Assembly: GCA_963204795.1 (NCBI GenBank)
Contig: CAUJHX010000182.1
Coordinates: 56,903-120,902 of the forward strand
DNA from: Pseudomonadota bacterium
Lineage (GTDB): Bacteria; Pseudomonadota; Gammaproteobacteria; Steroidobacterales; Steroidobacteraceae
Direction of reading: 5' to 3'
DNA length: 64,000 nucleotides
Shown here: positions 1 through 64,000 of the stretch, in pieces
Layout of the letters: each line of letters begins with the position of its first letter
Position numbering within the stretch: the first letter of the stretch is position 1
Translations under genes and position numbers: made by a program
Notes under the pieces: generated by a model
What the model was told of the DNA's origin: nothing
Database searches by the model: none
What the model saw: only the letters and a program-made list of their open reading frames with translations

Positions 1-194
1 TCGACCGTGGTCTGCTGGGTCTCCGAGACGATGGTGCTGACGGCCTCGGTCAGCCGCGCCAGCACCCCGCGTTGGTACTCGGTCTTGGCGTGCGCCTGCA
101 GCCAGTTTGACGCCGCATAGAGGGCCCAGGACGCGATGGCGATGACCAACGGGATGAGCGCCTGAACGAGCTGCGGCAAGATTTCCTTCATCAT
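1..194 (-). CDS. holin-like small membrane protein (N-terminal part only; gene runs off the left edge)
   Basis: Not in the ORF track because it is truncated. ATG at 194-192 overlaps the TGA of the upstream lysin gene (ATGA). An AGGAGA RBS lies 9 nt upstream. Hand translation MMKEILPQLVQALIPLVIAIASWALYAASNWLQAHAKTEYQRGVLARLTEAVSTIVSETQQTTV shows one N-terminal hydrophobic helix. It sits directly after a lytic transglycosylase gene. Confidence 0.4.
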   Translation of the reverse strand, partial: MMKEILPQLVQALIPLVIAIASWALYAASNWLQAHAKTEYQRGVLARLTEAVSTIVSETQQTTV

Positions 195-1006
195 CTGGAC
201 TTTTCTCCTGGCTTCTGCTTGGCGGCTGCCCCGCCCGTGATGGATGCGCGCATGGCGGCGAGGGTCCTGACGCGCTCGGTCACCCAGCCCGACGAAACGG
301 CGCCACAGCGCCCGCCCGTCCCGTAGGCGGCAAACGTCCCTGCGTCGCCAGCGCACTGCGTGCGGGCGCGCGCCAAGGCGCGCATGCCGACCTCGAAGCA
401 TCGCCCGAGGGCCTCCGGGCTCGTGCCAAGGAGCTGGCGCGCGATCTGCTCTTGGTCAGCCTTGCTCTGAGCCTTCTTGCGCTCGTCCTCACTGATCCAG
501 GAAGCGTTCTGCGCGATCTGGTCGGGCATGATCTGCATCAGGCACGACTCATTGGCTGGCCCGCGCCCCATTGGCGGGGCGCCGATCTGCACGTCTTCCC
601 GGAGCCCGCTCTCGTGAAGCGCGACCGTCGCGGCGAAGAGAGAGAGCGACTGCACCTGTCCTTTGCCGCCGCCCCAGCGCAACGGAGTGCACTCGAAGTC
701 GACGTCGCCGCTCGGCAGCTTGCAGGTCACCATGCGGTTCGCCGTCGCGACCAGGGTCTTGGCGATTACAGCGATGCGCGCCTCGGCTGTCGCCCGCTGC
801 TCGTGGCGTACCCAGCCACCACGGAAGGCGTTCCAGCGCGGCGGAACGCAGAGCACGCCTGTGCCCTCGCACACGGGGGCCAGTGAGCACGTCGGGGTCT
901 TCGCGTCGGCGCCGCACGTGTCGAGCACCTCGAAGCTGTAGACGCTAGACCCCGCGGCCGAGTGAGCAGTCAAGAAGGCGGCGAGCGCCACGGAAAGAGC
1001 CGGCAT
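191..1006 (-). CDS. secreted SLT-type lytic transglycosylase (endolysin candidate)
   Basis: 271 aa. Signal-like N-terminus MPALSVALAAFLTAHSAAG. SLT-type motifs ALHESGLRE (catalytic Glu-Ser) and CLMQIMP (GLMQ-like). Confidence 0.75.
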   Translation of the reverse strand: MPALSVALAAFLTAHSAAGSSVYSFEVLDTCGADAKTPTCSLAPVCEGTGVLCVPPRWNAFRGGWVRHEQRATAEARIAVIAKTLVATANRMVTCKLPSGDVDFECTPLRWGGGKGQVQSLSLFAATVALHESGLREDVQIGAPPMGRGPANESCLMQIMPDQIAQNASWISEDERKKAQSKADQEQIARQLLGTSPEALGRCFEVGMRALARARTQCAGDAGTFAAYGTGGRCGAVSSGWVTERVRTLAAMRASITGGAAAKQKPGEKSR

Positions 1007-1039
1007 GGCGGCGGAGCCTAAGTCGCTTTCGTCATCCGG

Positions 1040-2059
1040 TCAAAATCGAGCCAGCCTGCCGAACCAGTAGCCCGCGCCGATTCCGACGATGAGTCCAGAC
1101 GTTGCGGCGGCTATGCCGGGCCACGGAGAATCCGTTTCGTACACGTCCACTGGAACGAGTTTCCTGTTGAGCGTGCACGTCGCCGCTTCATCGACGCCGA
1201 GTCCAGACACGGGAACAGATGTACCAGCGCACGTGAGCCCTTGGTTCAGACGCGGAGCCAGGAACGTCTTCCAGATCGCGCGCTGCGCATACCTTGAGAT
1301 GAAAACATGATCCGGCTCCGCGTTGCCGCCATAGCTCAGGTTCCAGGCGTTCCCGATTGCTGCGATGTCAGGCATCGGCATCGTATCCCACGTGCGCGTG
1401 ATTGGGACGGTGCCGCTGGCAGTTGGTCGGTTCACGGTGATCGTGACCGAGGGCGGCGGCGGCCCTGCGACCAGCTCGTTCAGATCGTACGATGGGACGG
1501 TGACTGCGCCAGACAAGTTGTCCTGCACATAGTCCATGATGGCCTCCGCGGCCTCCGCGGTGCTCGTGACCTGCTTCGAGTGTGACGAGATCCCGGTGAA
1601 CGCGTTGACGAACAGGCGCTGGTCGCGCGCGGCCTTGAGCGCGTACTTGCCCCAGATGTCGAGGTCCGGCTGATGCAGCGCGCCGCTGTAGACCTTCTGC
1701 ACTACGGCGCCGTCCAAAGAAATGACGCCGTCGATCCATGCGGCGTCCGGGCCGGCGAGTACGCGTTTCAGAAACTGGTTGCCCGCGCTGAAGCCGACCA
1801 GTGTGACGCTGCGGATCTTGTAGCCCTTCAGGCGGCGGAGCAGCGGGCGGAGGATCGAACCCTGCGGATCCTGGGCCTTGAGCGAGTCGGCAGTGCGGTT
1901 GAAGCCGGCCGACGCAAGGACTTCGCCTTCGGCCATCTGCGGCTCGACACCGATCACGACGGGCGGGTTGGCGAAAAGGGTCAGGTCTTGAGCGAGCGCC
2001 CGGAAGGACTCCTGGGGCGGGGTCGCGAACGCGGACACAACCACGTCGGTCTCTGACAT
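1040..2059 (-). CDS. alpha/beta-hydrolase-like protein with C-terminal membrane anchor (possible lysis-associated esterase)
   Basis: 339 aa. Nucleophile elbow VGFSAGN (GxSxG). C-terminal hydrophobic helix GIAAATSGLIVGIGAGYWFGRLARF. Adjacent to the lysin gene. The esterase role is inference. Confidence 0.5.
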   Translation of the reverse strand: MSETDVVVSAFATPPQESFRALAQDLTLFANPPVVIGVEPQMAEGEVLASAGFNRTADSLKAQDPQGSILRPLLRRLKGYKIRSVTLVGFSAGNQFLKRVLAGPDAAWIDGVISLDGAVVQKVYSGALHQPDLDIWGKYALKAARDQRLFVNAFTGISSHSKQVTSTAEAAEAIMDYVQDNLSGAVTVPSYDLNELVAGPPPPSVTITVNRPTASGTVPITRTWDTMPMPDIAAIGNAWNLSYGGNAEPDHVFISRYAQRAIWKTFLAPRLNQGLTCAGTSVPVSGLGVDEAATCTLNRKLVPVDVYETDSPWPGIAAATSGLIVGIGAGYWFGRLARF

Positions 2060-2120
2060 ATGCGGAGGCTACCACGAGCAAGAAGCTCGCGGCTATGGGG
2101 CGTCTCTCCAGCTCGCCCAA

Positions 2121-2804
2121 TCACCACTCCAACCACCGGACGACCGGCTCTGGCACCGGCAAGCCCCGACTCCGACGCTCGCAGGCGCGCCACACGATCA
2201 CACCGTACGCGGTCGCGTCGTTGCTGCTGGACACCATGAGCGGCTTCCCGGTGCGCTTGCTGAGCATGGGTGAGCCGGTCAACGGATCGAGCTTGGGCTT
2301 CTTGGTCTTCTTGAAGCTCGGGCGGCGGTTGAGCACGTAGATGACGCTCGGCGGGTGCTCGCGCCAGAGGCCCGCCGTGCGGTCTTTGCCTTCCAGAAAG
2401 TTCAGGCGAAGCAAGAACGCCAGCACGCCCGTGTCGGGGTCGAGCATGGTCAGCGCGTGGCGCACATGTTCCTCCGCATGCACGAATGGCGGGTTGCCGA
2501 TCACCGCGTCGAAAAACACGCTGGGCTCGTAGTCCAGGAAGTCGCCCTCAATGAACTCGTCCAATGGGACCGCGTCGAGAGCTTCTTGCCGACGCAGGTC
2601 TACGCCTACAAGGGTTTCTGGAGCAAGCCGTCGTCCGATGGCGTCGGCGAACGCCCCTTTGCCTACGCTCGGCTCCAGGATGGAGCTGCGCACCGACACG
2701 AGCTTGTCTGCTAGAAGCCGCTCGCAGATCGCCGCGGCACAGCCGAACGGCGTCCAGTAGCCGTCCAGCTCTTCGCGCTCACTGCCCCTGTTTGCGGCGC
2801 TCAT
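2121..2804 (-). CDS. orphan N6-adenine DNA methyltransferase
   Basis: 227 aa from ATG 2804 (the track ORF starts at an upstream GTG). Motif I EPSVGKGAF and motif IV GNPPF. No adjacent restriction-enzyme-like gene. Confidence 0.8.
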   Translation of the reverse strand: MSAANRGSEREELDGYWTPFGCAAAICERLLADKLVSVRSSILEPSVGKGAFADAIGRRLAPETLVGVDLRRQEALDAVPLDEFIEGDFLDYEPSVFFDAVIGNPPFVHAEEHVRHALTMLDPDTGVLAFLLRLNFLEGKDRTAGLWREHPPSVIYVLNRRPSFKKTKKPKLDPLTGSPMLSKRTGKPLMVSSSNDATAYGVIVWRACERRSRGLPVPEPVVRWLEW

Positions 2805-2953
2805 GCTGCCAACCACAAGGTGGCGTCGGCGCCCACCACGCTACGGCCGCAGCCAAGCTGCGTCGGCTTGCCCCAGCACTCACGGCAGTAGCCGCAGTGG
2901 CTGAGCCATCCGCACACCAGGGCGCGGCGCTTGGGATGCCAGATGCACTTCAT
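2801..2953 (-). CDS. small Cys-rich protein (50 aa)
   Basis: Below the track cutoff. ATGA overlaps at both ends (2950-2953 and 2801-2804). Hand translation MKCIWHPKRRALVCGWLSHCGYCRECWGKPTQLGCGRSVVGADATLWLAA. Confidence 0.4.
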   Translation of the reverse strand: MKCIWHPKRRALVCGWLSHCGYCRECWGKPTQLGCGRSVVGADATLWLAA

Positions 2954-3618
2954 TGCCCGACTCGCTTTCTGTCAAGTTCGCTCGGGGCCCGCTCGACGCG
3001 CGGGCCGCCCAGACAGGAACACTGCGCGAACCCGCACCTGCCGCAGGTCCCCTTGATGCACGAGTCGCAGCCGAGCAGCGTCGAGCCCCGGAACCGCAGG
3101 TTGGCGACCGATCCGCAGTGCGGGCACGGGATGCCGCGCACACGGCGACCGATCCGGCCCGCGCTCAGGCCTGACACCATCGCATTGAGCACGTCCTTGG
3201 CCCACTGCACCGCGTGGGAGCTGGACATTTCGGACTCGCCCACCCCCACATGGACGCGGCGCCGCGTTGGCCCGTCGTCGAGTTGCGAGCCGTACCACTC
3301 GACGTACCCATCTCTGGCCACCTCCTGCATGTCGCAGACCGCGTTGGCGAAGTTCAGCGCGTGTGGGTGCAGGTCGCTCATGGTCACCGCGAGCCCTTCT
3401 TCGCGAAGGCGCTCGACGATGCGGGACGACGTGTACCCGTCGGCAGCCACACACTCCGCGGCGACCTGCAGCGTGACCGCCGATGCCCGCGCTGCGTCTG
3501 CGACACAGAAGTGGTTCGCGAACATGGGGCACAGCAGCTCGAACAGAGCCTCGGGGTAGTCCATGCCCTCGCCCCAGTTCCGCAGCGTCTCGATGATGCG
3601 GTCCCTGAAGTCCGTCAT
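2950..3618 (-). CDS. hypothetical protein with C-terminal Cys cluster
   Basis: 222 aa from ATG 3618, which overlaps the tmk stop (ATGA). Starts MTDFRDRIIETL. C-terminus CPHCGSVANLRFRGSTLLGCDSCIKGTCGRCGFAQCSC. Confidence 0.6.
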   Translation of the reverse strand: MTDFRDRIIETLRNWGEGMDYPEALFELLCPMFANHFCVADAARASAVTLQVAAECVAADGYTSSRIVERLREEGLAVTMSDLHPHALNFANAVCDMQEVARDGYVEWYGSQLDDGPTRRRVHVGVGESEMSSSHAVQWAKDVLNAMVSGLSAGRIGRRVRGIPCPHCGSVANLRFRGSTLLGCDSCIKGTCGRCGFAQCSCLGGPRVERAPSELDRKRVGQ

Positions 3619-4277
3619 GGCAGCGCGGCTCCGCACGCTCGCAGGACTCGGGCAGCCACCTCGTCCTGCTCGCCGTTGGCGTTTATGTGCACGACCGCCT
3701 CGCCACCGAGCCAGTGCTCGGGGGTCTGGTAGAGCGAGGCCACGACAGCCTGCAGCCCCGAGTCGGAGTCGTAGGCGCTCTGAGCGCCGCGGGCCTTCAG
3801 GCGCTCGACCGCGTGCACGCTGTGCAAGATCAGGGTCAGGTCCGGCACCGGGCACCACTGGTTGATCTCCATGATCCACTCGCCGGCAACGCGGAAGAGA
3901 TCGAAGGCACTCGGCGCATCATTCGCGTTCGACTTCGTCGCCTCCACCCAGAGCCGCGCCGTCTGGTAGATCGCCGTGGACAGGTAGTAGCGGTCGCAGA
4001 CGACCGTCTGGCCAGTGTCGAGCGCGGGCTGAATGATGTTTTCGACGTGCCATGCGCGGTCTGCCGAAAACAGCATGCTCATCGCGCGCCAGTCGAGCCC
4101 GTGAACCATGGGCGTAGCGAGGAGCGACCGGATGAGCGGGCCAACAGGGCTCAGGTTCGTGGGTTCACGCGTCTCGACGACGTCGAGCCCCTTCTCGCGA
4201 AGCGAGATCGCGAGTCGCTTCGCCTGCACGGTTTTGCCGACGCCGTCGGGTCCTTCGAGCACGATGAACTTGTTCAT
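3615..4277 (-). CDS. tmk: thymidylate kinase
   Basis: 220 aa from ATG 4277 with a GGAGGA RBS. Begins MNKFIVLEGPDGVGKTVQAKRLA (P-loop), followed by ETREP and a DRY-type motif (CDRYYLS). Confidence 0.85.
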   Translation of the reverse strand: MNKFIVLEGPDGVGKTVQAKRLAISLREKGLDVVETREPTNLSPVGPLIRSLLATPMVHGLDWRAMSMLFSADRAWHVENIIQPALDTGQTVVCDRYYLSTAIYQTARLWVEATKSNANDAPSAFDLFRVAGEWIMEINQWCPVPDLTLILHSVHAVERLKARGAQSAYDSDSGLQAVVASLYQTPEHWLGGEAVVHINANGEQDEVAARVLRACGAALP

Positions 4278-4612
4278 GGTTCCTCCGGGCGCGCGTAGTA
4301 GAGCAGCGCCTCTCGTGTGCCGCAGCGCGCGCACTTGCACCAAACCTTGGGCGGCGCACTCGTCAAGACCTCGTTCGCGGTCAGCATGTCAAACACCCAT
4401 TCCGCGCCAGGCCCGCAAGCGCACAACCACAGAGGCTCGGGATCGCTCAGTCGGGCAAGGCGCAGCCCGTAGCGAGCCAGCTCCAGGTTGGCCTGCCTGA
4501 ACAGCTCGCGCTCGCTCGGATCTGCGAGCCGTTGCATCACCAGCCGCCCAGTCTCGCCCACTACCGCGCGAACGAACTCGGCCGCGCCCATCTCGCGCTT
4601 GTCGTCCGTCAT
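4274..4612 (-). CDS. hypothetical protein (112 aa) with CxC...CxxC
   Basis: ATG 4612 overlaps the thyX stop (ATGA) and its own stop overlaps the tmk ATG. Starts MTDDKREMGAAEFVRAV. Contains LCACGPG and CKCARCG. Confidence 0.6.
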   Translation of the reverse strand: MTDDKREMGAAEFVRAVVGETGRLVMQRLADPSERELFRQANLELARYGLRLARLSDPEPLWLCACGPGAEWVFDMLTANEVLTSAPPKVWCKCARCGTREALLYYARPEEP

Positions 4613-5622
4613 GTGCGCGCTCCCAGAATGTCCTCTTCGTGGGGAATCATCTTCCGCAAGGTGACCCAGCCCTGCACGTTCCCCAGGAAGTGGGTGTACT
4701 CGCCTGGCGCAACAAGAGTCCACACCGCCTTCCTGTTGCCCATCCAGCGCTCTTCCGCGTGAAGTCTGCCGTCGCTCCACTGTGCCCCGACCCAGTACCA
4801 GCCGTGCTCGTGATGCCAACGGAGCTTCTTCTGCTCGAACAGCTCCAGCTCATCCGGCGTCATGGGCCGAGCGACGTTCTCGTACGGGCTCATGTGCCCG
4901 CCCGCGTGCATCTTGTCGTGCAGACCGACGTCCGCCGACAGGTCGTACTTGCCATCGTGAGTGAGCGAGGAGACGCGGGCGCAGCGGCCGACGGAAACCT
5001 TGCAGAGCATGTTTTGTTTCTCATAGGCTGCATTCACGTCCGCAAGCACCTCGTCACCGCAGTCCTCGGGACCGATGTACGGCATGTGCCATTCATTGGA
5101 GCCAAGCTGCCTCGGCTCGCTCTTCCCATACAGCTCACGCATCGCGTGCGCGAGATCGCGGAAGTCCGGGTGCGCGGCCGTGTGATCGCGCAAGTTGAAG
5201 AAGTTCGACCACTCCGTCGCCGAGATCACAGTCGGGTGCCACATGAAGGGCTCGATCAGGCGGTTCGTGATCTGCTTGTGGACGCCAACCGCGAGCAGCG
5301 CCCTCGCACTCTCCACCGCCTTATCACGTGCGCCTAGCCACCATGAGGTGGCCACAGTTTGCTCACCTTCACTCAGCTCCTCCTCCGCTTGCATCCCCTT
5401 CTGATTCTTGCCCCAGTGCGTGGGCACGTACGGGTCTTCGAGCACGCGCCGGACCATCTTCTCGACCGGCACGGCGCGGCTGGAGGCGGACACGCGGGAC
5501 AAAAGCCTGTGCGTGTTCACCTCCGCCAGTACGATTCTCGGGTAGACCGCCTCGAAGGTCGTGAGGCGGTGCCCGGCGGGGCTGATGCTGTCGGCAATGA
5601 TCTTCGCTGAAGTCTCGGTCAT
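4609..5622 (-). CDS. thyX: flavin-dependent thymidylate synthase, unusually long
   Basis: 337 aa from ATG 5622. ThyX signature THRLLSRVSASSRA (HRxxSxxxxSxR). Longer than the roughly 220-260 aa I recall as typical. Confidence 0.85.
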   Translation of the reverse strand: MTETSAKIIADSISPAGHRLTTFEAVYPRIVLAEVNTHRLLSRVSASSRAVPVEKMVRRVLEDPYVPTHWGKNQKGMQAEEELSEGEQTVATSWWLGARDKAVESARALLAVGVHKQITNRLIEPFMWHPTVISATEWSNFFNLRDHTAAHPDFRDLAHAMRELYGKSEPRQLGSNEWHMPYIGPEDCGDEVLADVNAAYEKQNMLCKVSVGRCARVSSLTHDGKYDLSADVGLHDKMHAGGHMSPYENVARPMTPDELELFEQKKLRWHHEHGWYWVGAQWSDGRLHAEERWMGNRKAVWTLVAPGEYTHFLGNVQGWVTLRKMIPHEEDILGART

Positions 5623-5658
5623 CACTTCTTGTCCTTTCGGTCATCACTTCTTGTCCTT
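5615..5658. repeat. perfect 22-bp tandem duplication spanning the upstream-gene stop / thyX start junction
   Basis: Forward unit tcggtcatcacttcttgtcctt at 5615-5636 and again at 5637-5658. On the coding strand this is AAGGACAAGAAGTGATGACCGA x2. Confidence 0.9.
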
Positions 5659-5853
5659 GTAGAGCGCCGACTCGAAAGCTGACTCGGGGCGGAACACGCC
5701 GTTCGACGTGTTGGGCGCGGGCACCTCGTGCCTTCGCCCGCAGCGACACAGCCAGTAGAGGATCTCCGTGCCGTCGTCGTCGCAGACGGGCGTCTCAGGC
5801 TTGTGCGGGCAGCCCGTCAAGTCCTCCAGCATTAGATCGCTTCGTCGAGTCAT
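5644..5853 (-). CDS. small Cys-containing hypothetical protein (69 aa)
   Basis: ATG 5853 preceded by AGGAGAGCAAAGCT. Contains CPHKPETPVC and CRCGRRH. Confidence 0.6.
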   Translation of the reverse strand: MTRRSDLMLEDLTGCPHKPETPVCDDDGTEILYWLCRCGRRHEVPAPNTSNGVFRPESAFESALYKDKK

Positions 5854-5871
5854 AGCTTTGCTCTCCTGGCT

Positions 5872-6153
5872 TCAGTCGCGGCGCACCGTCACCGTGTAGC
5901 CAAGCTGCGCCATCGCTGTCCGCAGTGACTTGATGAACGCTGGTAGCGACTTCTCGGCAATCCCCACGCATTGCGTTACTCCATGCACAGATTGAGACAC
6001 CTGCAGCGTGTCGCTGTTCGGGCCGACGACTTCGACGAAAACCTTCTCGCTGCCGGTCGACACTTCCGTCAAGTAATCGAGATCGCTGGCGAGTCGATTT
6101 AGGGCCTCTTCTCCGAACCACTCCGTCACCTTCCTCTTGCCGATTCCGCTCAC
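5872..6153 (-). CDS. hypothetical protein (93 aa)
   Basis: I prefer GTG 6153, which makes a GTGA overlap with the upstream stop and has AGGAGG 5 nt upstream. The track start is 6195. Confidence 0.55.
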   Translation of the reverse strand: MSGIGKRKVTEWFGEEALNRLASDLDYLTEVSTGSEKVFVEVVGPNSDTLQVSQSVHGVTQCVGIAEKSLPAFIKSLRTAMAQLGYTVTVRRD

Positions 6154-6491
6154 TGTTTCCTCCTGGCTTCCGAACCCTTTGCGTCGCATATGCACAACCA
6201 GAGCGAGCCGTCTTCACGGCCGCGCTGGAGCACATGCTCTCGGTGCGAGCACTGGGCTTCTTCGAGCTTGCCGGCCGTCGTCCCGAGCTGCACCGCTTTG
6301 TCCACGCACTCCGGTCGAGGTCGATGTTCCCTCGACGTGTATCCGATGATGCCAACGAACGCCCCGGCCATGAATGCCACCCCGATGATGGTCTTCTCTC
6401 GTGCCAGGACGCGCACAGGTATGAGCCACCCAAAAGCGAGGACCGTGACGGCGCCAATCACGGTCCAGAGCGCGTCGCCCCAGGTGAACAT
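6150..6491 (-). CDS. small membrane protein (113 aa, two hydrophobic helices) with Cys-rich tail
   Basis: ATG 6491 overlaps the upstream TGA by 1 nt (TGATG). Starts MFTWGDALWTVIGAVTVLAFGWLIPV, then IIGVAFMAGAFVGIIGY. Confidence 0.6.
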   Translation of the reverse strand: MFTWGDALWTVIGAVTVLAFGWLIPVRVLAREKTIIGVAFMAGAFVGIIGYTSREHRPRPECVDKAVQLGTTAGKLEEAQCSHREHVLQRGREDGSLWLCICDAKGSEARRKQ

Positions 6492-7021
6492 CACGGCCCC
6501 CTTGCGTCGGCGCATGTGGCGCACTGATAGAATGACCCGGCGGGCAGCGAGAACCACGCCGGGGCGCGATCCCCGCAGTAGCGGCACCGCGCGCACACCT
6601 CGTCGAGCACCTCCTCCATCGAGGCGCAGATTGCGGTGTTCATCAGGTACATCAGCTCGGGCTCGCTGAGCGGATCGTCGAGTAGCACGACAGTCCGCTG
6701 ACCGTGGCCCGCTGCCCAGCCCAGCTCCAAGTGCGCGCTGCGCCCGCAGGGCAAGACCAACACGGTGACGTTGGCCGCAGCCAACGCGTTCATGTCCTTG
6801 TTGAAGCCAGCGCGCGCGACTGGGTGCGAGAGCACACGGTCTCGAAACAGCTTCGGATCCTTCAGGTGCTCGGGCGAGAGCGCGCACTGCGTCCAGCTGA
6901 ACCCGTCGTCTCCGGGCTCGGGATGCCTGAAGTCGTAGACCTCGTGGCCCGCTGCGCGCAGCTCCTGCACGACTGCTGGCTGCCTGGCGTTTTTCCAGCT
7001 GCTCGCGACATAGATCCTCAT
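6491..7021 (-). CDS. nucleoside 2-deoxyribosyltransferase-like protein with C-terminal Cys4 tail
   Basis: 176 aa. MRIYVASSWKNARQPAVVQELRAAGHEVYDFRHP and LPCGRSAHLELGWAAG match the pattern I recall for phage NDT-like proteins. C-terminus CARCRYCG...CATC. Confidence 0.55.
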   Translation of the reverse strand: MRIYVASSWKNARQPAVVQELRAAGHEVYDFRHPEPGDDGFSWTQCALSPEHLKDPKLFRDRVLSHPVARAGFNKDMNALAAANVTVLVLPCGRSAHLELGWAAGHGQRTVVLLDDPLSEPELMYLMNTAICASMEEVLDEVCARCRYCGDRAPAWFSLPAGSFYQCATCADARGP

Positions 7022-7191
7022 GGCTTGCTCTCCTCTGCGAGTCTCTTCAGCGCCTTGATGACGCGCTTCAGGTCGCTCACGTGTACGAATACGGCCTCGT
7101 CATTGGCGCTCGCCCAGACGTTCGCGCCCACCACGGTGCCCTCGGAGTACACCGCGGTCACAAGCTGTCGGTTGTCGGTCACGTGCGTCAT
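7018..7191 (-). CDS. small hypothetical protein (57 aa)
   Basis: Below the track cutoff. ATGA overlaps at both ends. Hand translation MTHVTDNRQLVTAVYSEGTVVGANVWASANDEAVFVHVSDLKRVIKALKRLAEESKP. Confidence 0.45.
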   Translation of the reverse strand: MTHVTDNRQLVTAVYSEGTVVGANVWASANDEAVFVHVSDLKRVIKALKRLAEESKP

Positions 7192-7394
7192 GGCCTGTGC
7201 TCCTTGTCGCCGACCAGTATGTTCAGGCGCTCTTCGATCTTCTTGACTGCGCTATCCGGCGAGCGAGCCCAGACGTGAATGCGCGGAGAGTCCAACGGGA
7301 AGCCCGCGAAGTCCTCGCTCGAAGCGAGACCCTCGGAGCCGTCCGCCCGGATCTCCAGCATGTGGCTGTGCAACACCAGGACGAAGTGTCTCAC
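7188..7394 (-). CDS. small hypothetical protein (68 aa)
   Basis: GTG 7394 makes a GTGA overlap with the upstream stop. Its stop overlaps the next ATG. Confidence 0.5.
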   Translation of the reverse strand: MRHFVLVLHSHMLEIRADGSEGLASSEDFAGFPLDSPRIHVWARSPDSAVKKIEERLNILVGDKEHRP

Positions 7395-7759
7395 CGCGCA
7401 TCCTCCGCTAGCTGCTTCAGCCGATTCTCGATGCGAATGTACTCATCGCGAGCAGCTGTACCGCGAGAGCACCCCAGGTTGGTTGCCAAGTCGCATGCGA
7501 CGGCAACGTAGACGTGCCGGGGTGGACCCGCGCGCTCCCCCGATCCCTTTTGCCTGGGACGGAACGGCGAGATCGCTTGCCCGCAAGCGCAGCACGCCAC
7601 CGTCACGGCAAGAGCTGCCTGGAGCAAGTCCTTGTCCATCAGTTGGCTGTTCAGCTCGATGCGTCGGCGCGGCTTCTGGTGGCCACCGTCGCGCGCGTAC
7701 ATTTCGATCTTGATGTACGGCGCGAGTCGCTCGAAAAGCGGGTGCACGGTGATGCTCAT
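7391..7759 (-). CDS. hypothetical protein (122 aa)
   Basis: ATGA overlap at 7756-7759. Contains a CCACG motif. Confidence 0.55.
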   Translation of the reverse strand: MSITVHPLFERLAPYIKIEMYARDGGHQKPRRRIELNSQLMDKDLLQAALAVTVACCACGQAISPFRPRQKGSGERAGPPRHVYVAVACDLATNLGCSRGTAARDEYIRIENRLKQLAEDAR

Positions 7760-8172
7760 TTCATCCTCCTGCCTTCTTCGATAGCCTTCGCCGCGCCGAC
7801 CAGAGCGTCCAGCGACGAGAACGCCGCGCCGACGGCGACGAGCGCCGCCTCCAGCTCATGTAGCCGTCGTTCATGCTGCGTCAGTGCCTGATCGCGCTCG
7901 GCAATCTTCAGTTGCAGCGGATCGCCTTGCGCCGCGGCGAGCCGATGGTAGGTCCGAGATGATTCGAGCTTTTCGCGCAGCTCGGACAACTCTCGCTCGT
8001 CTTTCGGCGCGAGCGCGATGCCGCTGCGTAGCGCGGCGTCTATCCGCTTGAGTAGCTCGTCCCCTTCGCGCAGCGATGGCCTAGTGTGCGCGGTCGGGCA
8101 GAGCGTCAGCTCTTCGAGCGCGGCCTGCATCCACTGGCGGCAGTCCAAAAGCAGCTCATCGCGGTTCGCCAC
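7756..8172 (-). CDS. coiled-coil hypothetical protein
   Basis: I prefer GTG 8172 (AGAAGGGGA RBS 6 nt upstream) over the track TTG 8202. Helical, heptad-like sequence. Confidence 0.5.
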   Translation of the reverse strand: MANRDELLLDCRQWMQAALEELTLCPTAHTRPSLREGDELLKRIDAALRSGIALAPKDERELSELREKLESSRTYHRLAAAQGDPLQLKIAERDQALTQHERRLHELEAALVAVGAAFSSLDALVGAAKAIEEGRRMK

Positions 8173-8515
8173 TGCTTGTCCCCTTCTTTTGTGCCGCCCC
8201 AAGGCGGCGCATGACCCGGCACGCCGCGTCCAGACGTGTGAGCTTGTCGTCGATCTCTGACTCCAGCAGAGCGTCGAAGGAATTGAGCAGCTCCATCGCG
8301 GCGCCCCATTTCTTCAAGGCCGCGTCCGTGAGCTTCTCGGCCCGTTTGCGCTCCGCGGCACTGGCGCGATCTGCTGCCCAGCGGATGGTTGACATGACCG
8401 TGCCGTCGTCGGCCTCGGTCGCTTTGTCGTAGGCGCGCTGGCAGGTTTGACAGAGAACCGCGCCGTAGCCGTCGCAGATGATGCAGACCCGCTGGGTCTT
8501 GGGCTTTGATCTCAC
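8156..8515 (-). CDS. hypothetical protein with N-terminal CxxC...CxxC
   Basis: GTG 8515 with GGAGG 5 nt upstream and a GTGA overlap. Contains CIICDGYGAVLCQTC. Confidence 0.55.
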   Translation of the reverse strand: MRSKPKTQRVCIICDGYGAVLCQTCQRAYDKATEADDGTVMSTIRWAADRASAAERKRAEKLTDAALKKWGAAMELLNSFDALLESEIDDKLTRLDAACRVMRRLGAAQKKGTSSGEPR

Positions 8516-8727
8516 GGAACCTCCATGAGCCTGTCGAGGCTAGTGATCGGCCCGCGACGCTGCTCTTGCAGCCGGGCGCTGCAGAGCGGGCACACCCAGC
8601 AGCCGCGCTCCTTCGTCCAGCCGTACGCGGCCCTGTGCTCGGGGGCACTGAACTTCCTGAGCTTCTTGCAGACGGGGCAGCGCTTCCTGAGCCCGTGCGT
8701 CCCCCGTTTCGCCGTCGCGCCGCGCAT
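8512..8727 (-). CDS. small zinc-ribbon-like protein (71 aa)
   Basis: ATG 8727 overlaps the upstream TGA (TGATG). Contains CPVCKK...CWVCPLC. Confidence 0.5.
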   Translation of the reverse strand: MRGATAKRGTHGLRKRCPVCKKLRKFSAPEHRAAYGWTKERGCWVCPLCSARLQEQRRGPITSLDRLMEVP

Positions 8728-10490
8728 CAGCATTTCCCTGCATTGAGCAACACGCGGCAAAAGTCGTCGCAGCATTCATGGTGACCAGACCACGGCACGT
8801 GCGCCGCGCACCATGCGCGAACGCGGTCATGGAAGTGCTCGGCGTGCGCAGCCCTGGCGCCGCAGCCCGGCCTCTCACAGGTCAGAGGCGCGACGTACTT
8901 CGCGCAGTCCGGGTGGTGGTAGTTGGGGTGCAGGTCCGGCCAGTAGGCGCTCGCGGGATGGCCAACCTGAGTCCAGTCCAGGCATTCGCAGTCGGGGCGA
9001 GCCGCAGCGGAAGCTCCAGCGGGCGCGGCGGGACCCCAGTCAGCAAGCCCTGTCACGGCACGGTTGACGGCTCCGCAATCGACGCACGCGTCATGGTCGT
9101 TCTCGCAGCGTCGGTGCTTGTGGTCACAGCCTCCGGCGGGCTTAGGTGGGTCCGCCGTGGCCACGGTCGGGCCTGGCATCAAACGGCCACCGTCATGCGC
9201 GGCACCTGAGCCGCCGGAGGTTTCTTCGGGGGATTCGAGGGCGCGGATGGCGGCGTGCCACGGCAGCAGCGGCCAGTCGCCGCCGTGCTCGTCGCAGAAC
9301 GTCGTGTAGCCGTCCGAGCGCGTGCTGCGCGCGGCGCAGCCGAATCTGTGTTCGCACCGAGGCAACGCCTCCACCACCGCCTCGTGTCGCGCAAGACGGG
9401 CGCGGAGGTCACGGATGCGAGTCGCCTCTGGTTGCCCGGTGAAGCCGGCTCCACACTCGTTCAGCGCGGCTTGCGCATCCTCGACCCGCCGCCCCAACGT
9501 GTCCCGCTCCGACCGCGCCGCGTCCCGCTCCTTGCTCATCCTTCGCATCTGCGCCGCGCTCACGATGTGCGCGACGTCGGCAGCGTCGAGGCCGCACGCT
9601 TCGGCCACCGTGGCGCCGAGCGCCTTCCACTCGTTGCGGACTTCGTCCCGCTCCGCGATGGCCTTGGCGTGGTCATGCGCTACGGACTCGATGCGCGCCG
9701 TGAGCACCACCTGCTCGCGGTCCCAGGCTTCGCGCTCGCGGTCGAGACAATTAAGCGCAGCATCCCGCTCGCCCACCACGCGAATGTTGTCCTGCTCAGA
9801 GCTGTGGAGTTGATCCGCAAGAAGACTTCTCTCCCCGAGGATGCGTTCGACCACCTCGGCGACGGTTGCTGCGCCCTTCGGGTGAAAGTCCTCGTCGCGA
9901 CCGACGAGCAGATCCTTAACCGCCTGCAGTTCGCGCTCGATCACGCTCGTTCGCTTGTTCTCGGCCACGATGCCTCCTTCAAGAGCAGCGATCCGAGCCC
10001 CGTAGACTTCCAGCTTCCGGTTTGCGTAGTCGAGAGCCTCGCGCGACGAGTTCATGCGGCTAGGCAGCGCGTCTCGCAAGATCGTGATGAACTCCTCCGC
10101 GGCCTCCGTCGGCGTGTAGCCCTCGCCCATCTCGATGGTGCCGTCGGGCTTGAAACACACCACCGGCTTGTTGTTCATCGCGAACCTGAGAGTGCCGGCC
10201 TCAAAAGCGTCCTTGAAGAAGTACACTCGCCCGACGGAGTCGGGCAGCGATGGGGCGGCTTCGGCTGACCCGGTGAGATGGATCACGTCCTCTGATGCGT
10301 AGATGACGCCCGCCTCCTCTCGATAGCCGCTAAGCCCGTCGCAAGCCGGGCTCCGCGACGTATCGTACTGCCACCCAGCGCATCCGTCTTCTCCGCAGTC
10401 GCAAGGCACCGCGTCGCCGTTCTCGAAAAAGAACTCGCGCGTGATGCCTGACTTCTTGCAGTAGCCGTCGATGAACTCGTCGCGCGTCAT
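8727..10490 (-). CDS. large coiled-coil protein with ERD-rich repeats and Cys/His-rich termini
   Basis: 587 aa from ATG 10490 (ATGA overlap; the track ORF extends upstream in a shadow region). Motifs GERDAAL, REREAWDRE, AERDEVR, KERDAARSERD. C-terminus rich in C/H (DHKHRRCENDHDACVDCG...HHECCDDFC). Confidence 0.65.
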   Translation of the reverse strand: MTRDEFIDGYCKKSGITREFFFENGDAVPCDCGEDGCAGWQYDTSRSPACDGLSGYREEAGVIYASEDVIHLTGSAEAAPSLPDSVGRVYFFKDAFEAGTLRFAMNNKPVVCFKPDGTIEMGEGYTPTEAAEEFITILRDALPSRMNSSREALDYANRKLEVYGARIAALEGGIVAENKRTSVIERELQAVKDLLVGRDEDFHPKGAATVAEVVERILGERSLLADQLHSSEQDNIRVVGERDAALNCLDREREAWDREQVVLTARIESVAHDHAKAIAERDEVRNEWKALGATVAEACGLDAADVAHIVSAAQMRRMSKERDAARSERDTLGRRVEDAQAALNECGAGFTGQPEATRIRDLRARLARHEAVVEALPRCEHRFGCAARSTRSDGYTTFCDEHGGDWPLLPWHAAIRALESPEETSGGSGAAHDGGRLMPGPTVATADPPKPAGGCDHKHRRCENDHDACVDCGAVNRAVTGLADWGPAAPAGASAAARPDCECLDWTQVGHPASAYWPDLHPNYHHPDCAKYVAPLTCERPGCGARAAHAEHFHDRVRAWCAAHVPWSGHHECCDDFCRVLLNAGKC

Positions 10491-11380
10491 AGCTTCACCT
10501 CGAAGTAGCGTGGCAAATGCTCCATTGTGCGCGCGAGCCGCGACACGAAGTGCTCCGGCACCGCGAGCCCCGCCAAGACCGGGACAGCGGCGCGCAGCGA
10601 CAGCAGCGCCGCCTCGGCTGGCCCATTCGCTTGCGGGTGAGCAATGTCCCAGCCGACCTCTTGGTAGGCATCCAGCATCACTAGCTTCGCCATCTCGGTG
10701 TCCGCGAGCGCCAGGACCAACGCGGTCGCCCAGAGGGCCTGCTGCTCCTGCGACCACGCCCACGTATCGCGGAAGTTACCGAAGCGCAATCGCTCGCGCA
10801 GCTCGGGCGCCATCACCTTTGGGCCGACGCGCGTCAGGAACCTGACCTGCGTGTCGTCGAACCGCTCGTCTCGCAGCATATGCGAGCAGCAGAGCACCCA
10901 GAGGCGCGCGCGCTCCTTGCCGTTCCTGATGATCGTTTCGGGGGACACTAAACCGAAGGACCATCCGCTCAGCGCTTCGGGGTCCGGGAGCGGATAGGAA
11001 GCTGACTCAATCAGCGCGGGCCCCATGCACTTGAGCCACGCGGCGGGGTGGGCCTCCAGGCACTCTCCTAGTAGTGCCTGCGCGAAGCCCGATGCGGCTG
11101 TCACGCCGAGCCCGCCAAGCGACAAGATGCCAGGGCCAATGGCGTGGACCCCGTCCACCGTGCCGTTCCCCACTGCGGCCGACAAGGCGTAGACCTTAGT
11201 CCAGAAGTTGCTGTTCTTGTCGGCCGTCGGCCGTCGCGTTCCCACGGCGTACCACCCAGCATATGAGCCGACGTTGGCCCAGCGCAGCCAGACGTCTCCG
11301 TGGTCCGTTCGTCCCGGAGCATCGTTCGGAAGGTCGAACGGATCGTCCACGAGACCAGCAACGCGGTACGGCGACGCCAT
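10487..11380 (-). CDS. hypothetical protein, first gene of the leftward operon (297 aa)
   Basis: ATG 11380 has no SD. It lies 8 nt downstream of the TAGCAG -10 element and 1 nt from the GCTAGC pair. Confidence 0.65.
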   Translation of the reverse strand: MASPYRVAGLVDDPFDLPNDAPGRTDHGDVWLRWANVGSYAGWYAVGTRRPTADKNSNFWTKVYALSAAVGNGTVDGVHAIGPGILSLGGLGVTAASGFAQALLGECLEAHPAAWLKCMGPALIESASYPLPDPEALSGWSFGLVSPETIIRNGKERARLWVLCCSHMLRDERFDDTQVRFLTRVGPKVMAPELRERLRFGNFRDTWAWSQEQQALWATALVLALADTEMAKLVMLDAYQEVGWDIAHPQANGPAEAALLSLRAAVPVLAGLAVPEHFVSRLARTMEHLPRYFEVKL

Positions 11381-11381
11381 T

Positions 11382-11396
11382 GCTAGCTCTGCTAGC
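11382..11396. repeat. tandem palindrome GCTAGC-N3-GCTAGC (site 1 of 4)
   Basis: GCTAGC at 11382-11387 and 11391-11396. The same architecture occurs at 24041-24055, 53299-53313 and 57026-57040. Confidence 0.9.
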
Positions 11397-11417
11397 TGGG
11401 ATAGCCTCGGAAGTCAA
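11389..11417 (-). promoter_or_regulatory. leftward promoter candidate, leaderless design
   Basis: On the minus strand: TTGACT (11417-11412), N17, TAGCAG (11394-11389), N8, ATG 11380. Confidence 0.55.
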
Positions 11418-11453
11418 GGGTTCCGCGGGTGACATTCCCTGTCCGTGCCGCCG

Positions 11454-11482
11454 TTGACGTGGCACTTCGCGCAGAGCATTGT
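11454..11482 (+). promoter_or_regulatory. rightward promoter candidate for the recombination/replication operon
   Basis: TTGACG (11454-11459), N17, CATTGT (11477-11482). The downstream gene has an AGGAGG RBS before ATG 11552. Confidence 0.45.
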
Positions 11483-11551
11483 CGCCCCAGCAGAAAAGCG
11501 AACGGGCGACATCGCTGCCGCCCGCTCTAGCCCAGAAAGGAGGACACCTTC

Positions 11552-12505
11552 ATGGAGCAAGCCGAGACTAGCCGAAAGGGTCGGCGCGTCAAGCTCGCGT
11601 GCAAGCGAGTCGTTTACAGTGGGAACCGCGAGGCGTGGCTCAAAGCGCGAGGGCTTGCTCTCGGGGCCTCGGAGTCGAGCACGGTGATGGGGCTCAATCC
11701 CTACGAGTCGGAGTTCACGCTCTTCCAGCGACGGACCGGCCGGATCCCTGGCATCGAAGACAACGAGAGCATGGAGTGGGGACGACGGCTGGAAGCCTTG
11801 GTGGCAGAGAAGTTCGCCGAGGACACTGGCAGGGGCGTGTGGTCCGACGGGTGGATGCTTCAGAGCATCAAGTATCCATGGCTCAGCGCGACACCGGACT
11901 TCCGACAGCGCGACAAGCAGTGGACAGAGGACGGCCTACTGGAGATCAAGACCGGCAGCGCGTTCGCGGCGGAGGACTGGAGGGACGAGCCGCCGGTCCA
12001 CTACCAGTGCCAGCTGCAGCATCAGATGCTCGTGACGGGGCTCAAGCTCGGCAGCCTTGCCGTCCTGCTGGGCGGGCAGGCCTTCTTATGGAAGGACATC
12101 GCCCGGCACGCCAGGTTCATCGCGACGCTGGCGGCCAAGACCAAACGCTTCTGGCAGCGCCTGCAGGACGATGAAGCGCCGGCGCCCGACGACAGCCCGA
12201 GCACGTCGGACACTCTGCTGCAGATGATTGAGCGAGGCGAGGCCATCCAGCTGCCCGACATCGTCCTGCAGTGGCACGTCGAGGCCAGGAAGGCGACTGA
12301 CGACGAGAAGGCGGCCAAGGAACGCAAGGATGAGTACCGCCGGAAGATCCTAGCCGTGCTGGGACAGTCCGCGTACGGAGTGCTTCCCGGCGAGCCTTTT
12401 GGCTGCAACGGCCTCTATAAGTGCGTCACCGAAACGCGAGAGGCTCATTCGGTTCCGGAAACGAGCAGCCGGGTCCTCCGCTTCAAGCGGAGGTTGGCGC
12501 TGTGA
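11552..12505 (+). CDS. YqaJ-type (lambda Exo-like) recombination exonuclease
   Basis: 317 aa. Motifs GASESSTVMGLNPYESEFTLFQRRTG, MEWGRRLEALVAEKF and DGLLEIKTG are typical of YqaJ/PD-(D/E)xK viral recombinases. Paired with recT. Confidence 0.85.
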   Translation: MEQAETSRKGRRVKLACKRVVYSGNREAWLKARGLALGASESSTVMGLNPYESEFTLFQRRTGRIPGIEDNESMEWGRRLEALVAEKFAEDTGRGVWSDGWMLQSIKYPWLSATPDFRQRDKQWTEDGLLEIKTGSAFAAEDWRDEPPVHYQCQLQHQMLVTGLKLGSLAVLLGGQAFLWKDIARHARFIATLAAKTKRFWQRLQDDEAPAPDDSPSTSDTLLQMIERGEAIQLPDIVLQWHVEARKATDDEKAAKERKDEYRRKILAVLGQSAYGVLPGEPFGCNGLYKCVTETREAHSVPETSSRVLRFKRRLAL

Positions 12506-13023
12506 TGAAGTGGATCTCTTTGCCCGCCGATGTCCAGGAGCTTGTTCGCCACCGCGCAGCATACCAGCGCAAGGCGGCGCCCCTGGAAGATCCGAAGCTG
12601 GTCGCCCGCGAGCGCGACGGGCATCTTGTGAGCCTTGAAGGAGAGATCGGTGAGTGGGTCATCGCTGACAGGCTCGGCCTCGCCCCCCATCGTCTGAACG
12701 CTCACGGCGGTGACCGCGGAGTCGACTTCGGTCTTCCAGAAGGAAGAACGCTCAGCGTGAAGAGCACCCGTCATGTCGGTGGGGTTCTGCTCTACCAGTC
12801 GCCGGGAGACTTCATCACCGACATCGCCGCGCTCGTATACGTCGATGCGGAGCGGATGCGCGGGGCCGTTCGCGGGTGGACAACACGTCGCGTGTTCATG
12901 CGCGACAAGCAACCGTTCGAGCGCGGCAGGCTCGGAACAGAAGTGTGCATGCGGCCAGGGGCGCTCGCGCCCGTCGAGCTGCTGGTGAGATGGATCGAGG
13001 ACAGAAAACGGAGGACAGCATGA
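12505..13023 (+). CDS. hypothetical protein (possible PD-(D/E)xK-like nuclease)
   Basis: 172 aa from ATG 12505 (TGATG overlap). GEIGEWVIADRLG...GGDRGVDF...LSVKST resembles an E...D...xK arrangement. This is weak. Confidence 0.45.
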   Translation: MKWISLPADVQELVRHRAAYQRKAAPLEDPKLVARERDGHLVSLEGEIGEWVIADRLGLAPHRLNAHGGDRGVDFGLPEGRTLSVKSTRHVGGVLLYQSPGDFITDIAALVYVDAERMRGAVRGWTTRRVFMRDKQPFERGRLGTEVCMRPGALAPVELLVRWIEDRKRRTA

Positions 13024-14045
13024 GCAACGAAATTCAGACGTACGTGCAGAAGCAAACTGCGGTGAAGGCAGCGCTGACGAAGGCGCAGGGCGCGATCCTA
13101 AGCGCGCTCCCGAAGCACCTCGACCCCGAGCGCATGTTCCGGGTGTACCTGACGGCGTGCAACACGTCGCCTGGGATCCTGGACTGCGAGCCCATCAGCA
13201 TCGTCGGTGCGGTCATGCGTGCCGCCGCGTTCGGGCTCTCCCTCGAAACGGTCACAGGCGAGGCTTTCATCATTCCGAGGCGCAACAAGAATCTGGGCGG
13301 GCGCCATGCTGCGAACTTCCAGATCGGCTACAAGGGCTTGCGCAAGTTGGCGCTCCAAGGCGACCCGGAGCTGCGCGACGTGTTCGCCTATGCCGTGTAC
13401 GACAACGACATGTTCGACTACGCGCTCGGCATCGAGCCGACCATCCGCGTGCACAAGCCGGCGCCCGGCGGGGCGCGCGGCAAGCTCGCCCAGGCGTACG
13501 CGGTCGCCGTCTGGAAGGACAGCTACCGGCGCTTCGAGGTGATCGATTCGTCGGTCATCGCGCTCGCGAAGCGCTATGCCGGCGGCACCGAGAAGCCCGA
13601 CTCGCCCTGGAACACCAACGAGGAAGCCATGTGGCGCAAGACCGCGCTGCGGAGGTTGTGCAACCAGTTGGCGCTCAGCAGCGACGTCGCCCGCGAGCTG
13701 GCTCGCGGCGACGGGGTCGACGGGCACGACGCTCTGCGCGAGCGCGCCCAGGAAGATCCGTCCGCTCGGGCGGTGCTGGTCGAGCTGGGGGGCGCCGGCA
13801 TGTTGGAGGCGCCGCCCATGCCCATCGAGACCGAGCAGAGCGCGCTCGACCGCGCGGCCGACGAGGCGGAGCAGGAGCTGGTCAGGCCCGGGGCACCGGC
13901 CGGCGGCGAGCCGCCCCGGCGCGCGCGGCGCGCGCGGGCGCCGGAGACACCGAAGCAGGGGACGGATGCGCTGACCCCGACTGTGACCTTCGCAGAGGAC
14001 TCCGCGGCGGCTCCGTCTCCAGGCAGGCAGCCCGGCGAAGACTGA
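13020..14045 (+). CDS. recT: RecT-family single-strand annealing protein
   Basis: 341 aa from ATG 13020 (ATGA overlap). Start MSNEIQTYVQKQTAVKAALTKAQGAILSALPKHLDPERMFRVYLTACNTSPGILDCEPISIVGAVMRAAAFGLSLE and later NFQIGYKGL are RecT-like. Acidic/Pro-rich C-terminal tail. Confidence 0.8.
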   Translation: MSNEIQTYVQKQTAVKAALTKAQGAILSALPKHLDPERMFRVYLTACNTSPGILDCEPISIVGAVMRAAAFGLSLETVTGEAFIIPRRNKNLGGRHAANFQIGYKGLRKLALQGDPELRDVFAYAVYDNDMFDYALGIEPTIRVHKPAPGGARGKLAQAYAVAVWKDSYRRFEVIDSSVIALAKRYAGGTEKPDSPWNTNEEAMWRKTALRRLCNQLALSSDVARELARGDGVDGHDALRERAQEDPSARAVLVELGGAGMLEAPPMPIETEQSALDRAADEAEQELVRPGAPAGGEPPRRARRARAPETPKQGTDALTPTVTFAEDSAAAPSPGRQPGED

Positions 14046-14072
14046 ACCTCCAGACGATTTTCAGGATCGGCA

Positions 14073-14113
14073 AGATAGGGCGGCGATCTCTCAAGGGATT
14101 TGCCGCCCTATCT
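14073..14113 (+). terminator. perfect 12-bp stem hairpin after recT (terminator or protein-binding inverted repeat)
   Basis: AGATAGGGCGGC (14073-14084) pairs with GCCGCCCTATCT (14102-14113) across a 17-nt loop. No U-run follows. Confidence 0.35.
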
Positions 14114-14136
14114 CTATCCGTAGTCCGTCCGAATGC

Positions 14137-14165
14137 TTGACTCTCCCGAGCGTTACATGTAACGC
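14137..14165 (+). promoter_or_regulatory. promoter candidate overlapped by a 14-bp perfect palindrome (operator candidate)
   Basis: TTGACT (14137-14142), N17, TAACGC (14160-14165). The palindrome CGTTACATGTAACG at 14151-14164 overlaps the -10 element. Confidence 0.4.
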
Positions 14166-14213
14166 CCTGACTCGGGCGTCATAGAGTCGGTCACTCTGCC
14201 ACGAGGGGAACCC

Positions 14214-15161
14214 TTGGCATCAAAATTCGTCAAGGTTTACGACGTTATACTTCACTCCAGCGTCTGGCTCGAAGAGCCCGAGACGCGCATCGTTTTCCTG
14301 ACGATGCTGATCATGGCCGACGAGAACGGGGACGTGGCCGCTTCGTTGGGCGGTCTGGCGCACGCAGCTCGGGTCAGCCGAGAGAAGTGCGAGCGCGCCA
14401 TACAAACTCTTACCTCTCCCGACCCGGATTCTCGGACGAAGGATCTGGACGGGCGACGGATCGTTGCGACCGACGGAGGATGGCATGTCGTCAACCATCG
14501 GAAATACCGCGACAAACGGACGCAGAAGCAAATCGGCACCGCCGAGCGCGTGCGCCGCCATCGTGAACGTAAGGCTACAGCGTTACCTGTAACGAATGTA
14601 ACGTCGGTAACCCCAGAGGCAGAGGCAGAGGCAGAGGCAGAAACAGAAAGGATCTCTGGTAAACAAAGATCTAAAGACCCGATCCCGAATGGGCGGCTGG
14701 CAGGTCTTCACGCGCGCGCAGACGCGCGCACGCGAGAGGCCGCCGCCGAAGCCCCACCAGCTCCAGATTCGGAGCCTACGCTCCGGCCAGTCGGCCTGGA
14801 GCGCGAGCGCCACCCGGACGAAGAGTTCGTTGACCGGGTGAGCCCGGTCGCGGTCGAGGCCTACGTCCCGTCGGACTGGTTGGTCGACGCCGCGATGGCC
14901 TCGGGGCTCGACGCGACGGCCCTGGGCGAAACGCTCGACCGCTACCGGAAACGGTCGAAGCTGGCGACGGCATCGCAGGCCGCCCACGACAAGGCCTTCA
15001 AGGGCTGGCTCAAGAACCAGAACTTCAGCGACAAGCCGCCGAGCGTAGCGCCCCCGCCGCCAGCCGAGAAACGCGCGACGCCGGTGCATCCCAATGACGC
15101 TGCTGGGTATGCGCTGAAGCCACCATGGCATCCCGACTTCAAGAAGCAGGAGGCGAAATGA
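14214..15161 (+). CDS. replication initiator / replisome-organizer-like protein
   Basis: 315 aa, TTG start with a GAGGGG RBS. The N-terminus VYDVILHSSVWLEEPETRIVFLTMLIMADENGDVAASLGGLAHAARVSREKCERAIQTL resembles phage replication-protein N-terminal winged-helix domains. It lies upstream of the loader and helicase genes and has internal iterons. Confidence 0.55.
   Translation: MASKFVKVYDVILHSSVWLEEPETRIVFLTMLIMADENGDVAASLGGLAHAARVSREKCERAIQTLTSPDPDSRTKDLDGRRIVATDGGWHVVNHRKYRDKRTQKQIGTAERVRRHRERKATALPVTNVTSVTPEAEAEAEAETERISGKQRSKDPIPNGRLAGLHARADARTREAAAEAPPAPDSEPTLRPVGLERERHPDEEFVDRVSPVAVEAYVPSDWLVDAAMASGLDATALGETLDRYRKRSKLATASQAAHDKAFKGWLKNQNFSDKPPSVAPPPPAEKRATPVHPNDAAGYALKPPWHPDFKKQEAK
14581..14680. 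other. candidate replication origin inside the initiator gene
   Basis: CGTTACCTGTAACG (14581-14594), TGTAACG (14597-14603), GGTAACC (14606-14612), (CAGAGG)x4 at 14614-14637, then a patch of about 35% GC at 14638-14677 with a GATCT/AGATC inverted repeat. Confidence 0.45.
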
Positions 15162-16108
15162 GCGAGAGCCAGGACGAGCGTGGCGCTGGTGGATTGGTGC
15201 CGCTCAGCGAGGTGATGATGGAACACCTGAAGCCGGCGCACGACGCGATGAGGGCTCGACGCCTGGAATGGTGGTCGCAGCGCGAGATCGCTGACGGCGC
15301 GAAGGAGAAGGGCTGGCGCTGGGTGCGAAAGCTGATCCTGCCGGCCGACGTCACGCGCGAAGAGATCGCAGCGCTTGAGCCGGTGCTGCAGTGGGCGCAA
15401 GAGCGGCTGGATCAGTGCAGCACATGTCCGAAGACCGGCGGCGCGTGCGACGTGGATTACTACATGGGCGCGGGTGAAGGCACCGCGCCGGTGTGGAACG
15501 CCGAGACGCGCGATGTCGAGTTCAAGCCGTGCGCACGGTTCTACGAGCACCGCATCCGCTTGCGACTCGCCGGCTTCGGAGTGCCAGAGGTTCTGCTTGG
15601 TGCGAACTTCGACAACTTCAGCGTCAGTGACGAGCTGCGCGCCGAGATGCAGGCGTATGTCGCTAGCTTCAAGGACGTAGGCGCGAAGGGCTACTACCTG
15701 AACGGCAGCGTCGGTACAGGCAAGAGCCATCTGGCCGCAGCGATAACGCGAGCGCTCGTCGAGAAGCGGATCATTGGCTCGGCCTACTTCGCGTACGTGC
15801 CGAAGTTCTTCGACGAGATCCGAAACAACTTCGACCGTCCCGTCGAAGAACGCGACGAGTTCATGCGGCGCGTGCTGCAGTGCGATCTGCTCGTGATGGA
15901 TGACCTGGGCGCGGAGCGAACGACCGAGTGGGTGCGCGACCAGCTCGGGATCATCATCCACATGCGCTGGGCGAACCAGAAGCCAGTGCTGGTCACAAGC
16001 AACCGGACTTTGGAAGAGTACCGAGAGCTGCTCGGTGAGCGCGCCTACTCGCGCTTGCGCTCGCTGACTCCGTATCGTCGCCTCGTCGGAGGCACGGACC
16101 AGCGATGA
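15158..16108 (+). CDS. DnaC/IstB-like AAA+ helicase loader
   Basis: 316 aa from ATG 15158 (ATGA overlap). Walker A GSVGTGKSHLAAAI and Walker B LLVMDDLGAE. Confidence 0.8.
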   Translation: MSESQDERGAGGLVPLSEVMMEHLKPAHDAMRARRLEWWSQREIADGAKEKGWRWVRKLILPADVTREEIAALEPVLQWAQERLDQCSTCPKTGGACDVDYYMGAGEGTAPVWNAETRDVEFKPCARFYEHRIRLRLAGFGVPEVLLGANFDNFSVSDELRAEMQAYVASFKDVGAKGYYLNGSVGTGKSHLAAAITRALVEKRIIGSAYFAYVPKFFDEIRNNFDRPVEERDEFMRRVLQCDLLVMDDLGAERTTEWVRDQLGIIIHMRWANQKPVLVTSNRTLEEYRELLGERAYSRLRSLTPYRRLVGGTDQR

Positions 16109-18825
16109 CGCAGTCGACGTCGAACGGCGGACGCATGCCGCCCCATAGCCTGGACGTGGAAGCAGCGGTGCTCTCCGCGGTCTTCCTCGATGCGACCGGA
16201 GCGAGGCTCGATGAAGTTCGCACCGTTGTGCGACCGGAGACGTTCTACAGCCGCGCGCACGGGATCATCTTCGAGGCGGTGTGCGCGCTCGCGGACCGCG
16301 GCGGACAGATCGACGTCGTCACTGTGTTGCAGATGCTGCGCGACCAAGGACGCGCCGAGCAGGTTGGCGGGGCCGCCTACTTGGCTCAACTGGTCGACGC
16401 GACGCCGGCAATCGCGAACGTCCAGGAGCATGCGCGCATCCTGCGAGAGCACCATCGGGTGCGGCAGACTGTGCACCTCGCGCAGCGTATCGCCGCAGAG
16501 GGCTACTCCACCATCGGCACCGACCCCGCTGGCGTGCAGAAGTGGCTTGAAGGCTGCGAGGCTTCGATAGCCGATCTGGTTCACGTTCACGAAGAGCGCA
16601 CGCTCGCTCCGATGCCCGTGGTCATGGACGAGACCGCGGCCATGTTGGACGCAATCAAGTCCGGCGGCGCAGCGGGCGTGCCCTCGGGGTTCACCGAGGT
16701 CGACGCGCAGACGAGCGGCCTACACGACGGCGACTTCTACATCATCGCGGCGCGACCAGGCATGGGGAAGAGCGCATACGCGCTGAGCATGGCCGCGCGC
16801 ATGGCCGCTGCAGGTTACGCCGTCCCGTTCTTCTCGATTGAGATGCCGCGTGTGCAGCTCGGCGCTCGCCTCGTCGCGATGGATGCTCGCGTGGACCTGA
16901 AGCGCATGCGCGAGCAGTCGTTCCCGCCATCGGAACGGCAAAAGGCAGACGCAAGCATGAAGCTGCTGCGCGACCTGCCACTCTTCATCGACGACTCCGC
17001 GGTGCTCACGCCACTCGACATCAAGGCGCGCGTGAAACGCATCCAGCGCGAGGTCGCTGGCGGTAAGCACCCGAACGTCACGACCGGTCGAATCGGCGCC
17101 GCCTTCATCGACTACTTGCAGCTCGTGCGGCCTACGCGCGATACGCACTCGCGCGAGCAAGACGTGGCAAGCATTGGTCGCGACCTGAAGATCCTGTCCA
17201 AGGTCTTGGGCATTCCAATCATCGCGCTCTGCCAGTTGAACCGTGAAGTCGAGAAGCGCGTCGAGAAGAGGCCGCAGCTCAGCGACCTTCGCGAGTGCGT
17301 TACAGGCGACACGCTTGTGGTCTTAGCAAATGGGTCACGAGTGCCAATTAGTGCGCTAGTGGGCACGCGCCCGAAGGTGTGGGCTTACGAGAGCGACAAA
17401 CTCCGTCTCGCGGAGACTGAAAAGGTGTGGTGCGTCGGCACTCGGCCAACACTGACGATCACCTTGGCAAGCGGGCGTGAGGTGCGATGCACAGCACAGC
17501 ACAGGCTTCTCACCGGAAGAGGCTGGCTGACGGCGCGACGAATGCAACCGGGTGATCGCGTGGCGCTGGCGCGCAAGATTCCCGCTCCCAAGCGGGCGAC
17601 GAAGACTAAGCGTTCGAGACTGGCGCTTCTGGCACATCTAATCGGAGACGGTAGTTGCCTGAAGAAGCAGAGCATCAGGTACACGACCGCAAGCGAGGAG
17701 AACTCGCGCATCGTGGCACGTGCAGCTCGGGAATTTGGAGCGACGGCCAAACGCTACCCGTATCACCAAGGCAAGTGGTGGCAGCTTACACTCTCGGACG
17801 CATCCAATCGGTGGCACTACGGGCCGCTGCGCGCCTGGCTGCGGGACCTTGGTGTTCTCGGCCAGCGCTCCAGCGACAAGCGCGTGCCCGACGTGGTCTT
17901 CAGAGGCAGCAACAAGGACATCGCGTTCTTCTTGGGCCACCTATGGGCGACAGATGGCACGATAGCGCTGCGACGCAGCGGGAGGGGGCCGATCAACATC
18001 TCGTTTTCCACGAGCAGCCGCGCTCTCGCCGCCGACGTGTCGGCACTGCTTCTGCGGTTGGGGATCGTGGCTCGGGTGAGTTGCGTCAAAAGCGACGGGT
18101 GCTTCATGGTCAGGGTCTCTGGGGCCGCCGCGCAGCTGGCGTTCCTGGGATCGGTTCCGGCTGTTGGCCCAAGACGAGCGCAGGCCCGTCGCGCCCTGAA
18201 GCTCCTGAGCGGCATGACTGCGAACACCAACGTAGACACTGTGCCGCGGGAAGTCTGGGAAAGGGTGCGCTCGCGAATGCGAGAGCAAGGAATTACCCAG
18301 CGCGGCATGACTGCGTTGCGTGGCACAGCTTACGGCGGCGACTCGCACTTCAGGTTTGCCCCGTCACGAGCGCTGCTCAGTGAGTACGCCGAACTGCTAG
18401 ACGACCAAGGGTTGCGCGACGAGGCGTCGAGTTGCCTGTTCTGGGATCGCGTGACCTCAATCAAGCCAGCCGGCAGGGAGAAAGTATACGACATCACGGT
18501 GCCGGGTCCGGCGTCCTGGCTCGCCGACGGGATTGTGTCGCACAACTCCGGCGCGCTCGAACAGGAAGCTGACGGGATCTATTTCATCTACCGGCCCTCG
18601 TACTACGACCGCGGCAAGAACCCGGACCCGGCGCTCAAGGGCTGGGCCGAGATCATCGTGGCGAAGCAGCGCAACGGGCCGACCGGGACGCGTCGAGTCG
18701 CGTTCCGCGAAGACTGCACGCGGTTCGACAACCTTCAGCCTGGGGACGTTGGCATCTACGACGACAAGGATGCCGAGGTCCGCCGCGACTGGCACAGTGA
18801 CAATGACTTTGAGGAGGACATGTGA
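16105..18825 (+). CDS. dnaB: replicative DNA helicase DnaB, intein-containing precursor
   Basis: 906 aa. N-terminal PPHSLDVEAAVLSAV. Walker A ARPGMGKSAYAL. The LSDLRE / SGALEQEADG motif is split by an insertion that starts CVTGD and ends VSHN. Confidence 0.9.
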   Translation: MTQSTSNGGRMPPHSLDVEAAVLSAVFLDATGARLDEVRTVVRPETFYSRAHGIIFEAVCALADRGGQIDVVTVLQMLRDQGRAEQVGGAAYLAQLVDATPAIANVQEHARILREHHRVRQTVHLAQRIAAEGYSTIGTDPAGVQKWLEGCEASIADLVHVHEERTLAPMPVVMDETAAMLDAIKSGGAAGVPSGFTEVDAQTSGLHDGDFYIIAARPGMGKSAYALSMAARMAAAGYAVPFFSIEMPRVQLGARLVAMDARVDLKRMREQSFPPSERQKADASMKLLRDLPLFIDDSAVLTPLDIKARVKRIQREVAGGKHPNVTTGRIGAAFIDYLQLVRPTRDTHSREQDVASIGRDLKILSKVLGIPIIALCQLNREVEKRVEKRPQLSDLRECVTGDTLVVLANGSRVPISALVGTRPKVWAYESDKLRLAETEKVWCVGTRPTLTITLASGREVRCTAQHRLLTGRGWLTARRMQPGDRVALARKIPAPKRATKTKRSRLALLAHLIGDGSCLKKQSIRYTTASEENSRIVARAAREFGATAKRYPYHQGKWWQLTLSDASNRWHYGPLRAWLRDLGVLGQRSSDKRVPDVVFRGSNKDIAFFLGHLWATDGTIALRRSGRGPINISFSTSSRALAADVSALLLRLGIVARVSCVKSDGCFMVRVSGAAAQLAFLGSVPAVGPRRAQARRALKLLSGMTANTNVDTVPREVWERVRSRMREQGITQRGMTALRGTAYGGDSHFRFAPSRALLSEYAELLDDQGLRDEASSCLFWDRVTSIKPAGREKVYDITVPGPASWLADGIVSHNSGALEQEADGIYFIYRPSYYDRGKNPDPALKGWAEIIVAKQRNGPTGTRRVAFREDCTRFDNLQPGDVGIYDDKDAEVRRDWHSDNDFEEDM
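17296..18546 (+). mobile_element. DnaB intein (417 aa) with LAGLIDADG homing-endonuclease domain
   Basis: Cys1 is precursor aa 398 (counted). The intein ends with His-Asn and is followed by a +1 Ser. LAGLIDADG-like blocks LLAHLIGDGSC and FFLGHLWATDGT. GC is visibly lower than the flanking exteins. Confidence 0.85.
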
Positions 18826-19409
18826 CGAACACCGACTTCATCTGGATGCGCCACGCGAAACACCTGACACTCGAAAGTACAACGCCACTGCCGAGCATCA
18901 GCGAGCTGGCCCACAGTCTGAGTCAGATCAACCGGTGGACAGGGTGGGCAGACTATCCGATCAGCGTTGCGCAACACTCGGTGTTCGTGTCGCTGCTGGT
19001 CCGCCCAGAGCTTGCTCTGCATGGGCTACTGCATGACGCGCACGAGTGCCTAACCGGAGACATCAACACGCCGGTCAAGCGTTGGCTCAAGAGCAGGCGA
19101 CTGGAACAGTTGGAGACACTTTTCGATACGGCCCGCATCGCGGCGTTCGGGGTTCGCGCCTTGGACGAGGGCGAGCAAGCGGAACTGAAGCTAGCCGACC
19201 TGTTCGCGGCCTACGAAGAGGCGCGCATCGCCGTAAGCGTGCCGGTCGAGGAGTTGAACGAACATTTCGGCGACCCTGCACACCCACCGGTGCAGGCGAT
19301 GCTAGCGCGGCTACCGGCGCCGGCGTCGGTGTTGTTGACTGAGCTTAGCTGGCGAGAGGCGCGAGAGGCGTTCGTGCGCCGGCACGAAGCGCTCACGGGG
19401 GCAGCATGA
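18822..19409 (+). CDS. HD-domain phosphohydrolase
   Basis: 195 aa, GTG start with a GTGA overlap. Contains VAQHSVFVSLL and LLHDAHECLTGDINTP (H...HD...D pattern). Confidence 0.65.
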   Translation: MTNTDFIWMRHAKHLTLESTTPLPSISELAHSLSQINRWTGWADYPISVAQHSVFVSLLVRPELALHGLLHDAHECLTGDINTPVKRWLKSRRLEQLETLFDTARIAAFGVRALDEGEQAELKLADLFAAYEEARIAVSVPVEELNEHFGDPAHPPVQAMLARLPAPASVLLTELSWREAREAFVRRHEALTGAA

Positions 19410-19783
19410 CCAAGCAATTGAGCTTCGACTTGCCGGACGACCCGGATGCGCGACTCGATCCGTACGCGACGCCTGCACTGAAGAACCACAAGCCAGAGAA
19501 GTACGAGGCGTACCCGAAGGGCAAGCTGCCAATCGCGGGCGATGTCGTGACGCTCATTCACCGGTTGGGGAACACGAAGCAGGTGAAGTTCACGCAGGTC
19601 GTCGGACCGCGTGCGTACGTCTGCTGGCCCATCGCGAACGAGACCCTCGCGGTCTCGCTGAAGACCGGTCGCGTCATCGTCCCCAAGGCCCTTGCCGAGT
19701 GGCGCCTGGAACCGAACGCGCTGGAAATGGCCCGGGTCGTTCACAAAATGCTCCTGCTGGAACAAAAGATCGCCATCGAGTAG
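19406..19783 (+). CDS. hypothetical protein (125 aa)
   Basis: ATGA overlap with the upstream gene. No motif recognised. Confidence 0.6.
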   Translation: MTKQLSFDLPDDPDARLDPYATPALKNHKPEKYEAYPKGKLPIAGDVVTLIHRLGNTKQVKFTQVVGPRAYVCWPIANETLAVSLKTGRVIVPKALAEWRLEPNALEMARVVHKMLLLEQKIAIE

Positions 19784-19786
19784 GCT
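19758..19786 (+). promoter_or_regulatory. promoter candidate, leaderless design
   Basis: TGGAAC (19758-19763), N17, TAGGCT (19781-19786), N9, ATG 19796. No SD. Confidence 0.35.
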
Positions 19787-19795
19787 CACTCACGC

Positions 19796-20923
19796 ATGGC
19801 CAGGTACAACCCGAACCCGAGCGCGCCGCAGACTGCGTACATCCAGCACAGCAATCCGGCGGACATGCAGGCGGCGGCGGCGGCGTACATGGCGGCCCTG
19901 GCGGGGCGACTGATCTCAGCGATCACGCTCACTGGTGGCGGAGCGGGGTCGCTGTTCATTCTGGCCATCGAGCACACGCCCGCGGCAGACGGCGTCGGGA
20001 TCGACCCCGTCGAGGCGGCTGCCAGCTTCCGCGTGTACAGCGCAGGAACCGCGGTCGCTGCGACCTCGGCCTACAACGCGGCGCTGGCCGACGCGATGGC
20101 AGCGAACCCGGGTGTCCCGTTGCGCGACGCCGAGATCGAGGGGTCGTCCAGTGCTGCCGTGTTCTTCGGCTTCCTGGTGCTCGCAACGCAGCAGGGCGGA
20201 GGATGCTGCACCGCTCTGTCCGTTCGGCACGAGATGATCGTTTCGTCGGTGCCGGGGCGCAACAACTACACCATCCCCGTCGGCAACTGGTTCTGGAACG
20301 CAGTCGGCGAGACGACGCTCGACATCAACACGGGCACCGGGTGGATCGCTCAGGCATATGGAGCCGACTACGCGCACCTGCAGCGCGTTACGCCCCCGCC
20401 GACCGTGGCAGACGCCGCCATCGGGTTCACTCTCGTCGGCGGCGCAGTCCCGACGGGGTGGCTGCTCCGCTTCCGCTGGTTCGAGCGCACGCTGCTCGTC
20501 AAACCGAGCGCCGTTGCGAAGGTACGTGTACCGACGACCTACACTGCCCCGTGGAACTCCAGTAGCGGGGTCGACTTCCCAAACGGCGTGCGCGTGCCCG
20601 AGTTCCCGAACGTGCAGGTCGAGTTCTGGCGACAGACTTGGCGGAACGGCGGACAGCGCGGGAACATGGGCGTGCTGCGGCGCGACGGGAAGCGATACCT
20701 GCCGTACTTCCGCGGCGCCCTGAACCAGTTCACGTTTGCACTGTCGGAGTTTCGCTCGAAGCAGCCGCTGAAGCGCAATCACTTTCGGGTTTGCTACTAC
20801 GACCCGGCGACCGGGGCGCGCTCGGCGCTATGCCCCGACGTCATCGTGGTGTGCAACGATCAGCAGGACGACCGCGTGAACGGGCGTTTCGCCCGCACGC
20901 GTGGCAGCGTTTGGATCGAGTGA
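19796..20923 (+). CDS. hypothetical protein (375 aa), N-terminal domain distantly like the MGN family
   Basis: Long ORF with good GC3. The N-terminal segment ADMQAAAAAYMAALAGRLISAITLTGGGAGSLFILAIEH resembles the QSSLASDxQ...GAGDGHSF block of the 47309-48509 paralogs. Confidence 0.6.
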   Translation: MARYNPNPSAPQTAYIQHSNPADMQAAAAAYMAALAGRLISAITLTGGGAGSLFILAIEHTPAADGVGIDPVEAAASFRVYSAGTAVAATSAYNAALADAMAANPGVPLRDAEIEGSSSAAVFFGFLVLATQQGGGCCTALSVRHEMIVSSVPGRNNYTIPVGNWFWNAVGETTLDINTGTGWIAQAYGADYAHLQRVTPPPTVADAAIGFTLVGGAVPTGWLLRFRWFERTLLVKPSAVAKVRVPTTYTAPWNSSSGVDFPNGVRVPEFPNVQVEFWRQTWRNGGQRGNMGVLRRDGKRYLPYFRGALNQFTFALSEFRSKQPLKRNHFRVCYYDPATGARSALCPDVIVVCNDQQDDRVNGRFARTRGSVWIE

Positions 20924-20940
20924 TGGCGGTGACGCGTTCT

Positions 20941-21010
20941 GGAGAGGCCCGTAAGGGCCCCCCCCAGGGGCCCGTAAGGGTCTCCCCCAGAGACCTGTAA
21001 GGGCCTCCCC
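20941..21010. repeat. three tandem 23-bp units, each an imperfect hairpin closed by a GTAA loop
   Basis: Units at 20941-20964, 20965-20987 and 20988-21010. GTAA at 20951, 20974 and 20997 (exact 23-nt phasing). Consensus CAGrGrCCyGTAAGGGyCyCCCC. Confidence 0.85.
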
Positions 21011-21032
21011 AGAGCGCGTCACATGCAAGCCT

Positions 21033-21061
21033 TTGCCGGGTGCCCGTTCGCGGAGTAGGGT
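21033..21061 (+). promoter_or_regulatory. promoter candidate, leaderless design
   Basis: TTGCCG (21033-21038), N17, TAGGGT (21056-21061), N6, ATG 21068. Confidence 0.4.
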
Positions 21062-21067
21062 GACCCC

Positions 21068-21520
21068 ATGCGCATCTCGACAATCGACACTTCCCTGGGT
21101 CTGACAGGCAGAAACGTCGAGACGGCGAACCCAGGCGAGATCGAGGCGCGGCTTGAAATGGCCCGCCTGGAAATGCTCACCGAGATCCCTGACGCGACGC
21201 TCGGCACCTTCGCCGTGGCATCTGCCGGCGACGGAGCGCACTACATCCTGAGCTTGGTGGCTGGCACGGCGGCGGGCACGCCCGGGGGCCTCCCCCTTGC
21301 CGATCTACGCTTCGTGGTTGGGTACGGCTCCAACATGCAAGCAATCGAGAGTTCGATCTTGCCGTCGTTCATGGCGGCGGTGGCCGCTGGCTACACGTTG
21401 TACGCGGGCGCCGAATCCGCCGGCGCTACCTCTGGGCTGCGATTTCTCGGAGTCACGATTCTCCAGAGGACAGGCGTACCTCCGGCGCCCCCGGAGGAGC
21501 CGGTGGTTGTGATCCGCTAG
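21068..21520 (+). CDS. hypothetical protein (150 aa), distant MGN-family relative
   Basis: EIEARLEMARLEMLTEIPDATLGTFAVASAGDGAHYILSLV parallels the helix plus GAGDGHSF block of the 47309-48509 paralogs. Confidence 0.55.
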   Translation: MRISTIDTSLGLTGRNVETANPGEIEARLEMARLEMLTEIPDATLGTFAVASAGDGAHYILSLVAGTAAGTPGGLPLADLRFVVGYGSNMQAIESSILPSFMAAVAAGYTLYAGAESAGATSGLRFLGVTILQRTGVPPAPPEEPVVVIR

Positions 21521-21547
21521 ACGAAGCGCGCGCCCTGGGGTTAGACT
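21518..21547 (+). promoter_or_regulatory. promoter candidate, leaderless design
   Basis: TAGACG (21518-21523), N18, TAGACT (21542-21547), N7, ATG 21555. Confidence 0.4.
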
Positions 21548-21554
21548 CCGGTCC

Positions 21555-21878
21555 ATGTCGAACCGAACCCTTGCGCTGCTGCTCGCGCTTGCTGCCGTTC
21601 CTGGCGCTGCCATGGCCTCCTGTTCATCGGTGAAGCCCGCCGCGCGGACGGTCAACGACGTCGCCCGCGACCTGTGCTCGATGTTCTTCTCGGAGAAGGA
21701 AGGGATCTCCTTCGAGGACGCCGCGCGAGGCGCCTGCAGCACGCGCGAGGTGCTCGACCCGTTCATCCGCGAAGTGCTCAAGGCCAAGCAGGCGGCGGCT
21801 GGCCAGGGCGACGGCTCGGCCCCGTGCAAGACCGAGACGGTCGTGACCGTGACGCAGGACGCGGGTCCAGCCAAGTGA
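21555..21878 (+). CDS. small lipoprotein (107 aa)
   Basis: Signal peptide MSNRTLALLLALAAVPGAAMASC with a lipobox-like AMAS-C. Confidence 0.65.
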   Translation: MSNRTLALLLALAAVPGAAMASCSSVKPAARTVNDVARDLCSMFFSEKEGISFEDAARGACSTREVLDPFIREVLKAKQAAAGQGDGSAPCKTETVVTVTQDAGPAK

Positions 21879-22336
21879 TCCAGCTCGTGACGGCCCGAAG
21901 CGGCATCGGCTGTCGGATCGATGCCCACCGACTGATCGAGCGGCTGTGGATCGGGTCAGCTCCGAGCCGCGACAAGGATCTCGGCGCATGCGGGTTCGAT
22001 GCGGTGGTTCTTTGCGCCGAGGAGTATCAGCCGCGAGGCGCCTTCGGATCGGCGACCGCGGTGCACGCCGGCTTCGACGACGGCGAAATGGATACGCGGA
22101 CTGCGCAGGTCGCGTCGGGAGCTGCCGAAGAGGTCGTTCGCCGGTGGCGGAGGGGTGAGCGCGTGCTAGTGACTTGCATGGCCGGCCGCAACCGCTCGGG
22201 TCTCGTGAGCGCGCTCGCGCTTCGCCGGATCGGCGGGGTAACCGGGCGTCAGGCGCTGCGACATGTGCAGATGATGCGGCCGACCGCCTTGACGAACCCC
22301 AACTTCGCCAACTTCCTCGCAACGCTCGGTGCGTGA
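21875..22336 (+). CDS. dual-specificity (Cys-based) protein phosphatase
   Basis: 153 aa from GTG 21875 (GTGA overlap). CX5R(S/T) active-site loop VLVTCMAGRNRSGLV. Upstream RLWIGSAP and DAVVLCAEE are typical DSP context. Confidence 0.7.
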   Translation: MIQLVTARSGIGCRIDAHRLIERLWIGSAPSRDKDLGACGFDAVVLCAEEYQPRGAFGSATAVHAGFDDGEMDTRTAQVASGAAEEVVRRWRRGERVLVTCMAGRNRSGLVSALALRRIGGVTGRQALRHVQMMRPTALTNPNFANFLATLGA

Positions 22337-23064
22337 TGTTCGGATACCTGCCTGACCCAGAAGACAAGCGCGATCTGCCGTTCGACTTTTTGTCCACGCA
22401 GCAGGTTCCGCCCGAAGTCGACCTTCAGGGCCGTTGTGTCGCGATCCCGAATCAGGGCGGCACCTCCAGCTGCGTCGGACAGGCGACCCGCCAGGGCTTC
22501 GGCGTCGAAGAGGCGCGCTACGGGATCATCGACCCCGCGTCGGCCATGGGCATCTACTTCAACGCCCGCGCCGAGCATGGCGTCGAGAAGTTCGACTCTG
22601 GCACGCATGTGCGAACCGCCATCAAGTCCGCGGTGAAGTTCGGCCCGCTCCGCGAGCGAGACTGGCCGTTCGACGCCTCGCTGATCAACAAGCGTCCACC
22701 ATGGCGCGCATACCGCAACGCCCACGACGGCAAGGGCCCGCAGGGCTACTACCGCATCGTCGAAATCGGAGACGCTCGACTCGACGCGATCCGTCGCGCG
22801 TTGGCGGCCGAGCACCCGGTCGTCTTCGGCACGAACGTCGCGGAGAGCTTCACGCAGGACGACGGGCCGTTCCGGATCGACCGCCCGGACTCGTCGGAGC
22901 GTATTGCGGGCGGCCACGCCATGTGTCTCGTCGGCTACAAGGACGACATGTTCCGTGTCGCCAACTCCTGGGGCACCGGCTGGCGCGACCAAGGCTTCGC
23001 TTGGATGACCGAGAGCTACCTGACCTGGGTCAGCACGCGCGATCTTTGGGTCATCGTGGTGTGA
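22336..23064 (+). CDS. papain-like cysteine peptidase (C1 family)
   Basis: 242 aa from ATG 22336 (TGATG overlap). QGGTSSCVGQA (Gln/Cys), GGHAMCLVGY (His) and NSWGTGWRDQGF (Asn-Ser-Trp). Confidence 0.85.
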   Translation: MFGYLPDPEDKRDLPFDFLSTQQVPPEVDLQGRCVAIPNQGGTSSCVGQATRQGFGVEEARYGIIDPASAMGIYFNARAEHGVEKFDSGTHVRTAIKSAVKFGPLRERDWPFDASLINKRPPWRAYRNAHDGKGPQGYYRIVEIGDARLDAIRRALAAEHPVVFGTNVAESFTQDDGPFRIDRPDSSERIAGGHAMCLVGYKDDMFRVANSWGTGWRDQGFAWMTESYLTWVSTRDLWVIVV

Positions 23065-23068
23065 CGCT

Positions 23069-23326
23069 ATGGGCACTTGGCGGCGGCGCTCAAGCGCGGG
23101 CCTCAAGCTGCGGCTGAGCAAGCCGCCGAAGGAACGCGAAACGCTCTCGCCCTGCCCGGCGTGCGGCGGGTCCGGCGTGTGCTTGCTGCAGCCTGCGACC
23201 GGGTCATATCGCCAGGTGCAGTGCCGCTGGTGCGAGGGCCGCGGGTACGTGGATTCCGCGATGCTGTCGGCACACGCCAGGTGGCTTCGCATCCTGCGGT
23301 GGAACCGAGCGGTGGGCGCGTGCTAG
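23069..23326 (+). CDS. DnaJ-type zinc-finger mini-protein (2 x CXXCXGXG)
   Basis: 85 aa. Contains CPACGGSG and CRWCEGRG. Confidence 0.6.
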   Translation: MGTWRRRSSAGLKLRLSKPPKERETLSPCPACGGSGVCLLQPATGSYRQVQCRWCEGRGYVDSAMLSAHARWLRILRWNRAVGAC

Positions 23327-23329
23327 CCT
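23300..23329 (+). promoter_or_regulatory. promoter candidate, leaderless design
   Basis: TGGAAC (23300-23305), N18, TAGCCT (23324-23329), N7, GTG 23337. Confidence 0.35.
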
Positions 23330-23336
23330 GAGCACC

Positions 23337-23546
23337 GTGGAGCCGGGATACGAAGCGCGGTCGGGCGATGAGTTCGACGCCACGACGCGGTGGCGTCACG
23401 TCTGCGCGCGGATGCAGCGGCCACGGGTGCGCGCGAGGATCAAGCGCCAGATGCGCCGTCGAGGACGCCGGTGGTGGAAGCGCGGTCGTGCGCTCGACGA
23501 GCAACGCACGACGCTTGACCTGCTGATCGAAGACTTGGGGTACTGA
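23337..23546 (+). CDS. small highly basic protein (69 aa)
   Basis: GTG start 7 nt after a TAGCCT -10 box. Contains RVRARIKRQMRRRGRRWWKRGR. Confidence 0.4.
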   Translation: MEPGYEARSGDEFDATTRWRHVCARMQRPRVRARIKRQMRRRGRRWWKRGRALDEQRTTLDLLIEDLGY

Positions 23547-23857
23547 TGGAGACGACCATGAAGACGTGGCGAGGGCTGTCGGTGTACATGTTGGCAGTGC
23601 TGGCGCTCGGGAGCCGGTGCGATGTTCCGGTGGAGCCGGTGCGCCCCAAGCCCGTGGACGCCGGCACGCCGGCGGACTGTGCTGCCGCATGTGCGCATAT
23701 GCGCAAGCTCGGATGCGAAGAGGGCAAGCCGACGCCCAAGGGCGCGACGTGCGAGGACGTATGCAACAACGTGGAGGCCTCGGGCACCATCACGTTGCAC
23801 CCGGCCTGCGTGGTCAAGATCGAGCGTTGCGACCAAGTCGAGTCCTGCGCATACTGA
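23546..23857 (+). CDS. secreted Cys-rich small protein (103 aa)
   Basis: TGATG overlap. Signal-like WRGLSVYMLAVLALGSRC. The mature part has 8 or more Cys. Confidence 0.6.
   Translation: METTMKTWRGLSVYMLAVLALGSRCDVPVEPVRPKPVDAGTPADCAAACAHMRKLGCEEGKPTPKGATCEDVCNNVEASGTITLHPACVVKIERCDQVESCAY
23827..23855 (+). promoter_or_regulatory. promoter candidate, leaderless design
   Basis: TTGCGA (23827-23832), N17, CATACT (23850-23855), N7, ATG 23863. Confidence 0.35.
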
Positions 23858-23862
23858 CCACG

Positions 23863-24045
23863 ATGCGTCATCGCGCCCCCAGGTGCCCTCACGGTCTATA
23901 CTCGGGGCTCTGCCCGCTCAGGGACTGCCCACACTGGGACGGGGTCACGGACCAGCACGCGGCTGCTCGCACGATCAAGCACGACGCATGGGGGAAGAGC
24001 CAGCGGCGCCGTGGGTCGAAGAAAACTGAGCCGCGAGCTAGCTAG
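23863..24045 (+). CDS. small Cys/His protein (60 aa)
   Basis: C-terminal part of track ORF 23566-24045. Starts MRHRAPRCPHGLYSGLCPLRDCPHW. Its TAG stop lies inside the GCTAGCTAGC motif. Confidence 0.35.
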   Translation: MRHRAPRCPHGLYSGLCPLRDCPHWDGVTDQHAAARTIKHDAWGKSQRRRGSKKTEPRAS

Positions 24046-24055
24046 CTGTGCTAGC
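24037..24055. repeat. GCTAGC cluster incl. GCTAGC-N3-GCTAGC (site 2 of 4)
   Basis: GCTAGC at 24037, 24041 and 24050. ATG 24067 lies 11 nt downstream with no SD. Confidence 0.9.
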
Positions 24056-24066
24056 TTCGCGGGGCG

Positions 24067-24282
24067 ATGAAGTACGTTTTTAGCCAGCAGGAGGCTGGCG
24101 AGCTGGTGCTCGCGGAGCTTTACAGACGGGGAGTTCGCGGGACCGCGCGGTTGACGTGGAATGTCGGCCACAATCCTGTCACCGGCGAAGCAACCCTGGA
24201 GATCGCCGTTGAGATGGTTGAACCGCCGCCGCCGCCGCCGCCGCCGGCGGAAGGCGGCAACATGGACGGAGGAACGAGATGA
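24067..24282 (+). CDS. hypothetical protein (71 aa) with poly-Pro tract
   Basis: MKYVFSQQEAGELVLAELYRRG...EPPPPPPPPAEGG. Confidence 0.5.
   Translation: MKYVFSQQEAGELVLAELYRRGVRGTARLTWNVGHNPVTGEATLEIAVEMVEPPPPPPPPAEGGNMDGGTR
24223..24246 (+). repeat. (CCG)8 microsatellite encoding Pro8
   Basis: Eight perfect in-frame CCG codons in the 24067-24282 gene. Confidence 0.95.
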
Positions 24283-24473
24283 AGATCGAAGACGTTACCG
24301 GAACGCCGCGCCCGCACGAAGACGTGATGGCGGCGCTGAAGTGCATCGAGCAGGAAATGGTCTACAGCCCGACGGCGATGTCCGCCAAGAGCGGCCCGCT
24401 GTTGCTTCACTACACGGTGATCCGCGACTGCCTACGTGAGCTGCTGGTGCGCAGAGAGATGGAGCGAAAGTGA
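24279..24473 (+). CDS. small hypothetical protein (64 aa)
   Basis: ATGA overlap. Confidence 0.5.
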   Translation: MKIEDVTGTPRPHEDVMAALKCIEQEMVYSPTAMSAKSGPLLLHYTVIRDCLRELLVRREMERK

Positions 24474-24688
24474 AGCGAACCATCTACAAGTCGCGAGAGG
24501 AGCTATACCGAGCCGCGATGAGTATTGGCGGCGCTCTGCACGTAGTTGTGCTCCACGACGACGACTGCACCCCGGCGCGCTGCGTCTGCGAGCCGGAGTA
24601 TGTATTGGAGGAACTGACGACGGAGAATTACCTGAAGGGGCAGGCGGCGCAGGAAGAGTGGAAGAAGAAGAAGGGAGGCGCTGTATGA
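24470..24688 (+). CDS. small hypothetical protein (72 aa)
   Basis: GTGA overlap. Contains CTPARCVC. Confidence 0.5.
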   Translation: MKRTIYKSREELYRAAMSIGGALHVVVLHDDDCTPARCVCEPEYVLEELTTENYLKGQAAQEEWKKKKGGAV

Positions 24689-24930
24689 GACTGAACGAAC
24701 TGCGAGACACGAGCTACGAGATCGCCAAGAGCAAGGGCTGGCACGACGACGACATGAAGCGCTCGTTCGCCGACCTGATGGCGCTGGTGATCAGCGAGCT
24801 TGCCGAGGCGCTGGAAGAGCACCGGAAGGGATGCCCGCCAACGCGGGTGTACTTCGAGAAACCGGCGGTCGCTTTCGCGCGTGACGCGCTCGAAGCGCGC
24901 GCGGTCGAGCTGCTGTGGGGGCCGCGATGA
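24685..24930 (+). CDS. short MazG-like all-alpha NTP pyrophosphohydrolase-like protein
   Basis: 81 aa from ATG 24685 (ATGA overlap). LNELRDTSYEIAKSKGWH...LMALVISELAEALEEHRKG matches the N-terminal EExxE-type helix pattern of phage MazG-like proteins. It is shorter than I would expect. Confidence 0.45.
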   Translation: MRLNELRDTSYEIAKSKGWHDDDMKRSFADLMALVISELAEALEEHRKGCPPTRVYFEKPAVAFARDALEARAVELLWGPR

Positions 24931-25292
24931 GTGATCCCATCGAGAGCGCGGAGGACTTCGTGCGGCTGGTGTTCGCTGACGATGGTATCCCCGAGTACGA
25001 AGTCGAACATTCTAACCTCGGGCGCAATCTCGCCGATGGCATCCGGTCCCGCGACCGCGCGGTGAGGCGGGAGGCGCTCGCGGAGGCGGCGCGTTGGCTC
25101 GCTCAGAAGGTCGCCGACGTTCGCGAGGTAACGCGCGACTGCCGCCGCGAAGCCATCGCGCTCAAGGCTGCCGGGAAGGACTGGCAAGACGCTTTCCAGC
25201 GCGAGTGCCTTTCGGCGTCGCGATGCGGCGGGTTTGCCGACGCTGAGGCGCACTTCCGCGCCCTCGCCACCGGAGGCTCCGATGTCCGCTGA
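24927..25292 (+). CDS. hypothetical protein (121 aa)
   Basis: ATGA overlap. Starts MSDPIESAEDFVRLVF. Confidence 0.55.
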   Translation: MSDPIESAEDFVRLVFADDGIPEYEVEHSNLGRNLADGIRSRDRAVRREALAEAARWLAQKVADVREVTRDCRREAIALKAAGKDWQDAFQRECLSASRCGGFADAEAHFRALATGGSDVR

Positions 25293-25792
25293 CCTCTCCA
25301 CCGTCACCGTCTCCGACGTGATCGCCCGCCGCCCGTGCGGCGACTGGGCCGAGCGCATCCCGGCGCTGGTCGCACCGTACCGCCGCGAGCGGTGGAGCGC
25401 GCTGGAAATCCTGTCGCTCGATGGGGTGTCGGCCGAAGATCGCCTCTGGGTCTGCCTCCACGACTCGCTTGTGCCCAAAGCTAGAGATCGATCTCGGGCT
25501 CGGAAGGTTGGCCAGCCTGGTTCGCGCAACGGAGCCCGCCGAGTTCGGGCTCGGAATGATCCGGGTAACCCGGGCGCTGTGCTTTGCGGGCGATCCCGGG
25601 CATCCAGCCTCTCTTGTCAGTGGCACATCGACCACGCAGCAGACGGCAGGCTGGCTTCGGAGGTCGCTGGTCGAGTTGTGCTGGTGGGCCGGCAGCCTTG
25701 GCATATGCGGCGAAGAGCTGGAGCGCGCCATCGAGATCAAGCACGCCTACAACCGGACGCGAGAGCATCGGCATGGGGGCAAGAAACTATGA
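25282..25792 (+). CDS. hypothetical protein needing a +1 frame change near 25474-25480 (programmed shift, indel or pseudogene)
   Basis: ATG 25282 with a GGAGG RBS. By GC3, the coding signal follows the 25234 frame up to about 25479. It then continues in the 25421 frame to TGA 25792. The first frame has no stop there. Confidence 0.4.
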
Positions 25793-26166
25793 AGCGGAAG
25801 CTCGACCCGGAGAAGATCCGAGCCGGCGTAGCGGCTTGCGCTGCCGGGCTTGGTGTCCCCGTGGTTTCCGTTCGCAACCAGGCCAGCGTTGGAGAGCTAA
25901 GGGCGGCATGCGCGCCGTACATGGCTCTTGCGGCGTTGACACTAGAGGCAGGGGCCTTCGGGTACGCGCGCCTAGACAATGCGAGCGACGACGATGTCCT
26001 CGAAGTGATGATCGAGTTCTTGCGGGCGACCGAGGAGGTCTCGCCGGAGGAAGCAGCGCGCATGCGCTGCGCACTCGTGCCGCGCAAGGTGGTGCTGCAA
26101 GTTCTCGATGAGGTGCTTTCTGACTCCGAGACCTACGCCTTCGACGGGCTGTTCCAGAAGCGATGA
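25789..26166 (+). CDS. hypothetical protein (125 aa)
   Basis: ATG 25789 makes an ATGA overlap with the stop at 25792. Starts MKRKLDPEKIRAGVAACAAGLG. Confidence 0.55.
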   Translation: MKRKLDPEKIRAGVAACAAGLGVPVVSVRNQASVGELRAACAPYMALAALTLEAGAFGYARLDNASDDDVLEVMIEFLRATEEVSPEEAARMRCALVPRKVVLQVLDEVLSDSETYAFDGLFQKR

Positions 26167-26489
26167 GCCGCTGGTCCTTCCGCGTCGTGGTGCGGAGCAT
26201 GCTGTTCGCTCCCGCCTTGAGCAACGGGCACAGCGCGGAGTGCATCTGCTTTCTGTGCTGCAAGCCCGTAGAGATCGAGGTCACGGCGCCGCTGTGGTTC
26301 TCGGCGCGCACGAAGGCCTGTATCGAGGCGCGCCAGCGGCACGGCGAGGTCATCCGGATCTTGGAATGGAAGAGCCTGGCCCCCGAGGCCCCGGACGTGC
26401 TACCAGATGCGGGGAGGACACATGAGCAAACTGACCGAGCTGCTCGCCGAGCTGGCCGAGGAAGAGGGCCTCGACGCCGACGAGCTTGA
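26163..26489 (+). CDS. hypothetical Cys-containing protein (108 aa)
   Basis: ATGA overlap. Contains CICFLCC. The 3-prime end overlaps the next gene by 68 nt. Confidence 0.45.
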   Translation: MSRWSFRVVVRSMLFAPALSNGHSAECICFLCCKPVEIEVTAPLWFSARTKACIEARQRHGEVIRILEWKSLAPEAPDVLPDAGRTHEQTDRAARRAGRGRGPRRRRA

Positions 26490-26991
26490 AGCTCTGCTGG
26501 AGGTCGTGAAGCGCCGCAAGAAGGCGGCGACCAGCGATGAGCGCCCCGCGGCGCCCCTGGCTCGCGCCTCGCGCGAGGAACCGCCGGTGGAGTTCCCGGC
26601 CGGACCCAACCACGCTCGCGCCATCGAGCGCCGGGCCTCGGGACGCCTTGCCGTTGGTGACGCCCACCTGCGCGGCGTGCAGATGTATGGGCGCGAGACC
26701 TCTGCCCAGGCCTATGAGCGCTGGCTGGACCAGGAGCACGACGATCCCGAGGGCGTCTACGGCGCCGGCGGCGGGACCGCAGGCGGGATCTTCGGGGACG
26801 CGCCGGTGACCATGCCGGACTACGATCCGAGCGCCAGGCGCCGCACAGAGGCGGCGCAGGGCGGCGTGGCCATGGCGCGCCTGGGTGTGGTGCTGGAGCG
26901 GCTCTTGGACCGCGTGGACTCCCTGGAGGGGCGCCAGCGCTCCCCGGAGCTGCGCGGCCCAGATCCACGGCGGTTGCGAGGCAAACGGTGA
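26422..26991 (+). CDS. hypothetical protein (189 aa), acidic N-terminus
   Basis: ATG 26422 with a GGGGAGGA RBS. Starts MSKLTELLAELAEEEGLDADELEALLE. Confidence 0.55.
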   Translation: MSKLTELLAELAEEEGLDADELEALLEVVKRRKKAATSDERPAAPLARASREEPPVEFPAGPNHARAIERRASGRLAVGDAHLRGVQMYGRETSAQAYERWLDQEHDDPEGVYGAGGGTAGGIFGDAPVTMPDYDPSARRRTEAAQGGVAMARLGVVLERLLDRVDSLEGRQRSPELRGPDPRRLRGKR

Positions 26992-27182
26992 AGCCTGGGC
27001 TAGTAAACCTATTGAAGTCCCTGGGTTTTGTTGGATGCGAAGCCTGCGACGGCACGGGTGTTCGCGACGAGCGCGGCGCTGCGCCGTCGGAGTGCTCGGC
27101 CTGCGAGGGCTCCGGGGTGATTCGGCGCCCGAGCGAGACCTCACCCTCGCTGCACGACGATTTTCGGCCGGAAGCGCCTTGA
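26988..27182 (+). CDS. DnaJ-type zinc-finger mini-protein (2 x CXXCXGXG)
   Basis: 64 aa, GTGA overlap. Contains CEACDGTG and CSACEGSG. Confidence 0.55.
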   Translation: MKPGLVNLLKSLGFVGCEACDGTGVRDERGAAPSECSACEGSGVIRRPSETSPSLHDDFRPEAP

Positions 27183-27219
27183 CGGCGGTTCCACGTGAAA
27201 CAACGACGTAGGTAACCCA

Positions 27220-27765
27220 ATGAATTTGCAGACGTTAGCGGTCTTGCTCGCCATCGCCGGATGGATCACTGCCATCCTGCAGACCAGGAAAGTTGCCCGC
27301 GTCGCCGAGGACGGCAGGCTGGCCGAGTTCAGGGCCAAAGAAGAGGCCAAGGCGCTCAGGGCCAAGCTGGACTCCTTGGGGCCGCTGACCGAGGCAGCCA
27401 GCATCGCCGTCGCCGAAATCGAGCGCGAGCGCGACGCCCAGGCGAAGCTGGCCCAGGAGCGGTTCGACCTGATCGAGGGTGTCATCGAAGAAAAGCAGGT
27501 CATCTGGCGCATCTACCGCGACAGCACGCGCCAGGCTGGGGTCGCCCAGAACTGGCTGCTTCGCGAGTACAGCTCTGCGCTGCAGGCCTTGAACCACTAC
27601 CGCAAGAAAGCGGGGCAACCAGAGGTGTCCGCGCCGGCGCAGCTCACTGCGCTCGTGGCGGAGTTCGCGGCCGACGCAGCGAAGATCCCCGACCAGCCCC
27701 CCGCCACGCCGGGCACCCCGGGGCCAGAGACGGGGCCCAAAACGGCCGAGGCGCCGCCGGGTTGA
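27220..27765 (+). CDS. N-terminally anchored coiled-coil protein (181 aa)
   Basis: TM LQTLAVLLAIAGWITAILQT, followed by a heptad-rich region and a Pro-rich tail. Confidence 0.6.
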   Translation: MNLQTLAVLLAIAGWITAILQTRKVARVAEDGRLAEFRAKEEAKALRAKLDSLGPLTEAASIAVAEIERERDAQAKLAQERFDLIEGVIEEKQVIWRIYRDSTRQAGVAQNWLLREYSSALQALNHYRKKAGQPEVSAPAQLTALVAEFAADAAKIPDQPPATPGTPGPETGPKTAEAPPG

Positions 27766-27772
27766 TCAAGAC

Positions 27773-27801
27773 ATGACATATGAGCGCGCAGTGGTTACTG
27801 T
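27773..27801 (+). promoter_or_regulatory. promoter candidate, leaderless design, overlapping a hairpin
   Basis: ATGACA (27773-27778), N17, TACTGT (27796-27801), N9, ATG 27811. A GCGCGCA/TGCGCGC stem lies at 27784-27790 and 27801-27807. Confidence 0.45.
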
Positions 27802-27810
27802 GCGCGCCAC

Positions 27811-28602
27811 ATGTCCGACGATGAAGTGGAGCGCGACAGCGCGCCGGTGGGCGACGTTGTCGTCGAAGCCGAGGCCGAAGGCGACGAGGACTGGAGCCCG
27901 TTCGACGAGATCCAGGAGGACTTCAAGCCGGGGCCGGTGGTCAAGGTCACCGCGGCTGATGGCCTGCCGACATATGCGCCGCCGCTGCACGACGAGAGCG
28001 ACATCCCCGTGCTGTCGCCGGACACGCTGACTTGCATGGGCGACTTCTCGAAGTTCGTCTTGCGCGGGATCTTCGGCGACGTTGTTGCCGAGTTCGATCC
28101 GGCAGACGTCGAGCGCTCGCCGAGCGGCCGATGGCGAGCATCAAAGCGAGCGGTCATGGAAAAGATGAGCTTGGAGCTGCAGCGCGTGCGTCAGTACGGC
28201 GAAGCGCACGAGCTGCCCGTGCACCCCGACGACGAGCAGCTGCTCACTCAGCTTCTCGGAGGCGTCAACCCGGGCATGGCGGTCAATCATGCGTGGATCG
28301 AAGTGTTCCCGGTGCGCCCGCCGTGCAGGCACTACGCGCGACAGCTGACCCAATTCGAGCTGAACGCTCAGGCGAAGGTGATGCTGCGAGTGTGCGCGGC
28401 GCGGCGGACCACCGAGGGGGCATTCATGTCGCTCCGCGACCGAGCCATGTGGGCGTGCGAGCTTCGGGAGCCCCACGCGGAATCCAGCGCTCTGCTGGAC
28501 GACTTCGATACAGCGAAAATGCAGGAGGGTGCGCGCCGCGAGCACGTGCCCATCTTTTCTCAGGAACCAGGAATCTTTGGAGGCGAACATGGCGGAAAAT
28601 GA
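27811..28602 (+). CDS. hypothetical protein (263 aa), acidic N-terminus
   Basis: Starts MSDDEVERDSAPVGDVVVEAEAEGDEDW. No motif recognised. Confidence 0.6.
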   Translation: MSDDEVERDSAPVGDVVVEAEAEGDEDWSPFDEIQEDFKPGPVVKVTAADGLPTYAPPLHDESDIPVLSPDTLTCMGDFSKFVLRGIFGDVVAEFDPADVERSPSGRWRASKRAVMEKMSLELQRVRQYGEAHELPVHPDDEQLLTQLLGGVNPGMAVNHAWIEVFPVRPPCRHYARQLTQFELNAQAKVMLRVCAARRTTEGAFMSLRDRAMWACELREPHAESSALLDDFDTAKMQEGARREHVPIFSQEPGIFGGEHGGK

Positions 28603-29074
28603 GAGCAGCGAGATCGTCGAGACCGAGGGCGAGGAACAGCTGGAGGAAGAGGACGAGGAGGAAGAAGACGAGTTTCGGGTGCTCTTCGCGGAGGCCGAAG
28701 GCGAATCGAAGAGACTCAAGTCTCTCGCGATGAAGGCCGAGCAGGCCGGCGACGCTTCCGCGGCGGCGGTCTTGCGCGAGGTCGCCGGCGGCGTCGTGCA
28801 GCTGATCCAGGATCTCATCGCGACGACCGGTGGAACGATTCAGGACTTGCAGGCCGATGAAGAGGGCTCGCGGTTGGACGACGAGGACGCGGAGAAGCTC
28901 CACGGTCTCTTGGTCGCCTGTCGCAAGCTCGCACGAGAGGTCATGGCGGCCGGCGCCGTGGGCGACAGCAAGCAAGGGCTCGAAACCCTGGTCAAGCTCA
29001 TCGAGGACCAGATGGAGTTCGTGCTGGAGATCAGCGAGTACGAACCGAAGTCAGAGCAACCCGGAGCGAACTGA
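28589..29074 (+). CDS. very acidic helical protein (161 aa; scaffold-like or DNA-mimic-like)
   Basis: ATG 28589 with a GGAGG RBS. Starts MAENESSEIVETEGEEQLEEEDEEEEDEF. Confidence 0.6.
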   Translation: MAENESSEIVETEGEEQLEEEDEEEEDEFRVLFAEAEGESKRLKSLAMKAEQAGDASAAAVLREVAGGVVQLIQDLIATTGGTIQDLQADEEGSRLDDEDAEKLHGLLVACRKLAREVMAAGAVGDSKQGLETLVKLIEDQMEFVLEISEYEPKSEQPGAN

Positions 29075-29077
29075 TCC

Positions 29078-31516
29078 GTGGAACCAGACACCACTCAGGT
29101 CTTGGAGCAAGAGGCGGCCCTTCTCGGGCTGGGCGCGTCGGAATACGTCCAGATGACGCCGCGCGAGCGGACCTTCTACAAGATCCAGAGGACGAAGCGC
29201 TTGAAGGCCGAGGCGAAGCGACTCGGGGTGAACGCGGAGCGGTGGATGGAGCTGTCCGAAGAAGAGCGTGACGTAGAACGGAAGGAGGCGAGGCTTGCCG
29301 ACATCGCAAAGCGGCATGCCCCTCCTCCCGAGCCGGAGACTCCGCCAGAGCCGGCCGAGCCAGAAGTGGAGCCCGGTGACCGCGTGTACGCAGCTGACCC
29401 GGAAGTTCCTCCGGGCGAAGCAGATCCGTACCTGCGGTCCGGCGTGACCGTCGGGCGCATCACCGAAATCGATCCGCCGCCAGACATTCTCGGGACGGAG
29501 CGTGAGCGCCATCCGCGCACGTTGATGGATCTCTACAGCCGTTGGCCTGTTGGCGACGGCGAGCACTATGTCCGGGTCGAGCGCACGCAGCCGAAGCAGT
29601 GGCAACAGATCCCGTGCGCGGGCTACCTGGGCGATCTGCGCGAACCCATTTCAGAGAAGAAGTTTCAGCAGTGCTTCGGCGGGCGCGAGTACGAGCTGAC
29701 TTTGTATGGTCCCGATCCCAAGGGACGCACCGACCACACCACCGGGCTCACCCGGATCAAGGCGCTCACCAATCCCATCAAGCTCATCGTGCCGCTGCTC
29801 CCGCCCAACCTGGCGGTACTGCCGGCCATGCTCACGAACGAAGAAGCCAAGCAGGAGTCGCAAATGACGCAGCCGTGGAATCCATTCGCCCCCGCAGCCA
29901 TGCCCGCCGGGCCGCCGACGACCTCCGCCGACGCTCAGGTGCACAAGTCCAACGTCGACTTGGTGACGAACGTCCTCAAGATGACGCAGGAGGAGAACCG
30001 TGAGCTGCGCAAGGCTCGCGAGTCGGAAGGTAACGGCTCAAGCAAGCACATGCTCGACTGGCAGAAGGAGGTGCTGGAGGGCGTGCGCAAGGACGCCGAG
30101 TCGCGCGAGCGCATCCTGCGCGAAGAGCTTGCCGAGTCGCGGCGCATCGCGGAGAAGAAAGAGGAAGAGATCGAAAAGATCCGCCTGCAGATCCAGCAAG
30201 CGACAGGTCGCACCGACGGCACGGCCCTGGAGCTGGTGAAGACGCTGGGGACGAACGGCGCCGAGCGCGAAGCGCAGCGCGCCGAGTTCTACCGGCAGCA
30301 GCTGGAACAGGTGCGCGCCGCCCATCAGGATCTGATTCGCACGATGGAGGAACGTCAGAAGAGCGAGATCAACCGCGCCGACTCGCGGCTCAAGGAAGCC
30401 GACGACTACTACAAGAAGCTGCTCGACGAAGAGCGCCGCAAGGGCGAAGAGCGTGAGAAGCACCTGAAGGAAGAGCTGGAGCGGATCCGGCGTGACGAGC
30501 GCGACGCCGCCGAGGCTCGCGTGCGCGAAACGAAGGAGCGCTACGAAGAGCGTCTTCGCGATCAGGAGAAGTCCTTCGAGCGCGAGATCCGGACCGTCAA
30601 GGAGAACTGGGACACCAAGCTCAGCACGACGGTGTCGACGAAAGACTTCGAGCTGGCAGCTCTGCGCGAGCGGCTGGAAGAGGCCAAGGAAGAGGCGCAC
30701 GAGGCGCGCGCGAAGGCCGAAGAGAGCAATGACCCCATCACGGTCATGGAGAAGGCCAAGAAAAACGCCGAGGCCCTCGGCTACCAGAAGAGCGAGGACG
30801 CTCCGAAGACGCCGTGGGAGCGCTTCGCTGCGACGGCCGGCGCCGGGCTCGGCCAGGCGCTCCAAAACATCGACCAGTGGCTGCCCCAGGCAGCCGCGGC
30901 GCTCAGCGGCGGGCGCAACGCTCCCCAGCAGGCCCATATGCAGGGACTGGCCGCCGCGCCGACGCCGCCCCAACTCGCTGCCGCCGCTGCCGCCGCCAGG
31001 GCGACGCAGGCGCGCCGGCCGCGCGCAGTCGCTTGGGCTTCCGCTGGCCAGCCGCCCATCCCGGCGGAGGCGCCGGCGCAGCCGATGGGCTTCCAGCCGG
31101 AGCAACCGCAGCAGCCAGAGGCGGCAGCTGCACCCCCGGCGCAGCCGGTTCAACCCCACCAGCCCCAGCCGCAGGCAGGACCGCCTCCGGGACAGGTCCA
31201 GGTCGAGAACAAGCTCGGTCAGGTCTTCGGCGACGAGGCCGTGATGACCTTCCTGGGGCAGATGGAGATGGCGATCAACATGGGCATGGAGCCCGCCGAC
31301 TTCGCCCAGCGCTTCATCGCGGGCTATCGCGACGCCGCGATCCGCATGATTCAGCTGTACAAACCGGCCGACGTCACGAGCTTCGTGAAGACCTTGCCAG
31401 GGGCAGACATGAGCGCCATCTTGCGGCGCGATGGCGCGAAATTCGTCACGGGGCTCTGGTCGGCCATCGAAAAGCAAACCCAAGGCCCAGCGCAAGCCGC
31501 GCAGCCGTCCGCGTAA
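29078..31516 (+). CDS. large coiled-coil assembly/structural protein (812 aa), function unknown
   Basis: GTG start. Domain order: a globular N-terminal region (HYVRVERTQPKQWQQIPCAGYLGDL...GGREYELTLYGPDPKG), then a coiled coil of roughly 250 aa, then a Q/P/A-rich linker, then a C-terminal globular domain. Confidence 0.65.
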   Translation: MEPDTTQVLEQEAALLGLGASEYVQMTPRERTFYKIQRTKRLKAEAKRLGVNAERWMELSEEERDVERKEARLADIAKRHAPPPEPETPPEPAEPEVEPGDRVYAADPEVPPGEADPYLRSGVTVGRITEIDPPPDILGTERERHPRTLMDLYSRWPVGDGEHYVRVERTQPKQWQQIPCAGYLGDLREPISEKKFQQCFGGREYELTLYGPDPKGRTDHTTGLTRIKALTNPIKLIVPLLPPNLAVLPAMLTNEEAKQESQMTQPWNPFAPAAMPAGPPTTSADAQVHKSNVDLVTNVLKMTQEENRELRKARESEGNGSSKHMLDWQKEVLEGVRKDAESRERILREELAESRRIAEKKEEEIEKIRLQIQQATGRTDGTALELVKTLGTNGAEREAQRAEFYRQQLEQVRAAHQDLIRTMEERQKSEINRADSRLKEADDYYKKLLDEERRKGEEREKHLKEELERIRRDERDAAEARVRETKERYEERLRDQEKSFEREIRTVKENWDTKLSTTVSTKDFELAALRERLEEAKEEAHEARAKAEESNDPITVMEKAKKNAEALGYQKSEDAPKTPWERFAATAGAGLGQALQNIDQWLPQAAAALSGGRNAPQQAHMQGLAAAPTPPQLAAAAAAARATQARRPRAVAWASAGQPPIPAEAPAQPMGFQPEQPQQPEAAAAPPAQPVQPHQPQPQAGPPPGQVQVENKLGQVFGDEAVMTFLGQMEMAINMGMEPADFAQRFIAGYRDAAIRMIQLYKPADVTSFVKTLPGADMSAILRRDGAKFVTGLWSAIEKQTQGPAQAAQPSA

Positions 31517-31526
31517 CCGAAAGGAC

Positions 31527-31766
31527 GTGCTCCTGGAGCTACTTCGGCTCGCCGAGCGCGATCCGGAGAAGTTCATGGCGGCAGCGCGCGAGACCTGGGA
31601 CAGCCTGGGTCTTCCGGACCGGGAGCCCTTCAATCCGGGTCACCGTTGCGGACCGAAGTGCTGGCACAAGCAGGTTCCGTCGTGGGATCCGAAGAAGTCA
31701 GCCGAGGGCGCGCTCATGGACGTGGTGCGCGCGGCGGCCAAGTTCGCGAGGGAAAAGCTCTTGTAG
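31527..31766 (+). CDS. small hypothetical protein (start uncertain)
   Basis: In-frame GTG 31527 lies just after the upstream stop. Contains LLELLRLAERDPEKFMAAARETW. Confidence 0.35.
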   Translation: MLLELLRLAERDPEKFMAAARETWDSLGLPDREPFNPGHRCGPKCWHKQVPSWDPKKSAEGALMDVVRAAAKFAREKLL

Positions 31767-31776
31767 GCATATGCGC

Positions 31777-31805
31777 TTGAGCGGCTGCCGGGGACCAGAT
31801 AGAGT
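31777..31805 (+). promoter_or_regulatory. promoter candidate
   Basis: TTGAGC (31777-31782), N17, TAGAGT (31800-31805). GTG 31823 lies 17 nt downstream. Confidence 0.45.
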
Positions 31806-31822
31806 TCCCGGGCAAGCCTGGC

Positions 31823-32398
31823 GTGTCTGACGCTCATGCGACGGACACGTGTATGCAGTTCCCCGGTCTCACCCCCCAGCCGCCCGCGACTTTGTCGGGA
31901 TTCAACGGCGCCCCGGACACCGTCCGGGCGATGGTCCGGCAGGCGCAGGGGCTCCGCGGGGAGAAGTCCATGCTGGTCCGCTCCGTGGTCGAGCGGATCA
32001 CGGCCGGGCTCCAGCCGAAGGACTACCTCGGCGAGATGATCGCTGTGCGCAACTGGGTCGCGGAGAACGTGCGCTACCTGAACGACCCGCTGCACGTCGA
32101 GCTGGTGAAGGACCCGCAGCGCCTGATTGAAGAGGTCATGGCGTGGGGTAAGGCGTCGGCCGATTGCGACGAGATCGCGTGCCTCATCGGCACCATGTGC
32201 TTGCAGCTCGGGCGCGTCGTCGAGTTCGTGATCGTCGGCTTCGGCGAGCGCGGCAGCTACTCGCACGTGTTCTGCCGCGTGCTGGAGCCCAAGTCCAACA
32301 AGTGGGTGGTTCTCGACACGGTAGCGGGAACAGGTGAGCGCGGCATGCTCCAGCGCGTGACCACCTACAAGACCTGGAGCCTGGACGAGGCAGCATGA
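31823..32398 (+). CDS. transglutaminase-like (papain-fold) cysteine protease-domain protein
   Basis: 191 aa. SADCDEIACLIGTMCLQLG (Cys), SYSHVFCRV (His) and WVVLDTV (Asp) occur in the order and spacing typical of the transglutaminase-like core. Confidence 0.6.
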   Translation: MSDAHATDTCMQFPGLTPQPPATLSGFNGAPDTVRAMVRQAQGLRGEKSMLVRSVVERITAGLQPKDYLGEMIAVRNWVAENVRYLNDPLHVELVKDPQRLIEEVMAWGKASADCDEIACLIGTMCLQLGRVVEFVIVGFGERGSYSHVFCRVLEPKSNKWVVLDTVAGTGERGMLQRVTTYKTWSLDEAA

Positions 32399-32736
32399 CC
32401 TATCACAGTGGAATGGGCGCACTGCCAACCTGCGTGAGCCAAGCGGAGCATGACGCGGCTGTCATCGCCTGCAAGAAGACCCAAGTCAGAGGCATTGGCG
32501 CAGTCGCAGGGATCGATCCGTGCCAGCTCAAGCTGCTTCCGATCTGCACGTACGTGCGCTCGAACATCAGCACGACCTACGCGCCGCCCCCGCCGCCGGT
32601 GGACATCAGCACGCCTCCTGGTCCGCAGCCGGAAGACGCCGGCGACGAACCCAACTACGCGCTCTGGGGCGGACTCGGCTTGCTGCTGGTGGCCGCAGGC
32701 GGCTACGTCGTCTACAAGGCCACCAAGAAGAAATGA
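32395..32736 (+). CDS. tail-anchored membrane protein (113 aa), paralog of 46168-46842
   Basis: Starts MTYHSGMGA. Pro-rich linker. EPNYALWGGLGLLLVAAGGYVVYKATKKK at the C-terminus. ATGA overlap. Confidence 0.7.
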   Translation: MTYHSGMGALPTCVSQAEHDAAVIACKKTQVRGIGAVAGIDPCQLKLLPICTYVRSNISTTYAPPPPPVDISTPPGPQPEDAGDEPNYALWGGLGLLLVAAGGYVVYKATKKK

Positions 32737-32743
32737 GAACCGG

Positions 32744-33418
32744 ATGAACCGCTACCGCAACATTCGTCCGCGCTATCCCGTCTACTCGCAGACGCGTTTC
32801 GACGGAGACCTTCCACCGCCGGGCTCGTTCGGCCCACCGGACATGCGCCCGAGCGGTTCCAACCCTGCGTACTCGGTGTATGCAGGCGCCTACGGCCGCC
32901 ACCTGGCAGGACTGAACGGAGTGCAGATGAACAGCGCAGACGAAGGCATCAAGGACTACCCGAACGAGCTGGACGCGCTGCAGGTCGCGGACGACGTCAA
33001 CGGCAACGGCATGTTCGACCCGGCGGGGAGCCATGGAAACGTGCACCCCGACTACGGCGTGTTCGCCGATCACGAGTCGCTCCCCGGCTACATCGCCCGC
33101 GACAAGTTCTACACTCCCTCGGAGGTCACTGACGCGACGACGGGTCAGCAGATCATGTACGTGCCTGCCGGAGCCGTCTCCATCGACCACGCGCAGATGC
33201 AGGCGTTCAACAACCGGCTGCTCTGGGATCTGCCGCCTGGCGTGAACCCCTACGCGACCACCGACGTGCCCGACATGTCGATGGTGACGCCGTGGGAAGC
33301 GGCGACCCCCATCGGTCAGACCCCGCCGGAGCCGGCATCGCCCACGAAGATGTTCCTGGTTGCCGGCATCGCTGGCTTGAGCATCGGGCTCTTCGCGGCC
33401 CTGATGATGAAGAAGTGA
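32744..33418 (+). CDS. tail-anchored membrane protein (224 aa)
   Basis: Starts MNRYRNIRPRYPVYSQ. C-terminus MFLVAGIAGLSIGLFAALMMKK. Confidence 0.65.
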   Translation: MNRYRNIRPRYPVYSQTRFDGDLPPPGSFGPPDMRPSGSNPAYSVYAGAYGRHLAGLNGVQMNSADEGIKDYPNELDALQVADDVNGNGMFDPAGSHGNVHPDYGVFADHESLPGYIARDKFYTPSEVTDATTGQQIMYVPAGAVSIDHAQMQAFNNRLLWDLPPGVNPYATTDVPDMSMVTPWEAATPIGQTPPEPASPTKMFLVAGIAGLSIGLFAALMMKK

Positions 33419-33424
33419 GGAAGC

Positions 33425-33829
33425 ATGTACGTCCCGATGCAAAACACCGTCGCCGACTACTACCCCGCGCACTACACGCTGCCGGCTGCGCGCGAGCGAG
33501 TCGAGTCGTTGGGCGCGCTGGATCTGACTGCCCCGGGCCTCGCAGCGATCAAGTTCGCGAAGATGCGAGCGAACGCCGTCGGCGCATACGACGACGAGAC
33601 CCAGGTCTTCGCAGACACCAACGTGCCCACATGGATGATGGGCGCGACGGGGCTGCTGATCCTCGGCGCGGTCGCCGTCGTGGCCGGCGCGCTGAACTAC
33701 CAGATGGGCAAGGCGATGGCGCCGAGCGCCGACAAGAGGAAGACGTGGGGCTGGATCGGAGTGCCGCTCGGCTTCGTGCCGCTCGGGCTGCCGATCATGG
33801 CCATCGTGTCCAACTCGAAGAAGGGGTGA
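33425..33829 (+). CDS. membrane protein (134 aa, 2-3 TM)
   Basis: Starts MYVPMQNTVADYYPAHY. TMs WMMGATGLLILGAVAVVAGAL and WGWIGVPLGFVPLGLPIMAIV. Confidence 0.65.
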   Translation: MYVPMQNTVADYYPAHYTLPAARERVESLGALDLTAPGLAAIKFAKMRANAVGAYDDETQVFADTNVPTWMMGATGLLILGAVAVVAGALNYQMGKAMAPSADKRKTWGWIGVPLGFVPLGLPIMAIVSNSKKG

Positions 33830-33833
33830 GACG

Positions 33834-34247
33834 ATGCCCAGCATCTACGATCCCTCGACGTACCCGCAAGGCGTGCCTAATCCGCTCGGACCGAGGGTGC
33901 ATGCCTGGACGGGCGGTCCGTTCAATGAAGGGCAGCGTTTTCACGGCCCGGTCTACACAAGGCCCCAGGCAACCTTGCCGTGGCAAGAGCGTCCGCTGTG
34001 GGGCGTCGGAAGTGAGCCCATTGTGGGCTCCGCTTCTCGCCAGTGGTGGGATGATCCTGCGTACCAGGCGATCCGCGTCGTCGGCTACGTCGGCAGCCTG
34101 GCTGGCACGGCCGCTGGTGCCTATCACGGGTACAAGCGCAACGGAGGTTCCGTGGGCTGGGGGATCGGGTGGGCGCTCTTGGGTGGAATGTTCTGGCCCA
34201 TCGCGCTGCCGATCATGTTCGTGCAAGGATTCGGAGAGAGAAAATGA
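33834..34247 (+). CDS. membrane protein (137 aa)
   Basis: Starts MPSIYDPSTYPQG. C-terminal GWGIGWALLGGMFWPIALPIMFVQGF. Confidence 0.65.
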   Translation: MPSIYDPSTYPQGVPNPLGPRVHAWTGGPFNEGQRFHGPVYTRPQATLPWQERPLWGVGSEPIVGSASRQWWDDPAYQAIRVVGYVGSLAGTAAGAYHGYKRNGGSVGWGIGWALLGGMFWPIALPIMFVQGFGERK

Positions 34248-34777
34248 GCTACCACGCACCACGTCGCCGCGCTTCGCGACCGGACATGTTCCGAGGCGGG
34301 ATCGACCGCCCTGATGCTTTCCGGTTCGGCGGCGGGATCGACCGGCCGGACTTCATGTTCGCGCCGGCCTTCCATGGCCTCGGCCAGCTCACCATGGATC
34401 CGCAGACCGTCGCGCTGCTCAAGGGCTGCTCAGACAACTGCGAGAAGCAGTTCGGTGTGGCAAGCGGGCACCCGGACGTGTTCTCGCTGAGCATGTGCTT
34501 CGCCAACTGCAACGTGCAGTACCCGCCGACCGTGACGGTCCCGGGCGGTGGAGCGATCACGCCACCGGCGCTCCCGCCCGTTCCGGGCACGCCTCCAGTC
34601 GAGCCGGTCCCGCCGGTCGTTCCCGGCGTCACCGAGCCCGGATTGCCGCCGCCCGGGACCAAGCCACCGACGCCGCAGCCGCCGGTCGTGAAGGCTGGTG
34701 GAGACATGAAGCTGTGGGTCATCGGCGGAGCGGTCGCTGTTGCCGCTGTCGGGGCATTCTTCTACTTCCGAAAGTGA
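34244..34777 (+). CDS. tail-anchored membrane protein (177 aa)
   Basis: ATG 34244 (ATGA overlap). Starts MSYHAPRRR. Pro-rich linker. C-terminus LWVIGGAVAVAAVGAFFYFRK. Confidence 0.65.
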   Translation: MSYHAPRRRASRPDMFRGGIDRPDAFRFGGGIDRPDFMFAPAFHGLGQLTMDPQTVALLKGCSDNCEKQFGVASGHPDVFSLSMCFANCNVQYPPTVTVPGGGAITPPALPPVPGTPPVEPVPPVVPGVTEPGLPPPGTKPPTPQPPVVKAGGDMKLWVIGGAVAVAAVGAFFYFRK

Positions 34778-34788
34778 AAGGCTGAACG

Positions 34789-35520
34789 ATGCGACAAGTG
34801 CGAACGCGAGGTGGAGTCTTCGGCAGCGGAGGCTACGGCGGCGGACTCTTCGACGGATCCCAATCTGGCTTTGGCGGCGTTGGCGGTCTCGGTGCGACGT
34901 ACGAGCAAGCTGCGGCCGGTCTGGGGGCCATCCAGGACCCGACGGGTCAATCCTGGAACAACACCACGTACCAGGCCTGCATGGGACATCAGGTCCAGAA
35001 GTGCGGGGCCGAAGGCTACGCCTACAAGTGGAGCGCAGCGGAAACGAATGCGTGCATCGAGGCGGCACAGAAGGGCTGCATCGCCGCCGCGAAAGCTGCT
35101 GCCACTTCGCTGTCGAAGGCCCAGGTGATCGCTTTGCAGCAAGCGATCAACGCGAAGCTGCAGCAATACAACTACTGCCCCATCGGGGTAGACGGAAATC
35201 TGGGACCGACGACGTGCGGGGCGGCAGCATGGGCCGCCGGCGTGGGCGCTGCAGGCGTCACGGTCCCTGGTGCTTGCGGCACCACCATCAAAGTGGGCAG
35301 CGGGTTCCTGAAGGACTGCGCTCCGGGGACTCCGCCCCCAGAGCCGGCGCCGGTGACTCCGCCTGCGCCCCCTCCCGTCGCGCCGCCGCCTGTCACTCCG
35401 CCCATCCCGCCGCCGCCCATCAAGAAGGGTGGCGTCTCCACCGCCTGGATCGTCGGAGGCCTCCTGGCCGCAGGCCTCGTCGCCGGCGTCGCGGTCGCGG
35501 CCTCGAAGAAGAAGCACTGA
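34789..35520 (+). CDS. tail-anchored membrane protein with PG-binding-like domain (243 aa)
   Basis: VIALQQAINAKLQQYNYCPIGVDGNLGPTTCGAAAW resembles a peptidoglycan-binding (PG_binding_1-type) repeat. C-terminus AWIVGGLLAAGLVAGVAVAASKKKH. Confidence 0.6.
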   Translation: MRQVRTRGGVFGSGGYGGGLFDGSQSGFGGVGGLGATYEQAAAGLGAIQDPTGQSWNNTTYQACMGHQVQKCGAEGYAYKWSAAETNACIEAAQKGCIAAAKAAATSLSKAQVIALQQAINAKLQQYNYCPIGVDGNLGPTTCGAAAWAAGVGAAGVTVPGACGTTIKVGSGFLKDCAPGTPPPEPAPVTPPAPPPVAPPPVTPPIPPPPIKKGGVSTAWIVGGLLAAGLVAGVAVAASKKKH

Positions 35521-35534
35521 TCACGGAGTGCAGG

Positions 35535-36110
35535 ATGAACCACCGATATTTCGACGTCGCGCACCTGAACGCCCCCTACAAGACGCGGGCGCTGCAAGGT
35601 CTGTCCGGTGACAGGGCGTATCGCAGTCAGGCTGATCTGAACGCGCAGTACGACCCATTGCCGATGCGCGGGCTCGGCGCCGGCGTCCTGTCCGCCGGAC
35701 CGACGGGTTCGCTCGGAGCCGTCACCGCGAACTATCCGTGGAAGCAGTACAGCGCCGACACGGTGGCGCTGCAGAAGGCCATGAACGAAGCGCTCAAGGC
35801 GAACGGGTACTGCCAGATCGAACCAGATGGCAAACTGGGCGCAGCGACCTGTGGCGCGATCAAGAAGATGCTGGAGATCAGTGGCCAGACGGATCAGTCC
35901 CCGCCGTCTACCTGCCAGAGCTTCACCGCGCCCACGAAGGGCCCGTGCGGCGGTGGAACTCCTGCTCCGCCACCCGGGACACCGACGAAGGTCACCCCGT
36001 TGGTCAAGGCATCGGGCTTCGACAGCGGGACCCTTTGGATCGTCGCCGGCGGCGTCGTCGCCGTCGCCGCCATCGGGGGCGCCTTCTACTTCACGCGAAA
36101 GGGTCGCTGA
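35535..36110 (+). CDS. tail-anchored membrane protein with PG-binding-like domain (191 aa)
   Basis: Starts MNHRYFD. Contains TVALQKAMNEALKANGYCQIEPDGKLGAATCGAIKKML. C-terminus LWIVAGGVVAVAAIGGAFYFTRKGR. Confidence 0.6.
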   Translation: MNHRYFDVAHLNAPYKTRALQGLSGDRAYRSQADLNAQYDPLPMRGLGAGVLSAGPTGSLGAVTANYPWKQYSADTVALQKAMNEALKANGYCQIEPDGKLGAATCGAIKKMLEISGQTDQSPPSTCQSFTAPTKGPCGGGTPAPPPGTPTKVTPLVKASGFDSGTLWIVAGGVVAVAAIGGAFYFTRKGR

Positions 36111-36457
36111 TGCCTGGTCCCGTCGAAATGATCCAGAAGAAGCTCGGTGTGCCCGCGAGCGGGCACTGGGATCCGATCACGCTCGGCGCACTCGCGGCCT
36201 TCCAGGCCGGCCAGCCCGCGCTCGTGCCGAGCGGCCACCCTGACGTGCCCACGCTCGCGCTGCTCGGCTACTACGACCCGCTCCAGGCGGTGGATCCGAA
36301 GTGGGCGGGATACGTCAAGGGCGGCAAGCGACCGAGCACGTTCGGACGCGATCTCGCGTCGGCGTCGAACCAGGCTCCGCAATGGGCGTGGCTGGGCGTC
36401 GGCGTGCTGCTGCTCGGCGTCGGGTTCTGGACGTGGAAGAAGTCGAGGAAGGCATGA
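36110..36457 (+). CDS. tail-anchored membrane protein with PG-binding-like N-terminus (115 aa)
   Basis: TGATG overlap. Contains VEMIQKKLGVPASGHWDPITLGALAAFQ. C-terminus WAWLGVGVLLLGVGFWTWKKSRKA. Confidence 0.55.
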   Translation: MPGPVEMIQKKLGVPASGHWDPITLGALAAFQAGQPALVPSGHPDVPTLALLGYYDPLQAVDPKWAGYVKGGKRPSTFGRDLASASNQAPQWAWLGVGVLLLGVGFWTWKKSRKA

Positions 36458-36726
36458 AGCTCATCGGGATCGGAGCGCTGGACCCGAAGAACCAGCCCTG
36501 GAACACTCCAGACTACCAGGAGTGCGTCGGCAAAAAGATCCAGGCGTGCGGCGTCGCCCACCAGGGAGCAGAGCCGACCGTGGTGCAGTCTTGCATCGAC
36601 GCGGCTCAGTCCAGTTGCCTGGGCGAGGCCGCTGACAAGGCGCGTCTGCGCTGGATGCTCATTGGGGTCGGGTTCGGGACGGTCGCTGTCGCGCTGATCT
36701 GGAGACACAAGCGGAGGAGTGCCTGA
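36454..36726 (+). CDS. tail-anchored membrane protein (90 aa), Cys-containing ectodomain
   Basis: ATGA overlap. C-terminus WMLIGVGFGTVAVALIWRHKRRSA. Confidence 0.6.
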   Translation: MKLIGIGALDPKNQPWNTPDYQECVGKKIQACGVAHQGAEPTVVQSCIDAAQSSCLGEAADKARLRWMLIGVGFGTVAVALIWRHKRRSA

Positions 36727-37538
36727 TGGCCAGCCTGGAAGACCTTGCTGCGAAGTTCTCGGTGGAGTCCCTGCCTGCAGGCGCCAGCGACTACGACCGA
36801 TTGGAGTTCCTGTTCTACTGGGCCAAGAACGCCGAGCAGGTCATCGCCGCGTTGCCGGAGCCAACCGTCGTCGGCGACACCGTCTTCGGCGACATGGAGG
36901 ACGTGAAGAAGGCCGTGGAGGTCGTGGCCGAGGCCGCGAACCCGGTTCAGGTTGCAGCGTCTTCCATGCGGAACTTCTTGCTCTTGTCGTTCGTCGCGGC
37001 GACCTGGGGGATCAAGGCGCATCATCCGAACGCGCGGCAGATGCTCGTCAAAACGGGTCAAGTGACTGCGGCCGAGCTGGACGCCGACTACCGCCGGCGA
37101 CTCGGAGTGCTGCAGGCCATCACGAAGCTCGGGACCTCGGGCTTCCTGGACCCGTTGTTCGCCCTGAAGGGCAAGGCCCTCGGGCTCGCGCCGCTGGTCA
37201 TCGGCGGGTTGAGCATTCCCGGGTACATCGTGATCGGAACGATTGCGCTCGTCGTGTTCGCGATTGCGCTCGTTGCCATTTCGCTGACGGCACTCTTTCT
37301 GTTCAACCGCTTCGTCCAGAAGTGGTGCTTCGATGACCAGGGGAACCCACGCGAGCAGACCAAGGAGAAGTGTCCGGAGCTGTTCGACGAGGCTGCCGGC
37401 CTCGCTCGCGGTCCCAGCGATCTCTTGTCCAAGGTCGTCACCTATGCGGCGGTGGGGCTCGGCGTCTACGCTCTCATCGTTCTCGGTCCAGACATCATCC
37501 AGGGCATCAAGGGCTTCTCCAAAGCGGCGCGAGCATGA
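36726..37538 (+). CDS. polytopic membrane protein (270 aa)
   Basis: TGATG overlap. Hydrophobic segments FLLLSFVAATWGI, LAPLVIGGLSIPGYIVIGTIALVVFAIALVAISLTALFLF and YAAVGLGVYALIVLG. Confidence 0.65.
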   Translation: MASLEDLAAKFSVESLPAGASDYDRLEFLFYWAKNAEQVIAALPEPTVVGDTVFGDMEDVKKAVEVVAEAANPVQVAASSMRNFLLLSFVAATWGIKAHHPNARQMLVKTGQVTAAELDADYRRRLGVLQAITKLGTSGFLDPLFALKGKALGLAPLVIGGLSIPGYIVIGTIALVVFAIALVAISLTALFLFNRFVQKWCFDDQGNPREQTKEKCPELFDEAAGLARGPSDLLSKVVTYAAVGLGVYALIVLGPDIIQGIKGFSKAARA

Positions 37539-37541
37539 ACC

Positions 37542-37877
37542 ATGCTGGTGTACTCACAATGGCGCCCTGACGGAGGGTACGACTACTACGAAGCGACGTC
37601 GCAGGTCGCGCCCCTGGGAGACGACCTCGGGGTCCCGAAGCTGGAAGTCATCAACGGCATCGGCGCGCCATCGGTCGAAGCTGGAAGGGCGATCCCTCGT
37701 GGCGCGCGGCACGTCGGCACAGGCGAGCTTCCTCTCGGCGTTGTTGCTCCCATGGAGCGCGGCAGGATTGGCGCCGTGTCATCCTTCATAGGCGACATGC
37801 CGCCGTGGCTGGCCTTCATGGCCGGCGCTGCGGCCATCGGGTTCGTGTGGCTCGTGTGGGGACAGGACAAGAAATGA
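37542..37877 (+). CDS. tail-anchored membrane protein (111 aa)
   Basis: Starts MLVYSQWRPDGGYDYYEA. C-terminus WLAFMAGAAAIGFVWLVWGQDKK. Confidence 0.65.
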   Translation: MLVYSQWRPDGGYDYYEATSQVAPLGDDLGVPKLEVINGIGAPSVEAGRAIPRGARHVGTGELPLGVVAPMERGRIGAVSSFIGDMPPWLAFMAGAAAIGFVWLVWGQDKK

Positions 37878-38419
37878 CGCGCGTCGTAGATACCAGCGAG
37901 CAGGCCGAGAAGACGTTCCGCACGTTCATGGCGAAGGAGCACAAGCGTCACGTGCCCATGAACTTCTCGTGGCCAAAGACGATGCAAGAGATCGGCGTCG
38001 GCAAGGCGGTGATGTACCGCTCCAACAAGTGGAAGAGCAACCCGAAGGAGTTCGAGGACTACAAGCACATTGCCGAGTCCGAGCAGGCCGTCTACGTGAC
38101 CCCGGGCTTCCTGCGTGAGTGGAGCAACCCACGGCAGAAGATCGAGGTCCATGGGCCGATGGTGAAGCTGCAGGAGCCGATGCCGAGCCACTTCGCCGTC
38201 CTGGCGCCGCTGCTCGGTGTGCAGCTCCGCCTGTCCGGGCCGGGCTCAAACGATGAAAGCGACCTGTTCGAGGTCGTGGTCAAGCACGGAATGCTGGGGG
38301 CTGCGGTGCATCCGGAGACGAAGGAGCCGTTCATCTTCGTCTACACGACGGCCGGCGGAGTGCACATGCTGCTGACTGGCAAGGAGCTGGACGTCGAGAA
38401 AGATGGAATCGTCGGATGA
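37874..38419 (+). CDS. soluble hypothetical protein (181 aa)
   Basis: ATG 37874 (ATGA overlap). Starts MTRVVDTSEQAEKTFRTFMAKEHKRH. Confidence 0.6.
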   Translation: MTRVVDTSEQAEKTFRTFMAKEHKRHVPMNFSWPKTMQEIGVGKAVMYRSNKWKSNPKEFEDYKHIAESEQAVYVTPGFLREWSNPRQKIEVHGPMVKLQEPMPSHFAVLAPLLGVQLRLSGPGSNDESDLFEVVVKHGMLGAAVHPETKEPFIFVYTTAGGVHMLLTGKELDVEKDGIVG

Positions 38420-38622
38420 ACACGGTCACTCAGGTCGTCGAACTGCTGAAGACGCTGCAGCAGCAGCTCACGCAGTTCCAAGAGAAGGAAGAGGCTCATC
38501 ACCGTGAGATCAACGGCACGCTGGCGCTCCTGATCGAGGACAAGCGCGAACAGGGGCAGAGGCTCACCCTGCTGGAGAGTCGCGTCGGCAAGCTCGAAGA
38601 GAAGCTGCAGAAGGTGGGCTGA
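38416..38622 (+). CDS. small coiled-coil protein (68 aa)
   Basis: ATGA overlap. The sequence is heptad-like throughout. Confidence 0.55.
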   Translation: MNTVTQVVELLKTLQQQLTQFQEKEEAHHREINGTLALLIEDKREQGQRLTLLESRVGKLEEKLQKVG

Positions 38623-38626
38623 CGAC

Positions 38627-39802
38627 ATGACCTACCATTTCATAGGCGCCCCCGGAATCGGCGAATACACCGGCTACAACACGGGTCCAGTCGGAGCAGA
38701 AATCGTGCGGCGCGGAGGCGCCACGGATAGCTCCAGTCTGAAGGCCTACGCTGCGGCTGGCGCTGGCGCCGGAGGCGCAGCGTTGTGTACGGCGTACGGA
38801 GCGGCGGCTGCGGCGCCGTTGTGTGCCAGCATCGCCTCAACGGTTGTCGGTACGCTGCTCAGCGTCGGCAAAGCCACCGCCGGCCCCGGCTGCTACAGCA
38901 TTGCCCATTATTGGAACAACAACGCGCTCCCGCGCGTAAGAGCAGCTGCCGAGGGGCAGCTGGCGATTCGCAGCTACCTGGCAATGCGCGATCAGGCTAT
39001 CGACGAAGCGGCGAAGGCTGGGGCGGACAAGAAGTGGGCGGACAAGTGGCTATCGGAGCACGGCATCCCTGGCGCACCGATCATTCCGGAGTGGTCGCCG
39101 CGACAAGACCTGTACGAGACGTACAAGGCGATGGCGATCTGGTCGGAGCACCCCGTGGGCGCGGATCCTGTTGCAAAAGCGCAGGGGTATACGCACGGAA
39201 GCGGCATCAACCGCTGCGCGACCAACTACTTGTCCGGTCAGAGCTGTGGCCCAAGCGCTCAAAGCGTCGCAGACCAGCTCGGTCGCAAATGCCCCGAGTT
39301 CCTGCTGACCGCCTATCACTACCCGTTTGGATCACCTGCCGCCCCCGGAGAGCCGATCAACTGGGCAATGGTTGGCGCATACCAGGCCGTCCAGACGCTT
39401 CCTGGTCAGGCCAAGTCGGGACAGTGGTGGCCTGACGTCTGTCTGCCTATGCCCAACATGTTCGCCGGACAAGGATCGAGGCCGATCAATTCGACAACGC
39501 CGGGGTACTCCGCTCCGCAGGGCGAGGACGTCTGCAAAGCTCAGCCCAAGGTCAATGCCGCCAAGTGGACAACTTTCGCCAAAGTCATCCCCACGCAGCT
39601 CGCCGCAGAGCTGAGATTCAAGCTGCAGGATTCCAAGCCGCAGTTGCTCGCTGACGCAAAAAAACTCGGCGTCTTGAGCAGTCGTCTCGTACTCGTCCGG
39701 GCGGAGCCCAGGAAAGGCAAAAGCTCCGCTCTCGCAATCGCAGCCGTTGGCATCGCGGGACTTGGTGCCGGCGGGTGGTGGTGGTGGAAGCGCCGGCGCT
39801 AG
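38627..39802 (+). CDS. large tail-anchored membrane protein (391 aa)
   Basis: Starts MTYHFIGAPGIGEYTGY. Cys-containing ectodomain. C-terminus ALAIAAVGIAGLGAGGWWWWKRRR. Confidence 0.7.
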   Translation: MTYHFIGAPGIGEYTGYNTGPVGAEIVRRGGATDSSSLKAYAAAGAGAGGAALCTAYGAAAAAPLCASIASTVVGTLLSVGKATAGPGCYSIAHYWNNNALPRVRAAAEGQLAIRSYLAMRDQAIDEAAKAGADKKWADKWLSEHGIPGAPIIPEWSPRQDLYETYKAMAIWSEHPVGADPVAKAQGYTHGSGINRCATNYLSGQSCGPSAQSVADQLGRKCPEFLLTAYHYPFGSPAAPGEPINWAMVGAYQAVQTLPGQAKSGQWWPDVCLPMPNMFAGQGSRPINSTTPGYSAPQGEDVCKAQPKVNAAKWTTFAKVIPTQLAAELRFKLQDSKPQLLADAKKLGVLSSRLVLVRAEPRKGKSSALAIAAVGIAGLGAGGWWWWKRRR

Positions 39803-39967
39803 TTCGGTTGCCCCGCCCCGGACTGTTCGCTGCGGCCTACTGTGGCATCTGCACGCTCCCGACCGGCTCGGACCTGCGGATCCGACTCGTGCGCCGCCGT
39901 GCAGACGCGCAGCTGGACTACATCGTCCGGGTCCGCGGCCTTTTTTGTGGCCCGCTCAGTTAAGTGC

Positions 39968-39996
39968 TTGACCGACGCATATGGGCCCGGTAGGCT
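39968..39996 (+). promoter_or_regulatory. promoter candidate for the polybasic-protein / capsid gene block
   Basis: TTGACC (39968-39973), N17, TAGGCT (39991-39996) in a 260-bp intergenic region. The leader is about 70 nt. Confidence 0.5.
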
Positions 39997-40075
39997 CCAC
40001 CCGTTAGCGACAACGTGGGTCGTGGCGTCTGACCGCCTCCACTGTTCTGCCGCGTAGGCAGAGGTGTATGTGGGC

Positions 40076-42388
40076 ATGAGTCAGAAAGCCGTCGGACGAG
40101 CCTTCAGGATCACGGACAAGGACGCGAGGTCATATGACCGGACGACCAAGCCGCGCTCCAAGATGCGCCCGAACCCGATGGGGGTGACCACGCTCGCGAT
40201 GGTCAACGGCCGCGGCGCATATGCGTCAGCGAAGGCTGGCGCTCAGGGCCAAACCAGGGCGCAGCGCCTCGCGCGGGCCCGCAAGCTGATCGGAGGCAAG
40301 GGCATGCAGTCCAACGCTCGCGGCCATCGCGCCGCGTTCATTTCCGCCATGCGGTCCAACAAGGGCTCCGCGAAGAGCAAGGGCTCGGGCGCCAAGAGCA
40401 CGGATCTCCGCCGCCGCGGCAAGCGGCTGGCCGCCTACAAGTCCGCCCTGAAGCGCAACGGGACCAAGGCCGGCGCGGCTCGGGCGGCGCTTCGCGCGGT
40501 GCCGTTCACCGCGAACGAGCGCAAGCGCAAGACGAGCTTCGCGGGCGTGAAGGCTCGCAAGAAGTACCGCCGCAACGACTTCGTCGGTGTCGGCAAGTCG
40601 GCCTGGGGCGAAGCGGGCGCAAGCAAGCCGGCAGCGAAAGCGAAGAACAAGCAGCCTCGCACGCAGCGTCGCCCGACGCGCGCGCAGTACCAGGCTCCTC
40701 CTCCAGAGAAAAAGAAGACCTCGCGAAAGGGAAAGCAAGTGGCGAAAGCGAAGCGAAAGACCAAGGCAAAGAAGCGTCGCGCGGCCGGTTCCCAGTACCG
40801 GACCGTGAAGCAGACCGTGAAGCGCAAGACTCGCGTCGCGTTCGGCAAGTACAAGCGTGCCCGGCTCTACAACCCGCGCACCGGGAAGACCGAGTACAGC
40901 TACATGTACCGCTCCGGCGGCAAGCTGCGCCGGATCCCGACCGCAGCCGTCTCGGGCTGGGGAGAGCGGGGCAAGAAGTCCGGCGAGCGCGCCACGAAGA
41001 TGGCGGCTCGCATGCAGGCGGCGCGCAAGCGCGCTGCCGACCGAATCCTCAAGGAGGGCGACGTGTTCATCCCGAACAAGAAGCGCAAGACCAAGAAGAA
41101 GCGCAAGGGCTCCAGCAAGCGCAAGAGCGCGAAGCGCGTGGCGGCCGGCAAGAAGGCAGCTCGCACGCGCAAGCGCCGGGCGAAGGCATCGGGCGCGAAG
41201 CGGCGCAAGTCGAAGGGCGGCGCGAAGCGCAAGCGCAAGAGCGCGAAGGCATCGGGCGCGAAGCGGCGCAAGTCGAAGGGCGGCGCGAAGCGCAAGCGCA
41301 AGAGCGCGAAGCGCGTGGCGGCCGGCAAGAAGGCAGCTCGCACGCGCAAGCGCAAGGGCGGCGGCAAGAAGCGCAAGGCGAGCGCGAAGCGCGGCGGCAA
41401 GCGCGGCGGCAAGCGCCGGAGCGGCGCAAAGCGTCTGCGGAAGGGCACGTACTACGTGGCCAACCGTCGGCGTCGGCGGAGCAAGGGTCGTCGGATGCGC
41501 AAGAACGCGTTCATGGCGAACCTGAAGAACGTGCTCATCACCGGCACGCTCGTCGCCGTCGGCTACATGGGTCACCGCGTGCTCACCTCGCTCGCCTGCG
41601 AGTACATCTTCACGCCGTACGTCACGGCGCCCGAAGGCAAGGAGCCGAACCTCGCGCTCAAGACCTGGGAGAAGCCCATCTGCGGCGCCGTCGTCGGCCT
41701 CGTGGGTGTCGGCGCGCTCTCGGTCATGGCCGACAAGCGGATCATGTCGGGTGAAACCGCCATGAAGATCGGTGGCGGCATGGTGGCCTCGCTCGTTCAG
41801 TACGTCGTCGTGAGCGCTCTCGCTCAGTTCGACCAGCCGAAGGCAGCGAGCTACCTGAGCGGCTACTCCAACTCGGCGGCCTACGGCCTGCGCGGCAACC
41901 GCCGCGGCATGTCCGGGATGTCGAGCATCATGCCCCACTACCAGCAGCTGGGAGCCTTCCAGCAGGCGGCGGCGGGCATGGGCGAGTACTTCACCGGCAC
42001 CGGCGCCTTCGAGCAGGCGGCGGCGGGCGTCGGCGAGTACTTCGTGCCGGGTGGCACCAAGGGCGTCGGTCAGTACGAGGCCGCGGGCCCGCTCGCCATG
42101 CAGGCGGCGGCCAACGGCATCGGCGAGATCGAGGACGGCATCCGTCCGGACTCGAACCTCGACCACGTGCTCGATCTGGCGGAGTCGGCGGCCGGCCTCG
42201 GTGAGTACTACACCGCGACCCCGGGCGCCGGCGGCTATGCCGAGGGCACCGTCCCCCAGCAGAGCCAGTGGATCCCCAACGGTCCGCTGTGGGCCGGCAC
42301 CATGGCGGCCAAGGACACGATGGCCACGAGCGAGCTGCCTGCAGGCGTGCTCGCGACCGTCGGAGGCAACGGCGTCCTGAGCGGCTGA
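40076..42388 (+). CDS. polybasic (Lys/Arg/Ala) repeat protein fused to a membrane domain and a GxGEY-repeat tail
   Basis: 770 aa from ATG 40076 (track GTG 40064). The first roughly 470 aa are K/R/A/G-rich with perfect internal repeats. Hydrophobic helices follow: VLITGTLVAVGYMG, ICGAVVGLVGVGALSVMA and IGGGMVASLVQYVVVSALA. The tail carries GMGEYF, GVGEYF, GVGQYE, GIGEIE and GLGEYY. Confidence 0.7.
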   Translation: MSQKAVGRAFRITDKDARSYDRTTKPRSKMRPNPMGVTTLAMVNGRGAYASAKAGAQGQTRAQRLARARKLIGGKGMQSNARGHRAAFISAMRSNKGSAKSKGSGAKSTDLRRRGKRLAAYKSALKRNGTKAGAARAALRAVPFTANERKRKTSFAGVKARKKYRRNDFVGVGKSAWGEAGASKPAAKAKNKQPRTQRRPTRAQYQAPPPEKKKTSRKGKQVAKAKRKTKAKKRRAAGSQYRTVKQTVKRKTRVAFGKYKRARLYNPRTGKTEYSYMYRSGGKLRRIPTAAVSGWGERGKKSGERATKMAARMQAARKRAADRILKEGDVFIPNKKRKTKKKRKGSSKRKSAKRVAAGKKAARTRKRRAKASGAKRRKSKGGAKRKRKSAKASGAKRRKSKGGAKRKRKSAKRVAAGKKAARTRKRKGGGKKRKASAKRGGKRGGKRRSGAKRLRKGTYYVANRRRRRSKGRRMRKNAFMANLKNVLITGTLVAVGYMGHRVLTSLACEYIFTPYVTAPEGKEPNLALKTWEKPICGAVVGLVGVGALSVMADKRIMSGETAMKIGGGMVASLVQYVVVSALAQFDQPKAASYLSGYSNSAAYGLRGNRRGMSGMSSIMPHYQQLGAFQQAAAGMGEYFTGTGAFEQAAAGVGEYFVPGGTKGVGQYEAAGPLAMQAAANGIGEIEDGIRPDSNLDHVLDLAESAAGLGEYYTATPGAGGYAEGTVPQQSQWIPNGPLWAGTMAAKDTMATSELPAGVLATVGGNGVLSG
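41117..41353 (+). repeat. nested perfect direct repeats inside the polybasic gene
   Basis: A 63-bp unit occurs twice in tandem at 41180-41242 and 41243-41305 (AKASGAKRRKSKGGAKRKRKS). It is flanked by a 60-bp direct repeat at 41117-41176 and 41294-41353 (KRKSAKRVAAGKKAARTRKR). Confidence 0.9.
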
Positions 42389-42407
42389 TCGCACACCGCG
42401 CGCTCCA

Positions 42408-42442
42408 GCCCCGGCTCCTGCGGCAAACCGCAGGCCCGGGGC
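42408..42442 (+). terminator. strong GC hairpin after the polybasic gene
   Basis: GCCCCGG-CT-CCTGCGG, loop CAAA, CCGCAGG-C-CCGGGGC. No U-run follows. Confidence 0.4.
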
Positions 42443-42540
42443 TCGGGGCGTTGAACCGGCCCGAGGCTTCAGAGGAACGTGCCCTCTCAAAATAACCGTC
42501 AGCCAGAGGCCATCAGCATCTCCAAAGGAGAATTACAGCC

Positions 42541-43323
42541 ATGTCGAAATTGACCAACGTGAGGGAGCGCGTCCACCAGCCGTTCTACGACACCCTGATC
42601 CGGACTTCCGGTCTCGGTGGCACCATCCAGCCGGTCGGCAGCCCCACCAACCTCTTCACCAACCGCGCTCGCGCGGACGAGATCGTCGCGCTGACGAACC
42701 TGGACAACGGCAGCACCCTGCCGTCCGACCAGTCGCACGTGACGCTCGCGCTCCGCTGCTTCACGTGGTTCCGCAACCCGCAGATCCGCTCGGCGGCCCC
42801 GGGCGCGAACGTGCAGGTCAACAACAACGGCGACTACTCGCAGGCCGGCGCGGCGGCCTTCTGGGCGCTGGGCGGCGGCCTTCCGGGCGACGGATCGTCC
42901 ATCGGTTCGATCCAGGACGTCTACCGGCTGCACTGGCAGTCGATGGAGCAGCTCCACTGGTCGTACGGCACTGGTGAGAAGTTCAGTATCACCAACATGG
43001 CGACCAAGTACTTCCCCGACGGGGGTGGCCTCTCGGGCGACATGGGCGGGACCTCGGACCTGATCCACTGGCAGAACGGTACGCCGGACCACACCGCGAT
43101 CCTCCGGCTCGCGCGTGCGATCCTGCTTCCGCCTCGCCAGAACGTGAAGTGCGTCGCCAACATCAGCGCCCTCCCGGCTGGTGGCCAGGCGGCGGCCGTG
43201 GGCGCAGTGACGGCCATCGGCCGGAACATGCTCTCGCTGGTCGACAACCTGAACGCGGTGGACGGGATCGCCAAGGTGATCCAGTTCTGCTTCGACGGCT
43301 TGTTCGCACGCGATGTCCAGTGA
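42541..43323 (+). CDS. major capsid protein candidate (260 aa, beta-rich)
   Basis: Best RBS in the window (AAAGGAGAATTACAGCC-ATG). Own 150-bp upstream spacer. An intrinsic terminator follows immediately. The function is inferred from expression signals and position only. Confidence 0.45.
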   Translation: MSKLTNVRERVHQPFYDTLIRTSGLGGTIQPVGSPTNLFTNRARADEIVALTNLDNGSTLPSDQSHVTLALRCFTWFRNPQIRSAAPGANVQVNNNGDYSQAGAAAFWALGGGLPGDGSSIGSIQDVYRLHWQSMEQLHWSYGTGEKFSITNMATKYFPDGGGLSGDMGGTSDLIHWQNGTPDHTAILRLARAILLPPRQNVKCVANISALPAGGQAAAVGAVTAIGRNMLSLVDNLNAVDGIAKVIQFCFDGLFARDVQ

Positions 43324-43332
43324 TGTCGCGTA

Positions 43333-43356
43333 GTTACGTGGGCTAGCTCACGTAAC
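43333..43356. repeat. 24-bp near-perfect palindrome centred on GCTAGC
   Basis: GTTACGTG-G-GCTAGC-T-CACGTAAC. The two off-centre mismatches form a G:T pair. Confidence 0.85.
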
Positions 43357-43373
43357 ACACGAAGGCGCAAAAG

Positions 43374-43406
43374 GCTGCCCTTGGCCCCGTGCTGGGGGCA
43401 GCTTTT
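43374..43406 (+). terminator. intrinsic terminator after the capsid-candidate gene
   Basis: GCTGCCC (43374-43380) pairs with GGGCAGC (43396-43402) and is followed by TTTT (43403-43406). An A-run lies upstream. Confidence 0.6.
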
Positions 43407-43457
43407 CGCCACTTATGGCACCGGGACCAATCCCGGGTACTCCAATCGGAGGCACAT

Positions 43458-44423
43458 ATGGCAAATCTCGATCAGATCCTTCGTCAGATGCAGCAGCAGA
43501 TCGGGTTCGCGGCGGCGACGGCGCGCGAGACCCAGACTGGCATGCAGAACGTGAGCGGCGACCAGGCGCTCATCCGTCAAGAGCTTCAGCGCCAGCAGCG
43601 CGACCTGCAGAACGTGGCCGACGCCCTCATGCGCGTCAAGGCCAGCGGCGGCCAGGGGGGCGCGAGCATCAGCGACCACGTCCGCTACATCGAGTCGATC
43701 CCGGGGCGACGCGTTCCGTTCGACATGCTGGTGGACATCCCCATCGGGGCCAACCAGACCGCTCAGACGCAGGGCACGATCACGGTGTCGCAGGACGGAC
43801 CGTTCGTGGCCGTCGCTCGCTTCGCGATCTTTCAGAGCGCGTTCCAGTTCCAGTTCCGCGATCCGCAGGACAACAGCCTGGCTGCGTTCCAGGGACGCTC
43901 CTTCGGTCGCTACCGGCCGATCCACTCGGTGAACGACTGGAATGACGCGGGCGCGGGCTACAACCCGGTCATCGCACTGGGCGCAGGCGCGCCGATCTTC
44001 GCGAGCCCGAGCAACCACTCGTCGTTCCGCACGATGGAGTGGGATGGCGTCGTCGAGTTCTTCAACCAGGGCGCGGCCTATCCGCGGTCCAACATCCAGG
44101 TGCCGAGCGCCTTCTGGGTGAGCGAGAACAACGCTCCGTTCCAGCTCGGTGCGCTCGACTTCTTCGAGCGCGGCGAGACGATGCAGTGGCGAGTCACGCC
44201 GACGCACAGCAACAACCCAGCAGCGGGCAACGTGAGCGGCTTCGCCGCCGGCGGGTTCTACCCGTTCCTGGACAGCCAGTACGACGTGCAAGAGGGCGTG
44301 TCCGATCCGTTCCTGGCAGGTGTGGAAACCGATCCGATCACGCGGCTGCCGGACGGCATCCTGACCATCGGCTTCCACGGGTTCAGGATCATCCAGCCGC
44401 CGGGGCCCGTGAGCATGACCTGA
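43458..44423 (+). CDS. capsid-associated protein candidate (321 aa; N-terminal coiled coil plus beta-rich domain)
   Basis: ATG 43458 with a GGAGG RBS. Starts MANLDQILRQMQQQIGF. Beta-like segments TITVSQDGPFVAVARFAIFQS and ILTIGFHGFRIIQ. Confidence 0.45.
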   Translation: MANLDQILRQMQQQIGFAAATARETQTGMQNVSGDQALIRQELQRQQRDLQNVADALMRVKASGGQGGASISDHVRYIESIPGRRVPFDMLVDIPIGANQTAQTQGTITVSQDGPFVAVARFAIFQSAFQFQFRDPQDNSLAAFQGRSFGRYRPIHSVNDWNDAGAGYNPVIALGAGAPIFASPSNHSSFRTMEWDGVVEFFNQGAAYPRSNIQVPSAFWVSENNAPFQLGALDFFERGETMQWRVTPTHSNNPAAGNVSGFAAGGFYPFLDSQYDVQEGVSDPFLAGVETDPITRLPDGILTIGFHGFRIIQPPGPVSMT

Positions 44424-44436
44424 GAGGGGGAGCAGC

Positions 44437-45300
44437 ATGGCGAACGACAGCTTCATCGACGGTTCGCGGGCGAGAGAGCTGAGATTGGCTCCCCCACCCG
44501 CGCCAGCCTATGCGCCGGTGCTTCGCCCCGGCGCCAGCGCGATGCCGTATCCGCCGGAGCCGGGGTCGGCGACGACGGGCGGCTCGTGCGCGGCTCAGCG
44601 CGTGCAGCTCGCCGGTGGGGCTCTCAGCAGCCTGATGGTCCACCCGTTCGTGACCCCCTTCGAGCAGCTGTACCGACGGCTGCCCGAGGAGGGCATGTTC
44701 AGCCCGGACGTCTCGCCCCAGCGGCCGTTCGCCTTCGAGCTTGGCGCGTTCCAGGTTCCGGATCGGTTCGCGCTCTGCCTGTTCGACCTGCGCCCGGACG
44801 TGTACCGGCTCAGCGGGCTCGACGCGGGCGACTTCGTTCCTGTCGAGGCCCGCAGGTTCAGCTCCATCATGGGCTTCGAGATCACGGTGGATCAGCGTCA
44901 CCCTGGGAACCTGCAGTACCAGCTCGATCCGGTCGCCATCCAGGCGACGGCACAGGCGTTCACGCGCGCAGTCAGTGGGCCGGCCGGCGCCGGCGGGCTG
45001 ATCCCGCAGCCGCCACCGGCATCGGTGTTCAACATCGGCGCGGCCAACAGCTTCGCCAACGCCGCCGGCGCAGGGACCGCGCTGATGCCCCAGCGCCCGA
45101 CACGCTACGGTCCGCTGTCGGTCCCGTTCATGCTCGTGGCGCGCTCGAAGCAGACCGTTCAGGTCCGCTGCGTCATCTTCCGCCCGGTGTCGGCGGCCCT
45201 CGCCTTCATCGAGTACGACATCGCCGGCATGCTCTTTCCGACGGAGTGGCTCGATGCGATGATGGAGTGCCTCAAGCCCATCAACAACCAGCCCCGATGA
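44437..45300 (+). CDS. capsid-associated protein candidate (287 aa, beta-rich)
   Basis: GGGGGAG RBS. Contains FAFELGAFQVPDRFALCLFDLRP and VPFMLVARSKQTVQVRCVIFRPV. Confidence 0.45.
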   Translation: MANDSFIDGSRARELRLAPPPAPAYAPVLRPGASAMPYPPEPGSATTGGSCAAQRVQLAGGALSSLMVHPFVTPFEQLYRRLPEEGMFSPDVSPQRPFAFELGAFQVPDRFALCLFDLRPDVYRLSGLDAGDFVPVEARRFSSIMGFEITVDQRHPGNLQYQLDPVAIQATAQAFTRAVSGPAGAGGLIPQPPPASVFNIGAANSFANAAGAGTALMPQRPTRYGPLSVPFMLVARSKQTVQVRCVIFRPVSAALAFIEYDIAGMLFPTEWLDAMMECLKPINNQPR

Positions 45301-45305
45301 ACATT

Positions 45306-45414
45306 CACGTCTACAACACGGTTCGGCGGCGGGTTGCGACAAGCCGTTCTCGCGTCGGACATGCGAGCAATCGCCTCGTACTCAGACACGTCGCTGGGCC
45401 GTGTTGTGGACGTG
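45306..45414 (+). repeat. 16-bp long-range inverted repeat bracketing a 77-nt intergenic core
   Basis: CACGTCTACAACACGG (45306-45321) pairs with CCGTGTTGTGGACGTG (45399-45414), with one G:U. It ends 13 nt before ATG 45428. Confidence 0.8.
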
Positions 45415-45427
45415 AAATGGGGGCGCG

Positions 45428-46171
45428 ATGAACTACGAGCCCTACGCCCCGCTGGGCGAGCTACCTCTGCCGCCAGGCGTCGTGCTGCCGACTGGGTTTC
45501 CCCAGATCGGCGACATCGCCAAGCAGCTCGGGCTGAAGACCTTCGGCATCTACACGCCGTGGGCAGCGCGCACGAGCGGCGTGAGCTGGGAGCCCGTGTC
45601 TCAGCCGCCCGACACGAACGTCGCCGTCTTCGCGATCAACGACAGTGCGCTCGCGGCGGCGCAGGCGCTGGCGTGGGGACAGCCCATTCCGTTCGTGGCC
45701 GTGCTGACCGAGAAGTCGGTCTCCCCCGAGGTGCTGACGAAGGCCTTCGGTGGCACGCCCTACAAGTTCTACGAGACGCAGGCGGTCTACAAGCAGTCGG
45801 ACGCGTCGCCGACCCCTCGCGTCTACTTCCTGCACTGGGCCGAGAACCGCCAGCCGGGCGATGCGGGCTCCGGGAAGACGAGCTTGGCTCAGGCCGCGGC
45901 CCAGGTCGGTGGCGCGCTGACCTACTCGATCCAGGTGAACTACAACACGACGGCCACGCGCAAGCCGCCAGGCGTTTCGTTCCAGAGCGCATTGGAGAGT
46001 CAGATGGCCAACGAAGGTCCGATCCCACCCCCTCCTCCGCCGCCGACCCCGCCGCCGCCTACGGAGCCTCCGCCGACGAAGGCGTCGATGGCCGGACCTC
46101 TCCTCGTCGGGACGGGCGTGGCGGTTGCGACGTTCTTCGTCGTGCGTGAACTGCGAAAGGGCAAGCGATGA
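45428..46171 (+). CDS. tail-anchored membrane protein (247 aa)
   Basis: Starts MNYEPYAPLGELPLPPG. Poly-Pro linker. C-terminus MAGPLLVGTGVAVATFFVVRELRKGKR. Confidence 0.65.
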   Translation: MNYEPYAPLGELPLPPGVVLPTGFPQIGDIAKQLGLKTFGIYTPWAARTSGVSWEPVSQPPDTNVAVFAINDSALAAAQALAWGQPIPFVAVLTEKSVSPEVLTKAFGGTPYKFYETQAVYKQSDASPTPRVYFLHWAENRQPGDAGSGKTSLAQAAAQVGGALTYSIQVNYNTTATRKPPGVSFQSALESQMANEGPIPPPPPPPTPPPPTEPPPTKASMAGPLLVGTGVAVATFFVVRELRKGKR

Positions 46172-46842
46172 CGTACCACTCCAGCATGGGCGCGGATCTG
46201 ATCCCGGGGACGTTCCCGAGCAGCGTTTCAGCTGCCGCACGCAGCGAACTCGTGCCTGCGTTCAACATGTCGCCGAGCGCGAACCTGATGGCGTCGCCAC
46301 CGCCCGCTTCGCCGGTCCGGCCGAGCGGGAATCTCGCGCCCGCACCGACGCTGCCGGCGATTCCGGCCTGCTTGGACGCGACATGGCTGGCCGCTCGCAG
46401 CTACTGCGAGACGTACCCAGCGGGCAACGGTCCGGACGCGACCGCGAACACCATCTGCTCCATCGGGCGATCTCAGCCGGCCTGGTACTCCCAGGTGCAG
46501 TCCACGCCGGCCTGCGGCGGCGGCGGGACGGTTCCGGCATATGTTCCGCCTCCCGCCTACGTCCCGCCGGTCCAGACGCCACCCGTGCCCGAGCCCGAAG
46601 CGAAGGACGCGGCGGAGCCGAACTACATGCTGTGGGGCGGCTTGGCTCTACTGCTCGCTGTCGCCGGCGGCGGCGTCTACTACTACTCGCGTGGCGGGAA
46701 GAGGTATGCCGCCAACCAGAAGCGTTCATCGGCCGGGGTGCGCAAACTGATCCGTCAACTGGATGCGGCGGCCAAGGAGCCAGATCCGAACCCCGCGGAA
46801 ATCAACGCGCTGTTGCGCAAGATCCGGGACAGAACGAAGTGA
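46168..46842 (+). CDS. membrane protein (224 aa), paralog of 32395-32736
   Basis: Starts MTYHSSMGA. Contains EPNYMLWGGLALLLAVAGGGVYYYSRGGKR, followed by a basic helical tail. ATGA overlap. Confidence 0.7.
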   Translation: MTYHSSMGADLIPGTFPSSVSAAARSELVPAFNMSPSANLMASPPPASPVRPSGNLAPAPTLPAIPACLDATWLAARSYCETYPAGNGPDATANTICSIGRSQPAWYSQVQSTPACGGGGTVPAYVPPPAYVPPVQTPPVPEPEAKDAAEPNYMLWGGLALLLAVAGGGVYYYSRGGKRYAANQKRSSAGVRKLIRQLDAAAKEPDPNPAEINALLRKIRDRTK

Positions 46843-47063
46843 ACCTCATCGCCGTTCAGGGACTTGGATCGCTCGGGCAGACGCCCGTCGTGGGCGAAGC
46901 TGCGACCTGTATGGCGAACGAGCAGTACAAGGCCCTGGTCGGCGCCAAGGATGACGCGATCCGCATGTGGAACGACGCCAAGGCGCAACGGTGGACGTTC
47001 CTGATCGGGGGGCTTGCCGTGGGCGCCGCGGTTGGGTTCGTGCTCTGGAGGAAGCGATGGTGA
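46839..47063 (+). CDS. tail-anchored membrane protein (74 aa)
   Basis: GTG 46839 (GTGA overlap). C-terminus WTFLIGGLAVGAAVGFVLWRKRW. Confidence 0.55.
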   Translation: MNLIAVQGLGSLGQTPVVGEAATCMANEQYKALVGAKDDAIRMWNDAKAQRWTFLIGGLAVGAAVGFVLWRKRW

Positions 47064-47284
47064 GACAGGGACAGATGGACCAGGCCTTTGCCGCCGCCAA
47101 CGCTGCGCAGTCCGTGGTGACTGACCTCGGGGGCCCGCTCGGGATGGTTGGGCGGCTCACCGGCCTGGGCGCCGACGAGCTGGACGCCGGGATCCCTGGC
47201 TGGGCGTGGCTCGGGATCGGTGTCGTGGTGGGCGGCGGCCTCGCATACACGCTGCGCGACAGGATTCAGAAGGTCATCGGCTGA
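47057..47284 (+). CDS. small membrane protein (75 aa)
   Basis: ATG 47057. Contains GIPGWAWLGIGVVVGGGLAYTL. Confidence 0.55.
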   Translation: MVRQGQMDQAFAAANAAQSVVTDLGGPLGMVGRLTGLGADELDAGIPGWAWLGIGVVVGGGLAYTLRDRIQKVIG

Positions 47285-47308
47285 ACAGCCGTCGAGAAGG
47301 GAAAGCCA

Positions 47309-47695
47309 ATGGGCAACATCGGACCACTCAGCAGCTTCCAGACCGCGAGCACTTTGCGATCTGGGCACGTGCAGTCATCGCTTGCTTCCGATCTGCAGAC
47401 TCGGTTGCAGGCCCTGATCGACTCCGAAGCGGCGGCCGGTCGCGGGGTCGTCGACCTGAACCTCGCCGGTTCCGGAGAAGGCCACTCGTTCGTGGCGCAT
47501 CTGGTGACCGGCTCCAACGCGGTGCCCGCTGGCGATCAGGTTGCGTGCTACAGCGCCGCGTCCTTGCCCGAGCTGACCGTGGCCAGCAACGCCACGCTGG
47601 CGAGCATCTCGCCGCTTCGCCGGATGCGCGGGCTACTCGAAGACGGTTCGGCCGATGGCCACCGCTGGATGGGGATCATCCTTCACGCGCCCTGA
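47309..47695 (+). CDS. MGN-family protein, paralog 1 (128 aa)
   Basis: Starts MGNIGPLSS. Contains QSSLASDLQ, GSGEGHSF and DGHRWMGII. Confidence 0.7.
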   Translation: MGNIGPLSSFQTASTLRSGHVQSSLASDLQTRLQALIDSEAAAGRGVVDLNLAGSGEGHSFVAHLVTGSNAVPAGDQVACYSAASLPELTVASNATLASISPLRRMRGLLEDGSADGHRWMGIILHAP

Positions 47696-47706
47696 GAGGA
47701 GTCATC

Positions 47707-48084
47707 ATGGGAAACGCATTGTCACTGACAGGATCTCCTGCCCCCATCACGGGGCTTCAGATCCTTCGCACTCAGTCGTCGCTCGCTTCGGACATCCAAG
47801 CGTGGCTCAGCGCGCTGATCGGCGAAGGGGTAGCGTTCTTCGACTTCGATCTGAGCGGCGCTGGGGACGGCCACTCCTTCGTGGCCACCGCGGTCATCGG
47901 GAGCGGAACTTCGCGCACGGGGGCACGGGTCGTGTCCGCAAGCGACGAGCTGTCGCTTCAGGCAGCGCGAGACGCTGTGCTCGCTGAGCTTACCCTGCTC
48001 AACGCGTACTTCTATGTCGCCGAGGCTGGAACGAACGATGGCTCGCGCTGGATGTGCGCGATCCTGTACACGGAGCAAGACTGA
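47707..48084 (+). CDS. MGN-family protein, paralog 2 (125 aa)
   Basis: ATG 47707 with a GAGAGGAG RBS. Starts MGNALSLTG. Contains QSSLASDIQ, GAGDGHSF and DGSRWMCAI. Confidence 0.7.
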   Translation: MGNALSLTGSPAPITGLQILRTQSSLASDIQAWLSALIGEGVAFFDFDLSGAGDGHSFVATAVIGSGTSRTGARVVSASDELSLQAARDAVLAELTLLNAYFYVAEAGTNDGSRWMCAILYTEQD

Positions 48085-48509
48085 TGGGCAACGCCAACGA
48101 AATCCCCCTCGCAGGAGTGAGCTTCGCACCGAACACGCGTTCCTTCTCCATCCAGTCGTCTCTGGCGTCCGACATGCAGGCGCGCGCACAGGCGATCCTG
48201 ACGGCGGAGATCGCAGCCGGACGAAATCTGGTCGACGCAGCGCTGTCAGGCGCTGGCGACGGCCACTCGTTCATGCTGACCTTGTTCACGAGTTCGACGC
48301 GCACCGTCTACCCGAACGTGGACGGGGTTCTCTGCTACGTCGCCCCGAACGGCGATGCTCTCAGCGCCGTCGCACAGGCAGCTCTGGATTCGCTCACCGA
48401 CGGTGGCGGCAACAGCCGCTCAGTGGTCGGCCTGGCCGAGGCCGGGTCGTGTGATGGTCACCGCTGGATGGGAGTCATCTTCCATTCAGCAGTCTACACC
48501 CCGCCATGA
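48084..48509 (+). CDS. MGN-family protein, paralog 3 (141 aa)
   Basis: TGATG overlap. Starts MGNANEIPL. Contains QSSLASDMQ, GAGDGHSF and DGHRWMGVI. Confidence 0.7.
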   Translation: MGNANEIPLAGVSFAPNTRSFSIQSSLASDMQARAQAILTAEIAAGRNLVDAALSGAGDGHSFMLTLFTSSTRTVYPNVDGVLCYVAPNGDALSAVAQAALDSLTDGGGNSRSVVGLAEAGSCDGHRWMGVIFHSAVYTPP

Positions 48510-48724
48510 CGGACCTCGGAAGGCTCTACACCATCAAGACGAACGTCCCTCTCCTGCAGACGTTCGAGGCGGACATCCCTGTCGACCAGATGACGGCTGA
48601 CGCCATCGAGGCGGTGAAAGCGGACGCCAAGAAGGTGTTGCCGTGGGTGGTCGCCGGGGGCGCGGTGGTCGTGAGCTTGAGCGTGATCGCTGCGGCGGCG
48701 CTGTTCGTGCGAAAGAAGTGGTGA
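48506..48724 (+). CDS. tail-anchored membrane protein (72 aa)
   Basis: ATGA overlap. C-terminus LPWVVAGGAVVVSLSVIAAAALFVRKKW. Confidence 0.6.
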   Translation: MTDLGRLYTIKTNVPLLQTFEADIPVDQMTADAIEAVKADAKKVLPWVVAGGAVVVSLSVIAAAALFVRKKW

Positions 48725-48771
48725 CGCTCGCGGTGGCGGGATAGTCTTTGACGGAAAGGTTGATCGAAAAG

Positions 48772-49752
48772 ATGGCGTACTACAGCGGTTCTGGGGCGAC
48801 GATTCGGTCGGGCGCGGCTGGCCTTGGCGAGTACTTCGACGCGGCCCAGGGCGCCCGTCCTCCGGCGCCGGTTCAGGCGTTTCAGGACGGCGTCTTCAGC
48901 GGCGGCGGCGCGGACGTGTGGATGAGCGACGTCGGTGACGATCCGGGGCCGCTCCGCTCGTACCACGACGGCTCGCTCGGCGCTTGCCACGGGTGCGGCA
49001 TGGGAGCCTACGACCAGGCAGCTGCCGGGCTCGGCATGCCGCTGTGGATCGATGGCAAGCCGGTGGACCGGCCCGTCTCCATCATGCACGGGCCGGCGGT
49101 CGATCCGACGTCAGCCTTCCGTGATGGCAGCTTGGGCGAGTACTTCGGCGGAGGCGGAGTGCCGTGGGCGGGCTCGTTCCGCGATGGCAGTCTGGGCACC
49201 GTCGCTGCGCCGCCGAAGACGGTGGACCTGACCGATCCCCAGGCGCTCAAGGAGACGAAGATGGCCATTGCCATGATCGTCGCCGACATCGCCATGGGCA
49301 GCGGCTCCGCTCCGAACGTCGGGGCCAAGTACTACGACGAGGCCTTCTACGCCGACCCGATCTGGAGCGCGAAGGCGTCGGAGCTGTGGGATGCCGCGGC
49401 GAAGAAGCTCGCTGGCGTGACGAAGTCTCAGGTCGACGAGCTGTCGCAGTCCTCGAAGGGCAACACCTTCCCGACCGCGAACGGCTTGGCCGCGGTGCTC
49501 GCATACGGCGTCGGCGCGCCTGTCGGCGACCCGAAGTCCTTCGCGACGAACTTCCCCGTGCTGAGCGCCTGGTACGGCCAGGTGGCGGCGGCGAAGGGCA
49601 ACCTGACTGGGTTCAAGGTCTCCGCGCCGTTCTTCACCGTGCAGGAGAAGGTCTCGGGCAAGAGCATGTTCGCCGGCATGAGCAAGACGAGCCTCGTTCT
49701 CGGCGTCGGCGCCGTCGCGGCTCTCACCTTCTTCTTGATCCGGAAGAAGTGA
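48772..49752 (+). CDS. tail-anchored membrane protein with GLGEYF repeats (326 aa)
   Basis: I prefer ATG 48772 (MAYYSGSG); the track start is TTG 48748. Contains AGLGEYF, AAGLGMPL, GSLGEYF and GSLGTVA. C-terminus SLVLGVGAVAALTFFLIRKK. Confidence 0.65.
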   Translation: MAYYSGSGATIRSGAAGLGEYFDAAQGARPPAPVQAFQDGVFSGGGADVWMSDVGDDPGPLRSYHDGSLGACHGCGMGAYDQAAAGLGMPLWIDGKPVDRPVSIMHGPAVDPTSAFRDGSLGEYFGGGGVPWAGSFRDGSLGTVAAPPKTVDLTDPQALKETKMAIAMIVADIAMGSGSAPNVGAKYYDEAFYADPIWSAKASELWDAAAKKLAGVTKSQVDELSQSSKGNTFPTANGLAAVLAYGVGAPVGDPKSFATNFPVLSAWYGQVAAAKGNLTGFKVSAPFFTVQEKVSGKSMFAGMSKTSLVLGVGAVAALTFFLIRKK

Positions 49753-49764
49753 GATGAAGGCAGC

Positions 49765-50331
49765 ATGGGGCTGTTCGATGACCTTCTGGAAGACACCGGC
49801 GCTGCGCCCCCTTGGGGCCGCATCGCGGCGACCTTCCTGAGCGGTCTGCAGACCGCCCAAGCCGGCGGCGGCAAGGTCGTCGATCAGCTCTTGCAGTGGG
49901 GCTCATTGCTCGCCCGGAACGCTCCGGCGCGTTGGGGCGAGCAGGCGCTCAAGCCTGTCTTCTGCGCGGCGCACAAGTGCCAGGCACAGGCGCTTGTGCC
50001 TTGCGCGGCCTGCGGCAAGGCGTACTGCCTCGCGCATGTGCTGGTGAGCTACCACGCCGAGGGGATTTGCGAGCCTTGCGCGCTGGAGTTCGTGACCATG
50101 AAGCGCAAGCGGGCGACCAACGAGGATTCGGTGGCGGAGGCCTACAAGACCTTGCGCCTGCCCAAGACGTCCGATTGGGACGACGTGCGGGCCGCCTATC
50201 GCGCGCTGGCGGCCAAGCACCATCCCGACAAGCAGAAGACCGAGGCCGCTCGGGCCAAGGCCGAGAAGCGCATGAAGGAGATCAACGCCGCCTACGCGGT
50301 ACTGAAGCTCCACTTGCAGGAGGCAGCCTGA
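49765..50331 (+). CDS. J-domain (DnaJ-like) protein with central Cys-rich region
   Basis: 188 aa. C-terminal AYKTLRLPKTSDWDDVRAAYRALAAKHHPDKQ...MKEINAAYAVL (HPD motif). Central CAAHKCQAQALVPCAACGKAYCLAH...CEPC. Confidence 0.8.
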   Translation: MGLFDDLLEDTGAAPPWGRIAATFLSGLQTAQAGGGKVVDQLLQWGSLLARNAPARWGEQALKPVFCAAHKCQAQALVPCAACGKAYCLAHVLVSYHAEGICEPCALEFVTMKRKRATNEDSVAEAYKTLRLPKTSDWDDVRAAYRALAAKHHPDKQKTEAARAKAEKRMKEINAAYAVLKLHLQEAA

Positions 50332-50780
50332 TGTATCGCACCGCTCCAGCCGTTGCTCTTGGCGCCGTGAGGCCCACTTGGTGCCCCGGCACGTCCCTGG
50401 CCGCGGGCCAGCGTGACCCGTGCGAGGTCGAATACGCGTTCGATCTGCCGCTTGTCGGCAAGACGTCGTTCGGGCTGCCCATCCCGGCGATGACCAACGA
50501 CGCGATCAACACCGTGCAGGCGCGGTTGCCGCAGCTCTTGGATCAGACCCTGCCAGTCATCTACCAGAAGCTGCAGCCCTACATCGACGACATGACGGAC
50601 TTCGTGATTCCGTCCGTCGTGTCCGACCTGATGAAGAAGCAGGTCACGCCCATGGTGGACAACCAGAAGGAAGAGATCGTCGCGCAGGCGAACTTGCTGA
50701 TCCAGAAGACACTGCTCGGCGTGGCCATGATCACGGCTGCGGGCCTGGGCGCGTACTGGTATATTCGGCGGAGGGCATGA
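50331..50780 (+). CDS. tail-anchored membrane protein (149 aa)
   Basis: TGATG overlap. Starts MYRTAPAVALG. C-terminus LLGVAMITAAGLGAYWYIRRRA. Confidence 0.6.
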   Translation: MYRTAPAVALGAVRPTWCPGTSLAAGQRDPCEVEYAFDLPLVGKTSFGLPIPAMTNDAINTVQARLPQLLDQTLPVIYQKLQPYIDDMTDFVIPSVVSDLMKKQVTPMVDNQKEEIVAQANLLIQKTLLGVAMITAAGLGAYWYIRRRA

Positions 50781-51226
50781 TGGCTAGAATCTCATTTGAC
50801 ACGACCAACGGAAGCGTCGGCATCGCTAGCGATTTGTCTGCGGGGGCCAAACGGAAACTCGCGAGGTTTCTGTCAGACATGGACCCGGAAGTGCGCAGGT
50901 CGTTCACTCACGACACCGAGGTTCTGATGGATCGCATTGCTGCAGCCGTAGCGAAAAGCGAAAAGACCCTCTTGGCCCTGGACGACGCACTCGCGAATTA
51001 CTGGTTTGACACGGAATCAAAAGCAGAAGCTAACGAGCTACTCCAGGTCGTCGAGGTTGAGCGGGTGAGGGTTTTGGAGGAGGCGTTGCGGCCGTTTGCG
51101 GAGATTCGTGCGGCTGGCGCGACGGGCGGAGAGTGGATCCGCATCGACCACGCCGAACCGTACATGCGATTGACGAATTGGTGCGACGCCGCCCGCGCGG
51201 CGCTGGAAGGGATTGAGGTGGAGTGA
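50777..51226 (+). CDS. hypothetical protein (149 aa) in a low-GC patch
   Basis: ATGA overlap. Starts MMARISFDTTNGSVGIASD. GC is about 54% in the first 100 nt by hand count. Codon usage is atypical. Confidence 0.55.
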   Translation: MMARISFDTTNGSVGIASDLSAGAKRKLARFLSDMDPEVRRSFTHDTEVLMDRIAAAVAKSEKTLLALDDALANYWFDTESKAEANELLQVVEVERVRVLEEALRPFAEIRAAGATGGEWIRIDHAEPYMRLTNWCDAARAALEGIEVE

Positions 51227-51513
51227 TGCACGGTGCATGGAACGACGCATGGCTCGACCGCGTCGCGTCACTCACTGAACGGGTGCTCACGCGAACTGAG
51301 GAAGTTGACGACCTCCGCTCCCGCCTGTCGCTGTTCCGCGACTACGTGTGCGAGGGGTGCGGGTGCGCGACGAGCTACGACGTGAGCCGGGAGTACTGCC
51401 TCGACTGCTGGGAGGTCCGGCACGGCGTCACGAGCGGCGATTACCACGCCGCCGCATGCGTTTCGGTCGGCCTCCGCGCACTCTGCGGAAGACGGATTCT
51501 GGAGGGATGCTGA
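51223..51513 (+). CDS. small Cys-rich protein (96 aa)
   Basis: Contains CEGCGC...CLDC. GTGA/TGATG overlap. Confidence 0.5.
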   Translation: MMHGAWNDAWLDRVASLTERVLTRTEEVDDLRSRLSLFRDYVCEGCGCATSYDVSREYCLDCWEVRHGVTSGDYHAAACVSVGLRALCGRRILEGC

Positions 51514-51514
51514 G

Positions 51515-52600
51515 ATGAAGTACACCGTTACCGTGGGCGGCGAGAGCCACCGTTGCCAGTTGTTCGTGGGCTTCGTCGGCAAGCCCGAGGATGACGCCAC
51601 CCCCGCCGACCTAATCGCGGCGCTGAAAGCGAACGCCGCTGCGTGTGGCGAGGTCACGGCCGCGATGGGCTGGGTGACCGACCAGGCGCTAGCCGTGACC
51701 GGAGAACGCGCCGAGCAAGCGGAGCGCTCGCTAGCCACCGTGACGGCAGAGCGGGATGCGGCGAAGTACTGGCTGGCCGCACACAAGGCGGCGTCGGAAG
51801 CGCTTGTGGATCCGGTCACGGGTCATGGGTTCTTCATGCTCATCGGCAAGGGCGACGATGGTGCGGACGGGTGGTTCTACACGTTCGGCGGTCCGCTCGA
51901 CAGCTACACCCTGTGCGAACGCAGCGACGACCAAGACCCGCATTTCGTGTACTTCCAACGCGAGCGGTACGACCACGACCAGGGATGCTGGATCGACGGG
52001 TGCGAAGTCGTGGAGCCGGTTCTTGCTCCAGACGAATGCAGCGTGGCGCCGTATTGCCTAGAGGCTGTCACCGAAGAGCGCGACGCGCTGAAGCGCGAGC
52101 GGGATGAGGCGAGGGCAGAACGTGACGCGGCTGTGGCTCGCGCCACGCAAGCCGAGCGCGACCGCGACGCCTGGCGCGAGAAGTGGGAGGCGCTGGAGAC
52201 TACGCGAGCGGTGTGCTGCGCCCAGATAGAGCGGGAGCGGGATGAGGCGAGGGCGACCAACCGCGACAACCTGGCGATGTGGGAGGTCGAACGCGACGCC
52301 CTGAAGGCCAAGCTCGCGGAGGCGGAGAGGGAGAATCTGACCCTGCGCAATCGCATCGGCATCGACCGCACGTCCTGGCACGAGGCCGAAGCGGAGGTGA
52401 AAGTCCTCCGCGCCCAGCTCGCCAAGACCGCGCGTGAGCGGGATGACGCGATGACACTGGCTGAAGAACGCCGGGACTATGCCCGCGCGCAAAACGCTAA
52501 GCTGTCGGTGGAGTGCGACGACCTCCGCGCCCAGCTTACCGCGGTCGAGCGGGAGCGGGATGAGGCGCACGCCGCACTGCGGAAGAGAAGCAGGAGATGA
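51515..52600 (+). CDS. coiled-coil protein with ERD-type repeats (361 aa)
   Basis: GGAGGG RBS. Repeated (V/I)xxERDxA motifs: TAERDAAKYW, TEERDALKRERDEARAERDAAV, IERERDEARA, VERDALKAKL, ARERDDAM, VERERDEAHA. Confidence 0.65.
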   Translation: MKYTVTVGGESHRCQLFVGFVGKPEDDATPADLIAALKANAAACGEVTAAMGWVTDQALAVTGERAEQAERSLATVTAERDAAKYWLAAHKAASEALVDPVTGHGFFMLIGKGDDGADGWFYTFGGPLDSYTLCERSDDQDPHFVYFQRERYDHDQGCWIDGCEVVEPVLAPDECSVAPYCLEAVTEERDALKRERDEARAERDAAVARATQAERDRDAWREKWEALETTRAVCCAQIERERDEARATNRDNLAMWEVERDALKAKLAEAERENLTLRNRIGIDRTSWHEAEAEVKVLRAQLAKTARERDDAMTLAEERRDYARAQNAKLSVECDDLRAQLTAVERERDEAHAALRKRSRR

Positions 52601-52601
52601 C

Positions 52602-52964
52602 ATGAGCTACTACCAGATGCCCAACAACGGACTCTCGGCCGGCTACTACCAGCAGCTGCCGGTGGCCACTCCGCTCTGGCAGGAAGCGCCGGTGCCAGGC
52701 TGGGGCGTGAACCCGCTTCGCGCCGGCCCGCGGCGCGTCGGCGTCGGCGCATATGCGACGCCGGTTCCAGGTTGCGGGTCCTGCGGGTCCTACAGCGACG
52801 ACGTGCCCTTGAACAGCGCCGTGCTGCCGCGCTACGCGCCCATCGGTGCGGCGGGCTCAGAGGAGACGACCTACGGCGTGGTCGCCATGGCCGCCGCTGG
52901 CGGCATCGTGCTCGGGCTGGCCTTCGGGTGGCTCTGGTTCGCGAACAAGCCCATGAAGGCATGA
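52602..52964 (+). CDS. tail-anchored membrane protein (120 aa)
   Basis: ATG 52602 with an AGGAG RBS. Starts MSYYQMPNNG. C-terminus YGVVAMAAAGGIVLGLAFGWLWFANKPMKA. Confidence 0.65.
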   Translation: MSYYQMPNNGLSAGYYQQLPVATPLWQEAPVPGWGVNPLRAGPRRVGVGAYATPVPGCGSCGSYSDDVPLNSAVLPRYAPIGAAGSEETTYGVVAMAAAGGIVLGLAFGWLWFANKPMKA

Positions 52965-53221
52965 TGTACCGTTCCCTCGGCTCCACCTCCGTTCCTGCGC
53001 AGGCCACCTGTCCGCAGTGCTCGTACCTCTGGGAGGGCAGCTGCAAGGTCTGTGTGGACGGCGACCCGCATCCGGGCTGCGAGAGCTGCGTCGGCGGAAG
53101 GCTGCCGACGCCTCCATGGTACAAGAGCCACCTCGTGCTCCAGATCGGCAGCCTCGTGGTGGCGTCGCTGGCGGTCGCCCTGCTCGTGCCTCGCATCGAG
53201 GGAGCGCTCAGGAAGCGCTAG
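52961..53221 (+). CDS. tail-anchored Cys-rich membrane protein (86 aa)
   Basis: ATGA overlap. Starts MMYRSLGS. Contains CPQCSYLWEGSCKVCVDGDPHPGCESC. C-terminus HLVLQIGSLVVASLAVALLV. Confidence 0.6.
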   Translation: MMYRSLGSTSVPAQATCPQCSYLWEGSCKVCVDGDPHPGCESCVGGRLPTPPWYKSHLVLQIGSLVVASLAVALLVPRIEGALRKR

Positions 53222-53277
53222 TTTAGCTGCGGGCGCGGAGCTGAATTAGCGCCCTCGGTAGTTCAGTCGACTATGGC

Positions 53278-53306
53278 TTGCAGCAAGCCGAGCAAGCGGC
53301 TAGCTT
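53278..53306 (+). promoter_or_regulatory. promoter candidate, leaderless design, -10 embedded in the GCTAGC pair
   Basis: TTGCAG (53278-53283), N17, TAGCTT (53301-53306), N10, ATG 53317. The 15-bp palindrome GGCTTGCAGCAAGCC (53275-53289) overlaps the -35. Confidence 0.5.
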
Positions 53307-53313
53307 GGCTAGC
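53299..53313. repeat. tandem palindrome GCTAGC-N3-GCTAGC (site 3 of 4)
   Basis: GCTAGC at 53299-53304 and 53308-53313. ATG 53317 lies 3 nt downstream with no SD. Confidence 0.9.
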
Positions 53314-53316
53314 GCA

Positions 53317-53910
53317 ATGTCCGACGATACCAAGTACGATTTCGGTGTCCCCACCGTCATCGTGAAGGGCGGAACCACCTCGGCCTCCTACGACAAGGAG
53401 CAGGCTCGCCGTCGCGCCGACGCGGAGCAGAGACGGGGCATCCAGGACGCGCAGAGGGCCATGGGGCAGCAGGGCACAAGCCGGGATGGCGGGTTTTCAC
53501 TCGCCCGCCTCGGCAGCGCGCGCATGATCACGGAGAACTCGCCTCGGCTGGTCCTCTACTACATGAACAAGGACCACTCCGTTCGCCAGGAGTGCAAGAG
53601 CGAGATCACGTTCTACGAGCACCCGACGAAGGCGGGCGAGATGGACATGATGTTCGCCATGGTCTGCCCGCGCTGCCTGGAGCGCGGCATCGCCCAGGGC
53701 GAGAGCCAGATGCTGATCAAGGCCTCGCATCGGTCGTTCTGGATCGACGAGAGACTCAAAGGGACCGTCGTGGCGCTTCGCGATCCGTGGGGCAACCTCG
53801 ACCCGGTCATCATCTGCGGCACGGTGACTGCACAGGACACGATCAAGTGCAGCAACTACAACTGCACGTACGCGGTCCGCATCAACGACAGCAAGGTCTA
53901 CGAGGTATGA
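53317..53910 (+). CDS. hypothetical protein (197 aa)
   Basis: I prefer ATG 53317 (MSDDTKYDF) over the track TTG 53278. Contains CPRC...C...CSNYNC. Confidence 0.6.
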   Translation: MSDDTKYDFGVPTVIVKGGTTSASYDKEQARRRADAEQRRGIQDAQRAMGQQGTSRDGGFSLARLGSARMITENSPRLVLYYMNKDHSVRQECKSEITFYEHPTKAGEMDMMFAMVCPRCLERGIAQGESQMLIKASHRSFWIDERLKGTVVALRDPWGNLDPVIICGTVTAQDTIKCSNYNCTYAVRINDSKVYEV

Positions 53911-54131
53911 AGTCAGTTTCGAGCAGGCAGCAGGCTCGCTACGGGACCGTCACCGTGGCGGTGAGGCTGGGGTGCTACGAGGTTCTGGAGTACGGCCTTG
54001 GCGGGGTCGAGCAGATGGCGGTGGTGTTGCCGGTGAAGCCGGAGCGCCCTCGGAAGCTGGCCAAGGAGCTGCGCGCCATCGCGCGCCAGCTCGATGGCGG
54101 CCAGGAAGAAGAGCGCGATGACGCTGGTTGA
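53907..54131 (+). CDS. small hypothetical protein (74 aa)
   Basis: ATGA overlap. Starts MKSVSSRQQARYGTVTVAV. Confidence 0.5.
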   Translation: MKSVSSRQQARYGTVTVAVRLGCYEVLEYGLGGVEQMAVVLPVKPERPRKLAKELRAIARQLDGGQEEERDDAG

Positions 54132-55485
54132 TCAGCTCGCTTGCCATGCCGACACGGGAGGCCAGCACTCGCTGTTGGACGGCGATGGCCGAGGCACGCC
54201 GCCCACCGAGGCAGAACTCGACATCCCGTACGCGTCGCCGTCCGAGCCACCGCTTCTGGAGTGCGGCGTAGTCTACTCGGCTGACTGGAAGAAGTTCGCC
54301 GACGGGATGGCTCGCCACGCTCGCGCGCAGGCGCTCGCCCTGGCCGCGGCCGGCATTGGGGTCCGCCTGCAGTCGATCAGCAGCGAGGGCATGTTTCTGG
54401 ACAGCGACGTCCGCTCCGAGGTGCGAGACGAGGTTGCCCACCTGACGAACGTCACCATGAAGAGCGTGATGATCGCAGTGCGGCAGGCGGTGTTTCACAG
54501 CGCCGACTTCGTGCGCAACCTTGTTGTGCCTGCCGGCGGTCGCTTGGTGGACTTCGAGCTGGAGCAGCGCATCTACCAGAACACCATCATCTACACGTCG
54601 CTGGAGCGAGATCGCGTCTCGCCCGTGCTCATCGACATCTTCAAGCGCTGCGCCGAGCTATGGGTGCCGTGTCATCAGAACGCTCAGGCGCTCGTCAGCA
54701 GCGGCATGCCCGAGGACAAGGTGCACGTCATCCCGTACCCATATGACCCGGCAGGACCGGTCTGCAAGATCCCGGCGCCTCGCGGCCATGAGCGCGTCCC
54801 GGAGGGCAAGCGGTTCTACAGCATAGGCAAGTGGGAGCCTCGGAAGAACCACGCCGGCCTGCTGATGGCGTTCCTTCGGGCCTTCACGCCCAAGGACAAG
54901 GCGTCTCTCGTGCTCAAGGTGCACGGCTGGGGCGCCTGGGAGGGCTACCCGGACATCCAGCAGGCGCTCACGCTGTGCGGGGAAGACCCGGTCGTGCGCG
55001 CGAACGGCTGGACGGACATCAACCTGCGCAAGCGCGTGAAGATCATCACGGACAAGATCAGCGACGCGGAGATCGTGGCCTTGCATGCGCAGAACAACAT
55101 CTACGTGTCGGCCTCGCACGGCGAGGCGTGGGATCTACCAGCCTTCGACGCCAAGTGCGCCGGGAACCGGCTCGTGCACGTTGGATTCGGCGGAAGCGCG
55201 GACTATGCCGACGACGCCGACGTCTGGTTGGGGTACAGGCTGAAGCCCGTGAACAAGGTCTACGGCTGGGAGGAGTGCAACTGGGCCGAGTACGACATGG
55301 AAGAAATGGTTGCTTCCTTGCGCATCGCCCAGCCGCCGACGAAGCGCGTGCACCCGAAGGGCTTCAACGCGCGCTTCAGCGCACATGCGGTAGGCGAGAA
55401 GATGAAGGATCGCATCTTGCGCGTGGCTGCCAGGAGCCATGTCGAGCTGCCAGCGATGCTGGAGCGAGCTGGGTCGTTCGGATGA
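54118..55485 (+). CDS. GT-B fold glycosyltransferase (GT4-like)
   Basis: About 455 aa (alternative ATG at 54094). Contains FYSIGKWEPRKNHAGLLMAF, VSASHGEAWDLPAFDAKCAGNRLV (E-x7-E-type region), and spacing typical of retaining GT4 enzymes. Confidence 0.65.
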   Translation: MTLVDQLACHADTGGQHSLLDGDGRGTPPTEAELDIPYASPSEPPLLECGVVYSADWKKFADGMARHARAQALALAAAGIGVRLQSISSEGMFLDSDVRSEVRDEVAHLTNVTMKSVMIAVRQAVFHSADFVRNLVVPAGGRLVDFELEQRIYQNTIIYTSLERDRVSPVLIDIFKRCAELWVPCHQNAQALVSSGMPEDKVHVIPYPYDPAGPVCKIPAPRGHERVPEGKRFYSIGKWEPRKNHAGLLMAFLRAFTPKDKASLVLKVHGWGAWEGYPDIQQALTLCGEDPVVRANGWTDINLRKRVKIITDKISDAEIVALHAQNNIYVSASHGEAWDLPAFDAKCAGNRLVHVGFGGSADYADDADVWLGYRLKPVNKVYGWEECNWAEYDMEEMVASLRIAQPPTKRVHPKGFNARFSAHAVGEKMKDRILRVAARSHVELPAMLERAGSFG

Positions 55486-55796
55486 GGCTCGACGAGGTCA
55501 TCGAGGCCATTCGTCCCTTCGCGGACGAGCGTTACCCGTACGCTCTTCCCGTTATGGTCGCCACGCGCGTAATCTCGCGCATCGTGCATGAGTACGACAA
55601 CCTGCCAAAAAAACCTGAGCCCTCGTCGGCGCAGCCCGCCGTGATAACGGTTGGGATCAAGGATAGGCACGTCGTCCTCGTTTCCAGCGGCACCGCGGAG
55701 GTCGAACCCAGCTTCTTAGTGTGGACGGCTGCACAGGCTCGCGAGGTCGCCGCAAAGCTACTTGAGCTGGCACGCTCACTGGACGGCAAGGGATGA
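55482..55796 (+). CDS. hypothetical protein (104 aa)
   Basis: ATGA overlap. Confidence 0.5.
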   Translation: MRLDEVIEAIRPFADERYPYALPVMVATRVISRIVHEYDNLPKKPEPSSAQPAVITVGIKDRHVVLVSSGTAEVEPSFLVWTAAQAREVAAKLLELARSLDGKG

Positions 55797-55987
55797 GCGA
55801 CAAGGGTCTCTGTAGGTGCGGCAAGCCGGCGCCGCTGGACGTCTCGATCAGCGCAACGCCGCCGTTCGACCCGAGCCGCACACCACGCAGCGAGTTGCAT
55901 TTTTCGGCAATCGCATGCCGGGCATGCGCCTTCGAGGCAGCGAAGCTCCTGCTGTCGTTCTTGGAGTCACGGGGGAACCCGTCGTGA
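55793..55987 (+). CDS. small Cys protein (64 aa)
   Basis: ATGA overlap. Contains CRCG...CRAC. Confidence 0.45.
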   Translation: MSDKGLCRCGKPAPLDVSISATPPFDPSRTPRSELHFSAIACRACAFEAAKLLLSFLESRGNPS

Positions 55988-57030
55988 TCCGCCTCTACGG
56001 TCACCACAAGGGCGAGAGTTCATTCGTCCAGGTCACCCGTGGCCTGCGAGCGGCGGCCAAGTCGGCCGAGCTGCTCGCAGGCGAGGTCGCCGTGGACATG
56101 CTGGAGCAGGAACGCGTGCAGCCGGGAGCAGACGCTCTCGTTGGGCTCTTCTGTGGCGCCCCGCTCAGCATCGCTCTGGGGCCGCGTATGGGGCTGCACA
56201 AGGAACACTGGTTGCTGCTCGCCCCGAACAGCGAAGGGATCCCACCGTTCCTGAGAGAGCCGCTGTCCGCGGCGACAGGGTTCCTGGCCCCCAGCTCGTG
56301 GGCCGCCGACGTCTTGCGGCGTGAGTTTCCGTCACACCGGGTGCTGGTCGCTCCGCACGGCGTGCACCCGGATGTGCATATGCCCTCGGAAGAGGACCGC
56401 GAAGCGCGAACCAAGGAATACTCGGCCGGCACGTTTCGCGTTGCGCACTTCACGAGCACGCTGGGCCAGCGCAAAGGGACACTGCAGCTCCTGAGCGCAT
56501 GGAGGAACTGGTCCGAGAAGCCAGCGGGAGCACAGTTGCTCATCGTGGCCAACCCGCTCGCGGTCAACGAGTACCTGTGGCGAGCGAAGGAAATGGGGGT
56601 AGATCCAAAGACGGTGGGCGTCGTCGCGAATCCGGAGGCGCCAGTCTCCGCGCTGGCGGCAGCGCTGCGTCACGCTCACGTCGTCTGCCAGCCATCGCGC
56701 GCAGAGGGCTTTGGGATCGTGCCGCTCGAAGCTCGGGCTTGCGGCGTTCCGGTCGTGATGACGAAGTGCACCGGACACCGTGAATTTTGGAGCCCGCAAG
56801 GCACCGTCACGGTCGCACACGGCGACCTGGAGCCGCTCGACGACTACCCGGGGGCCGTGGCGCCGTCTGTGTCATCTGAAGCCATCCGGCTGGCGCTTTC
56901 CGAAGCCTTTGAGACCTGGCTCGCGCTGTCCGATGAAGCGGCGCGCGACGCCGACTCTGTGCGCTGGGAATGGTCGTGGCAGAAGCAGAATGCACCGGTG
57001 CTCCAAGAGCTGGTTGACGGGGCGCGCTAG
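55984..57030 (+). CDS. GT4-family glycosyltransferase
   Basis: 348 aa from GTG 55984 (GTGA overlap). Contains SRAEGFGIVPLEARACGVPVVMT (the classic GT4 EX7E region) and FTSTLGQRKG. Confidence 0.75.
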   Translation: MIRLYGHHKGESSFVQVTRGLRAAAKSAELLAGEVAVDMLEQERVQPGADALVGLFCGAPLSIALGPRMGLHKEHWLLLAPNSEGIPPFLREPLSAATGFLAPSSWAADVLRREFPSHRVLVAPHGVHPDVHMPSEEDREARTKEYSAGTFRVAHFTSTLGQRKGTLQLLSAWRNWSEKPAGAQLLIVANPLAVNEYLWRAKEMGVDPKTVGVVANPEAPVSALAAALRHAHVVCQPSRAEGFGIVPLEARACGVPVVMTKCTGHREFWSPQGTVTVAHGDLEPLDDYPGAVAPSVSSEAIRLALSEAFETWLALSDEAARDADSVRWEWSWQKQNAPVLQELVDGAR

Positions 57031-57042
57031 CCGAGCTAGCAG
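57014..57042 (+). promoter_or_regulatory. promoter candidate, leaderless design, -10 embedded in the GCTAGC pair
   Basis: TTGACG (57014-57019), N17, TAGCAG (57037-57042), N7, ATG 57050. Confidence 0.5.
57026..57040. repeat. tandem palindrome GCTAGC-N3-GCTAGC (site 4 of 4)
   Basis: GCTAGC at 57026-57031 and 57035-57040. The first copy contains the TAG stop of the GT gene. Confidence 0.9.
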
Positions 57043-57049
57043 AGCAGCG

Positions 57050-57385
57050 ATGTCCGACAAAGAGGATCTGGTCAGCAAGAACTACTGGTATTGGTTCGAC
57101 GGCAAGCCTGTCTTGGTGCAGCTACACGAGCCGTGGGTGGGCGTGACCTACCCGAACGATCCGGTGCTGCAGAAGGACGAGAGCGGCAAGCCCGTCGGAG
57201 TTGTGACGGTCCCTTTTCTCAAGGGGATCTGCCACGTGCACCCCGACGGTGACGACGTGATGTTCGTGCTGGAGACGACAGACCCCAACCCGAACGCCCG
57301 CGCCATGGCGTTCATTGCGATTCGTCGCGAGCTGGTCGCCTTCATCACGCATATCGAAAGGCGCCTCGTAGAGCCGTCAGCGTGA
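57050..57385 (+). CDS. hypothetical protein (111 aa)
   Basis: Starts MSDKEDLVSKNYWYWFDGKPV. No SD; leaderless-type context. Confidence 0.55.
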   Translation: MSDKEDLVSKNYWYWFDGKPVLVQLHEPWVGVTYPNDPVLQKDESGKPVGVVTVPFLKGICHVHPDGDDVMFVLETTDPNPNARAMAFIAIRRELVAFITHIERRLVEPSA

Positions 57386-57990
57386 AGAAGTTCCGCCTCT
57401 GGTTGATCGCCCGGGTGGCAGAGACGAAGTACGCGCGCGATCCGGTGGCCGACGATGCTGCGCTGGAAGCCCTAGCGCAGAAGATGGGTTTGCAGCCGGA
57501 CTTGCTGGCAGAGGCCAGAGTGCGCGCTCGCACGCTGGGTCGCGCGCCGACCGGGCAGAACCAGGGGGACCGAAGGCTGGTGGCGGTGTCCTGTGCCGAG
57601 GCTCCGTACCGGGCCTGGGAGAAACATGTGGACACGTGGGGAGGCATCAGCCAGTCGGACCTATTGCGCTCCCTGATCTATGCCTACCTCTGCGGCACGT
57701 ACGAGCCTCCGTGTGAGCGACTGACGCGGCTCTGGGTCTGGGACGGGAGGCACGTGACGGTCACCAGGATCAAGGGGCGCCCGGCGTACTCGATTCACAG
57801 CTTCATCAAGCGCGGCGCGTACGTGGCCTTGGTGGAACGCGCGCGGCGCCTGAACCACACGGTGACAGCGCTCCTGCGCGCGCTTATCCTGGAGAACATG
57901 GATGGCCGGTTCGGTCAGCGCGGCGCCTTGACGATTCTGGATCTGCGCAGCATGCCGGGAGACCCGGAGTTCTACCTGAAGGGGCAGTGA
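57382..57990 (+). CDS. possible tandem ribbon-helix-helix DNA-binding protein (202 aa)
   Basis: GTGA overlap. Two segments show a strand-helix-helix pattern: RRLVAVSCAEAPYRAWEKHVDTWGGISQSDLLRSLIYAYL and KRGAYVALVERARRLNHTVTALLRALILE. Confidence 0.35.
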   Translation: MKKFRLWLIARVAETKYARDPVADDAALEALAQKMGLQPDLLAEARVRARTLGRAPTGQNQGDRRLVAVSCAEAPYRAWEKHVDTWGGISQSDLLRSLIYAYLCGTYEPPCERLTRLWVWDGRHVTVTRIKGRPAYSIHSFIKRGAYVALVERARRLNHTVTALLRALILENMDGRFGQRGALTILDLRSMPGDPEFYLKGQ

Positions 57991-58412
57991 TGGTTGGATA
58001 CGCGCACAGCCTGACGAGCTACACGACGAACGAGCTGTGGTACTCGGCGACGGCGACGGCCACCGCGACCACCACGGCGTTCGACTACTACCAGGGCGGC
58101 TTCAGTATGCCGGCGACGGCCACCTGGGACAACGGCGTGAACCCGGCGGCGGAGCTGGCCGCCCTGGCCCTTCGGAAGCTCGGGCGTCACCTGGTCGCCG
58201 ACGATCTGCGCGACCGCTGGCGCGAGTGGACCAAGTCCGCCAAGTGGCTAGAGGCCTACCTGCTGCGGCTTGACGTGCGCGACGAGGCCCTTCGCAGCCT
58301 GGCGAGGCATATGCGCCAAAGAGAGCCCAGGCGCCGGCCGCCACGAGCGCGAGCGCGCACCTGCAGCTTCAGCTCGGCGCGGGCGGCTCGCCCGCCAGAG
58401 GCCGTCTCGTGA
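57987..58412 (+). CDS. hypothetical protein (141 aa)
   Basis: Overlap-coupled to the upstream gene. Thr/Ala-rich N-terminus and Arg-rich C-terminus. Confidence 0.45.
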   Translation: MMVGYAHSLTSYTTNELWYSATATATATTTAFDYYQGGFSMPATATWDNGVNPAAELAALALRKLGRHLVADDLRDRWREWTKSAKWLEAYLLRLDVRDEALRSLARHMRQREPRRRPPRARARTCSFSSARAARPPEAVS

Positions 58413-58690
58413 CCGAAGAGAGGCGCTTCCCGGTCCTCCGGGGCACGCAGCGCGAGCGCGACGAGCTGGAGCGACTGGGCTGCCCCAGGAGCGTCCCGTG
58501 GGCCTTTGTGGCGCCTCACGAGGCCCAGGCGCTCGTGAACCACGACCAGACCCTGGAGCGCCTCGCGCAGCGCGGCGGGCTCAGCCCGAGCGAGCTGGTG
58601 GCCGTGGTGCGTGGTGAAGGGCTCCGGGTCGTCCTGGCCCGCCGGGACGAGGACGCGGTGCCGATACTGTTGGAGCTTCTGGCCCCATGA
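58409..58690 (+). CDS. hypothetical protein (93 aa)
   Basis: GTGA overlap. Confidence 0.5.
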   Translation: MTEERRFPVLRGTQRERDELERLGCPRSVPWAFVAPHEAQALVNHDQTLERLAQRGGLSPSELVAVVRGEGLRVVLARRDEDAVPILLELLAP

Positions 58691-58911
58691 AGCTCACGCC
58701 GGAGCAGTGCCGCCTGCTGGTGCTGGCAGTCGCGTCGTCCGCCGCCGCCTCCTTCAAAGGCGCTCTGGACCACGACGTTTTCGAGCCGCCCCCAAGGCCA
58801 CCGGCGCCAGATGTTCCCGAGGTGCTCGCCTGGTATCGCCGCCGCGAAGCCGAGGAGAAGGGTGCTGGGCGCGAGCGCCGAAGGGCTCGGAAGCGTGGCC
58901 AGCGCAGATGA
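58687..58911 (+). CDS. small hypothetical protein (74 aa), basic C-terminus
   Basis: ATGA overlap. Confidence 0.45.
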   Translation: MKLTPEQCRLLVLAVASSAAASFKGALDHDVFEPPPRPPAPDVPEVLAWYRRREAEEKGAGRERRRARKRGQRR

Positions 58912-58925
58912 GTCGATGTTAGTGT
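58896..58925 (+). promoter_or_regulatory. promoter candidate, leaderless design, for the recombinase gene
   Basis: TGGCCA (58896-58901), N18, TAGTGT (58920-58925), N7, GTG 58933. A TGTAACG half-site at 58923-58929 overlaps it. Confidence 0.3.
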
Positions 58926-58932
58926 AACGGGC

Positions 58933-61900
58933 GTGGAGCTGACCAAGAACCGCGCCGAGCTGGCCGTGCTGCGTGGCAAGCGCGCCCCAGAGCATATGGC
59001 CCTGTGGGTCCAGGCCTTCGCCGACGGCGACGAGGCACTGGCCCAGCGCTATGCCATCGCCGTCGCGACGTTCCTCGGTGACAGCACGGCCTCGGGCGAG
59101 GAGTGGGCGAGCTACGTCGGCAAGCTCTCGCCCCGCACGCGCGAGGCATATGCGTTCGCGGTCACGGAGTTCTTCGAGTGGGCAGCGCGCCAGCACGGTC
59201 AGATCGTTCCACCACACAAGGTGCTGCGCAAGGACGCCGAGGACTACGCGAACTGGCTCTCCAACCGACCGTTCTCGCTCACCGAAGAGAAGCTGAACGA
59301 CTTCGATCAGGAGCGACGCCGCACGATCTATGAGACCGTGGTGAAGATCGGGCCGGCGGACCGCCGCAGCATCTACGGAGCGCTGCCGGCGGCGATGAAG
59401 CCCGGCTACACGTTGGAGCTGCTGACGAGCACGCTGGGGCGCATGGTGCTGCACGACCTGCTCGACCGAAGCCCGACGCTCTCACAGGTACGCGTCGAGC
59501 ATCCGCGAGCAGGAATCGACCAGAACACCATCATGGTCCCCGGTCCCGATCCAGAGGGACCGTGGGTGCCCATGGAGCTGGCAGACGTCTTCCAGTATGC
59601 GATCCCGCGCCCGCGCGGCGTGTCTCGCTCCACCATCGCGCTCAGGCTCTCTGCGCTGAGCACCTTCTGGGACGTGCTCGCCCAGGGCGAGAACGTGCCC
59701 GGTGGCCACGCGATCATCCAGCACAACATCTTCAAGGGCATGAAGAAGCGCGTGACGCGCGGACTGAGCCGCGAACGCAAAGCGTCGGCGGCGTCGCGGC
59801 GCATGGACCCATCGCTCGTGCCGCGACTGCTCAACGCTGCGAACCTGGCCAAGACGCTCCCCGAGAAGCGCGACAAGGCGCTGTTGTACTTCCTGGTATT
59901 CACGGGATCTCGGCTTTCCGAGGCGGTCAACCTCCGAAGGGGGGAGCCTCCGGCGTCCGAGATCAACCGCTGGCCGGGGTGGTTCGTCGGCAACACGGAG
60001 CCGCCCGTCGTGCGCGTTCGGCGCAAAGGAGGCAAGCTCCAGTCGCTCCCGTTTCCCCCTGTCGCGCTGCGCGCGCTGGCAGACTTCCAGGCCGATCTGG
60101 ACAGGCGCTCCGCGCCGCTCAGCGCGCAGAGCAGCGACCCAAAGGCGCCGCACTACCTGCATCCCAACAGCCCGCGGTGGCGCTACCGCGAGCTGGCTCG
60201 CGCCTCCGACGCGCCGCTGTTTCCGCCGGTGCACTTCTGGGGCGCCAACAGCACGTACAACTACCAGGAGTTCAAGCCCAACGCCCCGAACACATATGGG
60301 CCTCCGACGTACCGCCGCTCCATGAGCAAGGCTGGCGTGTATCAGCTACTCGTGCGTCTCGCGCGCAGGGCCGGCCTGGTCGAGTCCGAGATCGAGCAGG
60401 TGCATCCACACGCGCTCCGACACTTCGCGGCAACCGCCATGGCGAAGGGCGGGAAAGACCTGCGCGAGATCCAGGCCATCCTCGGGCACGAGTCCGTCAC
60501 GACGACCGAGGGCTACCTGGCCGACATCGAGAACGTGGTGGCGCTCTCGGGCCAGGCCGAGATCCTGGAGTATCTGTCGCAGTTCGAGGGGGCGGCCGAG
60601 GCAGTGCCCCCGCCGCCCCCGCACGCGCCCAAGGCGCCTCCGAAGCGGGAGGTCATCGAGACCTACGGCATCCCGGCCCCGGAAGCCCCCAGGAGGCCGC
60701 CCAGAGAGCAGGAGCCGCAGGTTCCGGGGCAACCGCCACTGCGCCCGCCGAAGCCGCCGAAGCCGCCGAAGCCCGCCAAGGCCCCGCCGCCGGCCGTCGT
60801 CGCGGCAGCCCAGGCTGCGTCTCGCGTGCCGCCGGCGGAGACCGCAGCCGTCCAGGCGCTCGCTCCAGCATATGTGGCGCCAGAGGAGCTTCCGCCGCAC
60901 ACCCTGGCGGTCGTGCCGCACGTCACCTGGCCGGAGGCGGCGTCCATCCCGACGGCCGCCGGGCGCGTCACGGTCTACCAGGAGCCACCGGAGCCACGCG
61001 CGGCGCCCGAGCGCAAGATCGTGGCGGTCGAAGGCGATCCCATCCCGGAAGAGGTGAAGGCCGACATCGCGCTCAACCAGATCCGCGACAAGCAGAGCCC
61101 CGGCTCACCGGACGATGTCTACGAAGCGATGGAGCGCGGTGATCAGTGGGAGAGCATCGAGTTCACGCTGTTGCGACCCCGGAAGCGCCCGCGGGACGAC
61201 GACCTTGTGACCCTGAGCGGGAGCAAGGAGCGCAAGGACGAGCAGGTCCAGACGCGCTCACCCCGCCACGAGTTCCTGGCGACGTTCTACGATCCGTGGC
61301 CGCCGAACTACGGCATCGGGACCGTGAGCTTGCTTCCGTGGTTCACCAGAGGAAGGCCAGACGCGAAAGGGCGCGTCAAGGCTCCGAATGACGAGGGCGA
61401 ATGGGTTGAGATCCCACCGCTGCCGGTGCTTTCTCCGGAGCAGGTATTAGCTGAGACTACCGGTACGCATGTGCTCGACGGGCTAGAGGCGCTGTACGCA
61501 CTCTGGCTCACCGGAGATCCTGCGCAAGGAATTGCTCCGTCGCCGTCGAGAACCTTCGGCCTTGTGCGCTGGTACGGATTCTTTGCGCACACGACGGGAG
61601 CGTTGCAGGCGTATCTCCGCGACAAAAAGAAGGAGTACGACCGCATCGGCAGTTCTTCCATGGGAACACCCGTGGCCAATGTTCCGACATGGGTCGCATG
61701 GGACGTACTTGCAACCGTCGGCAAGAACGTGCGCGCCCACAAGGACGAATGGGTGCTGGCCTGGTTCCGAGAGAACGCCCACACCTACACCACTACGCTC
61801 AAGGCATATGAGCGCATGAAGGGCAAGGAAGCTAAGCCCGGAGAACAGGTCTTCACGCGCGCTTTTGAGGTGGCAACAGTCGAGGCTGAGTCTATGGCTC

Positions 61901-63597
61901 TGCGCACGACCTTGCCGGGGTGGTTTGCCGACAACGATCCAGTGCACGCCATCTACGAGCGAGATCCCAAGGAATGGGAGACGTTCGCGTCCTGGCTGGC
62001 CAACATCACGGGACAGAAGCTCGGCGCCGCTCGTCGCGAGGCTCGCGCTGACGCTGCCGAATATGCTGAGAAGTCGTGGGAGGAGAAGCGCGAGGAGGCG
62101 CGAGACCTCTTGCGGCAGCACACCGAGGTCATGGAGAAGTTGCGATTCATCCAGCTCATGCTGGCTGGCCAGCGTCCCGTGCTACCCGAGAGAGTCGACC
62201 GAAGCGTCATCCCCAGAACCGGGCAGGTGGACGATCTGCAAGCCGAAAAGTTGCTGGTAGAGTGGGAGCGGCAGGAAGTTGCGCGCGCGCTGCAGGCGCT
62301 CGGGATGCCGGATCCATTGGAGCTGCGAGAAGTGCGTAGCGCCGAAGAGTCGAGCGACGTCCAGGCCGCAAGCGACGCTAAGGCTGCCGAAGCGGAAGCC
62401 AAGGCTGCTGGCATCGACGTCTCAGAGCTACATCCGAAGCCCGAGAAGCATCCGCTCACCCCAGAGCGGGTCAACGAGCTACTGAAGAAGTACTTTCCGG
62501 CTCCGCCCGAAGAAGAGGACGCCAACCTGCTTCGTGGTAGCTCACTCTTCGACGCGCGGCTCCTCAACATCGACTACCGCAGCCACACGATCTCGCACAC
62601 GCCAGAGTACCGGGAGACGTTTGCGGAGCAGTACGACGGGCGCGATTCGGAGCTGGTCATGCGACGCGCGGCGCGCGCCATGTGGGAGTACGCCAAAAGA
62701 AACACCTTCCTGCTGCAGCCGCCGGAGAAGCGTACGAAGCGGAAGGAAGAGGGCTACGGCCCTCTGTATGCGGTGATGCTTTGCCACATTGCGTGGGTGG
62801 TCCCGGCCCCCGAGGAGATGGAGCGTCAAGCTGTCGCCTCCGGGCGCGTGAGCAAGCTCGGCCCCGAAGCGAGAAAGGACTACCTCGCTGCCCAGGCACA
62901 GCTGCTCTATGAGCTTGCATATGGGCGACGACCGGAGCCGAAGCTCAAGCTGACAGAGTCAGAGACTCAGGAAGAGCGAGTGGCCTACGTGATGCGCATG
63001 ATGGCCGAGAAGGGATCTCCGCGCACGGAAGCAGAGGTCAGGGCCGCCTGGGAGAGCTTCGACGTCGCGAACGTGATCTTCGGCGAGTCCGAGCTGGCCC
63101 CAGAAGCCGAATTGCGCGAGATCGCGCAGTACCTTGGGGCCGAGGGTTTTATGACAGCGCTCCCCACGCGAGAAACAGCCGAGGCCGGTCGCGCCGAAGA
63201 GCGCAAAGCCAGGCGAAAGGCGAAGCCCAAGGTTGCGGAAGCGGCCCCCGAGGTCGAGTGGGCCCCCAAGCTCAAAGAGGGCGAGCGCGTCATAGTCCCC
63301 GGCGTCCTCAAGCGAGCCCCCAAGCAGACCGGCAAGCCCGGCAAGCTCACGGCGAACGTGGGCGCAGCGATCACGTTCGAGTACATGACCAACGAGAGCG
63401 TGGGCGCCTGGTATCAGACGCGCTGCGAGTTCCTGCCGCCCGACGGCAAGAGGTACATGGCCAACAAGGGCACCGTGACCTACGTGAGCCCGGGCGCGAT
63501 GGCGCACAAGCGCAGGTTCCTGGTCAACGCGCGCGGCGTGCTGCCGTCGCCGTTGGCCATGATCGCTGCGATGAACCTAGCGGCGGTAGAGGCGTAG
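58933..63597 (+). CDS. giant tyrosine recombinase fusion protein (1554 aa)
   Basis: N-terminal SAM-like core-binding region (SPRTREAYAFAVTEFFEWAARQHG). Catalytic motifs FTGSRLSEAVNLR (Arg), RKGGKLQSLPF (Lys), HPHALRHFAAT (HxxR) and ILGHESVTTTEGYL (His and Tyr), all within about the first 530 aa. A Pro-rich linker follows (PPKPPKPPKPAKAPPP). The remaining roughly 900 aa show no motif I recognise. Confidence 0.8.
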   Translation: MELTKNRAELAVLRGKRAPEHMALWVQAFADGDEALAQRYAIAVATFLGDSTASGEEWASYVGKLSPRTREAYAFAVTEFFEWAARQHGQIVPPHKVLRKDAEDYANWLSNRPFSLTEEKLNDFDQERRRTIYETVVKIGPADRRSIYGALPAAMKPGYTLELLTSTLGRMVLHDLLDRSPTLSQVRVEHPRAGIDQNTIMVPGPDPEGPWVPMELADVFQYAIPRPRGVSRSTIALRLSALSTFWDVLAQGENVPGGHAIIQHNIFKGMKKRVTRGLSRERKASAASRRMDPSLVPRLLNAANLAKTLPEKRDKALLYFLVFTGSRLSEAVNLRRGEPPASEINRWPGWFVGNTEPPVVRVRRKGGKLQSLPFPPVALRALADFQADLDRRSAPLSAQSSDPKAPHYLHPNSPRWRYRELARASDAPLFPPVHFWGANSTYNYQEFKPNAPNTYGPPTYRRSMSKAGVYQLLVRLARRAGLVESEIEQVHPHALRHFAATAMAKGGKDLREIQAILGHESVTTTEGYLADIENVVALSGQAEILEYLSQFEGAAEAVPPPPPHAPKAPPKREVIETYGIPAPEAPRRPPREQEPQVPGQPPLRPPKPPKPPKPAKAPPPAVVAAAQAASRVPPAETAAVQALAPAYVAPEELPPHTLAVVPHVTWPEAASIPTAAGRVTVYQEPPEPRAAPERKIVAVEGDPIPEEVKADIALNQIRDKQSPGSPDDVYEAMERGDQWESIEFTLLRPRKRPRDDDLVTLSGSKERKDEQVQTRSPRHEFLATFYDPWPPNYGIGTVSLLPWFTRGRPDAKGRVKAPNDEGEWVEIPPLPVLSPEQVLAETTGTHVLDGLEALYALWLTGDPAQGIAPSPSRTFGLVRWYGFFAHTTGALQAYLRDKKKEYDRIGSSSMGTPVANVPTWVAWDVLATVGKNVRAHKDEWVLAWFRENAHTYTTTLKAYERMKGKEAKPGEQVFTRAFEVATVEAESMALRTTLPGWFADNDPVHAIYERDPKEWETFASWLANITGQKLGAARREARADAAEYAEKSWEEKREEARDLLRQHTEVMEKLRFIQLMLAGQRPVLPERVDRSVIPRTGQVDDLQAEKLLVEWERQEVARALQALGMPDPLELREVRSAEESSDVQAASDAKAAEAEAKAAGIDVSELHPKPEKHPLTPERVNELLKKYFPAPPEEEDANLLRGSSLFDARLLNIDYRSHTISHTPEYRETFAEQYDGRDSELVMRRAARAMWEYAKRNTFLLQPPEKRTKRKEEGYGPLYAVMLCHIAWVVPAPEEMERQAVASGRVSKLGPEARKDYLAAQAQLLYELAYGRRPEPKLKLTESETQEERVAYVMRMMAEKGSPRTEAEVRAAWESFDVANVIFGESELAPEAELREIAQYLGAEGFMTALPTRETAEAGRAEERKARRKAKPKVAEAAPEVEWAPKLKEGERVIVPGVLKRAPKQTGKPGKLTANVGAAITFEYMTNESVGAWYQTRCEFLPPDGKRYMANKGTVTYVSPGAMAHKRRFLVNARGVLPSPLAMIAAMNLAAVEA

Positions 63598-63599
63598 GG

Positions 63600-64000
63600 C
63601 TACTTGTACTGGCACACGTGGAAGCCTGACCCCAGTCGAGGCTCCGGTTTGCATATGCGGTCAGCGGGACAGTCGGGAGCTGACGGGTCGCAAAGCGCCC
63701 CGCGCCCCGCGGTGTCACACTTGTCGCCGCAGCGCACCTCGTCGATCTTTTTGTACGAGAAGATGACGCAGCACTTGCCGCCGCCAGGGCACAAAGTGGC
63801 CGTGTCGCAGCTCACGTGAACCCCGCCGGTGTATCCCATGGGAGAGCCGCACGGGTCGTACTTGCCTTGGAACTTTTCGTCCACGCAGAAGTTCTTGACG
63901 GTCGTGTCGCCAAGAGCGTGCTGTCCCGCGCAGCAGTTGTACTGGTTGTCGATGAAGGGGTTGTAGACGTCGACCACTTTGCAGCTCAGGCCAGTGCCAC
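63600..64000 (-). CDS. Cys-rich secreted-type protein, C-terminal part (5-prime end off-window)
   Basis: The frame stays open to the window edge. There are 20 or more Cys in about 130 aa (NCCAGQ, CPGGGKCC, CGDKC, CPADRIC). It converges on the recombinase gene with a 2-nt gap. Confidence 0.6.
   Translation of the reverse strand, partial: GTGLSCKVVDVYNPFIDNQYNCCAGQHALGDTTVKNFCVDEKFQGKYDPCGSPMGYTGGVHVSCDTATLCPGGGKCCVIFSYKKIDEVRCGDKCDTAGRGALCDPSAPDCPADRICKPEPRLGSGFHVCQYK

What the first reader, a model, noticed from the sequence alone, without database searches (positions are those of the whole stretch)
41962..42215. Recurrent (A/G)-G-(L/M/V/I)-G-E-Y-(F/Y) motif shared by many putative structural proteins
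The polybasic protein tail contains AAGMGEYF, AAGVGEYF, KGVGQYE, NGIGEIE and AAGLGEYY, partly as about 54-nt direct DNA repeats.

The same short motif or its GLG core appears near the N-termini of other module proteins:
- AGLGEYF, GSLGEYF, AAGLGMPL, GSLGTVA (48772-49752)
- PGIGEYTG (38627)
- GGLGATYEQAAAGLGAI (34789)
- LGLGASEYV (29078)
- RGLGAGV and GSLGAVT (35535)
- HGLGQLT (34244)
- QGLGSLGQT (46839)
- TGLGADE (47057)

A short linear motif shared by unrelated proteins suggests either a protease processing site or a docking peptide for the capsid or membrane. Two papain-fold enzymes are encoded, at 22336-23064 and 31823-32398.
Basis: partly seen in the sequence, partly recalled or inferred. 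Interest (0 to 1): 0.6.

Follow-up and report, generated by a model that had tools for sequence, protein, structure and literature searches.

The report
Shared glycine-aromatic motif on viral membrane proteins
A short glycine-aromatic peptide (G-hydrophobic-G-E-Y-F) recurs, usually three times, in the disordered tail of a histone-like membrane protein and in other small membrane proteins of an undescribed ~120-kb bacterial virus family, and most likely lets these proteins dock to one common partner, though that function is untested.

Summary
The motif is real, sits at the stated coordinates, and is far more frequent than chance.

**Two classes, not one.**
- Class 1 is a decapeptide unit, G-Φ-G-x-[YF]-x-(Q-A-A-A). 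Its best form is [GA]-[MVLI]-G-E-[YF]-[FY]-[ATS]-[AP].
  - It lies in the conserved, predicted-disordered C-terminal tail of the 774-aa polybasic protein. Of 98 homologues, 77 have exactly three copies.
  - It also occurs in a few tail-anchored proteins: genes 48760 and 34798, and a small gene next to the 48760 orthologue in relatives.
  - A scoring matrix built from relatives finds none at ≥16 bits in 904,000 residues of the host-bin proteome, against four in the viral contig.
  - Two divergent lineages share lineage-specific motif extensions between the tail and another protein.
- Class 2 is a G-L-G-[A/G] core in the first 50 residues of many module proteins. The window has 17, against 4.5±2 expected, and 5 of 6 relatives show the same excess.

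**The two papain-fold enzymes.** Only the transglutaminase-like Cys-His-Asp protein (31853-32398) is conserved, in 6 of 6 relatives. The C1-like peptidase occurs in 1 of 6.

**Function.** My best reading is a multivalent docking tag for a shared partner, probably the shell proteins (confidence about 0.4). Protease processing and self-association remain open. The motif belongs to an undescribed virus family and matches no known motif.

The parts
40064..42388 (+). Gene for the 774-aa protein: polybasic N-terminal ~480 aa, three hydrophobic helices, then a motif-bearing tail
   Evidence: ORF with GC3 0.89; 98 homologues
41504..41827 (+). Three predicted helices (aa 481-520, 536-557, 563-588), the membrane domain
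   Evidence: AF2 pLDDT >90; hydrophobicity conserved across 91 homologues
41864..42385 (+). Conserved but predicted-disordered C-terminal tail (aa 601-774). It carries the motif copies plus other conserved islands: DGIRPDSNLDxVLDLAES, QSQWIPNGPLWAG and GGNGxLSG
   Evidence: pLDDT 38-54; column conservation; always C-terminal in the 111 representatives
41963..41992 (+). Class-1 copy 1, QAAAGMGEYF
   Evidence: PSSM 30.9 bits; conserved column block
41996..42013 (+). Degenerate unit GTGAFE, which leads into the next QAAAG
   Evidence: Matches [GS]ΦGxAr
42014..42043 (+). Class-1 copy 2, QAAAGVGEYF. It is a 42-nt direct repeat of copy 1 at 51-nt spacing
   Evidence: PSSM 25.7 bits; DNA repeat at 90% identity
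42062..42079 (+). Conserved variant GVGQYE; the family consensus is QGVGxYEPAGPLAMQA
42116..42133 (+). GIGEIE, a weak look-alike that is not conserved as a motif copy
   Evidence: Low column conservation; PSSM below 10 bits
42188..42211 (+). Class-1 copy 3, AAGLGEYY, at a fixed ~60 aa from the C-terminus in the family
   Evidence: PSSM 27.1 bits; median distance to the C-terminus 63 aa, minimum 58
48760..49752 (+). Tail-anchored 330-aa protein. Its N-terminal disordered region is built from motif units
48814..48837 (+). AAGLGEYF near the N-terminus (aa 19-26)
   Evidence: PSSM 19.2 bits; a GAAGΦGE[YF]F-type match (≥10 bits) at aa ~18-21 in 15 of the 22 homologues listed
48997..49035 (+). GMGAYDQAAAGLG, the decapeptide unit with its QAAA spacer
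   Evidence: conserved in the family
49126..49146 (+). GSLGEYF, an Ar-x-D-G-S-L-G repeat fused to EYF
34882..34932 (+). GGLGATYEQAAAGLGAI in tail-anchored protein 34798-35520
   Evidence: [FYW][EDQR]QAAAG never occurs in the host-bin proteome; the orthologue in L002 has SFEQAAAG
52740..52757 (+). GVGAYA in tail-anchored protein 52602-52964
   Evidence: R-V-G-[IV]-G conserved in 5 of 7 members (window + L001-L004) and displaced in L005/L006; matches [GS]ΦGxAr
38651..38674 (+). PGIGEYTG in the 391-aa membrane protein; likely lineage-specific or chance
   Evidence: Absent from the only orthologue, in L005; PSSM below 10 bits
32410..32418 (+). Example of class 2: GMG in the N-terminal tag MTYHSGMGALP
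   Evidence: The N-terminal G-Φ-G is kept in three of the four other family members while the flanks vary; enrichment test
31853..32398 (+). Transglutaminase-core (papain-fold) Cys-His-Asp protein, the only conserved candidate protease or cross-linker
   Evidence: Pfam PF01841, E=4.8e-4; 6 of 6 relatives at 56-68% identity; C105, H138, D155 invariant in the window and the five relatives aligned
22333..23064 (+). Papain C1-like peptidase, an accessory gene and not part of the conserved system
   Evidence: PF00112, E=5e-7; phrog_16701; found in only 1 of 6 relatives
42541..43323 (+). 260-aa, very conserved β-rich protein directly after the polybasic gene; candidate shell protein and candidate binding partner
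   Evidence: 691 homologues, the best 120 at 62-92% identity; AF2 pTM 0.75; Foldseek gives no significant hit, with lists dominated by jelly-roll capsid proteins at E>0.01

Best explanation
**What it is.** The G-Φ-G-E-Y-F peptide is a protein-level short linear motif. More generally it is the decapeptide unit G-Φ-G-x-Ar-x-Q-A-A-A. It is displayed in flexible, membrane-tethered disordered segments.

**Proposed function (inferred).** It acts as a multivalent docking or address tag. The tail of the histone-like polybasic membrane protein, which typically carries three copies, binds one common viral partner through it. So do the disordered N-terminal regions of a few tail-anchored proteins.

**Proposed partner (inferred).** The partner is most likely the lattice formed by the highly conserved β-rich proteins encoded immediately downstream (42541-45300). 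Docking would couple genome, membrane and shell, and would sort viral membrane proteins into the particle.

**Shown versus inferred.**
- Shown: motif sequence, copy number, position, disorder, conservation, restriction to this virus family, and sharing between protein families.
- Inferred: binding itself, the identity of the partner, and membrane topology.

**The second class.** The N-terminal G-L-G-[AG] class may serve the same partner, or may be a separate tag or processing site.
For: 1. **Conservation far beyond the flanks.** 321 GE[YF]x instances in 98 tails give the logo [GA]-[MVTLI]-G-E(93%)-Y/F-F/Y-[ATS]-[AP]. All 98 tails have at least 2 copies and 77 have exactly 3. The usual layout is a close pair (often 7-17 aa apart) plus one copy ~60 aa from the C-terminus.
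2. **Conserved but disordered.** The tail is conserved along its length, yet AF2 leaves it unstructured at pLDDT 38-54, while the adjacent three helices score above 90. This is the usual signature of fold-on-binding motifs.
3. **Same unit in unrelated, membrane-anchored proteins.**
   - A small tail-anchored gene lies beside the 48760 orthologue in 4 of 6 relatives and in further IMG/VR contigs.
   - The 48760 family has 22 homologues.
   - [FYW][EDQR]QAAAG-Φ-G occurs 0 times in 904k aa of the host bin, 4 times in the contig and 13 times in relatives, across at least 4 families.
4. **Lineage-specific variants are shared within a genome.**
   - G-x-GAYYTF[KR]PH appears in both the tail and another protein's N-terminus in L104.
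   - GEYFSGVG appears in both the tail and a small Arg/Lys-tailed protein (7562-7906) in L105.
5. **Protein-level selection.** Gly codons vary (GGC, GGG, GGA, GGT) while the peptide is kept.
6. **Family-restricted.** The tandem DNA pattern hits only 10 loci in 2.9 million IMG/VR contigs, all in 110-140 kb contigs and often at two loci per genome.
7. **A plausible partner is adjacent.** The downstream 260-aa protein is the most conserved gene tested, with 691 homologues, the best 120 of them at 62-92% identity.
Against: - No binding was tested and co-folding was not possible with these tools.
- The fold of the candidate partner is unidentified. Foldseek found nothing significant, so even the presence of an icosahedral shell under or over a membrane is inferred.
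- Topology is ambiguous.
  - Three helices put the tail opposite the polybasic domain. However, an Arg-rich stretch follows helix 3 in the family consensus.
  - The basic C-termini of the tail-anchored proteins would, by the positive-inside rule, put their N-terminal motifs on the other side.
- Sharing of lineage-specific variants could reflect gene conversion or duplication rather than a common partner.
- The N-terminal G-L-G class differs in sequence and may be unrelated.
Confidence: 0.4

Rival explanations
1. **Maturation-protease sites.** The conserved transglutaminase-fold Cys-His-Asp enzyme (31853-32398) would cleave at G-Φ-G. Φ would sit at P2 and G at P1, a papain-type preference. This would remove short N-terminal leaders from the tail-anchored proteins and cut the polybasic protein's tail. 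The analogy is adenovirus, ASFV and poxvirus core-protein processing at Gly-containing consensus sites.
For: - A papain-fold enzyme with an intact triad occurs in 6 of 6 relatives and heads the membrane-protein block.
- G-Φ-G is 3-5 times enriched in the first 50 residues of many module proteins and keeps its position while the flanks vary.
- Adenovirus protease cleaves (M/I/L)XGG↓X or (M/I/L)XGX↓G in seven virion precursors, including the polybasic core protein pVII (PMC4246237).
Against: - In the tail, the strongest conservation lies on the would-be prime side (E-Y-F-[ATS]-[AP]), which is unusual for a cleavage site.
- The 48760 family has 4-6 units within ~150 aa, which would be cut into small pieces.
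- The enzyme may equally be a transglutaminase or have another role, and it has no detectable relative in PDB or PHROGs.
- No clan-CE (adenain-type) or prohead-protease family appeared among the 38 proteins scanned against Pfam.
- No cleavage data exist.
Confidence: 0.2
2. **Cohesive low-complexity 'stickers'.** The Gly/Ala/Gln-rich segments with regularly spaced aromatic residues would associate with each other, in the manner of FG repeats or elastomeric proteins. This would cluster viral membrane proteins into a patch, or form a matrix layer, with no structured receptor involved.
For: - The motifs form degenerate tandem arrays: a 10-11-aa period in L017 and L018, Ar-x-D-G-S-L-G repeats in the 48760 family, and GGVFGSGGYGGGLFDG in gene 34798.
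- All carriers are membrane-tethered.
- The segments are predicted disordered.
- A J-domain protein gene is syntenic directly downstream in L001-L004, and DnaJ-domain genes lie in the same block in L105 and L106. This fits aggregation-prone clients.
Against: - Only 3 copies per tail, at fixed positions.
- The acidic residue is near-invariant (E 93%), which points to specific recognition.
- The inter-motif segments of the tail are also conserved, unlike typical spacers.
Confidence: 0.15
3. **Modification site.** The conserved Gln of [FY]-x-Q-A-A-A-G would be the acyl donor for Gln-Lys cross-linking by the transglutaminase-like enzyme, for example to the Lys-rich polybasic domain. Alternatively the Tyr would be modified.
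For: - The second Q of the FQQAAAG block is more than 90% conserved in tails, and Q recurs in the same context in at least 4 families.
- A transglutaminase-core enzyme is universally present.
- Abundant Lys is available in the same protein.
Against: - Only about a third of GEYF copies are preceded by QAAAG.
- Most bacterial transglutaminase-core proteins are thought to be proteases (my own background knowledge, not tested here).
- There is no direct evidence.
Confidence: 0.07
4. **No dedicated function.** The recurrence would come from repeat expansion and gene conversion of a low-complexity segment among paralogous membrane-protein genes, combined with a Gly-rich composition.
For: Copies 1 and 2 are a recent 42-nt DNA duplication at 90% identity. 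Lineage-specific variants are shared within genomes.
Against: - The motif and its three-copy layout persist across 98 homologues down to 26% identity, with synonymous codon turnover.
- Composition-matched and local shuffles never reach the observed counts.
Confidence: 0.08

Closest known systems
Adenovirus maturation: AVP consensus sites, and docking of the pVI/pVII N-terminal peptides in the hexon cavity
   Same: - A short Gly-containing motif recurs in several virion precursor proteins, including a polybasic DNA-condensing core protein.
- Peptides next to the sites dock into the capsomer.
- A virus-encoded cysteine protease is involved (PMC4246237; bioRxiv 10.1101/857581).
   Different: - The consensus differs: (M/I/L)XGG↓X or (M/I/L)XGX↓G against G-Φ-G-E-Y-F.
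- No clan-CE protease was found among the 38 proteins scanned against Pfam; the only conserved candidate has a transglutaminase fold.
- The carriers here are membrane-anchored.
- This is a bacterial virus and no capsid fold was recognised.
- Neither cleavage nor docking has been shown.
Capsid targeting sequence (CTS) of phage T4 internal proteins
   Same: A short shared peptide on otherwise unrelated virion proteins, thought to address them to one assembly partner. The class-2 G-L-G tags are N-terminal, like the CTS.
   Different: - Class 1 sits in a C-terminal tail in three copies.
- There is no HK97 head, scaffold core or gp21-type protease here.
- There is no sequence resemblance.
Encapsulin cargo-loading peptides (Gly/Ser/Leu-rich, e.g. 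the GSLGIGSL type)
   Same: A short Gly-Φ-Gly-rich peptide at the end of a flexible linker that docks cargo to the inner surface of a protein shell. (The CLP consensus is recalled from memory, not checked here.)
   Different: - CLPs are single and C-terminal, and bind HK97-fold shells.
- Here the motif has an essential E-Y-F, is multivalent and is membrane-tethered.
- The candidate shell protein gave no significant structural match.
FG-nucleoporin and elastomeric aromatic-glycine repeats
   Same: Aromatic residues are embedded in Gly/Ala/Gln-rich disordered arrays with a short period.
   Different: There are few copies (3-6), fixed positions, an invariant acidic residue and conserved spacers.

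Membership tests
Short linear motif (SLiM) in a disordered region | 3-10 residues long, with a few fixed positions | tested here: met
   Logo [GA]-Φ-G-E-[YF]-[FY]-[ATS]-[AP] from 321 instances
Short linear motif (SLiM) in a disordered region | Located in an intrinsically disordered segment | tested here: met
   AF2 pLDDT 38-54 over aa 601-774, against >90 for the neighbouring helices. This is a prediction only.
Short linear motif (SLiM) in a disordered region | Recurs in otherwise unrelated proteins and is conserved in orthologues | tested here: met
   Tail family (98), 48760 family (22), a small tail-anchored family, and the 34798 family
Short linear motif (SLiM) in a disordered region | Binds a defined partner domain | not testable with these tools
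   No co-folding or binding assay was available
Adenovirus-type protease consensus sites | Consensus (M/I/L)-X-G-G↓X or (M/I/L)-X-G-X↓G | tested here: not met
   Position -4 relative to the second Gly is mostly Ala or small. The hydrophobic residue lies between the two glycines.
Adenovirus-type protease consensus sites | Clan CE (adenain-like) protease encoded | tested here: not met
   No such Pfam family in the 38 proteins scanned. Only a transglutaminase-core protein and a C1-like protein were found.
Adenovirus-type protease consensus sites | Cleavage at the sites in particles | not testable with these tools
   Needs virion mass spectrometry
T4-type capsid targeting sequence | Extreme N-terminal position, removed by the prohead protease at L/I-x-E | tested here: not met
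   Class 1 is in a C-terminal tail. No prohead-protease, portal or terminase family was found among the 38 proteins scanned against Pfam and the 18 against PHROGs.
Encapsulin cargo-loading peptide | Single C-terminal peptide binding an HK97-fold shell | tested here: not met
   Multiple internal copies are present, and the candidate shell protein has no HK97 match.
RTX-type Ca-binding nonapeptide (GGxGxDxUx) | Tandem nonapeptides matching the consensus, usually 5 or more | tested here: not met
   Period is mostly 7-17 aa, there are three copies, and the pattern differs.
Transglutaminase-like/papain-fold enzyme (for 31853-32398) | Ordered Cys-His-Asp triad within a Transglut_core match | tested here: met
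   PF01841, E=4.8e-4, below the curated cut-off (20.8 against 23 bits). C105, H138, D155 are invariant in the window and the five relatives aligned.

The most novel reading that the evidence does not exclude
This family of ~110-140 kb bacterial viruses has no recognisable terminase, portal or capsid fold. In it, one decapeptide code (G-Φ-G-x-Ar-x-QAAA) would address a histone-like, DNA-condensing membrane protein and a set of tail-anchored proteins to the shell lattice. A transglutaminase-fold protease would then process the proteins at the same G-Φ-G sites. That would be an independent bacterial-virus counterpart of the adenovirus pVI/pVII-hexon-AVP docking-and-cleavage system, linking genome, membrane and capsid.
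Probability: 0.15. Interest if true: 0.8.

Novelty: new variant of a known kind. Interest (0 to 1): 0.55.

Why it matters
How membrane-containing viruses select their own membrane proteins, and how they couple genome, membrane and shell, is poorly understood for bacterial viruses.

This case offers a testable handle. A whole uncultivated virus family has 98 tail homologues and 691 homologues of the putative shell protein, with no relative among 50,697 GenBank phage records. It carries a sharply defined peptide in a fixed three-copy layout on a histone-like membrane protein, and the same peptide on other membrane proteins.

The peptide gives an immediate experimental route. It can be used as bait to find the binding partner, and so probably the capsid protein of a lineage whose structural genes match nothing known. 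It can also be used as a substrate to test the conserved papain-fold enzyme.

Tried and rejected
- **Pfam and PHROGs.** I scanned 38 proteins against Pfam and 18 against PHROGs, including the motif carriers and the three β-rich proteins. None of the carriers or β-rich proteins matched any family.
- **Structure of the 260-aa protein.** Foldseek against PDB and BFVD gave no significant match. Only sub-threshold jelly-roll capsid proteins appeared, so the shell fold remains unidentified.
- **Foldseek of the tail model.** It returned generic helical bundles only.
- **C1-like peptidase as the motif's partner.** Rejected, because it is present in 1 of 6 relatives.
- **Viral VWA (MIDAS) protein as receptor for the invariant Glu.** Rejected, because it is present in 2 of 6 relatives.
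- **PDB sequence search of the transglutaminase-like protein.** No hit.
- **GenBank phage search with the 260-aa protein.** No match.
- **Full-text literature search.** The motif strings gave 0 papers, and I found no paper describing this virus group.
- **Aromatic residue after the N-terminal G-Φ-G.** Not enriched (25 of 96, against ~28% expected), so I dropped the idea that class 2 is just a degenerate class 1.
- **Topology from the positive-inside rule.** The signals contradict each other, so I make no firm claim.
Full report
**Context**

The window is positions 56903-120902 of a 122.7-kb contig. It is the longest contig of a 3.17-Mb, 66% GC metagenomic bin. The bin's RpoB is 86-89% identical to Steroidobacteraceae-like gammaproteobacterial MAGs, but the virus-host link rests on binning only.

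The contig is entirely phage-like. Recognisable genes are:
- a DnaB helicase with an intein, and a giant tyrosine recombinase;
- glycosyltransferases;
- RecT, YqaJ, ThyX, MoxR and VWA proteins.

None of the 38 proteins scanned against Pfam or the 18 against PHROGs (including the motif carriers and the three β-rich proteins) matched a terminase, portal or known capsid family. I called genes with a codon-bias model.

The region from about 27.8 to 53.3 kb is a co-oriented block of orphan genes, many of them tail-anchored membrane proteins. Related contigs of 110-140 kb exist in IMG/VR, and some have direct terminal repeats.

**Observation**

In the 774-aa protein (40064-42388) the tail holds:
- QAAAGMGEYF (41963-41992)
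- QAAAGVGEYF (42014-42043)
- GVGQYE (42062-42079)
- GIGEIE (42116-42133)
- AAGLGEYY (42188-42211)

Copies 1 and 2 are a 42-nt direct repeat at 90% identity, spaced 51 nt apart rather than about 54 nt.

**Statistics**

- Strict G[LIVM]GE[YF][FY]: 4 observed against 0.01 in within-protein shuffles.
- Encoding DNA pattern: four matches in the 122.7-kb contig against three in the other 3.04 Mb of the bin. In six relatives, all 23 matches lie on the gene strand and fall in just two genes per genome.
- A position matrix built only from relatives' tails: no hit at ≥16 bits in 903,726 residues of the bin's proteome, four in the 37,964-residue viral proteome.
- Bare G-Φ-G core outside TM segments: 34 in the module against 15.5±3.8 after local shuffling. 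The rest of the contig shows no excess, 46 against 52.9.
- G-Φ-G within the first 50 residues of module proteins: 17 against 4.5±2.0 (0 of 500 shuffles reach it). Five of six relatives repeat this.

**Anatomy of the motif**

Ninety-eight homologues of the tail, down to 26% identity, give 321 GE[YF]x instances. The logo is [GA]-[MVTLI]-G-E(93%)-Y/F-F/Y-[ATS]-[AP].

Homologues without a strict match carry TGEYF, AAGEYF or AMGEYF instead. With the matrix at ≥12 bits, every homologue has at least two copies and 77 of 98 have exactly three. The usual layout is a close pair, often 7-17 residues apart, plus one copy a fixed ~60 residues from the C-terminus.

The larger unit is a decapeptide, G-Φ-G-x-Ar-x-Q-A-A-A. 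The sequence [FYW]-[EDQR]-Q-A-A-A-G followed by Φ-G occurs:
- never in the host-bin proteome;
- four times in this contig, in three proteins: gene 34798, the polybasic tail twice, and gene 48760;
- 13 times in the 6×20 kb of relatives, in at least four protein families.

The generalised [GS]-Φ-G-x-Ar occurs 14 times in the module against 3.4±2.0 expected. Four of these hits lie in TM helices and should be discounted.

**Carriers**

Besides the tail, the strict motif sits in three places:
- A small tail-anchored protein lies immediately after the 48760 orthologue and before a J-domain gene. It occurs in 4 of 6 relatives and in further IMG/VR contigs.
- In the 48760 family, 15 of the 22 homologues listed carry a GAAGΦGE[YF]F-type match (≥10 bits) at residue ~18-21. 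These proteins start with M-x-G-A-Y-F or M-A-Y-Y, and carry several Ar-x-D-G-S-L-G repeats plus GMGAYDQAAAGLG.
- More weakly, it occurs in genes 34798 and 52602.

PGIGEYT in gene 38627 is missing from its only orthologue, and GIGEIE is not conserved.

A tandem-motif DNA pattern scanned over all of IMG/VR hit 10 loci. All lie in 110-140 kb contigs, and three contigs contribute two loci each. The motif is therefore a hallmark of this family.

**Structure**

An alignment of 91 tails shows a fixed order of conserved islands:
1. SIMPxY
2. FQQAAAGMGEYF
3. xTGEYFAP
4. GVGxYEPAGPLAMQA
5. DDGIRPDSNLDxVLDLAESAAG
6. GxGEYFTA
7. QSQWIPNGPLWAG
8. SELPAGIL…GGNGILSGG

AlphaFold2 on residues 480-774, with 42 aligned sequences, gives three confident helices at 481-520, 536-557 and 563-588 (pLDDT >90). 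The whole tail is left at pLDDT 38-54. It is conserved yet predicted disordered, which is typical of segments that fold on a partner.

In the 1.84-billion-protein representative library the tail has 111 relatives, and it is always at the C-terminus. About 20 of them are ~300-aa proteins that look like the membrane domain plus tail without the polybasic part. These may be split genes or miscalled starts.

**Two classes**

The N-terminal G-Φ-G instances prefer Leu (57%) and are followed by Ala or Gly. Aromatic residues after them are not enriched: 25 of 96, against ~28% expected.

In family alignments the G-Φ-G keeps its place while the flanks vary.

I therefore treat this as a related but distinct class.

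**Concerted variation**

Two divergent lineages share their own motif variant between the tail and another small protein of the module:
- L104: G-x-GAYYTF[KR]PH.
- L105: GEYFSGVG, with G[IL]GAYYSP repeats in a third protein.

This fits a common partner that co-evolves with its ligands. Gene conversion would give the same pattern.

**Candidate partners**

| Candidate | Coordinates | Presence in 6 relatives | Evidence |
|---|---|---|---|
| Transglutaminase-core protein | 31853-32398 | 6 of 6, 56-68% identity; C105, H138, D155 invariant in the window and the five relatives aligned | |
| C1-like peptidase | 22333-23064 | 1 of 6 | |
| VWA protein | outside the window, elsewhere on the contig | 2 of 6 | |

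The 260-aa protein directly downstream of the polybasic gene is the most conserved gene I tested. It has 691 homologues, the best 120 listed at 62-92% identity, and no hit in GenBank phages. Its model has pTM 0.75. Foldseek gives no significant match, only sub-threshold jelly-roll capsid proteins.

**Interpretation**

I favour a multivalent docking or address motif, at a confidence of about 0.4. Flexible, membrane-tethered segments would present G-Φ-G-E-Y-F to one shared partner, probably the shell lattice. This would couple the DNA-binding polybasic domain, the membrane and the shell.

Binding, the partner's identity and the topology are all inferred. The positive-inside signals conflict: an Arg-rich stretch follows helix 3, and the tail-anchored proteins have basic C-termini.

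The rivals are:
- **Protease sites (0.2).** Cleavage at G-Φ-G by the transglutaminase-fold enzyme. This parallels adenovirus AVP sites in seven precursors, including polybasic pVII (PMC4246237). It is weakened by the strong conservation of the prime-side E-Y-F.
- **Cohesive repeats (0.15).** Aromatic-glycine repeats that self-associate.
- **Modification site (0.07).** Gln-Lys cross-linking at QAAAG.
- **No dedicated function (0.08).** Repeat expansion without function.

**Novelty**

The motif strings appear in no paper of the library, and no described virus group matches. The kind of thing, a shared short peptide on virion proteins, is known from adenovirus, T4 and encapsulins. This sequence, its three-copy layout on a histone-like membrane protein and its virus family are new.

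Noticed in passing
window 16105-18825: The DnaB replicative helicase is interrupted by an intein with a LAGLIDADG homing-endonuclease domain.
   Followed up: no
L012 (G005:C1:34775-35290): In one relative with direct terminal repeats, the otherwise conserved transglutaminase-like gene is read through two in-frame TGA codons. This could be sequencing error, a pseudogene or recoding.
   Followed up: no
L002 8801-9817; L021 4517-5500; P0241, P0243, P0245, P0247 and others: In some relatives the membrane domain plus motif tail appears as a separate ~300-340-aa ORF without the polybasic domain. It may be a split gene, a frameshift in the low-complexity region, or a miscalled start.
   Followed up: partly
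window 48760-49752 and 22 homologues: The N-terminal region holds 3-6 copies of a second repeat, [FY]-x-[DE]-G-[SV]-[LF]-G (for example SYHDGSLG and AFRDGSLG). It is sometimes fused directly to EYF.
   Followed up: partly
window 42260-42298 and 42362-42385: Two further near-invariant islands lie in the disordered tail, QSQWIPNGPLWAG and the C-terminal GGNG[IV]LSG(G). They are as conserved as the GEYF copies.
   Followed up: no
window 22333-23064, aa ~69-79: The accessory C1-like peptidase contains ASAMGIYFNAR, a borderline match (13.2 bits) to the motif matrix. It is probably chance.
   Followed up: no
window 49765-50331 and orthologues: A J-domain protein with a Cys-rich zinc-finger region is syntenic directly downstream of the motif-bearing tail-anchored genes in L001-L004. 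DnaJ-domain genes lie in the same block in L105 and L106.
   Followed up: no
window 42541-43323, aa 1-27: The N-terminal arm of the putative shell protein, M-x-KLTNVRERVHQPFYDTLxRTxGLGG, is almost invariant across lineages that are otherwise 26-36% identical in the tail. It contains its own GLG, with G24 invariant.
   Followed up: no
L106 8187-8795: A membrane-protein homologue in a divergent relative carries a weak PG_binding_1 (PF01471) hit on record.
   Followed up: no
L104 1-1276: A Cas12f1-like TNB (TnpB-type) gene lies at the edge of a divergent relative's contig.
   Followed up: no

What the first reader, a model, noticed from the sequence alone, without database searches (positions are those of the whole stretch)
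58933..63597. 1554-aa tyrosine recombinase: a normal-sized catalytic module fused to about 1000 residues of unknown function
All hallmark elements of a phage integrase/Xer-type enzyme lie within about the first 530 aa. These are the SAM-like N-terminal domain, the Arg in TGSRLSE, the Lys hairpin, HALRH, and GHESVTTTEGY.

A Pro-rich linker follows (PPPPPHAPKAPPKR...PPKPPKPPKPAKAPPP). After it comes a region of about 900 aa, partly lower in GC, with no motif I recognise. Typical integrases are 300-450 aa.

I find no tRNA gene or obvious att-like repeat next to the gene, and the gene abuts the next ORF with a 2-nt gap. Any attP may therefore lie inside the coding sequence, as is known for some myxophage integrases. 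The extension could provide target selection, synapsis control, or a non-recombination function such as partition, telomere resolution or anchoring.
Basis: partly seen in the sequence, partly recalled or inferred. Interest (0 to 1): 0.7.

Follow-up and report, generated by a model that had tools for sequence, protein, structure and literature searches.

The report
Giant phage tyrosine recombinase with novel module
This is a real 1554-residue enzyme, conserved in a group of uncultivated ~110-140 kb phages, that joins a Xer/Cre-type DNA recombinase to a ~900-residue domain unlike any known protein, and its likely DNA target site could be predicted.

Summary
The ORF at 58933-63597 is intact. It is not an assembly artefact: more than 90 protein clusters of 1100-1620 aa align along its full length. 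The first ~550 aa form a complete Xer/Cre-type tyrosine recombinase, with R327, K365, H493, R496, H519 and Y528 conserved across the family. A disordered proline-rich linker follows, then a ~900-aa acidic module. That module folds confidently (pTM 0.84) but has no match in Pfam, PDB or BFVD. It was found only fused to this recombinase.

The gene always sits where two convergent gene arms of a phage-like genome meet. No integrated copy was seen.

New here: relatives carry a tandem pair of 28-bp dif-like sites, with 11-bp inverted arms (CGTTACCATAA) and a 6-bp variable spacer. The pair lies 7.5-15 kb from the gene. One arm copy lies 2-6 nt upstream of the start codon in 12 of 12 genomes (window 58919-58929), and lineage-specific arm variants match at both places.

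Best reading: a self-regulating resolution or cyclisation recombinase acting on the phage's own site. The C-terminal module's role is unknown. An attP inside the gene and telomere resolution are not supported.

The parts
58919..58929 (.). Single 11-bp arm motif TTAGTGTAACG. It is the reverse complement of a CGTTAC...TAA-type arm and ends 3 nt before the GTG start codon. It fills 11 of the 21 intergenic bases. Proposed binding site for one recombinase monomer (autoregulation).
   Evidence: An arm copy lies 2-6 nt upstream of the start codon in 12 of 12 family loci. In L004 and L009 it is identical to the lineage-specific arm of that genome's own tandem sites. Sequence read.
58933..63597 (+). 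Complete gene for the 1554-aa giant tyrosine recombinase
   Evidence: There are 93 full-length homologous clusters. The exact protein is found on contigs from several samples.
58933..59697 (+). aa 1-255: enlarged helical N-terminal (core-binding, SAM-like) domain. It starts with the conserved motif NRxELAxLRGKR and carries an insertion at aa ~115-220.
   Evidence: Pfam SAM-like hits at aa 64-112 and 221-249. AF2 model of aa 1-600 has pLDDT 86.6. Alignment A1.
59741..60582 (+). aa ~270-550: catalytic domain. Catalytic residues: R327 (59911-59913), K365 (60025-60027), H493 (60409-60411), R496 (60418-60420), H519 (60487-60489) and the nucleophile Y528 (60514-60516). An insertion lies at aa ~385-465.
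   Evidence: All six residues are invariant in alignment A1 of 30 sequences. In alignment A4 of 93 sequences H493, R496, H519 and Y528 are invariant and R327 and K365 are at least 90% conserved. They align to the XerD and XerA boxes. Foldseek best hits are XerA, XerH, XerD, Brujita Int and Cre.
60598..60867 (+). aa ~556-645: proline-rich, length-variable, disordered linker. It includes the 9-bp repeat CCGCCGAAG x3.2 at 60745-60773, which encodes PPKPPKPPK.
   Evidence: 29% Pro. pLDDT is below 60 in the model. Occupancy and conservation in the family alignment are low. Tandem repeat found.
60868..63594 (+). aa ~646-1554: C-terminal module of unknown function. The first ~190 residues are beta-rich; the rest is mostly helical. 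Conserved blocks: SPGSP, YDPWPxNYGIG-SLLPWF, PPLPVLSPEQ, PSPxRxxGLVRW, RAHxDxW-NAHTY, PxWFxxDDP, WLxNVTGQ, NxxxxSxLFD, DSELxMRRAARAMWE and a terminal LPSPxRMIAAM. It is acidic (pI 5.8).
   Evidence: AF2 mean pLDDT 83.4, pTM 0.84. No Foldseek hit at E<=0.001 in PDB or BFVD. No profile hit in PDB sequences or Pfam. A search of 1.84 billion representative proteins found it essentially only in proteins of 1100-1620 aa, and 7 of 7 distant ones tested carry PF00589.
63600..63977 (-). 3' part of the convergent neighbour (244 aa in the full locus). It is the last gene of the opposite R arm, which also carries RyR, DUF7296, VWA and MoxR genes.
   Evidence: L001 gene table.
53278..57990 (+). Conserved G arm block that runs into the recombinase gene: 210-aa protein (53278-53910), 463-aa GT-like protein (54094-55485), GT4 glycosyltransferase (55816-57030), 111-aa protein (57050-57385) and 202-aa protein (57382-57990). 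In other lineages the same block converges on the 3' end of the recombinase gene instead.
   Evidence: Pfam and PHROG hits. Synteny groups F6, F2, F3, F8 and F4 are present in 7 to 10 of the 10 close family loci compared.
21914..22339 (+). Homologue of the dual-specificity-phosphatase-like gene (CX5R motif). In 9 of 10 relatives this gene lies divergently next to the recombinase gene; in this genome it is 37 kb away.
   Evidence: tblastn E=1e-14 to 2e-32. Pfam DSPc (weak) in L004 and L005.

Best explanation
The gene encodes a catalytically competent tyrosine recombinase of the simple two-domain Xer/Cre type, with no arm-binding domain. It is a core gene of a clade of uncultivated, high-GC phage-like genomes of about 110-140 kb.

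The recombinase part (aa 1-550) is tethered by a ~90-aa disordered proline-rich linker to a large, compact, acidic module (aa ~646-1554). That module has a fold with no known relative and is never found without the recombinase.

Proposed mechanism (inferred, not shown): the enzyme binds 11-bp arms of consensus CGTTACCATAA. Its recombination substrate is the phage's own locus of two adjacent 28-bp subsites. Each subsite has two inverted arms around a 6-bp (sometimes 7-bp) asymmetric spacer, the same architecture and inner CATAA-N6-TTATG core as bacterial dif. The locus lies in a divergent promoter region 7.5-15 kb from the gene.

One subsite would be the crossover site and the other an accessory site. 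This resembles Tn3 res or the TnpI IRS. Copies of the genome would then be recombined at this locus, either to resolve multimers made by the phage's RecE/RecT-type recombination or to cyclise the genome.

The same protein would repress the flanking operons from these subsites. It would repress its own gene by binding the single arm next to its start codon (window 58919-58929).

The C-terminal module probably controls or anchors the reaction through protein contacts rather than by binding DNA.
For: Shown:
- The ORF is intact and one coding frame throughout.
- 93 clusters align over the full length down to 31% identity.
- All six catalytic residues are invariant in the 30-sequence alignment A1. 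In the 93-sequence alignment A4 four are invariant and R327 and K365 are at least 90% conserved. They align with the XerD and XerA boxes.
- The N-terminal model (pLDDT 86.6) matches XerA, XerH, XerD, Brujita Int and Cre.
- The C-terminal model is confident (pTM 0.84) yet has no structural or profile relative.
- A profile of the C-terminal module alone finds 169 representative proteins, nearly all 1100-1620 aa. All 7 distant ones tested carry PF00589.
- The context is viral: 7 relatives are IMG/VR contigs of 76-140 kb. Neighbours include thymidylate synthase, dTMP kinase, RecE/RecT, a DnaC-like loader and DnaB, and a tail-like protein in L140.
- The longest contig of every cluster is at most 140 kb, and every locus inspected has phage genes on both sides.

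Sites:
- A tandem 11-6-11 pair is present in 11 genomes, at the head of the MoxR-VWA arm wherever the flanking genes are in view.
- The strict 28-bp pattern occurs once in 2.9 million IMG/VR contigs, in a family member. It occurs 5 times in 241 million JGI records, 4 of them family members.
- The small genes next to the sites are not conserved, so the binding protein must be a conserved core protein.
- One arm copy lies 2-6 nt upstream of the recombinase start codon in 12 of 12 genomes.
- In L004 (TTATGACAATG) and L009 (CGTTACGATAA) that copy is identical to the genome's own divergent tandem-site arm. This is covariation between the two places.
- Bacterial dif sites share the 28-bp layout and the inner ATAA-N6-TTATG (PMC3025954).
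- The recombinase part is basic (pI 9.6) and the C-terminal module acidic (pI 5.8).
Against: - No binding or recombination has been shown. The link between site and enzyme rests on architecture, position next to the gene and covariation within one phage family. All of these would also fit another conserved DNA-binding protein that regulates both loci.
- A tandem pair of palindromes in a divergent promoter region is also the classic look of repressor operators.
- The full sites are 7.5-15 kb from the gene. XerS, XerH and Cre sit next to their sites.
- The sites are outside the 64-kb window. For the window's own phage they were seen only in an 84%-identical relative (L148).
- A second site copy elsewhere in the genome, or an attB in a host, was not excluded.
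- Nothing indicates what the C-terminal module does.
Confidence: 0.48

Rival explanations
1. It is the integrase of a temperate phage. One of the 28-bp subsites is attP and recombines with a similar attB in the host chromosome. The C-terminal module controls directionality, as the large C-terminal domains of large serine integrases do.
For: - It belongs to the phage integrase superfamily.
- It sits between two gene arms, a usual place for int-attP modules.
- Small integrases without an arm-binding domain exist; Brujita Int is among the fold matches.
- Relatives carry an XRE-type HTH gene and a HicA gene in the adjacent arm.
Against: - No contig longer than 140 kb carries any of the 93 clusters.
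- In all loci inspected the gene and the tandem sites are flanked by phage genes on both sides, and both subsites are intact.
- The exact site pattern in 241 million metagenome records turned up only phage contexts plus one unrelated AT-rich contig.
- There is no tRNA gene, no excisionase-like Pfam hit next to the gene and no full-length member among the best GTDB hits. That scan was saturated by ordinary integrases.
Confidence: 0.22
2. The 28-bp palindromes and the half-site are operators of a separate transcription factor. The recombinase acts on a different, still unseen site, and the resemblance to dif is coincidental.
For: - The pair lies in a divergent intergenic region, flanked on both sides by inverted GC-rich segments with a GGAAC-like motif. 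These could be two crossed promoters.
- The outer hexamer CGTTAC also occurs with 2-bp spacing near a putative origin in the window, at 14152-14165 and 14582-14611.
Against: - The genes next to the sites are not conserved between genomes while the arms are.
- Arm motifs within two mismatches cluster above chance only at the tandem locus and directly in front of the recombinase gene; the scattered other hits are at the number expected from shuffled sequence.
- The 11-6-11 layout with an asymmetric, freely varying spacer and an inner CATAA/TTATG is that of Xer sites. The enzyme's closest folds are Xer proteins.
Confidence: 0.2
3. It is a DNA invertase that flips its own cassette or a larger segment, giving two genome isomers.
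For: The cassette (phosphatase gene, then recombinase gene) is found in both orientations between the same two arms in different lineages.
Against: - Orientation is constant within clades, and one or two events explain the tree.
- No inverted repeats or arm motifs lie at the cassette borders, which are stop-to-stop gene junctions.
Confidence: 0.05
4. It is a telomere resolvase that makes hairpin ends, as TelN does in phage N15, where the gene is also central in the virion map.
For: - The gene lies at 41-55% of contig length in 5 of 8 long contigs.
- The site locus is part of a large imperfect palindrome.
Against: - No telomere resolvase is among the fold matches.
- The catalytic signature is HxxR/GH...Y of the recombinase type.
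- The spacers of both subsites and the centre of the whole locus are not palindromic, so hairpins could not form without mismatches.
- No long perfect palindrome lies near the gene.
Confidence: 0.03
5. The long ORF is an artefact: a frameshift or misassembly joined an ordinary integrase gene to a separate gene.
For: None found.
Against: - The identical protein comes from independent assemblies.
- 93 plus 169 co-linear homologues were found.
- GC3 stays in frame throughout.
Confidence: 0.01

Closest known systems
Xer recombinases with their 28-bp dif sites (XerC/D-dif, XerH-difH, XerS-difSL, archaeal XerA-dif)
   Same: - Best sequence and fold matches for aa ~60-550.
- Two-domain enzyme with no arm-binding domain.
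- The candidate site has the same layout as dif: 11-bp inverted arms, a 6-bp spacer and an inner CATAA-N6-TTATG.
- The arms are symmetric, as expected for a single-recombinase system.
   Different: - Scores are far below the NCBIfam cut-offs: 84 bits against 335 for XerC.
- The recombinase part is about 1.7 times normal size because of insertions.
- It carries an extra ~1000 aa.
- It is encoded by a phage, not next to its site.
- The sites come as a tandem pair.
Cre-loxP of phage P1
   Same: - A phage-encoded simple tyrosine recombinase acting alone on a symmetric-arm site in the phage's own genome.
- Its roles are cyclisation and multimer resolution rather than chromosomal integration (from established knowledge).
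- Cre is among the fold matches.
   Different: - Cre is 343 aa and lies next to a single 34-bp loxP.
- Here the protein is 1554 aa, the site is a pair of 28-bp subsites several kb away, and a half-site precedes the gene.
Resolution sites that double as operators: Tn3/gamma-delta res (serine resolvase) and the Tn4430 TnpI IRS (tyrosine recombinase)
   Same: - Several adjacent subsites lie in a divergent promoter region.
- Spacer lengths differ between subsites: 6 against 7 bp here.
- The logic of the proposed mechanism is the same: one crossover subsite plus accessory subsites, and autoregulation by the recombinase (analogy from established knowledge).
   Different: - There is no sequence relationship to these systems.
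- Those enzymes are about 185-285 aa.
- Those systems belong to transposons.
Large serine integrases (phiC31, Bxb1)
   Same: The concept only: a recombinase catalytic domain joined to a large C-terminal region that governs site choice and directionality.
   Different: - An unrelated catalytic fold and mechanism.
- Their C-terminal domains bind DNA, whereas this module is acidic and of unknown fold.

Membership tests
Tyrosine recombinase superfamily (Pfam PF00589) | Catalytic residues R, K, HxxR, H/W and the nucleophile Y, in order | tested here: met
   R327, K365, H493, R496, H519 and Y528 are invariant in the 30-sequence alignment A1. In the 93-sequence alignment A4 four are invariant and R327 and K365 are at least 90% conserved. 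They align to the XerD and XerA boxes. PF00589 scores 64.6 bits against a cut-off of 27.1.
Tyrosine recombinase superfamily (Pfam PF00589) | Helical core-binding domain plus catalytic domain fold | tested here: met
   AF2 pLDDT 86.6. Foldseek probability 1.00 to XerA, XerH, XerD and Cre, aligned over about 300-500 columns.
Tyrosine recombinase superfamily (Pfam PF00589) | Recombines two DNA sites through a 3'-phosphotyrosyl intermediate | not testable with these tools
   Needs biochemistry.
XerC/XerD/XerA orthologues | Reaches the curated equivalog score | tested here: not met
   XerC 84 against 335 bits, XerA 83 against 220, XerD 74 against 330. It is Xer-like, not a Xer orthologue.
XerC/XerD/XerA orthologues | Cognate 28-bp site with 11-bp arms and a 6-bp centre | tested here: inconclusive
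   Sites of that architecture are conserved in 11 related genomes and covary with a half-site at the gene. Binding is not shown, and the sites are not in the window itself.
Lambda-type phage integrases | N-terminal arm-binding domain, and attP with arm sites next to int | tested here: not met
   No arm-binding domain family appears in Pfam or NCBIfam, and the N-terminus is helical and SAM-like. The flanks are stop-to-stop or 21-nt junctions with no repeats.
Lambda-type phage integrases | Integrated prophage copies flanked by attL and attR | tested here: not met
   None among the loci inspected, and no carrying contig exceeds 140 kb. This is absence of evidence from assemblies only.
Mx8-type integrase with attP inside int | Recombination site within the int coding sequence | tested here: not met
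   No full site, and no arm within two mismatches, lies inside 58933-63597.
Telomere resolvases (TelN, TelK, TelA, ResT) | Resolvase fold, and a target that is palindromic through its centre | tested here: not met
   No resolvase among the Foldseek hits. The spacers and the locus centre are asymmetric. No long palindrome lies near the gene.

The most novel reading that the evidence does not exclude
The family is a new class of 'large tyrosine recombinases'. Its obligate ~900-aa module of novel fold would be a built-in control device that couples strand exchange at a two-subsite dif-like locus to another phage process, such as replication, packaging or an infection-stage signal. That would make the enzyme self-sufficient and directional in a single polypeptide. 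The large palindrome around the sites also leaves open that the substrate is a folded or cruciform DNA, as for integron attC or CTX-phage attP.
Probability: 0.2. Interest if true: 0.85.

Novelty: new variant of a known kind. Interest (0 to 1): 0.66.

Why it matters
Tyrosine recombinases are normally 300-450 aa. Their control comes from separate accessory proteins such as FtsK, Xis/IHF or PepA/ArgR.

This family is four times larger. It is conserved across a whole clade of unstudied large phages, and a structured 900-residue partner of unknown fold is permanently attached to it.

If the predicted 28-bp sites are its substrate, enzyme and site form a compact, testable pair. They could serve genome engineering as a Cre-like tool with new specificity and possibly built-in regulation.

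The system also opens a way to ask how large lytic or plasmid-like phages keep their genomes monomeric. The C-terminal module adds a sizeable new fold family to the list of phage proteins with no assigned function.

Tried and rejected
- tblastn of the protein against 50,697 GenBank phage records and 72,556 plasmids found no match.
- The GTDB species-genome scan was swamped by ordinary integrases matching the catalytic motif. No full-length member was among the best 80, so it says little about hosts.
- A word-indexed homologue search with the C-terminal part alone returned only 13 family members. The exhaustive profile search was the useful one.
- Pfam on all 13 trimmed C-terminal modules at E<=5 gave only scattered single hits. 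PADLOC gave nothing.
- The search for inverted repeats flanking the gene or cassette gave only chance-level matches.
- The idea that the adjacent dual-specificity-phosphatase-like gene is an obligate partner was dropped. In the window's genome it lies 37 kb away.
- The idea that the CGTTAC arm is the -10 box of an ECF-type promoter for the recombinase gene was dropped. The motif's orientation varies, and no GGAAC lies at the right distance.
A single-protein scan of IMG/VR with the VWA protein found nothing. A two-sequence alignment was needed.
- Two literature searches found no description of tyrosine recombinases of this size.
Full report
**Observation.**
- The ORF 58933-63597 (+ strand, GTG start, 1554 aa) is present and uninterrupted.
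- Third-position GC stays at 0.72-0.88 in this frame from end to end, so it is one coding frame.
- Pfam finds Phage_integrase (E=1.3e-17) and weak SAM-like N-terminal matches. PHROGs finds integrase families. PDB sequences of XerD and XerA match aa 464-530.
- Nothing matches beyond aa ~550 in Pfam, PHROGs, NCBIfam, PADLOC or PDB sequences.
- The window has no tRNA gene and no Rfam hit.
- The next ORF begins 2 nt after the stop codon but lies on the other strand, so the two genes converge.

**The fusion is real and old.**
- A homologue search returned 93 protein clusters, 978-1618 aa long. Most align with the query along its whole length, down to 31% identity.
- The identical protein is encoded on contigs from independent samples.
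- In a 30-sequence alignment R327 (TGSRLSE), K365, H493 and R496 (HALRH), H519 and Y528 (GHES...EGY) are invariant. In the 93-sequence alignment four of them stay invariant and R327 and K365 are at least 90% conserved. In a profile-to-PDB alignment they fall on the catalytic boxes of XerD and XerA.
- An AlphaFold2 model of aa 1-600 (pLDDT 86.6) is most similar to XerA, XerH, XerD, the Brujita integrase and Cre. No telomere resolvase appears among the matches.
- The recombinase part is enlarged. It has a conserved N-terminal motif, an insertion in the core-binding domain and another in the catalytic domain.
- NCBIfam scores for XerC, XerD and XerA are far below their cut-offs, so it is Xer-like but not a Xer orthologue.

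**The C-terminal module.**
- Residues ~556-645 are 29% proline, vary in length and are predicted disordered.
- Residues ~646-1554 gave a confident single model (mean pLDDT 83.4, pTM 0.84). It is beta-rich at first, then mainly helical.
- Foldseek found no match at E<=0.001 in the PDB or in BFVD.
- A profile of 13 trimmed modules found nothing in PDB sequences.
- The same profile was run against 1.84 billion representative proteins and found 169 hits. Almost all are 1100-1620 aa, with the module starting near residue 600. The short ones look like fragments.
- Seven of seven distant hits carry PF00589 at aa ~280-530. The module was therefore found only fused to this recombinase.
- It is acidic (pI 5.8, net charge -13), whereas the recombinase part is basic (pI 9.6). 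That argues against a DNA-binding, target-selecting role and for protein contacts, control or anchoring. Its function remains unknown.

**Context.**
- The window is a phage-like genome. It encodes ThyX-type thymidylate synthase, dTMP kinase, a DNA methyltransferase, a RecE-like exonuclease with RecT, a DnaC-like loader, DnaB with an intein and two glycosyltransferases. It also has many ORFs with no match.
- Seven relatives lie on IMG/VR viral contigs of 76-140 kb. A distant member sits beside tail-like and lysis-type genes.
- No cultured phage or plasmid record has a relative.
- For all 93 clusters the longest carrying contig is at most 140 kb. Fourteen are between 106 and 140 kb, which suggests complete free genomes of that size.
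- In every locus examined, phage genes flank the recombinase gene on both sides.

**Position in the genome.**
- The gene lies where two convergent arms meet. One is a G arm with the glycosyltransferase block. The other is an R arm with MoxR, VWA, RyR and other genes.
- In 9 of 10 relatives a dual-specificity-phosphatase-like gene lies divergently next to the recombinase gene.
- This two-gene cassette occurs in both orientations between the same arms. It is co-directional with G in the window, L005 and L010, and co-directional with R in seven others.
- One or two inversion events explain the tree. No repeats flank the cassette. I therefore treat this as evolutionary rearrangement.
- In the window's genome the phosphatase gene is at 21914-22339.

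**A candidate target site.**
- A scan of relatives for palindromes found AT-rich elements with the core CATAA-N6-TTATG in L004 and L005. About 0.07 such matches are expected by chance in 64 kb of this composition.
- Extending the view of other genomes gave the same result each time. There is a tandem pair of 28-bp subsites, occasionally 29 bp.
- Each subsite has 11-bp inverted arms (consensus CGTTACCATAA) and an asymmetric 6-bp (or 7-bp) spacer. The spacer differs between subsites and between genomes.
- The two subsites are 41-44 bp apart centre to centre.
- Wherever the flanking genes are in view, the pair lies in the divergent intergenic region at the head of the R arm, 7.5-15 kb from the recombinase gene.
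- Eleven genomes have it, including an 84%-identical relative of the window's phage (L148 288-356).
- The strict pattern occurs once in 2.9 million IMG/VR contigs, on a family member. It occurs five times in 241 million JGI records: four family members and one unrelated AT-rich contig.
- The small genes next to the sites are not conserved.
- The layout and inner bases are those of bacterial dif sites, such as E. coli GGTGCGCATAA-TGTATA-TTATGTTAAAT (PMC3025954).
- The window, L001 and L141 contain no such site. In the window's genome the equivalent place lies about 12 kb beyond the window's right end.

**Link between site and gene.**
- A scan for single arms (at most 2 mismatches) gave chance-level numbers apart from the tandem locus and one position.
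- That position is a copy 2-6 nt upstream of the recombinase start codon, present in 12 of 12 family loci. In the window it is TTAGTGTAACG at 58919-58929, 3 nt before the GTG.
- It is in the opposite orientation in two genomes, which argues for a DNA signal rather than an RNA signal.
- L004 has tandem-site arms that deviate from the consensus (TTATGACAATG), and its copy in front of the gene is identical to them.
- L009 has a lineage-specific arm (CGTTACGATAA), and its copy also matches exactly.
- The same protein therefore reads both places. The recombinase itself is the obvious candidate.

**Mechanism proposed.**
- Shown: a conserved, catalytically complete Xer/Cre-type recombinase; a tethered module of novel fold; a conserved two-subsite dif-like locus; and a covarying half-site at the gene.
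- Inferred: the enzyme recombines copies of the phage genome at that locus. This would resolve multimers or cyclise the genome, in the manner of Cre-loxP or Xer-dif.
- Inferred: the second subsite acts as an accessory site, as in res or the TnpI IRS.
- Inferred: the enzyme represses the flanking operons and its own gene.
- The asymmetric spacers fit ordinary strand exchange and do not fit hairpin-telomere formation.

**Rivals.**
- Chromosomal integration is not excluded, but no integrated copy or hybrid junction was seen.
- The sites could be operators of another conserved regulator.

**Novelty.** I found no description of tyrosine recombinases of this size or of this module. I rate it a new variant of a known kind: the chemistry is familiar, but the architecture is unprecedented and the domain family is uncharacterised.

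Noticed in passing
window 16105-18825 (+): The DnaB-type replicative helicase gene is interrupted by an intein with a LAGLIDADG homing endonuclease domain (906 aa in total).
   Followed up: no
window 14137-14165 and 14582-14611: A CGTTAC-AT-GTAACG palindrome lies next to a TTGACT box. Separately, a cluster GTTACCTGTAACGAATGTAACGTCGGTAAC lies in a lower-GC stretch between RecT and the DnaC-like loader, and may be an origin or initiator-binding region. It reuses the outer hexamer of the recombinase arm motif with different spacing (2 matches to GTTAC-N12-20-GTAAC found, 0.04 expected).
   Followed up: partly
window 43333-43356: An intergenic 24-bp palindrome, GTTACGTGGGCTAGCTCACGTAAC, lies between two + strand genes. 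Its function is unknown.
   Followed up: no
L001, L004-L012 (synteny around the gene): The cassette (DSP-like phosphatase gene, then recombinase gene) occurs in both orientations between the same two convergent arms in different lineages. The tree needs at least one event and possibly two. There are no flanking repeats.
   Followed up: yes
L148 232-462, L152 13457-13641, L150 3541-3700, L147 8247-8450, L004 2432-2590: The tandem dif-like subsites are nested inside larger GC-rich inverted repeats (25 nt at 100%, 27 nt at 93%, 44 nt at 84%, 42 nt at 81%, 71 nt at 75%). The repeat sequences differ between genomes, but most share a GGAAC(N)GGGG-like motif on both sides. They could be crossed divergent promoters or a cruciform or hairpin-forming structure.
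   Followed up: partly
long contigs of L004, L005, L007, L008, L010: In 5 of 8 contigs of 111-140 kb the recombinase gene starts at 41-55% of contig length. That hints at linear genomes with fixed ends and the gene at the centre. The other three contigs look permuted.
   Followed up: partly
window about 10124-10130 (from L142 and L143): Two independent assemblies break within 6 nt of each other inside the 587-aa gene on the minus strand. This could be a repeat, a variable spot or a physical end.
   Followed up: no
window 41180-41311: A perfect 63-bp tandem duplication (2.1 copies) lies inside the 774-aa ORF and encodes a Lys/Arg/Gly-rich stretch. That ORF has no match in Pfam or PHROGs.
   Followed up: no
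window 20943-21014: Three tandem copies of a 23-nt GC hairpin unit (AGAGGCCCGTAAGGGCCTCCCCC) lie after a gene end and look like stacked terminators.
   Followed up: no
window 2121-5625 (-) and 54094-57030 (+): ThyX-like thymidylate synthase, dTMP kinase and a DNA methyltransferase lie on one arm. Two glycosyltransferases lie next to the recombinase gene, one matching the 'GT4 in conflict systems' family. Together they may be a DNA base-modification pathway.
   Followed up: no
L150 231-794, L151 1-86: In relatives, the operon diverging from the dif-like sites carries a sliding-clamp-like gene and a Ku homologue. Ku points to handling of linear DNA ends.
   Followed up: no
L156 484-511, L163 931-958: A near-identical 28-bp site with extended arms (ACACGTTATCATAAC...) occurs in an unrelated 37%-GC contig with no recombinase in view. 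A 56%-GC viral contig carries direct repeats of ACGTTACCATAAT next to a related site. This site type may extend beyond the family.
   Followed up: partly
L141 14499-18134 (left of the window): The arm left of the window encodes a 1211-aa protein and a 542-aa protein with no Pfam hit on record. This underlines how little of this phage group is annotated.
   Followed up: no
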